Of a stretch of 20,000 bases of DNA, positions 1-20,000 are shown in pieces (positions within the stretch are counted from its first letter, which is position 1; each line of letters begins with the position of its first letter). This DNA comes from an uncultured virus (IMG/VR IMGVR_UViG_3300032250_000289) (lineage: Duplodnaviria > Heunggongvirae > Uroviricota > Caudoviricetes). Made by a program: the position numbers and the translations under genes. The stretch is taken from the IMG/VR virus record IMGVR_UViG_3300032250_000289; one strand, 5' to 3'. A model generated the notes under the pieces. The model worked only from the letters and a program-made list of their open reading frames with translations. It was not told the DNA's origin and did not search any database.

Positions 1-1236
1 TACTCCATTTATGATATAGGTAACAAGAGCATCATTTCCAAAACATCCCTCTGGTGGTGCTAGATCGCCATCGTAATAAGTATATGTTGGATCAGACTCA
101 CAAGCTGATCTACAGTCTGTTACGGGAGTGGCAGTTGTAGTTGTCGTTGTTGTAGTAGTGGGCGCGGGTGTCGTGGTTGTTGTTGTGGTTGTAGTGCTGG
201 TGGTACTAGTAGTAGTGCTGGTGGTACTAGTAGTAGTGCTGGTGGTGCTAGTAGTAGTGCTGGTGGTGCTAGTAGTAGTGCTGGTGGTACTTGTTGTGCT
301 TGTTGTGCTGGTGGTGGTACTGGTGGTGGTACTGGTGGTGGTGCTAGTTGTGCTGGTCGTGCTAGTGGTTGTGCTGGTCGTACTAGTCGTAGTAGTGGTA
401 GTTGGAACGGGTGTAGTAACCGTAGTTGTTGTGGTTGTTGTAGTTGTGGTGGGCGTAATATCAATAACACACACATTATCAATAGCTGGACCAAAAGAAC
501 CACTTGATAAACTATGGAATGCAATCCGCGTTGTGGTATTTGTAGCAATAAATGTGAATGTTTTGGTTTGCCAATTCATTGATTCGTATGTACCATAAGT
601 TGTTCCAGTAGAATCAAAATTATACATTTCGGTATACAATAATGTGTACTCAGGAACTCTAAATATAGAAACTTGAGCGAGTTTAACACCAAGATTACTA
701 GCATTATTGGCTGAATAATTAAAACTAACTTGGTAAGTTCTTCCTATGACCGTTGAAAAATCTTGACTTATAACACCAGCAGTTGTAGAATTTAAATCGA
801 CAAACCTTTTTCGTGGTTGTGAAGGATTGGTATATGATAATGAGTGTATATCTATATTACCTCCTGTCCAATCTGTAGCATTTCCGCCTCCACCGGAACT
901 GCCTTCAGCACCTAATTCAAAATCACCATTAAGAATTAGATTTCCAACACAAACATTTGACGGAGCGGTTGTAGTTGTGGTTGTAGTGGTAGTTGTTGGA
1001 ATACAATTAACAATACTAACAGAATAAGATCGCGTTAATGGTGGGAATCTTTTAGAAAAATCTTCAACCGCTATAATAATAGAGTAGTTATTTTTCACTC
1101 TACTATCTAAAACAATATCATCTTTAAAATATAACTCATTATTTCTAATTGTAAACGAACTTCTATCATTGCCATAAATATTAATAACATATGGGCCACA
1201 AGCATCATTGGATATATTTAAGTCTGCAAGTTTCAT
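1..1236 (-). CDS. Partial (3' end beyond window) virion/adhesin-like protein: cadherin-like N-terminal segment, Thr linker, DUF642/choice-of-anchor-C-like beta-sandwich, long Thr/Ser mucin-like tract
   Basis: Absent from the ORF track because it has no stop in the window. Manual translation from ATG at 1236: MKLADLNISNDACGPYVINIYGNDRSSFTIRNNELYFKD...NYSIIIAVED...TTTTTAPSNVCVGNLILNGDFE...FVDLNSTTAGVISQDFSTVIGRTYQVSFNYSAN...MNWQTKTFTFIATNTTTRIAFHS...FGPAIDNVCV...poly-T/S...; frame stays open to base 1; in-frame TAA upstream at 1255-1257. Confidence 0.8.
   Translation of the reverse strand, partial: MKLADLNISNDACGPYVINIYGNDRSSFTIRNNELYFKDDIVLDSRVKNNYSIIIAVEDFSKRFPPLTRSYSVSIVNCIPTTTTTTTTTTAPSNVCVGNLILNGDFELGAEGSSGGGGNATDWTGGNIDIHSLSYTNPSQPRKRFVDLNSTTAGVISQDFSTVIGRTYQVSFNYSANNASNLGVKLAQVSIFRVPEYTLLYTEMYNFDSTGTTYGTYESMNWQTKTFTFIATNTTTRIAFHSLSSGSFGPAIDNVCVIDITPTTTTTTTTTTVTTPVPTTTTTTSTTSTTTSTTSTTSTTTSTTTSTTTSTTSTTSTTSTTTSTTSTTTSTTSTTTSTTSTTTSTTSTTTTTTTTTPAPTTTTTTTTTATPVTDCRSACESDPTYTYYDGDLAPPEGCFGNDALVTYIINGV
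125..455 (-). repeat. Low-complexity Thr/Ser coding tract, including a 21-bp tandem repeat (GTAGTAGTGCTGGTGGTRCTA, about 4-5 copies at ~191-290) encoding STTSTTT
   Basis: Direct reading of the repeat; minus-strand codons are ACN/AGY. Confidence 0.9.
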
Positions 1237-1238
1237 AA

Positions 1239-1397
1239 TTATGGATATGAGGCGTTAACATCTGGGATCACTATAACTGAAAAATCTTCATCATCATTAA
1301 CAACCGGCGGCGGCGTGGTTGTTGATGTAGTGGTATATACTTTGTATACCTTATCTGTGGGTGGAATTACTTTACAGTTCGCATATGGCTGTCCCAT
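1239..1397 (-). CDS. Small hypothetical protein, 52 aa (MGQPYANCKVIPPTDKVYKVYTTTSTTTPPPVVNDDEDFSVIVIPDVNASYP)
   Basis: ATG at 1397 with AGGA upstream, TAA at 1239-1241; fills the gap between two co-oriented genes; below the ORF-track size cutoff. Confidence 0.65.
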   Translation of the reverse strand: MGQPYANCKVIPPTDKVYKVYTTTSTTTPPPVVNDDEDFSVIVIPDVNASYP

Positions 1398-1409
1398 AAT
1401 TTATCCTAA

Positions 1410-4400
1410 CTAACAGGGACTATTTCCAACCCATATTGGCCTATATTCATTATTTATTCTAATAGCCACAACATATGTGCCGTATGGAATATTAAGTATG
1501 GTGTCTCTATTATATAGTACAACACTTCCAGAATCAGACCAATTACCGCCCTTCGTAATCAAAATGCCCGTCGTTGGGTGTGAACCAGCGCTAGGTGGTC
1601 GAATTTCATTAGATGTATAACCTTCTACAAATAAACTATTTATTGAATTTTCTAGATTGGTAATCTTGGAACCTTGTGAATTAACATCATCTAAAAATGA
1701 AGCCGAGTATAAAGAAGTGTTATCTCTAAATCTAATGTCACCCAACAACTTGAAGTCACCTTTTAGTTCGGCATAAGGTCTTGGAGAAATTGGCTGTTGA
1801 TAGACTGGGGTTATTGTTGGGCTAGCAACATTACTTTTCAGTAGAAGTAGATCATTAGAAGAATTACCACTAAATTTAAACGTTAATGTATTATCTGGAT
1901 AATCTGACCCACTCTTGTCAACAACTTCAATAGTATTGGCTTGTAGTGATAAGCTGTCAGTATTGGTTGAGTCTTTAATAACTAGCTTACCACCACTTGG
2001 CATAATTAACTGTTTGTCGCTCTGTGTTGGACCAGTAATACCATGTAATAATACTAGACTACTATTATTAGAACCTAGTAAGAAGTTATAGTTGCTATTT
2101 AAATTATTTCCAAGACCATTAGCACCGATAACTATATTAAAACTAGCAGAGCCAGATGTATTATTGTAGATATCATGACCAAACACAGTATTATTGAAAC
2201 CAGTAGTTAAACTATTAGCAGAAGTTGCTCCAAAAATAGTATTGTGATATCCAGTAGTAATTCCAGTAGCTAAAGTTGATCCAAAAATAGTATTTTTATA
2301 GCCAGTAGTGATAGAGTATAAAGATTTATATCCAACAACAGTATTATTACTTCCAATAGTACCAAGCCGACCGCTTGGGCATAAATATCCACCATATGTA
2401 TTGAATTGGTTATCTGTAAATAGTGCCCTAGCATCAACATTGTTGTGTTTATTGATAACTAAATCATGCTGGTTGCCACTACCATCAAGGAAATAGATTG
2501 ATTGTCCTTGATTAAAAGAAATATTTGGTTTAACAAATAACTTACCGTATTGAGCGGTTGCTGATGGAGAAGTGCTATGCTCATACATGCTAACTGCGGT
2601 ATTTTGATAGCCACTACTACCTATAGTAATCATTGCGTTTGGCGTTGGATTTCCAGATGGAAACATTGACATAAAACCGGTTTCGTGCAACCGCATAAAA
2701 ACGCGCTTACCAGAATCTTTATATAGACTCAGATCACCCTGTGCAGTAAAATCTGAATACTCAAGCTCTAAAGCATTTTGTAAGCAATTATTGCCACCAA
2801 CTAACTGTAGAGAAGCTTTTGTGTTAGCAAAATTTTCAGTTGATAATCTAGCGATAGCATTGCCAGTTGTGCGAATATTGAATATTGTTTTTGGAAGAAT
2901 ATCTTCAACGCCGGGAGACAGTGTTGATAAACCAAAAACCCCCTCATTATTATTTTTCATCAATGTGATAGCATTCAACATCGATGATGTATTATCATAA
3001 GATCCAATAACAAATCTATCAGTTAAAGAACCAATAACATTTAGGTTAGAGTCATCAATATATCTTAATTCAAAGCCACTAAGTTTATCTTTATTATAAT
3101 TGTCAGCATCTCTGGTTCTTCTTTTTGTGTTTGTCAAAAATCGCTGACCGATGGTTACTCCAGATTCTGGAGCAGAAATAGCAACAAAATAATTCGATAT
3201 ATCGCCAGAGTTTGCTAAGAAGTTTACGTTGCTAATTCCAGCTAAATGTCCACTTGTGCTATATAAGTCAGATGTTAGTAAATTTTCTCTAGACACATAC
3301 AGTCTATTATCATTTCTAACGAATAGTCCATAGCATCCAGAATTACTTGTGATACTTAAGTCTTTTGTTGTGATAATTTTGTTAGTTCGAAGATGTGTGC
3401 CATTATCAAGATTTAAACTAATATTACTATTCCATGAGGCTTGAGCGTAAACATTGGTTGTTGAAACACAGTCTTGACTTACTGGTGGTAGAAATGTAAA
3501 CTTATAATCTCGTTGATAGCCCACTCCGCTAGATTTGATAACGACACCAGCATTTATCAAGTCACCATCGCTCATGAAACCATATGGTGGTTCTATAACA
3601 TTACTAACATTTTGATAGTCTAATAATCCGTATGGGCCACCACCATCTATAATATCTACTTCTCCGCTAGCACCTAAGAAAAGTGTTTTTGCTGAGTATT
3701 CATTATTGGTAACTGCTTGATACTTATTTATTCTGGCTATGCCGCTAACATACAAATTCTCAAAATAACCTCCACGCCATCTAGTTGATGTTAATCCTAA
3801 ATCATAACTATTATGTTTTGCTGGTAATAAATTTCCAGAAACAAATATTGAACTATCATTACTAGATAGATTAACACCACCAGAGAAATTTATGCTATCA
3901 GCTAGATATAATTTTGACCAATAATATGAAGATGAGCCTAAATTGTATAGATTTCCACTTGAGGGCGAAGTGTGTCCACCAACTTGTAAAGCTCCGTCAT
4001 TATGAAGGGAGTTAGTATTAATACCAACTTGACCAAGTTCAAAGTCGCCATAGATTAGCGTGGTTAAACCGGAGCCAAGAGGATTGGCGCACACATACTC
4101 TTCATCAACAAAGTGAGAAGCAATAAATAATTTATTATTGGTATGTCTATTTGCAAAATAACCAGCAGCATGTCCAATAGCAACGTTGCCACTACCAACC
4201 TTGTTATGATTTAAGGAGTAGTTTCCTAATCCAACATTGGCGAAACCAACAGTATTACCGCCAAGAGCATTATAGCCGATACCAACATTGTTCTCTCCAT
4301 ATACATTACAGCTTAGTGATTTAGAACCAACTGATGTGTTTTGTTTGCCAGTATAGTTTGATCTTAAAGCATAATAACCGAAAGCTGAGTTATCTGTGCT

Positions 4401-4634
4401 AACATACCCATTCAAGCCAAGATTTTCTAAAGTGGATTCACCAGCTTTAGTAGTTCTTGTTGATGGTGTGCCAAAATTTAAACCAGTAAGATTTTGGTTA
4501 ACTGTTAATAGATGTACAGAATCTATAATATCTAATAGATTATGTCTTACATCATTGGGGGAAATATTGGCTGTAGCATTATCAGCTAACTCGCTAACTA
4601 TATTGTTAACGAGTTGTAATTTACCTACAATCAT
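1410..4634 (-). CDS. Large tail-fibre/spike-like virion protein, 1074 aa, with two blocks of 17-aa beta-solenoid repeats
   Basis: NTxxG 17-aa repeats (NTSVGSKSLSCNVYGEN-NVGIG; NTIFGSTLATGITTGYH-NTIFG); fibre-type motifs PSSGNLYNLGSSSYYW and PAKHNSYDLGLTSTRW; Gly/Ser/Asn/Thr-rich; downstream of head genes. Confidence 0.7.
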   Translation of the reverse strand: MIVGKLQLVNNIVSELADNATANISPNDVRHNLLDIIDSVHLLTVNQNLTGLNFGTPSTRTTKAGESTLENLGLNGYVSTDNSAFGYYALRSNYTGKQNTSVGSKSLSCNVYGENNVGIGYNALGGNTVGFANVGLGNYSLNHNKVGSGNVAIGHAAGYFANRHTNNKLFIASHFVDEEYVCANPLGSGLTTLIYGDFELGQVGINTNSLHNDGALQVGGHTSPSSGNLYNLGSSSYYWSKLYLADSINFSGGVNLSSNDSSIFVSGNLLPAKHNSYDLGLTSTRWRGGYFENLYVSGIARINKYQAVTNNEYSAKTLFLGASGEVDIIDGGGPYGLLDYQNVSNVIEPPYGFMSDGDLINAGVVIKSSGVGYQRDYKFTFLPPVSQDCVSTTNVYAQASWNSNISLNLDNGTHLRTNKIITTKDLSITSNSGCYGLFVRNDNRLYVSRENLLTSDLYSTSGHLAGISNVNFLANSGDISNYFVAISAPESGVTIGQRFLTNTKRRTRDADNYNKDKLSGFELRYIDDSNLNVIGSLTDRFVIGSYDNTSSMLNAITLMKNNNEGVFGLSTLSPGVEDILPKTIFNIRTTGNAIARLSTENFANTKASLQLVGGNNCLQNALELEYSDFTAQGDLSLYKDSGKRVFMRLHETGFMSMFPSGNPTPNAMITIGSSGYQNTAVSMYEHSTSPSATAQYGKLFVKPNISFNQGQSIYFLDGSGNQHDLVINKHNNVDARALFTDNQFNTYGGYLCPSGRLGTIGSNNTVVGYKSLYSITTGYKNTIFGSTLATGITTGYHNTIFGATSANSLTTGFNNTVFGHDIYNNTSGSASFNIVIGANGLGNNLNSNYNFLLGSNNSSLVLLHGITGPTQSDKQLIMPSGGKLVIKDSTNTDSLSLQANTIEVVDKSGSDYPDNTLTFKFSGNSSNDLLLLKSNVASPTITPVYQQPISPRPYAELKGDFKLLGDIRFRDNTSLYSASFLDDVNSQGSKITNLENSINSLFVEGYTSNEIRPPSAGSHPTTGILITKGGNWSDSGSVVLYNRDTILNIPYGTYVVAIRINNEYRPIWVGNSPC

Positions 4635-4646
4635 TTTTCAGCTTTC

Positions 4647-5342
4647 TTAATTGAGGCTGATTTCTAATGAGTTAGAGTCAAATTTAATATTATCGCCCGT
4701 ATATACATAGCGGGGGTTATCAAGTTTTGCATACATTAGAAGGTTGCCAGAGGCGTAATTTGATGTATCTACTACTGCTATTCCAGAAACCCATCCCCAA
4801 TCGGTTAAAGCTGTTGGAAATACAATTTGATTTGAATTTTTAATAAATCCATTTCCTTCATAGGTTGTATAACCGGGATTAGTAGCCATGCCAGACTGCT
4901 GTAGGCTTAGTGGAGCATAGAATACAACGCTAGGATGCTCTACGAACCTGTAAGACTGCGCTAAAGTATTAGGGTCTGCACTTTTAGCTGTATCAATATT
5001 TAAATATAATGGATAATAGTATCCCTTTAAACCAACTGTAATTCCAGTAGCGCTAGTACCAGATACTGTATATACTGTTGTGTTATCAACACCAACGTTA
5101 TTCCACGTTATATTGCCAACGCTTGATGGATTTCCTAGATTAATTCTAGAGTAGTTTGTTGTAACGAAGTTTGCACCTCTAGAAACACCAGAAGCTAATT
5201 CTGGAATAGTTGATCCAGTGTCTGATTCAATTGGTACACCGCTAGTTAAAGCAATGGCAATTTGAGTCGGTTTTGCAAACGATGTTCCCTTGAAAATGTG
5301 AGTCAAAAGACCAGACTCTAAATAATCAGATAATGCGGCCAT
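4647..5342 (-). CDS. Phage virion protein of the widespread small tail-fibre-associated family, with an internal insertion
   Basis: N-terminus MAALSDYLE...IAIALT and C-terminus IVFPTALTDWGWVSGIAVVD...GNLLMYAKLDNPRYVYTGDNIKF match that family from recall; AGGAG RBS. Confidence 0.7.
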   Translation of the reverse strand: MAALSDYLESGLLTHIFKGTSFAKPTQIAIALTSGVPIESDTGSTIPELASGVSRGANFVTTNYSRINLGNPSSVGNITWNNVGVDNTTVYTVSGTSATGITVGLKGYYYPLYLNIDTAKSADPNTLAQSYRFVEHPSVVFYAPLSLQQSGMATNPGYTTYEGNGFIKNSNQIVFPTALTDWGWVSGIAVVDTSNYASGNLLMYAKLDNPRYVYTGDNIKFDSNSLEISLN

Positions 5343-5386
5343 ATTTTTCTCCTAAAAGAGTCCTAAAAACTTATGATCTATTGTTA

Positions 5387-5393
5387 TATACAC
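5387..5393 (-). promoter_or_regulatory. Candidate late-promoter motif GTGTATA upstream of the 5342 gene
   Basis: GTGTATATAAC on the minus strand 44 nt upstream of the ATG, directly after the capsid terminator U-tract; recurs at 8461, 10616 and 18084. Confidence 0.55.
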
Positions 5394-5428
5394 AAAAAAA
5401 GCCACCCCCAAGCAAATGAGGGCGGCTT
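5394..5428 (-). terminator. Rho-independent terminator after the major capsid gene
   Basis: Minus strand AAGCCGCCCTCA-tttgct-TGGGGGTGGC-TTTTTTT: GC-rich stem with G:U pairs followed by a U7 tract. Confidence 0.85.
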
Positions 5429-5459
5429 AATTGTTAACCTATACTATTAGTATTATAGA

Positions 5460-6467
5460 TTAGAATGAGCCAAGAATGACTCTTCGGTTATCTAGAACAC
5501 CAAAGCCAAGTTCAGCAAAACCATAGTAACCGGCGCGCTGCTGACGGTGTAGAGTGGGATCTTCAAACACCTGTAGCTGCTCCTTAACTGGCATAACGAA
5601 ACTATCGCTATTAGCTTGGTCAAGACCAACTACTAGCTCAAGATCGCTACTCTGAACTGCGCCACCAAGATCAGTGGTGAAGAAGTTCTGATATTCCTGA
5701 CCTTCGCCTAGTTCATCTAGGTCATGAAGATTAACACCGAAGATTCTGGCGATTGAAGCGCCACCGTCTGCGGAGTTGTAGATTTCTCTACGTGTTACAT
5801 CATCAATCTGGTCAAGACCCCAACTACGAACGTCTTCAAGAGCTTCTGGGCTAACATAAAGATCGGTTAGGCTACCACGACCAACTGATGCTGAGTTACC
5901 ACCGCTATTGCGGCGCATAACTGTCTTCATAAGAGAAACTAGTCTCTTTGAGAATAGACCAGATGTTGCGTCAGCATCGAACACTAGAATGTTACGATCA
6001 ACGCCAGCGGCTAGAAGTGTGTGCCAGCCGTCATCATTCATCTTCTTTGTGAAACCAGCTTCCATAACCTGTAGGGCACGACCAACAATGTCCCATCGTG
6101 CTTCGCGGGCATAGCGAAGAAGATAGTCAACTGAAGATGTGATACTATAGGTTGGGATCATTACGTAATCGCCTTCAACACTTCTCTCTGGCACTCTACC
6201 GTGACCGGGATTGGTGTAAGCGACATGCTCACCTTCAAGGCCGGGGGAGATAAGGTCAAGAGGGAACTCTGTTGTTGAGCCGGATTCAACATTGATAACT
6301 TCGAAGATGTTACCAAGGATGTTACCGACCAAGACACCCTTACGTAAGGGTAGTTCTAAAGCCTTTGCAAACTCTCTCTGAGCGGCAGCGGCTACATTGA
6401 TATCGGAATCCCCTGACTTGCGTAGGAGGCCGATAAATTCATCACTAGGTCTTTTGTTTACGGGCAT
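5460..6467 (-). CDS. Major capsid protein (HK97-fold expected), 335 aa
   Basis: Order terminase-portal-protease-decoration-this gene; size; strong AGGAG RBS; followed by a terminator; C-terminal QVFEDPTLHRQQRAGYYGFAELGFGVLDNRRV pattern typical of capsid proteins. Confidence 0.85.
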   Translation of the reverse strand: MPVNKRPSDEFIGLLRKSGDSDINVAAAAQREFAKALELPLRKGVLVGNILGNIFEVINVESGSTTEFPLDLISPGLEGEHVAYTNPGHGRVPERSVEGDYVMIPTYSITSSVDYLLRYAREARWDIVGRALQVMEAGFTKKMNDDGWHTLLAAGVDRNILVFDADATSGLFSKRLVSLMKTVMRRNSGGNSASVGRGSLTDLYVSPEALEDVRSWGLDQIDDVTRREIYNSADGGASIARIFGVNLHDLDELGEGQEYQNFFTTDLGGAVQSSDLELVVGLDQANSDSFVMPVKEQLQVFEDPTLHRQQRAGYYGFAELGFGVLDNRRVILGSF

Positions 6468-6498
6468 GTTTAATTCTCCTTATATTTTTCTATTTAGA

Positions 6499-6966
6499 TT
6501 AGGGAAGGTTGACTTCGACTTTGGCATAACCGTCTTCGTCCTTACTAGTAAGGAATCGACCAACCATTAGTGTGCCAGAACTGCCGGGGCTATCGGGACG
6601 AATGTTACCGGCTGTTACGTGACAAGCAAAGGCTGGGTCACCAGCGACGGGTGTGCCAGTGAGAAGGTTAGTTACAACATAACCCTTGCGGAGTACTGTA
6701 ACTTTGCCACCCTTCTGTACTTCATCCTTATGCTGATTAAGGTGAGTACGGGTTAAATCCTTATTTACTACGTCGTTAAGTAGGATACCTACTGGGCGAC
6801 TTGCTGCTGTTACAGCGGCATATGTAACAAGGTTAACACCCTGATCCATAGCTGCGCCAGAACCGGCAGTACCGTGAACAACGACACCACCGCGTGAAGC
6901 AGTGCCAGCATTGTAAAAGAAACTGATATCGGTCTGGAATTCGTATCTATCTGATTTTAGGGCCAT
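6499..6966 (-). CDS. Head decoration/capsid cement protein, 155 aa
   Basis: Between scaffold and capsid genes; Gly/Ala/Val-rich with PVGILLNDV, GGKVTVLRKGYVVTN and VGRFLTSKDEDGYAKVEVNL; AGGAG RBS. Confidence 0.7.
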   Translation of the reverse strand: MALKSDRYEFQTDISFFYNAGTASRGGVVVHGTAGSGAAMDQGVNLVTYAAVTAASRPVGILLNDVVNKDLTRTHLNQHKDEVQKGGKVTVLRKGYVVTNLLTGTPVAGDPAFACHVTAGNIRPDSPGSSGTLMVGRFLTSKDEDGYAKVEVNLP

Positions 6967-6988
6967 AATTTTTTCTCCTATTTTGAAA

Positions 6989-8437
6989 TCATTTACGTAA
7001 AACGTTTTCTGTTAGCCACTCTGCTACACTAGCTCTCGTAGCTTCCAATTCATCTACTACATCAGAAGCGTCTACGAGAGTGGCTTCTGTTGATTTTACA
7101 TCTTTGAAGAGTTCTTCTGATACTTCTTCAGTTTCAGAAGCAACTACTTCAGCCTTGGGATTTTTGCTTTCATTTTTTTCGTCTTTGACAAGACTTTCTT
7201 TCATTTCGTAATTACCGCCCTTATCCTTCATTTTAGCCATCTTCTTTTTATACATTGCTAAGACAGCTTCGAAAGCGGCATCATCTAGACTATCATAAAG
7301 AGAAAGTGATTCTTCTGCTTCTGCTTCATCAAAACCGCTCTTGACCATTTCAGTCTTGCGATTCATATCTTTTTCTTTCTTCTTCATCATCTTGAATTTA
7401 TCATTCATTTCAGCTAGTTCTTTATCCTTGAGTGATAAAGCTTCTTCTAGACTAGCAACTCTAGCTTCAAAAGCAGAGAGTGCTGATTCCTTTTCGGCAA
7501 TTGTATTTTCTAAATCTGAAAGCTTTGATGCATAATCAATAGTTTCAGCTTCTGTGATTACTGGTGTTTCAACTACTTCGGTTGAAGCTACATTTTCTGT
7601 TTGAGCATCAACTAGCTGCTCCTCTACCAAATTGGTTACTGAATCTGCCATATTAAAATCTCCTTTAGAAACATTTGAAATAGTATACTGTTCATTTATA
7701 GAGAAAGCTCTGCTAGAATCAAGAATAATACTTCGTGGATTAGCTGGTTTAGAAACTAAACCCTTACCAGAAAATGAAATATCTCTTAATGATCTACCAA
7801 TTTTATAGCCTTCGTATTCTCCCGTACCACCGTAAGCTCTTAAATGTTTTGTTAAGAATGATGATTCTTCATTTCTAGCTATAACCCTTGAGCCTCCAGA
7901 TTGATCTATAACTGCATAATCAAATCCGGCGAATAAGCATTCCATAGAAACGAACCATTGGCCTTGTTCAATTTCTGCAATGATCTTATTCATTCTTTCT
8001 CTATTGTCTGGATTTGTCCAACTATTATATAGAACGGCTTCTGTAATAATATCGAACTCGCTGGGCGCATCTGTTGAATCAGCAATTATTTTATTGCCTT
8101 CTCTATCAACAACATAGCTGCCAGTGATATGTCCAATGATATCGTTTTCATTGTGCATAAAATTGAATTGTTTATCTTCTGGTGTATTTCTAGCAGCCCA
8201 AGTCTGCTGATTATTAAATACATCGTCATTTTTATTCCAGCCAGTGGAAACTAACACAGATTTTAAATAATATAGATCAACTTGATTAGGATTGCTAGAA
8301 GCTCTAATTTTGTCAATAATATTTGGACGATTATACTGGCCATTGCTTAGTACTGCCTGTGAGCAATAAGCGATGGAACCCTGAGCCTTAATTTGCTCAG
8401 ATAATCCGTCTAATACTTCTTGATTATATATTTTCAT
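6989..8437 (-). CDS. Prohead maturation protease fused to a coiled-coil scaffold domain, 482 aa
   Basis: Motifs NKNDDVF, FNFMHNENDIIGHI (His), VSMECLF (Ser), FSGKGLVSKPANPRSII; acidic/Lys-rich coiled-coil C-terminal half; lies between portal and capsid. Confidence 0.8.
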   Translation of the reverse strand: MKIYNQEVLDGLSEQIKAQGSIAYCSQAVLSNGQYNRPNIIDKIRASSNPNQVDLYYLKSVLVSTGWNKNDDVFNNQQTWAARNTPEDKQFNFMHNENDIIGHITGSYVVDREGNKIIADSTDAPSEFDIITEAVLYNSWTNPDNRERMNKIIAEIEQGQWFVSMECLFAGFDYAVIDQSGGSRVIARNEESSFLTKHLRAYGGTGEYEGYKIGRSLRDISFSGKGLVSKPANPRSIILDSSRAFSINEQYTISNVSKGDFNMADSVTNLVEEQLVDAQTENVASTEVVETPVITEAETIDYASKLSDLENTIAEKESALSAFEARVASLEEALSLKDKELAEMNDKFKMMKKKEKDMNRKTEMVKSGFDEAEAEESLSLYDSLDDAAFEAVLAMYKKKMAKMKDKGGNYEMKESLVKDEKNESKNPKAEVVASETEEVSEELFKDVKSTEATLVDASDVVDELEATRASVAEWLTENVLRK

Positions 8438-8460
8438 TATGTGTTACCTTTCAAAATTAG

Positions 8461-8467
8461 TATACAC
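8461..8467 (-). promoter_or_regulatory. Candidate late-promoter motif GTGTATA upstream of the protease/scaffold gene
   Basis: GTGTATACTAA in the 46-bp intergenic gap, 23 nt upstream of ATG 8437. Confidence 0.55.
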
Positions 8468-8483
8468 TAAAACTATTAAAAGG

Positions 8484-10571
8484 TTAAACTAGGGCATTTT
8501 GCTCAATAAATAAACCAATAATATTCGTGCGATAAATATCAATGTTCATGGTTTCTATATTTATATTTCTATCACTTAGCAATGTTTTAAATTCTATTGG
8601 AGTGGTCTTTTTGGCCATTAAAATGTCATTTATGCTCTGAGCGTTCACAACTTCTAATAATGGTAAATTTGTTAAAACATCTATCTTTAGCTGTTCAAGA
8701 TCATTGATCTGAGCCTTAGTTAACTGTCTAAGATTTTTCTTATTGTTGCAGCTTAAAAAAGCATTATTAAGAACATCCGTTAATTCTGACCAAGCTGATT
8801 CCGTCCATACTAATAATTCAGCAACTCCCGGTTTAGATTTAGGATTAGCAATCCTTTGCTTGCGGGGTTTTGTGTCTGTTGATAGTGGGGGTCTACCATT
8901 CTGGTTAGGAGAGGGTGCTGTTTTTGGAGCGCCACCGCCGCCAAATGGAGTTTTTGGAGGTTGAGCTAACAGCAAATCTTTTGGAACAGTAGTTTTAATA
9001 CCAACATCGCTTGGTAGAACTTTACCAGTTTGTAGGGCGATCTTTTCCAAAGCTTCTTTTTGCTGTGGATTATGGTAGGGACTTGCTTTATTAGGTGTTG
9101 TATCAGATGTTCTAGCTTCCATTTCTCTCTGCAATCTAATCTTTTCGATCTGTGGAATTTCTTTAAATCTTTCAATAACAGTTTCTTGACTAATAATGTC
9201 TCTGTCGGCAAGTTGAATAAGTAGATTCTTCTCGGCGGCTTCATCAGATAGTGTCATCTGATCAAACTGAATATATGCTTTATAACGAAAGCCCATAGCC
9301 TGACGAACAATTTCTATTTCTTTTTCCCAGAACTTAATTAGTAAATCTCTACCGTACTGTAGTCTTTCAACTAAAGTTTTGAGCGATATATAATTATTTG
9401 TAAAACCACCGCCGCCGGTTGCCATACCAGTTAACGTTGGAGGAACGCCTAGTCCAGCATAAATACTATTTAGAACAGAGGTATATTTTTCTGAACCTAA
9501 GAACTTGTATACTTCACTGCTAGCTTCTTTGAATGATAATTCTGGACCCCAAACTAGTTCCATTGTGCCGCCACCAACGTTACTAGCTAGAATATCTCTT
9601 AATTTATTAATAGCCGCCCTATTTGGTAGAATCTTATGTTCTAAGCTACCAAGGGTCCATAGTCTAATATTTGAGATAGCACCGTCCAAAGCTGACATGT
9701 CTGCTAATCTCATTTTCTCTAACATGATAATATCATCAAGAATTGAATAAATCATGGGGTCTGCCCATTCCTGCCAATCGTCTTTCTTGTAATGAAAAAC
9801 GCTCATTCGGTTTGGATCAAGGGCGACTTGCTTTTCGCCATTCTGCAAGCTTTGTTTTATGCCGTTAGGTAGACTATTTAATACGTCTGTTGGTAGATCG
9901 CCATCTTCAAAACGGTCTAAGAATGTTTGAACGTTAATGGTATAGCTAGGAACGCCAGTAAAGATGGACATTTTGCCATCCTTCATCTTAACGTTTAGGG
10001 GATTAAAAAAGTTGTATCTCCAAGGAATAAGGTTTTCTTTAATATTTGGAACCTCTACCTTGATATCAGAAGATAGAGCCTTCATGTAACTTTCTAATTC
10101 TGGAGTAACATTAGCTTTACTTCTATAGATAATAACATTGCCTGTTTTGTAAAGATTGTTCAAAAATCTTTCTGATCGATCTTTACCATTAATGCTTTTG
10201 AACCATTGCTGATAGAATTTCTCAACGCTCTTATTAGGGTGAACTATACTAATACCTTGGCTACCAAAATCTCCCATTAGATCAATAATATTTCTTATAA
10301 TGCCAACCTTACTATACGCATCGATGCACATTTTCATGGCTCGTTTTTGCTGGGAAGGAACCGCCTCGTTGGGTCTAAAGGCGTAGTAATCCTGTTTTGT
10401 AAATCCCGGCCTTACAGAACGATTTGGTTCAATATCCAAGAATGTACGATAAGTGCTACCTTGACTTTTAGATAATCCAGTATAGCTTTCAATATTATCA
10501 GAAAACTGAGACATTGCGCTAGCTTTGCTGTCTTGATTATCGTCTGACCAAGTGACCATATCGTTATTCAT
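8484..10571 (-). CDS. Portal protein, 695 aa
   Basis: Immediately downstream of the large terminase; size; portal-like segments (IIRNIIDLMGDF, SIYAGLGVPPTLTG, IQFDQMTLSDE, LADRDIISQET) and a Pro-rich tail with GRP. Confidence 0.8.
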   Translation of the reverse strand: MNNDMVTWSDDNQDSKASAMSQFSDNIESYTGLSKSQGSTYRTFLDIEPNRSVRPGFTKQDYYAFRPNEAVPSQQKRAMKMCIDAYSKVGIIRNIIDLMGDFGSQGISIVHPNKSVEKFYQQWFKSINGKDRSERFLNNLYKTGNVIIYRSKANVTPELESYMKALSSDIKVEVPNIKENLIPWRYNFFNPLNVKMKDGKMSIFTGVPSYTINVQTFLDRFEDGDLPTDVLNSLPNGIKQSLQNGEKQVALDPNRMSVFHYKKDDWQEWADPMIYSILDDIIMLEKMRLADMSALDGAISNIRLWTLGSLEHKILPNRAAINKLRDILASNVGGGTMELVWGPELSFKEASSEVYKFLGSEKYTSVLNSIYAGLGVPPTLTGMATGGGGFTNNYISLKTLVERLQYGRDLLIKFWEKEIEIVRQAMGFRYKAYIQFDQMTLSDEAAEKNLLIQLADRDIISQETVIERFKEIPQIEKIRLQREMEARTSDTTPNKASPYHNPQQKEALEKIALQTGKVLPSDVGIKTTVPKDLLLAQPPKTPFGGGGAPKTAPSPNQNGRPPLSTDTKPRKQRIANPKSKPGVAELLVWTESAWSELTDVLNNAFLSCNNKKNLRQLTKAQINDLEQLKIDVLTNLPLLEVVNAQSINDILMAKKTTPIEFKTLLSDRNINIETMNIDIYRTNIIGLFIEQNALV

Positions 10572-10613
10572 GTGTTATTCTCTTAATTGGATTGTAATTG
10601 GAATGGCTATGTA

Positions 10614-12596
10614 TTAATACACATCTTTCATGTTTTCTGAAAACCAACTAGGTGCGTTGTATAGCTTTTCATTTTCGTATGATTTTGTTTGCTCTCTACC
10701 TGTAGCAAATCCTCCATAGAAATTGTATACTTCTTGCTCTGGAGTTCTTTGTAAAACTCTAGCAGCCATATTGGCCATTAATAGTGCGGAATATCGGTCC
10801 TTCCTCATTTTGCTTTTCTTGCCGGTGCCTATTATATATTCTGGAGTATCCCATCTATCCCGACCAGAATTTGTTTGTGTCATTTGTATCATAGCCAATT
10901 CGTCCTTTAATTCCTCAATATCTAAAACACATTCTTCTAAAGTGTCGAACATTCTATGTTTGATATCATCTTGGGATGTGGACAGGCCAATAGAGATGGC
11001 ATCAAAGTATGGAAATAATAATGCTTTATCTTCAAAGTCTTTTCTCATGCCATGATTAGCTTCTGATAACCATTCATATCGTGCAAACTGACACATTTCT
11101 ACGATATGTAAGCCTCTTTCGCCATCGGTATCTTTTTCTTTTTCTGGATCAATAGTTGGCCATATTGCCATTTCTCCAGATTTAATTTTGTCTTGGTCGT
11201 GTAAAGATTCTATAATGGCTATACCGCCACCCTGCGCGTCAATAGCAATATGAATACATGGGTATAAGATCATTAAATCTCTAATTTTTCTAGCACAATA
11301 AGAATAGAAATCACTCTCTGTTGAATAGCCCTTTTTTACTTTCTCTTTATGTTCTGATCTAGTGGTTGTCCAACAATGCACAATTCTTCTGTGATCTGGA
11401 TTTATTTCTAATATAACGATACTAAAATTATCTACTTCAGAAGCGGGGTCAACACCAAAGATATATCTCTTATTTGGATCACCCATTAGCGTTGCCTCAA
11501 ATTTAATTTCCTGCCCCTTGCTATCTTTGATAGAATTATTATTTGACACCACGCAGGACTCAATTAATGAACGCTTAAAGAACCCCTGAGAGTCTCTAGT
11601 AAAGCAGCAACCAAACTCCATCTGATAAATACCAGCATGTACTGTAGCTTTTGATCGTGCTACTTGATCAGCATCCATAAAACCTTTTGGTAATAGCTCA
11701 TATGGCATTCTTATAATAGAATACTGGGTCCAATCAAAATTATCTGGGGCATCCTCGCCGTTGAACACTTCTCTTAATTTGGTGGGATTGCCACCGCTTT
11801 TAATAATAGCTTTCCATTTCTTCCAGTATGTAGCGAAATGATTAAAGTCATAGTAAGCTGTTCCAGATAAAATAATCTGGTTGTCTTTTATTTCTATATC
11901 TTTATTTTCTTCTTCTATCTGTATTCCAAGTTCTAAAGCTTTTCTTTGTGCGGCTAAACGTTTTACATTTTCAACAGGGTCCGCACTAACAGCAGCGAAA
12001 CCAGCCACCACGTTTTCAAAAATATCTCTTGGTATGCTTGCAAATTCGTCACTAATAATATCGTTTGCGCGCTGACCTCTAATTTTTTGACCATCACCAA
12101 GTGGTAAGCAAGTAATAGTGCTTTCATTAATTCGTAAAACACACCTGTCAGTATCTCTTCTTGGGCCACTATCAGAGTCGCATAAATCTCTTAACATGGG
12201 AGAATTGCGCCATATGGTTTCCATGTATTCAAAAATAATTTTACTCTGTCTAAAGGCGGCACCAACTACAACAATCTTTCGTCGTGGAAGTATTAATGCT
12301 CTTAATACAGCGTAGAGAGATAGCGTGAATGATTTACCAAATCCTCGACTAGCAATGAGCATGGGAAATTTTCTAGTCCATATCTCTTGTAAGATTAAAG
12401 CCTGTGATGGTAGCAACTGTATACCAAGAATATGGCTACAAATAAAAGATAAGTATTCTGGACGGGTCATAAGCCAAGCTAACTTTAAATGAAAGTCATC
12501 TTCACTGGGCTTTAATATAGACATTGGGTTGAAGATATTGGCATCTATATTATCAAGACCTAGCCAAGCTTCATCTATCTTCTTAAGATTATTCAT
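10614..12596 (-). CDS. terL: Terminase large subunit, 660 aa
   Basis: Walker A ASRGFGKS, IRGQRAN, Walker B IISDEFA, motif III LSGTA, RNase-H-like nuclease IFGVDPA...D and KDRYSAL. Confidence 0.93.
   Translation of the reverse strand: MNNLKKIDEAWLGLDNIDANIFNPMSILKPSEDDFHLKLAWLMTRPEYLSFICSHILGIQLLPSQALILQEIWTRKFPMLIASRGFGKSFTLSLYAVLRALILPRRKIVVVGAAFRQSKIIFEYMETIWRNSPMLRDLCDSDSGPRRDTDRCVLRINESTITCLPLGDGQKIRGQRANDIISDEFASIPRDIFENVVAGFAAVSADPVENVKRLAAQRKALELGIQIEEENKDIEIKDNQIILSGTAYYDFNHFATYWKKWKAIIKSGGNPTKLREVFNGEDAPDNFDWTQYSIIRMPYELLPKGFMDADQVARSKATVHAGIYQMEFGCCFTRDSQGFFKRSLIESCVVSNNNSIKDSKGQEIKFEATLMGDPNKRYIFGVDPASEVDNFSIVILEINPDHRRIVHCWTTTRSEHKEKVKKGYSTESDFYSYCARKIRDLMILYPCIHIAIDAQGGGIAIIESLHDQDKIKSGEMAIWPTIDPEKEKDTDGERGLHIVEMCQFARYEWLSEANHGMRKDFEDKALLFPYFDAISIGLSTSQDDIKHRMFDTLEECVLDIEELKDELAMIQMTQTNSGRDRWDTPEYIIGTGKKSKMRKDRYSALLMANMAARVLQRTPEQEVYNFYGGFATGREQTKSYENEKLYNAPSWFSENMKDVY
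10616..10622 (-). promoter_or_regulatory. Variant late-promoter motif GTGTATT overlapping the terL stop, upstream of portal
   Basis: GTGTATTAATA, 44 nt upstream of ATG 10571; one mismatch to GTGTATA and constrained by coding sequence. Confidence 0.35.
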
Positions 12597-13227
12597 TCCT
12601 ATTCCAATCGGTCATAATAGCATCTGCAAACCCGTAATAAACAGCTTCCTCAGAATTTAAATACCAATCACCAGACTTTAATTTCCTAATTAAATATTGT
12701 TTGACTTGTTTTTCACTAGGCTTTTTGCCAAATTTATCTTTAAAGAATTGACCATCAACGCACCTTTTAGCATAAAGATCAAACATTACACTGGCGCACC
12801 TGCGCTCATAGTCAACAAAATTCTGTACGCTAAGATAGTCAGAACCAATATCCGTTGATCCATAATGACTCATAAAGTATGCGTTCTTAGTCATGTATCT
12901 ATAATCAGCAGCTTGTAGGATAATACTACTCATTGACTCGGCCTGACCGTAAACAATAACGCTTACATAAGATCGGCACATTGTTATAGCATCAAAAATA
13001 GCCATCCCATCAGACCATTCCCCACCAACACTGTGCATGTGTATAGTGATGGGGTTATTGTTCCGTAAATCCAATCCTCTTAAGTTCTTAATAAATGTAT
13101 TGGACATTCTATATTCAACGCCGGGATTCTGATTATCTTCAGTATGATAGTGGTTATGAAGAAATATTTCTCTGGTATTTATATTGGCACCATAGTCATG
13201 AAAATCTTTCAATAATTCTGGTTCCAT
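12589..13227 (-). CDS. clpP: ClpP-family serine protease (peptidase S14), about 212 aa
   Basis: HSVGGEWSDGMAIFDAI, GQAESMSSIILQAA (catalytic Ser), FMSH (His), GDWYLNSEEAVYYGFADAI (Asp). Start moved from the track's 13260 to ATG 13227, which has a GGAG RBS and abuts the upstream stop. Confidence 0.9.
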   Translation of the reverse strand: MEPELLKDFHDYGANINTREIFLHNHYHTEDNQNPGVEYRMSNTFIKNLRGLDLRNNNPITIHMHSVGGEWSDGMAIFDAITMCRSYVSVIVYGQAESMSSIILQAADYRYMTKNAYFMSHYGSTDIGSDYLSVQNFVDYERRCASVMFDLYAKRCVDGQFFKDKFGKKPSEKQVKQYLIRKLKSGDWYLNSEEAVYYGFADAIMTDWNRNE

Positions 13228-13228
13228 G

Positions 13229-13720
13229 TTAATCTCCATTTCCCGTGTTATACATTTCATTGATTCGTTTCAGTATACTGCTAACTGCTAAGAATGCGTC
13301 GTATTTACTACCACAGAATAGAACGTGTATGTTGTGTTGAATTTGAAATTCAAATAAACATTTTAACATATATTTACCAGTTATTTTGATATTATTTTTA
13401 TTTTCTGATGGGATGCGGGAGTCTTTGGGAAACTTTAACAAGTCCTCTAAAGAAAATTCTAGAACGATAAACTTGTGTGGAAACTTTGTCATGCGATCTA
13501 TTTCGTTCATGAAGGCGTGTTTTTTAACACCCAAGTTTCCAGCCAATTCTTCAACGCATCCCTTACGTTCAATGCATATCTTGTCCTCAAGACCCTGTAT
13601 GCTATAGTCTCCTGTATCCAATTTTGTTTCTATCATTCCAGCGCAAGTGTTGTACTCTTTAAAAAAGTATCCGTCTTGCTCTCTGGTGTCTTTAATAACT
13701 ATGAATGATTTATTCGCCAT
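13229..13720 (-). CDS. ERCC4 (XPF/Mus81-type) domain nuclease, 163 aa
   Basis: IKDTREQ...LDTGDYSI...CIERKG signature (GDx(n)ERK). Confidence 0.85.
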   Translation of the reverse strand: MANKSFIVIKDTREQDGYFFKEYNTCAGMIETKLDTGDYSIQGLEDKICIERKGCVEELAGNLGVKKHAFMNEIDRMTKFPHKFIVLEFSLEDLLKFPKDSRIPSENKNNIKITGKYMLKCLFEFQIQHNIHVLFCGSKYDAFLAVSSILKRINEMYNTGNGD

Positions 13721-13970
13721 TGATGATTTCTATAAACAATGCTTCGTAGTGTCGTTCTTGATCTTTAATAGACTTGTGACAGTTGTAACACAAAGTAATA
13801 CCGTTGGATGTTTCATACCTTAATGAGCTAGCAGAACTCCACGGTCTAATGTGGTGAACCTGTAGCCTAGACTTACTATCGCACTGAGGCATTCTACACT
13901 TAAATTTATCTCTTTTAAGTATGTCTGTTCTCCACTTTTTATATACGGGATCGCTGTAATTACGTTTCAT
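13710..13970 (-). CDS. HNH endonuclease, 86 aa
   Basis: WRTDILKRDKFKCRMPQC...LQVHHIRPW...NGITLCYNCH. Confidence 0.92.
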   Translation of the reverse strand: MKRNYSDPVYKKWRTDILKRDKFKCRMPQCDSKSRLQVHHIRPWSSASSLRYETSNGITLCYNCHKSIKDQERHYEALFIEIINGE

Positions 13971-14215
13971 AGTGAGTATATTTTATCTATTCTAGACTCT
14001 TTTCGTATTCTTCTACAAATAATTCTCATTTTGATTGATGGATCTTGATCTAGTAATATTTTAATTAAACCATTTATTACGTCTACGCATACCATATCTG
14101 GGTCTGTAGCTGTAATAAACACCGTTGGAAATGGTGAGTTATATCCTTTTAGATTTAAATGTCTTATATTAACGTAAATGTTAGAAATGTCCAACATTAC
14201 TCTGTAGTTTTTCAT
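13967..14215 (-). CDS. Hypothetical protein, 82 aa
   Basis: Co-oriented ORF overlapping both neighbours; no recognisable motif. Confidence 0.7.
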   Translation of the reverse strand: MKNYRVMLDISNIYVNIRHLNLKGYNSPFPTVFITATDPDMVCVDVINGLIKILLDQDPSIKMRIICRRIRKESRIDKIYSL

Positions 14216-15266
14216 TTATTCTGTCATTTAACATGAGTATTACTAGTTGCTCTAGGTCACATTTTGGTTTCCATCCTAATTTTTCTTGAGCTTTAGAGGA
14301 ATCACCACGAAGATAATTTACTTCTGCTGGCCTGTAAAACTCTGGGTCTATATAAATAAAGTTTAAAGGTTCATCGATATAGAAATATTTGAAAGCCTTG
14401 TCTATAAAATCTTTTATTGTGTGTGTTTTTCCAGTACATATAACATAGTCATCTGGTTCATGTTGCTGAAGCATAATGTGCATAGCCTCAACATAATCGC
14501 CAGCATATCCCCAATCTCTACAGGATTCAATATTGCCTAATCTAAGCTTTGGAAATTTAATTTCATTAGGGGTATGTAGAATATGTTCTGCTGAGAAAGT
14601 TAAATCATTAATATTTATCTTGTGTCGTTCAGTCCAATTAATAAAGTCAACTAGCCAGTTTGTAATTTTTTTGGTGACAAACTCATCGCCACGGCGCGGA
14701 CCTTCGTGATTAAATAAAATACCAGAACTAGCGTGTAGGCCATAAGCTTCCCGGTATAGTCGAACGGCAAAATGTGCGGCACATTTAGCTATCGCATATG
14801 GTGATTGGGGAAGAAATTTTGTCTCCTCATTTTGATACTTATTTCCATGACAATCTGTGTCACAAGAATCTCCAAACATCTCGCTAGATGATGCTTGATA
14901 GAATCTTACCCACTGCATATTGTTATCTAATATAGCTTGTAAAATATTGATACAACCCTTACCGGTTATATCCCAAGTTAGCCCCGGTTGCTTAAAAGAG
15001 GTTCCAACATGCGACTGTGCTGCTAGATTATAAATTTCATCTACTTCATCATAATCTTTAAGAATATTTGTGACACTACTAACATCTGTAATATCGCCCT
15101 CAATCAATTCAAATGATGGATTTCCCTTTAGATGTTTAATTCTCTGTGTGGTATCTACGCTGCATCGTCTAGCAACACCAACAACCCTATAATCCTTAGA
15201 TAGTAAAAGATCGGCTAGATGGCTACCATCTTGTCCTGTTATTCCGAATATAATTGCAGTCTTCAT
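14181..15266 (-). CDS. gmd: GDP-mannose 4,6-dehydratase
   Basis: GITGQDGSHLA, YNLAAQSHVGTSF, FYQASSSEMFG, PQSPYAIAK (YxxxK), GILFNHEGPRRG.EFVTKKI, LGN...RDWGYAGDYV, RPAEVNYLRGDSSKA. Confidence 0.95.
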   Translation of the reverse strand: MKTAIIFGITGQDGSHLADLLLSKDYRVVGVARRCSVDTTQRIKHLKGNPSFELIEGDITDVSSVTNILKDYDEVDEIYNLAAQSHVGTSFKQPGLTWDITGKGCINILQAILDNNMQWVRFYQASSSEMFGDSCDTDCHGNKYQNEETKFLPQSPYAIAKCAAHFAVRLYREAYGLHASSGILFNHEGPRRGDEFVTKKITNWLVDFINWTERHKININDLTFSAEHILHTPNEIKFPKLRLGNIESCRDWGYAGDYVEAMHIMLQQHEPDDYVICTGKTHTIKDFIDKAFKYFYIDEPLNFIYIDPEFYRPAEVNYLRGDSSKAQEKLGWKPKCDLEQLVILMLNDRINEKLQSNVGHF

Positions 15267-15898
15267 AAACCTTCCTCTTCCTTTATTTTAAAATAATCCT
15301 CTGTAAATTTTCCTTTTCTCATAGCTTCTAAATACCAAGGACTATGTTGTGCTGAGTACCAAATGTTGTGCGCCCTATTTTGATTTAATCTTTCACTTCC
15401 ATTAACTTCAAATTCCCAAGGATTTTCATTTTCTATTAAAGATGATTCTAAAAATTGCTTATTCCATATTGAAGCCTGCATGGATATAGAATACAAAGTA
15501 AATTGATTCATTTTATATAGATTGTCTTTAACACAAACGCTATTATATAAGCTACTATTTTCATGGATGCCAAATCTATTTATATTAAGACTTTCTACTA
15601 GATTAAAATAGGATTCAAACTCTTCTTTGAATATTGTTTTTCTAAAAAAGTAATCGTCTTGTAGCCAAAGGATGTAATCATCTTCTATAACTTGACAAGC
15701 TTTCTTTACACATTGAGAGTATGGAACGACGCCAGCAGTGATCCACTTAAAGTTATCAAACTTCTTTGTTGTGGTTTCAGTTAAGAAGTATTTCTCACAC
15801 TCTATATTATGATCCCAATACTTATTAAACAGTTCAACAAAGTCATTCCATAAGAAATGATACTTGTCGCACGTATTTATTAAAATAGAGAATTTCAT
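15263..15898 (-). CDS. Putative GT-A-fold glycosyltransferase, 211 aa
   Basis: FSILINTCDKY...W...F...FNKYW N-terminus, YILWLQDDYFF (DxD-like), SMQASIWNK, ENPWEFE; ATGA-coupled to gmd. Confidence 0.65.
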   Translation of the reverse strand: MKFSILINTCDKYHFLWNDFVELFNKYWDHNIECEKYFLTETTTKKFDNFKWITAGVVPYSQCVKKACQVIEDDYILWLQDDYFFRKTIFKEEFESYFNLVESLNINRFGIHENSSLYNSVCVKDNLYKMNQFTLYSISMQASIWNKQFLESSLIENENPWEFEVNGSERLNQNRAHNIWYSAQHSPWYLEAMRKGKFTEDYFKIKEEEGL

Positions 15899-16686
15899 TC
15901 TTTTACTGTGTCTGGTGTAAGGAATGGTTGATCAACAACCCCGTCCTCATATTTATGATAGGCTGAAAGTCTATCTTTTTCTTTCTCCATCGCCATTCTC
16001 ATCTTCTCCATCTCAATACCATACTTCTTCATAGTCTCTGGGTCTTGCATTAAGTGAGCCACCCACGACACGAAGCTTTGTTTACTATCTTCTAGTCGTT
16101 TAATACGCTGCTCTCTGGTTCCCTTCATCTCCCTTAACATTCCAGCTTTTTTACCTTGAAGCTCGCGGTAATCTTTGTTTAATGACTCCTGAGAGGCCCG
16201 TAGAGATGCTACCTGACGTTCCAAATTAAATATGTAGTCTTGGTCGCGTTGATCTTTATCAAGAGCCCTCTCGTCTTTAATCAACTTGTCAAAAGTGTTC
16301 ATGTCGATTATATTGTCTTTGCTAGACTTTAAGCACCTATTCATTAATAGTTCCAACTTAATAACGTCTACCACCTGTAATTCTTCTGTTGGAAATACAT
16401 CATCTTTAAACTGGGCAATAATACGACTCCAGTGATATTTAAATAGTTCCAACTCTTCTTCAGTAAACTGGCTTCCTAGTTCGTGATAATATGGGCGATC
16501 CTCTAATGAGAAAGCTGCCGCCTCTTCGCCCGATATCCCCACTTTAAATTTTCGCTTAACGAAGTTGTCAATCGACTCAACATCCCTATCTAATTTATGA
16601 GCGATATCTTCCACCGTCATACTGTCGATGAGCCGCCCTATGATTCGCTCTTCGTCTTTGCTAATTCTACCTTTTTTCATAACCAT
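15895..16686 (-). CDS. HTH plus coiled-coil protein, candidate terminase small subunit (start may be ATG 16680)
   Basis: N-terminal HTH-like MTVEDIAHKLDRDVESIDNFVKRK, long coiled coil, upstream of terL in the same operon; function inferred. Confidence 0.5.
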   Translation of the reverse strand: MVMKKGRISKDEERIIGRLIDSMTVEDIAHKLDRDVESIDNFVKRKFKVGISGEEAAAFSLEDRPYYHELGSQFTEEELELFKYHWSRIIAQFKDDVFPTEELQVVDVIKLELLMNRCLKSSKDNIIDMNTFDKLIKDERALDKDQRDQDYIFNLERQVASLRASQESLNKDYRELQGKKAGMLREMKGTREQRIKRLEDSKQSFVSWVAHLMQDPETMKKYGIEMEKMRMAMEKEKDRLSAYHKYEDGVVDQPFLTPDTVKE

Positions 16687-17167
16687 TATCCCCCAGTATA
16701 TTTTGTATAATAGCTATTATTTCTTCGCGTCGTTTTTTAGGAACATAAACGTCGTTTATAATCTTAAGATAATCTGACCTATAGTTTGAGGGCAGGGCGC
16801 TGTCTATAATTTTTTTAATATCGGACGCATCTATAAAGTCATCGCCGTTATTTTCATTATCGGGCACATAATCTTCATAAGATAATTGTTTGGGCGATAA
16901 GATTTTCTTTTTATCATCTTCATTCTTGTTATAGAAATTGTCGCGGACGAAATTCTTAAGACGATTACTTAGGTGAACAGAAAGAAAGTTTTCTAGTGGG
17001 CGATTGTGGTCGTATCTTTCAAGGGCATCTACGCATATAATAAACGCCTCTTGTTTTATATCATCAACTTCATAACCATTAAATGTATACTTGGGCGATA
17101 TCCTATCAACCACTGTGGATATGGAACTCATAACTTGTTGTAAACTCATGTTGGGAGGTATTTTCAT
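16667..17167 (-). CDS. Sigma70 region-2-like protein (phage sigma factor), 166 aa
   Basis: YEVDDIKQEAFIICVDALERYDHNRPLENFLSVHLSNRLKNFVRD resembles the region-2 pattern D..Qe..i....a...yd....f..y.....n.....R. Confidence 0.7.
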   Translation of the reverse strand: MKIPPNMSLQQVMSSISTVVDRISPKYTFNGYEVDDIKQEAFIICVDALERYDHNRPLENFLSVHLSNRLKNFVRDNFYNKNEDDKKKILSPKQLSYEDYVPDNENNGDDFIDASDIKKIIDSALPSNYRSDYLKIINDVYVPKKRREEIIAIIQNILGDNGYEKR

Positions 17168-17928
17168 GCTATCTCGCTAAGTAATGTATTCCATTTTTCT
17201 CCATCATAAAATTTTAAAGTTTTGGCGGTGGCGTCGTAATATAGGTTGCCTTCTTTTAAAGAGGGCGAGTCTGATGGGTTAAGTTGAAGATTGTTGGTTG
17301 ATAAGTTTTTAACAACTAACTTAGACGTTTTAAGAGATAGTTGGTTTTTGTATGACGAGATAGCATCTTTTATGTAATTTATAAACTCATCACTATTAGT
17401 ATCTAAACTCACAATATCATCTTTTACGCGAGCTAAGAAAGAATTCTCTTGTAAGCTGACCATGTTGGCGCAACAAGAGTCGTGAGAAGTTAATACTGAG
17501 TGGGGCAGAATAAGAGCTTCTTGATGAGAGTGGGGGAATGTTGAATAAGCAATAATATATTCATGGGGCTGGGGCATAAAAGATGAAGAGCCATTATGGC
17601 AGGCTGAAACCTGAGAAGAGTTGGGGCCATAACAAATGGGGATAGATCGTTCTAAGTAATATTGGTCATCTATCTTTTTAACGTTACCGACCCCTCTTTC
17701 ATGTTGGATAACTTTATCATTAGATATAAGTTCCAAAACGTAGAAGAAAGAGTTTTCTCCAAACATTCTACGGAAAGAGTGGCATTTATTTGTTGTGCCA
17801 CATTCTATACTGCGCGCTAATTCAGCGTTACATTCAGCGAGGGCTTTTGTGCCAGCTAGCCTATAGTTAGTTCCATCTTCATTAATTACTAATTCAAGTG
17901 CTGGAATCTTGCTCGTCTTTATCTTCAT
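17164..17928 (-). CDS. Hypothetical, probably virion-associated protein, 254 aa
   Basis: C-terminal EGNLYYDATAKTLKFYDGEKW is a motif common in phage fibre/structural proteins; ATGA-coupled to the next gene. Confidence 0.6.
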   Translation of the reverse strand: MKIKTSKIPALELVINEDGTNYRLAGTKALAECNAELARSIECGTTNKCHSFRRMFGENSFFYVLELISNDKVIQHERGVGNVKKIDDQYYLERSIPICYGPNSSQVSACHNGSSSFMPQPHEYIIAYSTFPHSHQEALILPHSVLTSHDSCCANMVSLQENSFLARVKDDIVSLDTNSDEFINYIKDAISSYKNQLSLKTSKLVVKNLSTNNLQLNPSDSPSLKEGNLYYDATAKTLKFYDGEKWNTLLSEIA

Positions 17929-18064
17929 CTTTGTCCTCTAGTGATCCTAGTAGTTCCGACATTGGAATGTCTGGTTTGTTAATTTCATTTTCAATTTCAG
18001 ACTTTAAAGAGGCCGTTGCTCTACAGTCTAATTGAGATTCAATTGTAATTGGTTTGTTGCTCAT
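17894..18064 (-). CDS. Small acidic protein, 56 aa (MSNKPITIESQLDCRATASLKSEIENEINKPDIPMSELLGSLEDKDEDKDEQDSST); first gene of the leftward operon
   Basis: ATG 18064 with AGGAG RBS at 18071-18075; TGA at 17894-17896; not in the ORF track. Confidence 0.75.
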   Translation of the reverse strand: MSNKPITIESQLDCRATASLKSEIENEINKPDIPMSELLGSLEDKDEDKDEQDSST

Positions 18065-18083
18065 AATTTTCTCCTGTACCTAT

Positions 18084-18090
18084 TATACAC
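18084..18090 (-). promoter_or_regulatory. Candidate late-promoter motif GTGTATA(ATA) at the head of the leftward operon
   Basis: GTGTATAATAG 19 nt upstream of ATG 18064; includes TATAAT but no TTGACA-like -35. Confidence 0.6.
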
Positions 18091-18240
18091 TGATAATAAC
18101 AATATTACCAAATAGGGGCTATGGGGGAGGATTGGGTAATACATAAGGATAATTTTTGGTTATTGTGAATGAACCACCCCCGAGTTTTTCCGCAGTTTGC
18201 CTAGCTTAACTAATGAAGATAAAACCCCCACCTTATCTAT

Positions 18241-18256
18241 ACTGCCTATCTTAACA
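18241..18256 (+). repeat. 16-bp direct repeat copy 1 (ACTGCCTATCTTAACA), preceded by AAACCCCC
   Basis: 15/16 identity to 19612-19627. Confidence 0.8.
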
Positions 18257-18263
18257 TTTTACG

Positions 18264-18341
18264 TAAGTCGTTATGTATCAAAGGTTTAGTGTCTCCACTC
18301 CCCGCCCAACTCGTCGTAAGTCTATATCTGACAACACTTTA
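18264..18341. repeat. Dyad-pair element copy 1: two TAA-N4-WT-N7-AA-N4-TTA boxes (18264-18288, 18317-18341) around a GC-rich 28-bp spacer
   Basis: TAAGTCGTTATGTATCAAAGGTTTA and TAAGTCTATATCTGACAACACTTTA; the first contains an exact IHF consensus WATCAANNNNTTR at 18276-18288. Confidence 0.75.
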
Positions 18342-18354
18342 CGTCGAGTGTAGA

Positions 18355-18370
18355 CGCATACGGTGTGCCA
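18355..18370 (-). promoter_or_regulatory. Sigma54 (RpoN) -24/-12-like box, leftward
   Basis: Minus strand TGGCACACCGTATGCG: TGGCAC with GG-N10-GC spacing. Confidence 0.55.
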
Positions 18371-18436
18371 TTCTGTAAAAAAATATTGTGATTCATTTGG
18401 CATGAAAATATATTTAGAAAAATCCAAAGATTTTGC

Positions 18437-18464
18437 TTGCAAGTGTCGATCTATACTGTATAAT
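18437..18464 (+). promoter_or_regulatory. Sigma70-type early promoter P1
   Basis: TTGCAA-N16-TATAAT with AT-rich upstream tract. Confidence 0.7.
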
Positions 18465-18501
18465 GAAAGCACAAGAGAACAACGAAGCAAAGGAAAAGAA
18501 A

Positions 18502-18705
18502 ATGAACAACAACGAAATCAAAATTGGCAGCAACGTAGTGTGGAACTTTGTGTTCGAAAGGGCTGAAGATTCTGGGGTAGTTGTAGAGATCAAGGGAGAT
18601 AAGGTATCTGTGGAATATAAGGTGATGGGCAAGGTATATAGGGATATGTTGAGCATGGACGAAATCATGCTGGAGTCGGAATATAATTCGCAATATTCTT
18701 TCTAA
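18502..18705 (+). CDS. Small early protein, 67 aa, possibly an SH3/KOW-like beta-barrel
   Basis: ATG after AAGGAAAAGAAA; MNNNEIKIGSNVVWNF...SGVVVEIKGDKVSVEY; start revised from the track's 18433. Confidence 0.8.
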   Translation: MNNNEIKIGSNVVWNFVFERAEDSGVVVEIKGDKVSVEYKVMGKVYRDMLSMDEIMLESEYNSQYSF

Positions 18706-18710
18706 GGTAC

Positions 18711-18739
18711 TTGACACGGGCCAACCGATACTATATAAT
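18711..18739 (+). promoter_or_regulatory. Sigma70 consensus promoter P2
   Basis: TTGACA-N17-TATAAT, exact consensus. Confidence 0.9.
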
Positions 18740-18773
18740 ACAGAGACAAGAGAAAAGGAAAAGGAATAGAAAA

Positions 18774-18932
18774 ATGAAAACGTTTTACTTCTACAGTTTT
18801 GATGGTCACAAGTTTATCGGTCAAGCTGATGCAGCCGATTGGATGGTAGCTCGCAAGATTGTTGCAGATGCAACAGGCTTTCCAGTAGATGACATGCTTC
18901 CCTATAGCTCAAAGAATATTTGGCAATTCTAA
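18774..18932 (+). CDS. Small early protein, 52 aa (MKTFYFYSFDGHKFIGQ...)
   Basis: AAGGA RBS, own promoter P2; start revised from the track's 18711. Confidence 0.8.
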   Translation: MKTFYFYSFDGHKFIGQADAADWMVARKIVADATGFPVDDMLPYSSKNIWQF

Positions 18933-18942
18933 GCTAATGGGC

Positions 18943-18971
18943 TTGACAGGATATAGCCGATACTATATAAT
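18943..18971 (+). promoter_or_regulatory. Sigma70 consensus promoter P3
   Basis: TTGACA-N17-TATAAT; shares CCGATACTATATAATACAG with P2. Confidence 0.9.
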
Positions 18972-19004
18972 ACAGGCACAAGGAAACAAACGATGGAAAA
19001 GAAA

Positions 19005-19148
19005 ATGATCTACTGGAATACCTCTAATCGTACAGGCGATAGGTATGAGGTATGGTATGATGGTAAGGTAGTCGCACGACACATTACCTTCAATGAATGT
19101 TGGGCGCTCGTTGAATCACTCCAAGCAAAAGAAGAGGTATGCGTATGA
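19005..19148 (+). CDS. Small early protein, 47 aa (MIYWNTSNRTGDRYEVWYDGKVVARHITFNECWALVESLQAKEEVCV; alternative ATG 18993)
   Basis: GGAAAAGAAAATG leader after P3; TGA overlaps the next ATG; not in the ORF track. Confidence 0.75.
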   Translation: MIYWNTSNRTGDRYEVWYDGKVVARHITFNECWALVESLQAKEEVCV

Positions 19149-19450
19149 CACACTACGAAGCTACTCAGATGGTACATGGTAAGACTAAGCGTAACACTCG
19201 TAAGGTAGGTAACAATACATATGCAGAGATACTGCCCGATGGTAGTGTAGCTATTATCCTACATGGTACGACTGTTGTACGTATTCATCCCGATAACAGT
19301 GCTACACTCAATACGGGTGGATGGTATAGCAGTACCACTAAGGATAGGATGAACAAGTATTCACCTGTACGTGTGTACCAGTGTAAGGGCGAATGGTATC
19401 TCAACAATGATGATAACACGCCATATGAGGATGGTATGACTGTACGGTAG
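19145..19450 (+). CDS. Uncharacterised phage early protein, about 101 aa
   Basis: GAGG RBS, ATGA coupling to the upstream ORF; motif LHGTTVV...LNTGGWYSSTTKDRMN recalled from a common phage hypothetical family. Confidence 0.8.
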   Translation: MTHYEATQMVHGKTKRNTRKVGNNTYAEILPDGSVAIILHGTTVVRIHPDNSATLNTGGWYSSTTKDRMNKYSPVRVYQCKGEWYLNNDDNTPYEDGMTVR

Positions 19451-19475
19451 TACAGTAGTGTACAACGACTCGACG

Positions 19476-19553
19476 TAAACCCTTGGTACGTAAGGACTTA
19501 GGGCGAATCGGGCGGGCCGCATTTGACGTAACTCCTTATCCCATAAGGGTTTA
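19476..19553. repeat. Dyad-pair element copy 2 (19476-19500, 19529-19553), inverted relative to copy 1
   Basis: TAAACCCTTGGTACGTAAGGACTTA and TAACTCCTTATCCCATAAGGGTTTA; spacer GGGCGGG is the complement of CCCGCCC in copy 1; flank ACTCGACGTAAA is the reverse complement of TTTACGTCGAGT. Confidence 0.8.
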
Positions 19554-19611
19554 CAGCACGTTTTTGTAGTACCCAAGCTAATCCGGTAGCCAAACCCCCC
19601 AGTTTACGCAA

Positions 19612-19627
19612 ACTACCTATCTTAACA
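19612..19627 (+). repeat. 16-bp direct repeat copy 2 (ACTACCTATCTTAACA), preceded by AAACCCCCC
   Basis: 15/16 identity to 18241-18256. Confidence 0.8.
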
Positions 19628-19630
19628 CAC

Positions 19631-19646
19631 AGCAAATATCGTGCCA
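19631..19646 (-). promoter_or_regulatory. Sigma54 (RpoN) -24/-12 consensus box, leftward
   Basis: Minus strand TGGCACGATATTTGCT, an exact match to TGGCACG-N4-TTGCW. Confidence 0.7.
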
Positions 19647-19710
19647 ATTGAATAGAAAATACTGAAAAGTTTTGTCAAAATCTCTTGACAATATTCTTGG
19701 AATTTTTCCC

Positions 19711-19738
19711 TTGCAAGTTCAAGAAGGGATGGTATAAT
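19711..19738 (+). promoter_or_regulatory. Sigma70-type promoter P4 (extended -10)
   Basis: TTGCAA-N16-TATAAT with TGnTATAAT. Confidence 0.75.
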
Positions 19739-19780
19739 GTCGATATAAGAAGTAAGAAAGAAAGAAAGAAGGATAAGAAA

Positions 19781-19909
19781 ATGGAAATGATCAAAATCAC
19801 AAAAAATACAACTGCAATGGTTCGAAATGGCAAGGTAATCTACCTTGTGCAAAATGGAAAAATTACCCAAGATCCTCTGAAAGTTCGATATTTTCAAAGA
19901 ATGATTTAA
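19781..19909 (+). CDS. Small basic early protein, 42 aa (MEMIKITKNTTAMVRNGKVIYLVQNGKITQDPLKVRYFQRMI)
   Basis: AAGGATAAGAAAATG leader after P4; start revised from the track's 19685. Confidence 0.75.
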   Translation: MEMIKITKNTTAMVRNGKVIYLVQNGKITQDPLKVRYFQRMI

Positions 19910-19912
19910 GGG

Positions 19913-19940
19913 TTGACAACTAAAAAGACGATGCTATAAT
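19913..19940 (+). promoter_or_regulatory. Sigma70-type promoter P5 (extended -10)
   Basis: TTGACA-N16-TATAAT with TGnTATAAT. Confidence 0.85.
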
Positions 19941-19972
19941 AGAGAAAAGAACAAAGGACAAAGGAAAAGAAA

Positions 19973-20000
19973 ATGATGACTCTCGACAAGGTTATGGCAG
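19973..20000 (+). CDS. Start of another early ORF (MMTLDKVMA...), truncated by the window edge
   Basis: AAGGAAAAGAAAATG leader identical to that at 18490-18504; follows P5. Confidence 0.7.

What the first reader, a model, noticed from the sequence alone, without database searches (positions are those of the whole stretch)
18221..19740. Duplicated composite cis-module (dyad pair + 16-bp repeat + leftward sigma54 box + rightward TTGCAA promoter) punctuating the early-gene array
Seen: the same four parts occur twice, about 1.2-1.4 kb apart. They are (i) a pair of 25-bp dyads, (ii) AAACCCCC...ACTRCCTATCTTAACA, (iii) a minus-strand TGGCAC-N5-WTGC box (18355-18370; 19631-19646) and (iv) a CTTGCAAGT...TATAATG promoter with a 16-nt spacer starting 66 and 64 nt after the box. 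Only these two module-adjacent promoters use TTGCAA; the three internal ones use TTGACA. The dyad pair is inverted between copies and swaps order with the 16-bp repeat. Inference: this is a purpose-built nucleoprotein platform (host RpoN holoenzyme plus an IHF/HU-like bender) that gates blocks of early genes. Alternatives are titration of host factors or assistance with genome entry or packaging. I do not know of a described phage element with this architecture.
Basis: partly seen in the sequence, partly recalled or inferred. Interest (0 to 1): 0.85.

Follow-up and report, generated by a model that had tools for sequence, protein, structure and literature searches.

The report
Phage sigma-54 promoter and palindrome junctions
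Two control junctions in the early region of an uncultured phage pair a leftward sigma-54-type promoter with a rightward ordinary early promoter next to a repeated double palindrome, and related phages keep this core, so the phage probably uses a host transcription factor that phages rarely rely on.

Summary
Relatives split the "module" into pieces of unequal standing.

1. The "dyad pair" is one ~95-bp double palindrome: two 27-bp units 53 bp apart around a GGCGGGCC centre. It is multi-copy only in the early regions of related phages. It shows no RNA covariation and also occurs without sigma-54 boxes, so I read it as a protein-binding DNA site.

2. TGGCAC-N5-TTGC is a real family element. It gave 37 hits in 921 kb, all in early regions. 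All 7 hits in one complete 166.6-kb relative lie within 2.9 kb. In relatives the same box replaces a sigma-70 promoter in front of the same mRNA leader.

3. A leftward box sits 64-66 bp from a TTGCAA-type sigma-70 promoter in 7 of 8 places across 5 phages (44 bp in the eighth). Only 1 of 97 TTGACA promoters has such a box.

4. The 16-bp repeat is not part of the conserved core. Its reverse complement reads TGnTAAGAT, a leftward extended -10.

IHF/HU involvement is not supported. Complete or near-complete relatives encode no sigma-54, enhancer-binding ATPase or recombinase. The host and the activator are unknown, and no RNA data were available. This scan noted the same family before on other DNA (e1-5738449).

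The parts
18112..18232 (-). Conserved non-coding block of fixed length (121-123 nt) between the palindrome and the first leftward gene. Its blocks read GGGGGTTTTATCTT, GGGGTGGTTCA and ATGTATTACCCAATCC.
   Evidence: Found in 20 distinct sequences, all 121-123 nt long. RNAalifold gave only 7 or 4 invariant pairs and 0 compensatory changes on either strand.
18173..18212 (+). A third, diverged copy of the C-run...GCCTAGCTTAAC motif, in tandem with the copy at 18221-18256.
   Evidence: CCTAGCTTAAC at 18200-18210; the rest read directly.
18221..18256 (+). Its reverse complement reads TGTTAAGAT (18256-18248), a TGn + TAAGAT extended -10 pointing left, followed by GGGGGTTTT.
   Evidence: D4 repeat, 78% identity over 36 nt. 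aTGtTAAgAT is kept in 10 of the 19 boundary sequences aligned. The promoter reading is inference.
18254..18351 (-). Double palindrome, copy 1. Units at 18264-18289 and 18317-18342; centre CCCCGCCC at 18300-18307 on the plus strand.
   Evidence: RNA folding is weak on both strands (z 0.2 and -1.9).
18356..18370 (-). Sigma-54-type -24/-12 box 1 (TGGCACACCGTATGC), pointing left. The palindrome unit starts 13 nt downstream, and the expected start site is near 18344.
   Evidence: Homologous boxes are present in L089 and L146 and absent in L082, L085, L151 and L095.
18437..18464 (+). Sigma-70-type early promoter TTGCAA-16-TATAAT, divergent from box 1 with a 66-nt gap. It starts the first early block (ATG at 18502).
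19466..19560 (+). Double palindrome, copy 2, starting 16 nt after the stop codon of ORF 19139-19450. Units at 19475-19500 and 19528-19553; centre GGGCGGGCC at 19510-19518.
19562..19591 (+). Partial inverted copy of the ATGTATTACCCAATCC block of the boundary region (compare 18117-18146).
   Evidence: Inverted repeat I2, 30 nt, 70% complementary. Not found at this place in L089, L085, L082 or L146.
19592..19627 (+). Its reverse complement gives TGTTAAGAT (19627-19619). Together with TTGGCA (19647-19642) this forms a leftward sigma-70-like promoter that overlaps box 2.
   Evidence: One search scored it 9 of 12 with TG present. The segment is specific to this window: relatives carry a second, face-to-face sigma-54 box here.
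19632..19646 (-). Sigma-54-type box 2 (TGGCACGATATTTGC), pointing left. The expected start site is near 19620.
   Evidence: The -24 and -12 elements are invariant and the 5-nt spacer varies across all 5 aligned sequences.
19673..19690 (+). Dyad TGTCAA-N6-TTGACA in the spacer between box 2 and the TTGCAA promoter.
   Evidence: Read. Conserved in L089, L085 and L082 and upstream of L146's boundary box. Function unknown.
19711..19738 (+). Sigma-70-type early promoter TTGCAA-16-TATAAT with TG before the -10, divergent from box 2 with a 64-nt gap. Its leader reads GATATAAGAAGTAAGA.
   Evidence: Relatives place a sigma-54 box in front of the same leader.

Best explanation
The two 'modules' are control junctions between transcription units in the early region of an uncultured tailed phage. 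Relatives of this phage have genomes of about 130-167 kb.

Each junction has a conserved core: a back-to-back promoter cassette next to a double palindrome. A host sigma-54 holoenzyme site (-24 TGGCAC, -12 TTGC) points left, towards the operon that carries the phage sigma-like factor and the virion genes. A sigma-70 promoter with the weakened -35 TTGCAA points right and starts the next block of small early genes.

The ~95-bp double palindrome has four CGTAAryCC half-sites on one face of the helix and a GGCGGGCC centre. I read it as the binding site of a still unidentified sequence-specific protein. Depending on which side the box lies, that protein would act as operator or as enhancer for the neighbouring promoters.

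In the window both boxes fire into or towards the palindrome. In module 1 the palindrome would occupy about +2 to +95 of the transcript. So the palindrome-bound protein most likely decides whether sigma-54-driven leftward transcription proceeds. In module 2 that transcription runs antisense to the early genes; in both modules it heads towards the leftward operon.

Shown: the anatomy, its conservation, the enrichment of the box, and the spacings. Inferred: use of sigma-54, protein binding to the palindrome, and the direction of regulation.
For: The box.
- It gave 2 hits in the window against 0.05 expected.
- It gave 37 strict hits in 921,039 bases of the window plus 80 related loci, all in early regions.
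- Five whole relatives gave 15 hits against 0 for the reversed control. All 7 hits in the complete G001 lie within 142190-145066 of 166,604 bases.
- The logo over 39 contexts reads TT-TGGCAC-R-N4-TTGC-W with a variable spacer.
- In 13 of those 39 contexts the box stands about 35 nt before an early-gene ATG. It then precedes the same leader, GATATAAGAAG, that follows the window's TTGCAA promoter, at the distance expected for one shared start site.

The cassette.
- 8 of 14 TTGCAA promoters have a divergent box at 66, 64, 64, 64, 66, 64, 65 or 44 nt. Only 1 of 97 TTGACA promoters does.
- At the early/late boundary, the 3 phages with the leftward box have TTGCAA and the 4 aligned phages without it have TTGACA.

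The palindrome.
- 38 distinct copies were found.
- 24 of 28 aligned copies have no gap between the two units, which keeps the 53-bp offset.
- G001 has 10 places, all within 142,085-159,283.
- The arms are conserved in sequence, not in pairing. The commonest combinations include mismatches on the strand shown: A.C in 19 of 28 at columns 16-34, G.G in 10 of 28 at columns 12-38, and C.C 7 plus C.A 7 of 28 at columns 72-84.
- RNAalifold gives 0 pairs on either strand.
- Seven boxes lie exactly 13 nt from a unit.

No intrinsic terminator was found on either strand of 17800-20000.
Against: - The host is unknown, so the presence of rpoN is unverified.
- Five relatives, one of them complete, encode no Sigma54_activat ATPase and no sigma-54. 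An activator would have to come from the host or be of a new kind.
- Box orientation relative to the palindrome is not fixed: boxes point inward at 13 nt, outward at 30-50 nt, face to face 5 nt apart, or back to back. No single operator or enhancer geometry explains all of these.
- Five full palindromes in G001 have no box within 180 nt even when 2 mismatches are allowed. The palindrome's main job may therefore have nothing to do with sigma-54.
- A leftward box at the boundary is present in only 3 of 20 related boundary regions.
- An enhancer lying inside the transcribed region is unusual.
- No transcript data could be obtained.
- Many relatives are close to one another, so the counts are not independent events.
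Confidence: 0.5

Rival explanations
1. The junctions are PeSL-like boundary cassettes. The palindrome acts at the RNA level as a hairpin terminator, attenuator or processing site that insulates early operons. The repeats serve mainly as homology for modular gene shuffling, and the sigma-54 boxes are just one more promoter type in the kit.
For: - In G001 the palindromes start a few bases after the last stop codon of a gene block. In two cases they end 30-31 nt before the next sigma-70 promoter.
- The distal G001 copies form good sense-strand hairpins by my reading.
- Some copies fold well, with z down to -4.8.
- Gene content differs between the window and L089 at promoter/leader repeats.
- L146's boundary cassette is the best match to the window's module-2 cassette, at 88.8%.
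- PeSLs are documented promoter plus stem-loop cassettes (PMC2839356, passages read).
Against: - There is no consensus fold on either strand and no compensatory changes.
- There is no U-tract and no terminator-like site.
- The window's copy 1 barely folds.
- The conserved GGCGGGCC centre and the strict 53-bp offset are not needed for hairpins.
- The gene insertions and deletions seen here break at promoter repeats, not in the palindromes.
Confidence: 0.17
2. The TGGCAC-N5-TTGC boxes are not read by host sigma-54. A phage-encoded factor reads them: a DNA-binding protein, or the phage sigma-like protein with a partner. The resemblance to -24/-12 promoters is convergent.
For: - No enhancer-binding ATPase is encoded in 5 relatives.
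- Boxes occur as face-to-face and back-to-back inverted pairs, as binding sites often do.
- The window encodes a small Sigma70_r2 protein at 16667-17167.
- The host is unknown.
Against: - The motif matches the sigma-54 consensus at all ten core positions with the canonical GG-N10-GC spacing, plus the flanking T and W preferences (the consensus itself is recalled).
- In relatives it sits at the promoter distance from a shared leader.
- Sigma-70-family factors do not use elements 5 nt apart (established knowledge).
Confidence: 0.13
3. The boxes are parking or decoy sites. Sigma-54 holoenzyme binds them as a stable closed complex that is never activated. It then serves as a roadblock or insulator beside the palindrome, or it titrates host sigma-54.
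For: - No activator gene was found.
- Inward-facing and face-to-face boxes make little sense as productive promoters.
- Boxes cluster in one 2.9-kb zone.
Against: - Thirteen of 39 boxes stand where a productive promoter should, in front of early genes with a shared leader.
- Two to seven sites per genome is a weak sink.
- I know of no precedent (recalled).
Confidence: 0.1
4. A promoter with a fixed-distance downstream element is a transcription-primed replication origin. On this reading the palindrome, or its G-rich centre, acts as an R-loop or unwinding zone.
For: - The gap from box to palindrome is a fixed 13 nt in 7 cases.
- The centre is G-rich on one strand.
- The arrangement resembles T4 oriF/oriG, which pair a promoter with a downstream unwinding element (recalled).
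Against: - G001 has ten copies spread over 17 kb, half of them without a box.
- The G-rich strand is the RNA-like strand for only some of the boxes.
- The element is G+C-rich at its centre rather than A+T-rich.
Confidence: 0.05

Closest known systems
Bacterial enhancer-dependent sigma-54 (RpoN) promoters, such as glnAp2/NtrC and pspA/PspF (recalled)
   Same: The core is TGGCAC-N5-TTGC with GG-N10-GC spacing, with the -24 and -12 elements conserved and the spacer free. Paired dyad sites lie nearby on one face of the helix (53 bp, about 5 turns).
   Different: No enhancer-binding ATPase or sigma-54 gene was found in the relatives. In the window the dyads lie downstream of the box, at about +2 to +95, rather than 80-150 bp upstream. 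The same dyads also occur without any box. No IHF site was found.
PeSL (promoter-early stem-loop) cassettes of T4-type phages (PMC2839356, abstract and passages read)
   Same: Repeated composite regulatory motifs punctuate arrays of small, variable early genes. They include strong sigma-70 promoters and a palindromic element, and gene content differs between relatives at the repeats.
   Different: PeSLs are about 100 bp, purely sigma-70, with a GGGG...CCCC stem-loop shown to terminate transcription. Here the palindrome is a 95-bp two-unit element without a conserved fold or U-tract. It lies 82-150 nt from the promoter, and a sigma-54-type box is part of the kit.
Sigma-54-like promoter of Pseudomonas phage YuA (Ceyssens et al. 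2008, as cited in PMC10914365; passages read)
   Same: A virulent phage without its own RNA polymerase for which both sigma-70-like and sigma-54-like promoters are reported.
   Different: That paper ties a single mapped start site (P015) to a sigma-54-like region. It reports no array, no palindrome partner and no divergent sigma-70 coupling.
Early/late switch region of Bacillus phage phi29, with p4 and p6 acting on promoters A2c, A2b and A3 (recalled, not checked in a paper here)
   Same: Divergent early and late promoters are separated by a short region that holds several ~27-bp imperfect inverted repeats. A small phage protein binds them, represses one direction and activates the other. This is the closest analogue for how the junction may work.
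   Different: In phi29 all the promoters are sigma-A type and the regulator is known. The repeats differ in sequence, and sigma-54 is not involved.
Overlapping sigma-54 and sigma-70 promoters of glmY/glmZ
   Same: In module 2 the box overlaps a leftward sigma-70-like promoter, TTGGCA-17-TGtTAAGAT, with nearly the same predicted start site.
   Different: The sigma-70 match is weak (9 of 12). That segment is found only in this window, and nothing has been tested.

Membership tests
Sigma-54-dependent -24/-12 promoter | TGGCAC-N5-TTGC core with GG-N10-GC spacing | tested here: met
   Both window boxes fit: one is exact and the other has ATGC at -12. The 39-context logo agrees.
Sigma-54-dependent -24/-12 promoter | The -24 and -12 elements are conserved while the spacer varies between relatives | tested here: met
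   In alignment A4, GCAA and GTGCCA are invariant in 5 of 5 sequences and the spacer differs.
Sigma-54-dependent -24/-12 promoter | Placed so that a transcript starts about 12 nt after the -12 GC | tested here: inconclusive
   In relatives, 13 of 39 boxes precede early genes and share a leader with sigma-70 promoters.
Sigma-54-dependent -24/-12 promoter | The host encodes sigma-54 and an enhancer-binding AAA+ activator is available | not testable with these tools
   The host is unknown. Phage relatives G001-G005 carry no PF00158 or PF04552.
Enhancer (UAS) of an enhancer-binding protein | Paired dyad sites on one helical face | tested here: met
   The two units lie 53 bp apart, with no gap between them in 24 of 28 aligned copies.
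Enhancer (UAS) of an enhancer-binding protein | Lies about 80-150 bp upstream of the sigma-54 promoter it serves, and occurs with such promoters | tested here: not met
   In the window the dyads lie downstream of both boxes (13 and 77 nt). Five full copies in G001 have no box nearby. Some relatives do have outward-facing boxes 30-50 nt away.
PeSL mobile regulatory cassette | A sigma-70 early promoter plus a stable stem-loop terminator within one ~100-bp repeated intergenic motif | tested here: not met
   Promoter repeats are present (D1 and D2). But the palindrome has no consensus fold, there is no terminator-like site, and the palindrome lies 82-150 nt from the promoter.
Rho-independent terminator | G+C-rich hairpin followed by a U-tract | tested here: not met
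   0 sites on either strand of 17800-20000.
IHF binding site | WATCAANNNNTTR between the enhancer and the promoter | tested here: not met
   No match in 18371-18436 or 19647-19710. The only nearby hit, at 18276-18288, lies inside a palindrome unit. The window has 5 hits against 2.4 expected.
Site-specific recombination site (hix/res/attC-like) | A cognate serine or tyrosine recombinase is encoded by the element | tested here: not met
   No PF00239 or PF00589 in 5 relatives, including the complete G001.
Known structured RNA family | A match to an Rfam model, or a tRNA | tested here: not met
   0 Rfam matches at E<=1 in 17900-20000. No tRNA in the window.

The most novel reading that the evidence does not exclude
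This phage family runs an early-to-middle switch on the host's sigma-54 polymerase without encoding any known activator. Leftward sigma-54 promoters sit inside the early region. Each is coupled at a phase-preserving 64-66 bp (44 bp in one case) to a weakened TTGCAA early promoter, and each is gated by a new palindrome-binding protein. When these promoters fire, they silence early blocks by antisense transcription and feed the operon that carries the phage sigma-like factor. This would require either a host stress-activated enhancer-binding protein co-opted by the phage or a new, non-AAA+ way of opening sigma-54 promoters.
Probability: 0.2. Interest if true: 0.85.

Novelty: new variant of a known kind. 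Interest (0 to 1): 0.6.

Why it matters
Textbook phage transcription programmes use host sigma-70, phage sigma factors or phage polymerases. The only phage sigma-54 promoter I found in print is a single promoter region of phage YuA (PMC10914365).

Here a widespread aquatic phage family places canonical sigma-54 boxes in its early region, with more than 598 terminase relatives in IMG/VR. It swaps these boxes with sigma-70 promoters in front of the same leader, and it links them to a family-specific double palindrome. It does so without carrying an activator gene.

If the boxes work, they raise a directly testable question: who opens sigma-54 promoters during infection? They would also provide natural divergent sigma-54/sigma-70 promoter cassettes.

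If the boxes do not work as promoters, the strict conservation of a sigma-54 site next to a protein-binding palindrome still needs an explanation.

Tried and rejected
- RNA gene or structured RNA. Rfam gave 0 hits and there are no tRNAs. RNAalifold found no fold for the palindrome on either strand. For the 121-nt block it found only invariant pairs.
- Intrinsic terminators: none.
- IHF site: none in the spacers.
- Invertible segment or recombination sites: no recombinase in 5 relatives.
- Phage-encoded sigma-54 or activator: none.
- Cyanophage hint from a Kyano_Gp96 domain: no psbA in 5 relatives, so the host stays open.
- Host from an auxiliary gene: the GDP-mannose dehydratase search returned 8000 unnamed metagenome proteins and said nothing about the host.
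- Host regulon through the palindrome unit. A scan of bacterial genomes gave more than 122 loci. By my reading of the contexts that one search printed (its output was cut), most are ordinary terminator hairpins. The few full elements lie on short contigs binned to MAGs of unrelated lineages, which are probably mis-binned phage.
I did not follow these up.
- The 254-aa neighbouring protein found no relatives with the search for related loci.
- DNA search of cultured phages: no match. The terminase is at most 28.7% identical to that of any cultured phage.
- Salmonella rpoN phage-resistance paper (PMC8744999, passages read): the effect is indirect, through glutamine and RpoS, so it is no precedent.
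Full report
WHAT THE WINDOW IS. The window is a piece of a tailed phage. Bases 1-18064 carry leftward genes, including the large terminase (10614-12596), a ClpP-like head protease, an ERCC4 nuclease, an HNH nuclease, a GDP-mannose dehydratase and a small Sigma70_r2 protein (16667-17167). From 18502 onward small rightward ORFs follow, each behind a near-consensus sigma-70 promoter. No cultured phage matches at the DNA level, and the terminase is at most 28.7% identical to that of any cultured phage. IMG/VR holds many relatives: 598 of 601 candidate stretches were confirmed, and I kept and used 80 loci. Five of these lie on contigs of 101-167 kb. One of them, G001 (166,604 bases with terminal repeats), is rated complete.

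CHECK OF THE OBSERVATION.
- TGGCAC-N5-WTGC occurs twice, both on the minus strand, against 0.05 expected.
- The two TTGCAA-16-TATAAT promoters lie 66 and 64 nt from the boxes, and the three internal promoters use TTGACA.
- The dyads are 53 bp apart in both copies. Copy 2 on the plus strand aligns with copy 1 on the minus strand.

THE DYAD PAIR IS ONE REPEATED DNA ELEMENT. A profile built from the two window copies found copies in the early regions of relatives, 38 distinct ones in all. An alignment of 28 copies gives this consensus: TTGACGTAAAcCCTT-N7-AAGGACTTAgGGCGA-N4-GGCGGGCCg-N2-TTTGACGTAAnTCCTT-N7-AAnGACTTACGAC. In 24 of the 28 rows there is no gap between the two units, so the 53-bp offset, about five helical turns, is kept.

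The arms are conserved as sequence and not as pairs. GTAA and GACTTA are nearly invariant. The commonest combinations at several predicted pair positions are mismatches on the strand shown: A.C in 19 of 28 (a G.U wobble on the opposite strand), G.G in 10 of 28, and C.C 7 plus C.A 7 of 28. I saw no compensatory pattern. RNAalifold predicts no pair on either strand. Single-sequence folding z-scores run from +1.2 to -4.8 with no strand preference, and the window's copy 1 scores 0.2 and -1.9. I therefore read the element as a double-stranded protein-binding site with four CGTAAryCC half-sites on one face and a G+C-rich centre.

In G001 a sequence-only model finds 22 matches (both strands counted) at 10 places, all between 142,085 and 159,283. 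The distal copies begin a few bases after the last stop codon of a gene block. In two cases they end 30-31 nt before the next sigma-70 promoter, and they have no sigma-54 box nearby even when 2 mismatches are allowed. The palindrome is therefore an independent punctuation mark of the early region.

THE SIGMA-54-TYPE BOX IS REAL IN THIS FAMILY. The strict core TGGCAC-N5-TTGC occurs 37 times in the 921,039 bases of the window plus 80 loci, in 15 sources and always in the early region. This count includes overlapping contigs such as L082/L158. In five whole relatives it occurs 15 times against 0 for the reversed pattern, and in G001 all 7 hits lie in 142190-145066. In the 19-kb G001 early region, 20 sites keep GG and GC with at most 2 mismatches, against a mean of 2.9 (maximum 8) in 50 shuffles. 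Across 39 distinct 115-nt contexts the logo is T(32)-TGGCAC-R-N4-T(34)TGC-W(32) with a variable spacer. This matches the sigma-54 consensus as I recall it.

By my reading of those 39 contexts:
- 13 boxes stand about 35 nt before an early-gene ATG.
- 9 point into a palindrome unit. In 6 of these 9 the gap to the unit is exactly 13 nt; a seventh 13-nt case, L106, has a TGGCAT box that lies outside this set.
- 4 sit at the early/late boundary and point at the early genes.
- 7 are in face-to-face pairs 5 nt apart.
- 3 are in back-to-back pairs.
- 3 are other cases, among them the window's box 2.

The strongest functional hint comes from alignment A5. Boxes in relatives are followed by TCTATATATA-GATATAAGAAG..., and the window's TTGCAA promoter is followed by TATAAT-GTC-GATATAAGAAG.... 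The two promoter types therefore stand at their proper distances from the same leader.

WHICH PARTS OF THE MODULE ARE CONSERVED TOGETHER. Module 2 aligns end to end with L089, L085, L082 and L146. In these alignments I see the palindrome, then the leftward box with invariant -24 and -12 elements and a free spacer, then a conserved spacer holding TGTCAA-N6-TTGACA, then the TTGCAA promoter and its leader. In L146 the dyad is missing (20-nt deletion). The C5/TTAAC part is missing from all four relatives, which carry a second box there, face to face with the first.

Module 1 aligns with six relatives. All 7 sequences have the palindrome and the GGGGGTTTTATCTT block, although L089 keeps only one palindrome unit. 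Only the window, L089 and L146 have the box, on a ~60-nt segment that the other four lack. Exactly those three have TTGCAA where the other four have TTGACA.

Over all loci, 8 of 14 TTGCAA promoters have a divergent box at 44-66 nt, seven of them at 64-66. Only 1 of 97 TTGACA promoters has one. Several of these loci are close relatives, so the number of independent events is smaller. Among 20 boundary regions, 14 have palindrome units within 170 nt, 3 have a box pointing at the late genes, and 6 have one pointing at the early genes; L146 has both. The conserved core is therefore the palindrome plus a divergent sigma-54/TTGCAA promoter cassette, in a sub-lineage of the family.

THE 16-BP REPEAT. 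Read leftwards it is TGTTAAGATAGGYAGT, that is TGn plus TAAGAT, an extended -10 shape. The motif aTGtTAAgAT is kept right after the palindrome in 10 of 19 aligned boundary regions. In module 2 it combines with TTGGCA to give a sigma-70-like promoter that overlaps box 2, scored 9 of 12 with TG present. The region had 10 such matches in all against 6.6 expected, so this hit is weak on its own.

The 'AAACCCCC' of copy 1 is the reverse complement of the first block of a non-coding region that is 121-123 nt long in all 20 sequences found. That region has invariant blocks and variable spacers and shows no covariation. Behind it lies a TTGGTA-18-TATAAT promoter and an AGGAG site for the first leftward gene. 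Part (ii) therefore belongs to the control region of the leftward operon. Its presence in module 2 is a rearrangement specific to this window. The same is true of the inverted partial copy of the ATGTATTACCCAATCC block at 19562-19591.

WHAT IS MISSING. The five relatives encode no Sigma54_activat ATPase, no sigma-54, no resolvase and no tyrosine recombinase. There is no IHF consensus in the spacers, no Rfam family and no terminator-like site. The host could not be named. The dehydratase search was uninformative, psbA is absent, and full palindromes found in bacterial assemblies lie on short contigs binned to unrelated lineages. Read data were not available for this window.

HOW IT MOST LIKELY WORKS. 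My reading (confidence 0.5) is that each junction is a bidirectional promoter node next to a protein-bound palindrome. Sigma-70 polymerase starts the next early block rightwards from the weakened TTGCAA promoter. Sigma-54 polymerase sits on the leftward box.

In module 1 its transcript would begin at the first palindrome unit, cross the palindrome and the 121-nt block, and enter the operon that carries the phage sigma-like factor. In module 2 it would run through the C5/TTAAC segment and the palindrome, antisense to the early genes, with no terminator-like site on the way. A protein on the palindrome would decide whether this happens.

The conserved 64-66-bp coupling points to cross-talk between the two promoters, as does the single 44-bp variant, which is two helical turns shorter. 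The anatomy and conservation are shown. Sigma-54 use, protein binding and the sign of regulation are inferred.

The main objections are these:
- The geometry between box and palindrome varies.
- Palindromes also occur without boxes.
- No activator has been identified.
- The host is unknown.

The rivals I kept are RNA-level or PeSL-like insulators, a phage factor reading the box, sigma-54 parking sites, and transcription-primed origins.

COMPARISON AND NOVELTY.
- PeSL cassettes of T4-type phages are the nearest described 'punctuation' of early-gene arrays. They are sigma-70 only and have a proven stem-loop terminator (PMC2839356, abstract and passages read).
- Phage YuA is reported to depend on sigma-70 and sigma-54, with one start site tied to a sigma-54-like region (PMC10914365, passages read).
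- The phi29 p4/p6 switch is the closest mechanistic analogue (recalled).
- Three full-text searches found no description of sigma-54 box arrays or of a box-plus-palindrome unit in phages. In those searches I read only the listings and the passages named above.
- The scan noted the same family earlier on other DNA (e1-5738449: a box 14-15 bases from a double palindrome in a 167-kb freshwater phage). My 13-nt gap to the GTAA of the unit agrees with that note.

I class the finding as a new variant of a known kind and give it interest 0.6.

Noticed in passing
window 18112-18232 (minus strand); 19 related loci listed: A non-coding block whose length is held at 121-123 nt in all 20 sequences. It has three invariant sequence blocks, variable spacers that often hold their own small hairpins, and no covariation. 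It could be a nucleoprotein assembly site or a leader for the leftward operon.
   Followed up: partly
L115:3690-3830, L124:2645-2780 and six more loci, compared with window 19655-19790 (alignment A5): The promoter type is swapped at a homologous site. Relatives put a sigma-54-type box in front of the same GATATAAGAAG leader where the window has a TTGCAA sigma-70 promoter. That box comes with a conserved upstream dyad, GCGTTTTTCCCGCGAAATACGC, and an A-tract.
   Followed up: partly
L082:1583-1617, L085:796-830, L089:1837-1871: Two perfect sigma-54-type boxes face each other only 5 nt apart, at the place where the window has the C5/TTAAC segment. Two polymerases could not occupy both at once.
   Followed up: no
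window 18702-18773 and 18934-19005; also 18440-18479: The sigma-70 promoters and their leaders are 63-72% identical repeats. The window and L089 differ by whole small genes at these repeats: window 18505-18942 has no counterpart in L089, and L089 has about 335 extra bases between the window's third and fourth ORFs. This looks like PeSL-style shuffling.
   Followed up: partly
window 19673-19690: A perfect dyad, TGTCAA-N6-TTGACA, sits between box 2 and the TTGCAA promoter. It is conserved in L089, L085 and L082 and upstream of L146's boundary box. It is absent from module 1 of the window.
   Followed up: no
window 16667-17167 (minus strand): A 166-aa protein with only a Sigma70 region-2 match (Pfam E 7e-6, PHROG sigma factor E 7e-7). 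It lies in the operon that the leftward promoters would feed and is a candidate phage late sigma factor.
   Followed up: no
window 19139-19450 (plus strand): An early 103-aa protein of the Kyano_Gp96 family (PF23790, E 1e-7), a family named after cyanophages. No psbA was found in 5 relatives.
   Followed up: partly
L184, L198, L195, L236, L217, L274 (genome contigs): Full double palindromes lie on contigs of 1.8-12 kb (L274's contig length was not shown) binned into MAGs labelled Micavibrio, Planctomycetaceae, Nitrospinaceae, Thalassolituus and Enterobacterales (L274's label was not shown). These are probably phage contigs mis-binned into bacterial genomes, so they are no guide to the host.
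   Followed up: partly
L159 7044-8639 and 14628-14705 (G001 148.5-156.2 kb): Six tRNA genes (Lys, Thr, Asn, Glu, Asp, Ile-tat) lie inside the early region of the complete relative.
   Followed up: no
G001 146876-146890 and 150192-150206 (L159): Half palindromes (one unit plus the G+C centre) end in a degenerate box, TGGCACGAAAAtCGC, where the second unit would be. The second unit and the box may be evolutionarily interchangeable.
   Followed up: no

Follow-up and report, generated by a model that had tools for sequence, protein, structure and literature searches.

What are the four palindromic boxes that surround a block of four small early genes in this viral DNA? Each is a dyad of the form TAA-N4-TT-N7-AA-N4-TTA, and they fall into two pairs within the 20-kb stretch that was analysed as a whole (hereafter the window). 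An earlier note on the same DNA took them for phased bending sites of the IHF type, or for inverted recombination sites that could flip or exchange the enclosed block. Our comparison with related phages points in a different direction. With moderate confidence, we regard the four boxes as two consecutive copies of a polar intergenic boundary element that belongs to the early-gene arrays of large uncultured phages of one clade.

The boxes and the family to which they belong

All four boxes were found where the note had placed them, with an offset of 53 bp in both pairs, and they stand well above chance. The strict skeleton has three matches in the window against 0.21 expected, and three or more were seen in 0 of 200 shuffles; when W is allowed at the inner positions, there are five matches against 0.69 expected (five or more in 0 of 200 shuffles). 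The boxes thus exceed the shuffled background against which the note had proposed to measure them, no shuffle out of 200 equalling their number. The fifth match of the relaxed skeleton, at 9372, is unrelated. The boxes and repeats of the locus are as follows.

18221..18256, plus strand: X_L, a 36-nt direct repeat, AAAACCCCC...CCTATCTTAACA, ending 7 nt before box 1
18258..18349, plus strand: E_L, left copy of the putative boundary element (box 1, 28-bp spacer at 18289-18316, box 2, palindromic flanks)
18264-18288: box 1, TAAGTCGTTATGTATCAAAGGTTTA
18317-18341: box 2, TAAGTCTATATCTGACAACACTTTA, in which AT replaces TT
19468..19559, plus strand: E_R, right copy of the putative boundary element (box 3, spacer at 19501-19528, box 4)
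19476-19500: box 3
19529-19553: box 4
19592..19627, plus strand: X_R, second copy of the X repeat, starting 38 nt after box 4

Several finer features of the note's description were also recovered. Specifically, CCCGCCCRAYTCG is common to the spacers, and TTTACGTCGAGT and ACTCGACGTAAA are inverted between the inner flanks. A repeat search of the window returned a 49-nt inverted repeat, 73% complementary, between 18301-18349 and 19468-19516. Boxes 1, 2, and 4 can be aligned as direct repeats as well (repeat family D3), a relationship absent from the note. The two copies of the X repeat (family D4) share 78% identity, and CCTATCTTAACA occurs twice in the window against 0.13 expected. A DNA similarity search with positions 18100-19700 found no match among cultured phages.

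The two copies of the element are of unequal quality. E_R, which begins 25 nt past the stop codon of the ORF at 19139-19450, was aligned with 118 family members (alignment A2) and is close to the family consensus, with a profile score of 105.0 versus 89.7 for the opposite orientation. Its best score puts the reference ("canonical") orientation of the family on the minus strand, which corresponds to the early-gene direction on the plus strand. E_L, which stands at the array edge without a co-directional gene before it, is a degenerate or hybrid copy. It scores 53.3 in one orientation and 52.3 in the other, and the direction of this copy cannot be read from its sequence alone, since the element is pseudo-palindromic. 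The array-edge copy of G001 is likewise the weakest of its array (profile score, 56.2).

Beyond the window, the box-N28-box pattern is present at at least 233 loci on at least 104 IMG/VR viral contigs, and 244 non-redundant copies yield one polar consensus in which the half-sites are position-specific. Two 25-bp dyads, extended to (T)TGACG...CGTCA(A), surround a GC-rich core, giving a length of 78 bp, or ~95 bp with flanks. The spacing of the dyads is 53 bp in 262 of 280 neighbouring box pairs and is never 51, 52, 54, or 55 bp, in agreement with the claim that both boxes of a pair lie on the same face of the DNA. The skeleton is kept and the N positions vary across ~100 phage contigs, so that the argument from this pattern to protein recognition, made for four boxes, is supported for the family; the family profile was built from copies picked by the skeleton pattern itself, and the skeleton is also kept in 14 copies that escape the strict search pattern and were reached through their promoters. 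Near-identical copies occur within some genomes (G005 and L042).

The distribution of the element is narrow. Five related records, three of them 95-100% complete and two of these rated 100%, hold 12, 13, 6, 16, and 14 copies (reversed-pattern controls, 0), and all copies of each record cluster in one 7-20 kb early region of small genes. Where the note saw a special bracket around four genes, the related genomes therefore indicate consecutive members of an array that runs beyond the window. The same dyad, for which the note had suggested a search in candidate hosts, was not found in host chromosomes; members from genome_contigs are confined to small contigs of MAGs whose taxonomy is inconsistent. 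Four of the five records carry a terminase that is 54-55% identical to that of the window, in the same neighbourhood, and the best cultured matches of the window terminase are Microcystis phage MaeS (25%) and Bacillus phages (28%), with no T4-type match among the matches listed. About 20 positions and the length of the element are invariant across phages whose terminases are only ~55% identical, and the element is confined to an early region that is thought to encode host takeover. It provides a simple sequence tag by which the early region, and the limits of its units, can be recognised in the 130-230 kb genomes of uncultured phages. A word-based literature search, covering only part of the journals, returned no description of the element, and among the matches listed its half-site strings hit unrelated papers only.

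Promoters beyond the element and the form in which it acts

The genes and promoter-like sites that adjoin the two copies are listed here.

18082..18111, minus strand: divergent sigma-70-type promoter, TTGGTA-18-TATAAT, before the minus-strand block
18356..18370, minus strand: sigma-54-type motif, TGGCACACCGTATGC, first base 29 nt beyond the end of E_L
18437..18464, plus strand: sigma-70-type promoter of the first early unit, TTGCAA-16-TATAAT, 95 nt after E_L
18502..19450, plus strand: first early unit, four small ORFs (18502-18705, 18774-18932, 18993-19148, and 19139-19450)
18711-18739: sigma-70-type promoter, perfect 12/12, before ORF 2
18943-18971: sigma-70-type promoter, perfect 12/12, before ORF 3
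19632..19646, minus strand: sigma-54-type motif, TGGCACGATATTTGC, 93 nt beyond the end of E_R, pointing leftward
19711..19738, plus strand: sigma-70-type promoter of the next early unit (ORF 19781-19909), TTGCAA-16-TATAAT, after E_R, with TG preceding the second hexamer

The ORF at 19139-19450, which closes the first early unit, encodes a Kyano_Gp96 / phrog_554 protein, and this Gp96-like family is the sole ORF family present in all five arrays that we compared. On the minus strand, the neighbouring block consists of a 56-aa ORF, a 254-aa ORF without close relatives in IMG/VR or in the five related records, a sigma-like ORF, and a conserved 263-aa ORF, with the terminase further on.

Each element stands directly past a stop codon or a tRNA array. 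Among 136 sampled copies, from which polarity and promoters were counted, the purine skew of the flanks gives the same reading direction in 103 and the opposite direction in 12, and within four related arrays the elements are nearly all oriented one way. An open-frame test for an upstream ORF is uninformative, since stops occur within the element itself at -5 and 0 and frames in the antisense direction are open as well. Sigma-70-type sites (at least 10 of 12 matches) number 347 on the gene strand versus 46 on the other, and in the first 60 nt after the 136 elements the counts are 78 and 1. The best promoters (n = 90) begin their -35 hexamer at an offset of 19-21 in 23 cases, 27-33 in 40, and 40-43 in 11. 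Promoters after elements are near-consensus and need no activator, which counts against our reading of the element.

Two layouts can be distinguished in the clade. In most genomes the element is followed by a strong sigma-70-type promoter, with its -35 at ~20, 30, or 41 bp. In other genomes, including that of the window, an opposite-strand sigma-54-type motif comes at a fixed 29 bp and sigma-70-type promoters come after it. In the window itself, the sigma-70-type promoters stand 95 and 157 nt past the elements and not 20-41 nt, and the motif beside E_R lies 93 nt past the element versus 29 nt for E_L; X_R is located between E_R and this motif. The modules that follow lie on the same side of both copies, so E_L and E_R are functionally direct and not inverted. 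This result, together with the one-way arrays of related genomes, speaks against the proposal that inverted sites flip the block, and the sequence comparisons gave no evidence of inversion.

In what form does the element act? Neither of two fold models gains from the family alignment: a long hairpin pairs 69.1% of cells versus 69.9% in shuffles (481 of 500 shuffles do as well), and a three-hairpin model pairs 70.8% versus 72.1%. Furthermore, the halves of a box avoid complementarity, being less similar to each other than expected (z = -5.4 and -5.2), and the spacer folds no better than its shuffles (minimum free energy, -7.5 versus -7.8 kcal/mol). Taken with the strict 53 bp and the conserved skeleton, this lack of compensatory pairing favours a protein that reads double-stranded DNA from one side of the helix, and we infer that the element works as protein-bound duplex and not as folded RNA.

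Action in the transcript is nevertheless conceivable, if unlikely. The 3′ hairpins of each early unit would then terminate transcription, be cut by RNase III, or protect the 3′ end of the mRNA, for which the early processing sites of T7 are the comparison. The position of elements directly past stop codons and tRNA arrays would suit such a function. In addition, the fold of inner positions 17-62 is more stable than that of shuffles (-14.0 versus -10.1 kcal/mol), modest positive co-variation (z of 2-5) is seen for the GC core and the inner half-sites, and E_R on the plus strand can form one long hairpin of -49 kcal/mol (z = -1.9). T-runs of at least three after the GC core are commoner in the gene direction (107 of 244 copies) than the other way (47 of 244). 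A precedent exists in the promoter-early stem-loop (PeSL) regulatory cassettes of T4-like phages (Arbiol et al. 2010, PMC2839356; Comeau et al. 2014, PMC4122927), whose stem-loop, a short hairpin of a G-run and a C-run, is described as an effective terminator in the former report (PMC2839356). Yet the RNA reading must contend with box halves that avoid complementarity, with fold models that lack compensatory support, and with the want of a U-tract, T-runs of at least four being present in 26 of 244 copies. Strict invariance of length would be unusual for hairpins, the promoter distance is quantised in helical turns, and E_L would have no transcript of an upstream gene to end.

As a specific candidate, an intrinsic (rho-independent) terminator finds no support, because a GC-rich hairpin with a U-tract was not found: the window has 0 terminator-like sites, and the spacer folds like its shuffles. 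Rfam 15 gave no match at the window elements (E up to 5), and at five loci with ~30 elements (E up to 0.1) it returned only tRNAs and two sub-threshold chance hits. There is no tRNA at the boxes.

If the element is bound as duplex, a dimeric or tetrameric protein of host or phage origin would occupy both dyads, which lie five turns apart on the same side of the helix. Bound in this way, the element may mark the end of an early unit or insulate it from the promoter of the next, and it possibly shuts early transcription off; the GC core and short T-run would add at most a weak polar terminator. Such a predicted DNA-binding factor could control the whole early programme, acting on 6-16 sites at once. 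The phasing of promoters could, however, stem from A/T-tract modules of ~10 bp and not from protein contact.

A search of the five related records for an HU/IHF gene found none. Two other proteins were considered as candidate binders, and the results for neither are evidence about binding. The Gp96-like protein has a confident predicted fold (pLDDT 86) and no PDB match below E 0.1. The conserved 263-aa protein, with an HTH and a coiled-coil, weakly resembles a small terminase, its weak matches including that of HK97 (probability 0.75-0.87, E ~1).

The opposite-strand motif invites another interpretation for part of the clade. It is of sigma-54 (RpoN) type, for which the consensus is TGGCAC-N5-TTGC with GG and GC one helical turn apart. 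Both window motifs (18356-18370 and 19632-19646, minus strand) agree with this pattern; they are the only matches in the whole 20 kb, both adjoin elements, and the one beside E_L faces leftward, towards E_L and a minus-strand operon beginning at 18064. There is a small chance that in these genomes, the window among them, the element is an operator, leader, or enhancer of an antisense promoter, constituting the first 78 nt downstream of a TGGCAC-N5-TTGC site that faces the early genes. In that case it might regulate or terminate the transcript, or give a small antisense RNA that helps early shut-off. The fixed distance on the opposite strand speaks for this idea: in ~200 kb, 35 matches were found on that strand versus an estimated ~0.8 expected per strand, 26 of them within +24 to +71 of the 136 elements (16 of these 26 at exactly +28 or +29), and in G005 the motif accompanies 10 of 10 elements. 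In this orientation, box B also pairs through G-U: with G-U counted beside the standard pairs, two positions reach 77% and 69%, versus 29% and 32% with Watson-Crick pairs alone. Nevertheless, co-variation is absent, and only about one-fifth of the sampled elements have the motif, whereas most elements directly precede a sigma-70-type promoter. No convincing sigma-54 activator was found in the five records, in which PF00158 gave two weak AAA+ matches (E ~0.005) that are unspecific at this level because the control matched in all 14 genomes. A word-based search for literature on sigma-54 in phage genomes yielded, among the papers listed, nothing relevant by title or abstract. If the motifs that face the early genes are real promoters, they would represent an unusual use of a host alternative sigma factor by phages.

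Reassortment of gene units at the elements

The note had also proposed that the block between the pairs might be exchanged, and had suggested a comparison of gene content between elements in related genomes. A weaker form of this proposal is supported, in that whole inter-element units are permuted among related genomes and homology breaks preferentially at the elements; a tyrosine or serine recombinase, for which the note had suggested a search elsewhere in the genome, was not found in the five related records. Specifically, an element lies between the genes in 45 of 60 broken adjacencies versus 18 of 46 conserved ones, and homology across the element breaks in 38 cases and continues in 11, whereas control gaps of equal width 140-215 nt away give break-to-continue counts of 9/14, 9/15, and 12/12, all of these being drawn from overlapping genome pairs that are not independent. 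A first breakpoint test, based on HSP ends at 90% identity or above, found no enrichment: of 34 partly redundant endpoints, 2 fell in the element and 4 within 150 nt, with a chance expectation of ~29%. From these sequence comparisons, gene blocks appear to be reshuffled at the elements, with homology breaking there more often than nearby.

At finer scale, L036 and L078 share 96-99% identity as far as the interior of an element and then differ. In 42 pairs of copies, of which one side is at least 90% identical and the other unrelated, the switch point lies inside the element in 32; estimates are spread over the spacer (17), box 2 (9), box 1 (6), and the flanks (10), and no crossover point can be claimed from them because the pairs were chosen for having a junction close to the element and because invariant columns, which are uninformative, make the estimates cluster. 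Since element and promoter together form a repeated patch of ~200 bp, ordinary homologous recombination between copies would be expected to shuffle the units, as with PeSL cassettes.

A dedicated system has a slim chance of being correct. Here each box would be a core site, with two inverted arms around a 7-bp centre, at which an unrecognised recombinase excises and inserts inter-element units in the manner of attC cassettes. An attC site has four inverted half-sites in paired R and L boxes around a variable centre, after the stop codon of its cassette. The layout of the arrays, with four half-sites, a variable centre, a position after the stop codon, and a one-way series of small ORFs, resembles this anatomy, and units permute whole with 32 of 42 switch points inside the element. 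However, searches of the five related records, three of which are 95-100% complete, for tyrosine (PF00589) and serine (PF00239) recombinases found neither; PF00589 had 0 matches in the five records, while its control matched in 14 of 14 genomes. The switch points are spread and not at one crossover point, the length is fixed where that of attC is not, and the folded form has no pairing support. The same observations are explained by homologous recombination between ~200-bp repeats, as reported for PeSLs (PMC2839356). We hold it just as improbable that the array at large is a phage-borne, integron-like cassette system whose elements are targeted by an unrecognised recombinase, or by a protein directing recombination, that excises, inserts, and reorders early-gene units. 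If true, it would give this lineage of large phages a dedicated way to swap self-expressing host-takeover genes.

It is very improbable that the element is a selfish miniature inverted repeat (MITE, REP, or Correia-like) that spread without serving the phages. It is palindromic, multi-copy, and intergenic, with near-identical copies in G005 and L042, but variation is limited to the N positions, and skeleton and length are invariant over deep divergence. Moreover, copies are confined to one region and one orientation and were not found in host chromosomes, and their inverted flanks (TTGACG...CGTCAA) are part of the palindrome and not direct target duplications.

Hardly credible, finally, is the reading of two inverted pairs of phased IHF-type sites that flip the 1.1-kb four-gene block, for although the inner halves share the 49-nt inverted match (73%) and the exact IHF 13-mer named in the note, WATCAANNNNTTR, is indeed present in box 1 at 18276-18288, this 13-mer is not a family trait (the full consensus matches 29 of 976 half-sites in 244 elements, the core CAANNNNTTR 352, or about a third), both copies have the same functional orientation in a setting where four related arrays are almost uniform, inversion would set four promoter-driven genes against the rest of the array, and the five records yielded no recombinase.

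Comparison with known systems

The boundary element that we propose shares traits with several known classes of repeat. Like IHF sites, REP/BIME, and Correia-type palindromes, it is an extragenic palindrome placed after genes. Its half-sites resemble the IHF core in the third of cases noted above and seldom the full consensus, and, unlike REP/BIME and Correia-type repeats, it is not dispersed in host chromosomes and is restricted to one phage region. A second comparison is with the operator arrays of phi29 p4 and SPO1 TF1, architectural or early shut-off phage proteins of which TF1 is of HU type. There, too, repeated A/T-patterned inverted repeats lie upstream of early promoters, the DNA is read largely by its shape, and sites are helically phased with the promoter; the sequences are unrelated, however, and no homologue of such a protein was found here, the HU type being absent from the five records.

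Integrons offer a third point of reference. The element resembles attC in its four inverted half-sites around a variable centre after a stop codon, and its arrays resemble integron arrays in being one-way series of small ORFs beside a divergently read block, with units that reassort. It differs in its fixed length and other core sequence, in that no integrase was found and a folded strand has no support, and in that each unit has its own promoter.

Among known systems, the PeSL cassette of T4-like phages comes closest. As described in the two reports, PeSLs are composite intergenic cassettes among small, variable early genes, repeated many times, in which a palindromic element immediately precedes a strong sigma-70-like promoter that has an A/T-rich stretch and in which the cassettes coincide with insertions, deletions, and reordering between related phages. 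All of this is matched here. PeSL mini-circles have been examined by inverse PCR across single units in a virus fraction. The element itself is distinct: it is a double dyad of fixed length, 78 bp, whose A/T skeleton is invariant, without pairing support or a U-tract, conserved across phages with terminases only ~55% identical, and abutted in part of the clade by an opposite-strand sigma-54-type motif. The carriers of PeSLs are T4-like, whereas the phage of the window is not T4-like by its terminase (best cultured match, 25-28%). A word-based literature query that combined intergenic repeats, early promoters, and cassettes found nothing. Our findings would thus extend the idea behind PeSLs, that regulatory cassettes drive modular shuffling, beyond the T4-like phages and to a quite different element.

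The dyads in the window and their setting

The window DNA is phage, with a terminase at best 25-28% identical to those of cultured phages and, for 18100-19700, no DNA similarity to cultured phages among 50,697 records. Its two gene blocks lie on opposite strands.

Gene blocks of the window
1-18064, minus strand: large terminase, ClpP-type protease, HNH and ERCC4 nucleases, GDP-mannose dehydratase, small sigma-like protein
from 18502 onward, plus strand: small early ORFs, a sigma-70-type promoter ahead of each

Three of the plus-strand sigma-70-type promoters score a full 12/12. Between the terminase and the sigma-like gene (12589-15266, minus strand), a ClpP-type protease, an ERCC4-type nuclease, an HNH endonuclease, and a GDP-mannose 4,6-dehydratase make unusual company for a packaging gene.

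We confirmed the four boxes of the earlier note, 25-bp dyads of the form TAA-N4-TT-N7-AA-N4-TTA starting at 18264, 18317, 19476, and 19529, together with the 53-bp offset of both pairs. The window contains the strict skeleton three times (0.21 expected), a number that none of 200 shuffles reached. When A or T was permitted at the inner positions, there were five matches against 0.69 expected, four of them the boxes, and again no shuffle in 200 reached five. The four-box pattern is thus far from chance. The common spacer core and inverted TTTACGTCGAGT flanks are also genuine; a repeat search returned a 49-nt inverted repeat that is 73% complementary. Boxes 1, 2, and 4 aligned as direct repeats in the same search, because every box and the whole element (two boxes and a 28-bp spacer) are pseudo-palindromes. 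A separate direct repeat, the 36-nt X repeat (a C-run, then CCTATCTTAACA), precedes one window element and follows the other (18221-18256 and 19592-19627; also 18175-18185). Related G-run repeats, CTATTGGGGGGGTAGCCAATACCATAG-like, flank the first element of another record on both sides (G005, locus L371, ~9800-10330).

A polar element family in early-gene arrays

Scanning viral_contigs for two boxes with a 28-bp gap yielded at least 233 loci (the tool itself counted at least 234 matching stretches) on at least 104 contigs, and many of the listed contigs carry several elements, 0.6-3 kb apart. Among the matches listed, 244 of 255 copies were kept after dropping duplicates and spacers below 40% G+C, a few of the hits being AT-rich chance matches. 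The 244 copies give a single polar consensus, in canonical orientation atTtGtCg / TAAGTcgTTg..a.aTAAGgACTTA / CGtCaAA..cGGCCggCCcgccTcGcCC / TAAGTCCTTa.g...cAAGGatTTA / cGtCaAgt, in which the preferred N4 words differ by half-site (in order, GTCG; GTCC or GTGC; GTCC; ACCC). Because the search pattern itself fixed the skeleton, we also approached it from the promoter side, scoring clade-type promoters for an upstream element with the skeleton columns masked. An element preceded 62 of 104 such promoters. Fourteen of the 62 fail the strict pattern, yet per-position departures are few over the whole set, the largest being C for T at position 1 (6/62) and T for A at position 71 (15/62). Box-to-box distance was 53 bp in 262 of 280 neighboring pairs and never 51, 52, 54, or 55 bp.

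Five related IMG/VR records (G001-G005), three of them rated 95-100% complete, were inspected whole with up to two mismatches permitted. They hold 12, 13, 6, 16, and 14 copies, respectively, and a reversed-pattern control found none.

Arrays of element copies (at most two mismatches)
G001, 11-9076 of 150 kb
G002, 48.3-62.2 kb
G003, 124.4-130.9 kb
G004, 20.0-39.5 kb of 233 kb
G005, 18.9-33.5 kb

In four of the five, a terminase 54-55% identical to that of the window lies a few kilobases from the array, as it does in the window, and the same four share a 263-aa ORF. The remaining record, G003 (131 kb, rated 95% complete, source of loci L004-L007), had no match to either protein; its six elements lie at its end. 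Possibly the element is not restricted to a single terminase lineage; alternatively, these two genes of G003 may lie off the contig. Given the related arrays, the window holds just the first two members of an array continuing past 20000, and the pair that the earlier note saw as bracketing four genes loses its special status. In genome_contigs, true members were confined to small contigs of MAGs with inconsistent labels (Planktophila, Planctomycetaceae, a gammaproteobacterium, Rhodobacteraceae, Nitrospinaceae, and one bacterium), and none lay in a host chromosome. Such contigs are apparently binned phage DNA and are uninformative on the host.

The element has a fixed place relative to genes. 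At five loci inspected, genes end a few bases from one fixed element end, the stop codon often being supplied by the element itself (its TAA, or the TGA within the TTGACG flank); at L004 the element begins one base after a tRNA array. Within early arrays, tRNA arrays terminate one to a few bases away from an element (L004 5088-6078; L036/L078 ~3080-3300; L008, L019). By purine skew, the flanks of 136 elements read in the same direction in 103 cases, in opposite directions in 12, and were mixed in 21. Sigma-70-type sites (at least 10/12 matches) numbered 347 on the gene-direction strand against 46 on the other, and 78 of the 347 fell within the first 60 nt past an element. Ninety of 136 elements have a site scoring at least 9/12 within 110 nt; its -35 start lay at offsets of 19-21 (23 elements), 27-33 (40), 40-43 (11), or elsewhere (16), that is, in steps of about one helical turn. 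The clade promoters have in common an upstream A/T-tract and a CCGATAAT word in the spacer, features that recur in the window promoters (TTGACA...CCGATACTA-TATAAT). The tract of early promoters is AAAGATTTTTTCAAGA-like, and the conserved CCGATA(A/C)T word between -35 and -10 (window 18711-18739 and 18943-18971; many loci) has no obvious role for sigma-70.

Duplex DNA, folded RNA, and candidate binding proteins

An element found at gene ends could be an RNA-level terminator or processing site. On 120 aligned copies, a three-hairpin model paired 70.8% of cells against 72.1% in shuffles and a long-hairpin model 69.1% against 69.9%, nearly every shuffle being as good. Across the 244 copies, halves within a box were less alike than chance (z = -5.4 and -5.2), and a lean toward pairing was limited to the inner half-sites (z = 4.5) and three GC-core pairs (z ~4). 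The spacer folded no better than shuffles (-7.5 vs -7.8 kcal/mol); positions 17-62 folded somewhat better (-14.0 vs -10.1 kcal/mol). In the gene direction, 107 of the 244 copies have a run of three or more T after the core, whereas 47 have one in the reverse direction; runs of four or more are limited to 26 copies. The window contains no terminator-like sites, Rfam gave no match at the elements, and a description of the element was found neither there nor in a word-based search of open-access literature text. As far as sequence can tell, the element is not a folded RNA. A weak polar terminator is possible; however, the invariant skeleton, invariant length, and turn-wise promoter spacing are beyond its reach and point to a protein on duplex DNA. 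We therefore consider an RNA-level function unlikely.

A second alternative is an operator or leader of an antisense sigma-54-type promoter. Roughly one fifth of sampled elements are followed by GCAAA-N5-GTGCCA in place of a sigma-70-type promoter. Its reverse complement is a near-perfect sigma-54-type motif, the sigma-54 promoter consensus being TGGCAC-N5-TTGC. We counted this motif 35 times in ~200 kb on the strand opposite the early genes, against ~0.8 per strand estimated by chance, with 26 of the 35 at +24 to +71 from an element end and 16 exactly at +28 or +29 (136 elements). In G005 (L371) it accompanies 10 of 10 elements, and the start predicted from the motif would lie at the element edge. 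The window holds two matches only.

Sigma-54-type motifs of the window
18356-18370, minus strand: 29 nt past the left copy (boxes 1 and 2)
19632-19646, minus strand: 93 nt past the right copy (boxes 3 and 4), X repeat between

No sigma-54 activator was evident in the five records, and we regard this alternative as distinctly doubtful. An inverted repeat, GTGCCA(AA)...TTTGGCATGA(A/G)AA, follows the motif, ahead of a TTGCAA-type promoter, and is conserved in position in several phages (18365-18405; L024, L027).

As to a binder, the IHF sites of the earlier note did not hold up as a family trait: the exact 13-mer of box 1 matches 29 of 976 half-sites. A shorter IHF core, CAANNNNTTR, fits 352 of the 976, and no HU/IHF gene was found in the five records. 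Binding by host IHF is conceivable. The Kyano_Gp96/phrog_554 protein (100 aa; window 19139-19450, plus strand) is the sole ORF family in all five arrays. Its confident model (pLDDT 86) had no PDB match below E 0.1, and its gene occupies a different unit in each array. The conserved 263-aa protein (window 15895-16686, minus strand), syntenic in four of the five records, is predicted to combine an N-terminal three-helix, helix-turn-helix-like bundle with long coiled coils. Weak matches, the HK97 small terminase among them, make it the probable small terminase, although its gene lies several genes away from that of the large subunit.

Unit exchange at elements

The check proposed in the earlier note, a comparison of gene content between elements across related genomes, came out positive for exchange and not for inversion. 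For four arrays, we sorted the ORFs into families and represented each array as a string of genes and elements. The genomes differ mostly by reordered whole inter-element units (for example, / F16 F02 / F15 / in G001 vs / F15 / F16 F02 / in G004). An element lay between the genes in 45 of 60 broken adjacencies against 18 of 46 conserved ones (Fisher's p 3e-4), counts that take genome pairs in both directions and so are not independent. From 325 copies, each with 290-nt flanks, we took pairs sharing at least 90% identity across 60 nt on one side. Beyond the element, the members of a pair were unrelated in 38 cases and still alike in 11; control gaps of equal width 140-215 nt away gave 9/14, 9/15, and 12/12. 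In one clean case, L036 and L078 are 96-99% identical through promoter, box, and spacer, diverge inside the element, and then carry different tRNA genes; these nearly identical phages have different tRNA genes upstream of the same element. On the contrary side, ends of high-identity HSPs were not enriched at elements (34 endpoints, 2 inside an element), and switch points were spread over the spacer (17), box 2 (9), box 1 (6), and flanks (10), in a set chosen for junctions near the element. Elsewhere, otherwise different arrays (L008/L017 2021-2333 vs L018/L047) share a 316-bp segment at 90-92% identity. Its two ends lie 500-980 nt from any element, as if one gene had moved independently of the elements.

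These junctions could mark a dedicated recombination site, a very unlikely reading in our view; a search of the five records revealed no tyrosine or serine recombinase, and homologous recombination between ~200-bp patches of element and promoter is the economical explanation of the shuffling. A selfish repeat, as the many copies might suggest, is highly improbable in our view. The invertible segment of the earlier note is scarcely tenable, since the sigma-54-type motifs give both window copies the same functional orientation, though their sequences also match inverted, and the elements of one array point one way almost without exception. The profile cannot orient the left copy (53.3 vs 52.3), whose first box resembles an inverted first box; the array-edge copy of G001 is likewise the weakest there (56.2). 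What stands of that interpretation is apparent protein-type dyads on one helix face and block exchange at the elements, but not inversion, IHF, or a special pair.

Taken together, our results make it plausible, with moderate confidence, that the element is a protein-bound boundary or insulator on duplex DNA in an early-gene array, analogous in role to the promoter-early stem-loop (PeSL) cassettes of T4-like phages but built differently. In two papers (PMC4122927, PMC2839356), these cassettes, a stem-loop with a sigma-70-like promoter, are described as adjoining indels and forming mini-circles, with homologous recombination as the mechanism shown. The ~200-bp patch of element and promoter would recombine by the mechanism those papers describe.

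Follow-up and report, generated by a model that had tools for sequence, protein, structure and literature searches.

The stretch of DNA analysed here (the window) comprises 20,000 nt of one strand of an uncultured virus of the Caudoviricetes (IMG/VR record IMGVR_UViG_3300032250_000289). Between about 18 and 20 kb, small early genes alternate with linkers, and we located the following features there:

18082..18111, minus strand: sigma-70-like promoter TTGGTA-18-TATAAT (10/12), immediately preceding the first ORF (18064) of a leftward operon
18301..18349, minus strand: partial inverted copy of the palindromic linker element, adjoining box 2 (inverted repeat I1)
18355..18370, minus strand: box 2, TGGCACACCGTATGCG, with GG-N10-GC retained and 2 mismatches
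18396..18415, plus strand: half-box variant TTTGGCATGAAAATATATTT, with a TGGCAT left half and TATAT replacing TTGC
18437..18464, plus strand: early sigma-70-type promoter TTGCAA-16-TATAAT, predicted to drive ORF 18502-18705
18711, 18943 and 19913: sigma-70-type promoters TTGACA-16/17-TATAAT (12/12)
19139..19450, plus strand: early gene of family PF23790 (Kyano_Gp96), near whose homologues the boxes of related genomes cluster
19466..19560, no strand assigned: palindromic linker element, placed between the stop of ORF 19139-19450, which it adjoins, and a T5 run
19631..19646, minus strand: box 1, TGGCACGATATTTGCT, an exact sigma-54-type -24/-12 box
19672..19691, no strand assigned: TTGTCAA-N6-TTGACAA, an inverted repeat with perfect 7-bp arms that lies between box 1 and the next promoter
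19711..19738, plus strand: early sigma-70-type promoter TTGCAA-16-TATAAT with a TG extension (10/12), predicted to drive ORF 19781-19909

Two sigma-54-type boxes in the window

Sigma-54 promoters follow the consensus TGGCAC-N5-TTGCW, with a GG at -24 and a GC at -12 that lie exactly 10 bp apart, and their rpoN-dependent transcription starts about 12 nt after the GC. An earlier note on this DNA had placed two such boxes on the minus strand, and both are where it put them. Its description of box 1 as an exact RpoN consensus was borne out, as TGGCACGATATTTGCT shows 0 mismatches to TGGCACNNNNNTTGCW (GG at 19645-19644, GC at 19633-19632), and the exact pattern TGGCAC-N5-TTGCT occurs once in the 20 kb, where 0.01 occurrences would be expected; 2 of 200 shuffles reach that count. 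Box 1 faces the 3' end of ORF 19139-19450, with a predicted sigma-54 start at about 19620 on the minus strand, and does point, in geometric terms, antisense to ORFs 18502-19450.

Box 2 retains the GG-N10-GC attributed to it, but with two changes (TTGC to ATGC, and the final W to G) it belongs to a class with 16 matches in the window, where 8.0 ± 2.8 would be expected, and so by itself it does not rise above chance. It carries weight because of its place in aligned copies of its module: a box or remnant stands there in 13 of 26 rows, the window's own included, in our reading of the alignment, and in L001, the closest relative, the GG is gone. Judged by this alignment, boxes 1 and 2 are copies of one element, of which box 2 is in decay. 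It points left, as had been claimed, toward the operon starting at 18064, with a predicted leftward start at about 18343, and it faces some 280 nt of non-coding DNA and then that operon, which has its own sigma-70-like promoter. The proposal that box 2 serves as a promoter of this late operon was not supported, given the decayed copy, the missing GG in L001 and the sigma-70-like promoter directly before the first ORF; by sequence and position, the promoter at 18082..18111 is the nearer candidate.

Other assignments were considered and set aside. A leftward sigma-70 promoter using TTGGCA as its -35 (9/12) was rejected because the would-be -10 is unconserved and TTTGCT, inside the would-be spacer, is conserved. 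A box with one mismatch at 6643-6658, before the capsid gene, was also dropped: in the related genome G003, strict boxes (TGGCAY-N5-TnGCW) occur only within 3938-6303, and thus none precedes its capsid gene. Searches of positions 17800-20000 matched no Rfam family, and no tRNA was found under the boxes.

A conserved motif in related phage loci

We counted the motif in 620 kb of related phage loci, where TGGCA-N6-TTGC had 264 matches against 3.25 in shuffles, an 80-fold excess. The spacing is rigid, with 197 distinct copies at N6 and 1-6 at each of the other spacings from N2 to N11. A comparison of 200 distinct copies showed that the box positions are conserved, that the flanks are uninformative (at most 0.34 bit per position) and that nothing is conserved in the sequence after the box. 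The resulting consensus, TTTGGCAYRRnATTTGCT, spans 18-19 bp and agrees with the sigma-54 consensus at all 11 core positions, exact spacing included. At positions that had not been used to select the copies, T T precedes TGGCA and Y, R, R follow it, while A T precedes TTGC and T follows it; these are the preferences of the degenerate bacterial sigma-54 consensus. The Escherichia coli sigma-54 sites listed in one report (PMC4591121) resemble the motif at these unselected positions too.

Most matches (191/264) face away from genes, and 73/264 face forward. The box occurs in different module types, on both strands and in tandem, convergent and divergent pairs, which argues that the box is maintained as such and is no passenger of its flanks. 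In the four complete related genomes and the related loci, the members of pairs overlap, 18-27 bp apart; many boxes stand in face-to-face pairs 18-19 bp apart, and the overlapping convergent pairs form 35-bp palindromes. Each of the four complete genomes has 2-7 strict boxes, clustered within a few kb of its 190-240 kb, and a reversed-pattern control gave 0. In other contigs, retrieved by the box alone (L177, L159), the motif lies on the gene strand, 16-61 nt ahead of ORFs, which is the placement expected of a polymerase site.

The earlier note had singled out conservation of the GG-N10-GC spacing in homologous regions as a check, and for box 1 the spacing is kept in 24 of 25 aligned module copies from other phage contigs. 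When promoters of the box 1 module type were counted without selecting on the box, 67 of 86 distinct ones had a box within 200 nt upstream. The motif is a real signal under selection, and its excess, strict spacing, conservation, linker position and orientation bias are all direct observations.

It is accordingly very unlikely that box 1 has no function, that is, that it matches by chance or rides as a passenger in a mobile promoter cassette, conserved by nothing more than recent common descent. The window taken alone, with a single exact box and a box 2 that is at chance level and decayed in L001, would suit such an origin, as would the relatedness by descent of the cassette copies. Against it, however, stand the 200 distinct copies with a conserved box in uninformative flanks, the presence of the box in unrelated module contexts and in both orientations, and the excess over shuffles with its strict spacing.

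Architecture of the linkers

The carriers are uncultured phages of 190-240 kb, in which linkers separate small early genes in the order palindromic element, box, strong sigma-70 promoter, small gene. The linker modules of the related loci examined recur with different genes between them. The palindromic element consists of four conserved arms (CGTAA..CTT / AAG..TTACG) surrounding a GC-rich core, and related loci each hold it many times over, with copies on either strand (110 distinct ones on the plus strand). The window copy folds at -39.9 kcal/mol; 46 copies gave no consensus fold, pairing was no higher than in shuffles (71.8% vs 72.4%), leaving covariation undetected, and a terminator scan found 0. 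The partial copy I1, beside box 2, covers 49 nt and is 73% complementary to 19468-19516.

The promoter at 19711..19738 is conserved in the module alignment together with its predicted transcribed leader, GTCGATATAAGA. The other module's promoter, at 18437..18464, overlaps a sigma-28-like CAAAG-N16-GTCGAT at 18425-18451. The half-box TTTGGCATGAAAATATATTT has its centre some 65 nt upstream of this second promoter's start and, by our reading of the alignment, is present in 25 of 26 module rows; TTGGCA-N5/6-TATAT was found in 42 distinct contexts in the related loci. Conservation of a half-box that lacks the -12 GC hints at a reader needing only the left half.

These linkers resemble the PeSLs, the promoter-early stem-loop cassettes of T4-type phages (PMC2839356, PMC4122927). 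In the portions of those papers available to us, PeSLs likewise combine a strong sigma-70-like early promoter with an adjacent palindromic element in a linker; they border small ORFan genes of a plastic region, in which cassette swaps distinguish relatives. The same portions describe no sigma-54-type box, unlike the linkers here. Our element also differs from the PeSL stem-loop in being a 90-nt four-arm repeat that lacks covariation support and in which the scan found no terminator. The polymerase of these phages is DnaE-type and not T4-like; a search for gp23 in the four complete relatives gave no match, and neither did its control. Titles and abstract openings from a full-text search contain no description of the box motif.

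Are the boxes working promoters?

On the current view, phage early regions depend on the main sigma factor of the host, and a conserved site of consensus grade for the enhancer-dependent sigma-54 polymerase that faces away from genes, welded to strong early promoters, has no place in that picture. The switch envisaged in the earlier note, which could wire host nitrogen or stress status to an early/late decision in an RpoN-encoding host, would make the boxes working, enhancer-dependent sigma-54 promoters fired by a host activator, tying early-gene shut-off to a host signal. Leftward RNAs would then start at about 19620 and about 18343, cross the palindromic element and lie antisense to early genes. 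The consensus and spacing are of promoter grade, the backward orientation is the preferred one (191/264), and in other phage contigs the copies placed forward ahead of ORFs point to a motif capable of promoter activity. The perfect inverted repeat at 19672..19691 could seat an activator, lying about 62 nt upstream of the box 1 start (some 62-64 nt from either predicted start) and being near-invariant in the 26-row module alignment. At this distance, however, the repeat accompanies 34 of 207 distinct boxes, which amount to one module type. We consequently discarded TGTCA-N8-TGACA as a general enhancer, and retain the repeat, on sequence grounds, as a candidate activator site in that module type only.

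Several observations weigh against promoter function. Of the 264 matches 73 face forward, the members of face-to-face pairs 18-19 bp apart could not both fire, and nothing is conserved after the box. A phage activator gene was not found: in the four complete related genomes, no Sigma54_activat (PF00158) match reached the family score on its own, the match in G002 being weak (15.2 bits on its own); a match in G023 proved to be a ClpB-like AAA+ cross-hit. The host could still supply an activator. The four complete genomes contained no Sigma54_DBD match. The IHF-like sites reported in the note proved to be at chance level: WATCAANNNNTTR occurs in the window 5 times where 2.4 would be expected, and 22 of 200 shuffles reach that count; the only one near a box, at 18276-18288, lies downstream of box 2, and there is none near box 1. 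Taken together, the 191/264 matches that face away from genes, the overlapping pairs and the lack of an activator match at family score disfavour a role as gene promoters, and we consider it improbable that the boxes are working promoters.

A proposed docking site for sigma-54 polymerase

The other half of the earlier proposal, a decoy or repressor-like bound complex, fits this anatomy better than the promoter half. We prefer, with less than even confidence, to regard the box as a docking site of host sigma-54 polymerase that is bound but silent, and not as a gene promoter. Box 1 is one copy of a selected, autonomous motif of 18-19 bp, with the sequence and geometry of a docking site for the bacterial sigma-54 RNA polymerase. 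It is built into a composite linker of palindromic element, box and sigma-70 early promoter, and such linkers are shuffled among the phages as PeSL cassettes are. Host sigma-54 holoenzyme would bind the box as a stable, unactivated closed complex, and this complex might act as an insulator or roadblock between cassettes, or as a sigma-54 sink as phage DNA multiplies, the role of the box being that of a bound-protein element. Both sigma-54 as the reader and the effect of its binding are inferred. That a widespread group of uncultured phages actually plants consensus-grade sigma-54 docking sites in the linkers of its shuffling early cassettes, with the closed complex serving as roadblock or insulator or as a sigma-54 sponge, seems to us possible but doubtful. 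The 2-7 clustered boxes per genome are few for a sink.

A precedent for silent binding comes from E. coli, where many sigma-54 sites, antisense ones included, are reported to be occupied by inactive holoenzyme (PMC4591121). As described there, the intragenic and antisense sites share with the phage boxes a motif that faces away from genes and is thought to be bound without firing. The E. coli sites lie dispersed, for the most part within genes, and many of them count as non-functional, whereas the phage boxes are intergenic and near-consensus, recur within one fixed arrangement of the linker and are conserved from one phage genome to another. With sigma-54 (RpoN) promoters the boxes have in common the TGGCAC-N5-TTGCW core and the GG and GC 10 bp apart. 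They differ in that most copies have no gene downstream in their own orientation, in their convergent overlapping pairs and in the lack of IHF sites above chance; in addition, searches of the phages turned up neither a sigma-54 gene nor one for an activator.

If sigma-54 reads the box, a silent polymerase complex would act as a structural or titrating element, or early shut-off would be coupled to host signalling. The docking-site reading, if true, would mean that a sigma factor's binding site is used without transcription, and in its sponge variant the growing number of phage DNA copies would strip the cell of sigma-54, and so of the stress and repair responses that depend on it.

A possible operator for another protein

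The phage's own sigma factor (16667-17167) was rejected as the reader: the halves of the box are just 5 bp apart, which would make an impossible -35/-10 pair for it. In the main rival reading, the box may be an operator of some other DNA-binding protein, of phage or host, whose likeness to a sigma-54 site arose by convergence; we hold this to be a serious possibility, if not the probable one. Such a protein would read direct repeats one helical turn apart (TTGGCA ... TTTGCT, 11 bp) and would control the adjacent early promoters, for example by shutting them off after the early phase. The 35-bp palindromes made by overlapping convergent pairs look like operators, and the second promoter type keeps the half-box without the -12 GC some 65 nt upstream of its start, at a place where the first promoter type has a different palindrome. 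However, an 11/11 core, matching degenerate positions and the exact sigma-54 spacing would be unlikely for an unrelated protein. Were another protein the reader, it would be a new regulator of sigma-54-like specificity controlling a large family of mobile promoter cassettes.

The obvious candidate is the PF23790 protein. A PF23790 gene stands no more than 3.5 kb from 15 of the 19 strict boxes in the four complete genomes, and the gene is present in 25 of 48 multi-box loci vs 1 of 32 single-box loci, a clustering that favours an operator. Against this, 20 of 35 multi-box contigs have no PF23790 gene within 4 kb, and in the 3/3 isolate phages that carry the gene the early region has no box at 10 or more of the 11 core positions. 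The predicted structure (pLDDT 92.9) matched no DNA-binding fold with Foldseek (best E 0.065) or in a wide structure search (best Z 3.7), and a sequence search of the PDB gave no match. We thus rejected the PF23790 protein as the reader, on the missing fold match and the isolate phages without a box.

Host clues

Among genome bins, a 20-mer of the cassette was found in only two, a Gammaproteobacteria MAG and a Ca. Planktophila MAG; it also occurs at one locus in Lysinibacillus, which we took as chance. Since the two bins come from different phyla, one host assignment at least must be wrong, and both are weak. Neither contains a Sigma54_DBD match, and if either were the true host, sigma-54 could not be the reader; the lack of rpoN in both cassette-bearing bins thus favours an operator of another protein. 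Among relatives of the Gammaproteobacteria bin, 8 of 15 also lack Sigma54_DBD. The contig in the Planktophila bin has small ORFs, mostly on one strand, and we took it as a phage fragment.

Other routes to the host were less specific. A DNA search of 203 genomes of the Gammaproteobacteria bin's family returned conserved-gene and short weak matches only, with no clear spacer. Homologues of GDP-mannose dehydratase yielded no host taxon, and neither psbA nor WhiB was found in the related phages. The window had no DNA match to isolate phages, and searches with TerL, the PF23790 protein and DnaE reached distant isolates only. All of the isolate records with a PF23790 homologue (47/47) are of phages that infect Pseudomonadota, which counts in favour of the sigma-54 docking site.

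A motif family with sigma-54 geometry

Both boxes described in the earlier note were recovered at the positions it assigned, box 1 at 19646-19631 and box 2 at 18370-18355, each on the minus strand. Box 1 is an exact TGGCAC-N5-TTGCT, the single match in the window versus 0.01 expected. Box 2 carries two mismatches and, because the window contains 16 matches at that level versus 8.0 expected, is not significant alone. The proposed layout of IHF sites did not hold up: the IHF consensus occurs five times in the window versus 2.4 expected, once near box 2 and never near box 1.

Relatives of the early gene at 19139-19450 (family PF23790) were collected from IMG/VR, with 109 confirmed and 80 loci kept. 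Across the 620 kb of these 80 loci and the window, TGGCA-N6-TTGC was counted 264 times, versus 3.25 on average and 9 at most among 20 shuffles; without deduplication, 191 of these matches run opposite to the early genes and 73 along them. The consensus of 200 distinct copies is TTTGGCAYRRnATTTGCT, with 0.8-1.1 bit at unfixed positions and at most 0.34 bit in the flanks. The spacer length hardly varies, with 197 distinct copies at N6 versus 1-6 for each other length from N2 to N11. The unfixed positions match the degenerate sigma-54 consensus. They also resemble E. coli sigma-54 sites such as CTGGCACTGGTTTTGCT, listed in PMC4591121. Box 1 genuinely belongs to a family of motifs that is under selection and shares the sequence and geometry of sigma-54 sites, and we regard boxes devoid of function as highly improbable.

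Four complete relatives (190-238 kb) contain 2, 7, 6 and 4 strict boxes (TGGCAY-N5-TnGCW) versus none for the reversed-pattern control, and for 15 of the 19 the PF23790 gene is no more than 3.5 kb away. A single 10.5-kb IMG/VR contig (L146-L150) carries 14 boxes in about 6 kb, interspersed with repeated CTGCCATTTTGGCAG palindromes.

Box 1 lies in a recurrent early linker

BLAST comparison of window positions 17901-20000 with the 80 loci revealed that 19631-19790, whose left edge falls exactly at box 1, is repeated across many loci, often in several copies per locus; a 90-nt element (19466-19560) is likewise present in many copies, on both strands. The GG-N10-GC pattern proved to be conserved in homologous regions of box 1, being kept in 24 of 25 distinct aligned module copies, a set chosen by similarity extending into the box (the exception, locus L011, has GT at -12). 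Counted independently of the box, 67 of 86 distinct promoters of the box-1 type (TATAATGnCGATATA) have a box no more than 200 nt upstream, versus 4/23 and 1/38 for two other promoter types. These 67 have boxes facing backward only (36), both ways (17) or forward only (14).

The typical linker runs from gene to palindromic element, box, about 65 nt, sigma-70 promoter and gene, with boxes single or paired in tandem, convergently or divergently. The following features accompany the two boxes in the window:

18111-18082, minus strand: sigma-70-like promoter directly ahead of the leftward operon
18221-18256 and 19592-19627, plus strand: direct repeat AAACCCCC-N15-CCTATCTTAACA, present in both intergenic regions, with a weaker copy at 18177-18211
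18396-18415, plus strand: conserved element TTTGGCATGAAATTATATTT, its centre some 65 nt ahead of the start of the sigma-70 promoter at 18437-18464
19672-19691: perfect inverted repeat TTGTCAA-N6-TTGACAA, rightward of box 1
19711-19738, plus strand: sigma-70 promoter TTGCAA-16-TGGTATAAT, following the inverted repeat

The direct-repeat copy at 19592-19627 lies directly downstream of the predicted start of box 1.

The palindromic element has a GC core and four conserved arms, and its window copy has a predicted fold of -39.9 kcal/mol. Since 46 copies yielded no consensus fold and pairing did not exceed that of column shuffles (71.8% vs 72.4%), we call it a palindromic linker and not a proven terminator. 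Overlapping the sigma-70 early promoters is a sigma-28-like motif, YAAAG-N15/16-GYCGATA (18425-18451, plus strand, in the window; loci L001-L080). Its 140 distinct copies all lie on the gene strand, versus 0-1 copies for other spacings. Its spacing is longer by 1-2 bp than that of the FliA consensus. The linkers into which box 1 is built resemble the promoter-early stem-loop (PeSL) cassettes of T4-type phages (PMC2839356; PMC4122927).

Box 2 represents a second type of module, in which a box or its remnant is found at that place in 13 of 26 aligned rows, the window's included, and TTTGGCATGAAATTATATTT, a different conserved element, is kept in 25 of 26. The closest relative, L001 (PF23790 protein 92% identical), has lost the GG. 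Box 2 is a decaying copy. It is not required as a promoter for the leftward operon, because that operon is preceded by its own sigma-70-like promoter (18111-18082).

What the boxes may do

A role as gene promoters is disfavoured because the boxes point mainly backward, part of the pairs overlap, a downstream gene is absent and the search for an activator found none; we consider working antisense promoters unlikely. The linker anatomy fits either a bound but silent complex or an operator for another protein. Tentatively, we favour docking of sigma-54 without promoter activity, in which the boxes would hold a bound, silent sigma-54 complex. That another protein reads them as its operator, in agreement with the same anatomy, is possible if somewhat doubtful.

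Some boxes do face genes. In L177 (389-4018; 221-kb contig G023), five gene-strand boxes lie 16-61 nt ahead of ORFs, with no sigma-70 consensus promoter found at them, and in L159 (3983-5265) four lie 43-217 nt ahead of ORFs. Such boxes could be genuine phage sigma-54 promoters. The sole PF00158 match in the forward-box contigs was rejected as activator, being a ClpB-like protein.

Candidate readers and host

Searching IMG/VR with only the box as query yielded at least 151 stretches, 80 loci of which were analysed; the PF23790 gene occurred in 25 of the 48 loci that carry more than one box versus 1 of 32 single-box loci. We did not take its product as the protein binding the box because its well-modelled structure matched no DNA-binding fold, the early region of three isolate phages that carry the gene contains no box, and by contig the gene is present in 15 of 35 multi-box contigs. 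Its predicted fold had no match among solved structures. In most of the isolates listed, the gene is 1-6 kb away from the left end; in other records it lies elsewhere, possibly owing to permuted starts, and in Caulobacter phages it is within the terminal repeat. It has the appearance of an immediate-early gene that is widespread among Pseudomonadota phages. The four complete relatives had no match to Sigma54_DBD, psbA or WhiB, and one weak match to Sigma54_activat (15.2 bits alone, 29.1 with frame neighbours). Gp23 had no match in them either, but neither did its control.

Each of the 47 isolate records that carry a PF23790 homologue has a Pseudomonadota host, which favours a proteobacterial host. 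Two MAGs, assigned to Gammaproteobacteria and Ca. Planktophila, contain the cassette 20-mer, as does one orthologous Lysinibacillus locus, presumably by chance. The contigs concerned are small in both MAGs; the larger one, with only small ORFs mainly on one strand, was taken to be a probable phage fragment. Sigma54_DBD was absent from both MAGs; among the Gammaproteobacteria MAG and 15 relatives it was present in 7 and absent in 9. As the two bins come from different phyla, this MAG-based evidence on host and Sigma54_DBD is weak. No clear spacer-like match emerged when 203 genomes from the family of the Gammaproteobacteria bin were searched at the DNA level.

Gene content and parent phage

The leftward operon (minus strand, 18064 to 1) encodes a sigma-70-family factor, GDP-mannose dehydratase, HNH and ERCC4 nucleases, a ClpP-like protease, the large terminase and virion proteins. 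Rightwards from 18502, the plus strand carries small genes, each preceded by a near-consensus sigma-70 promoter. Individual features of the leftward arm are:

6643-6658, minus strand: one-mismatch box TGGCACACCCGTCGCT, within a 155-aa gene and 176 nt ahead of the capsid gene, with which it shares a strand
14181-15266, minus strand: GDP-mannose 4,6-dehydratase gene (PF16363, 1.4e-106), inside the phage operon
16667-17167, minus strand: sigma-70-family factor near the operon head (Sigma70_r2, 26.2 bits, cut-off 24; phrog_1740)

The sigma-70-family factor presumably serves middle or late promoters. Isolate phages searched with the window DNA gave no match. G003, a complete 192-kb IMG/VR record, shares the window's gene order, a capsid protein 66% identical and, at the same location, a similar dehydratase gene. 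From this gene order and capsid identity, the most likely source of the window is a phage of 190-240 kb that encodes a DnaE-type polymerase, RIIA and UvsX and has giant virion ORFs. The strict-pattern scan of G003 found no box ahead of its capsid gene, so the box at 6643-6658 is probably due to chance. G003 (L101-L105) contains giant ORFs of 6899, 4221, 2760 and 1858 aa in its structural arm, and it has a single tRNA-Ile(TAT).
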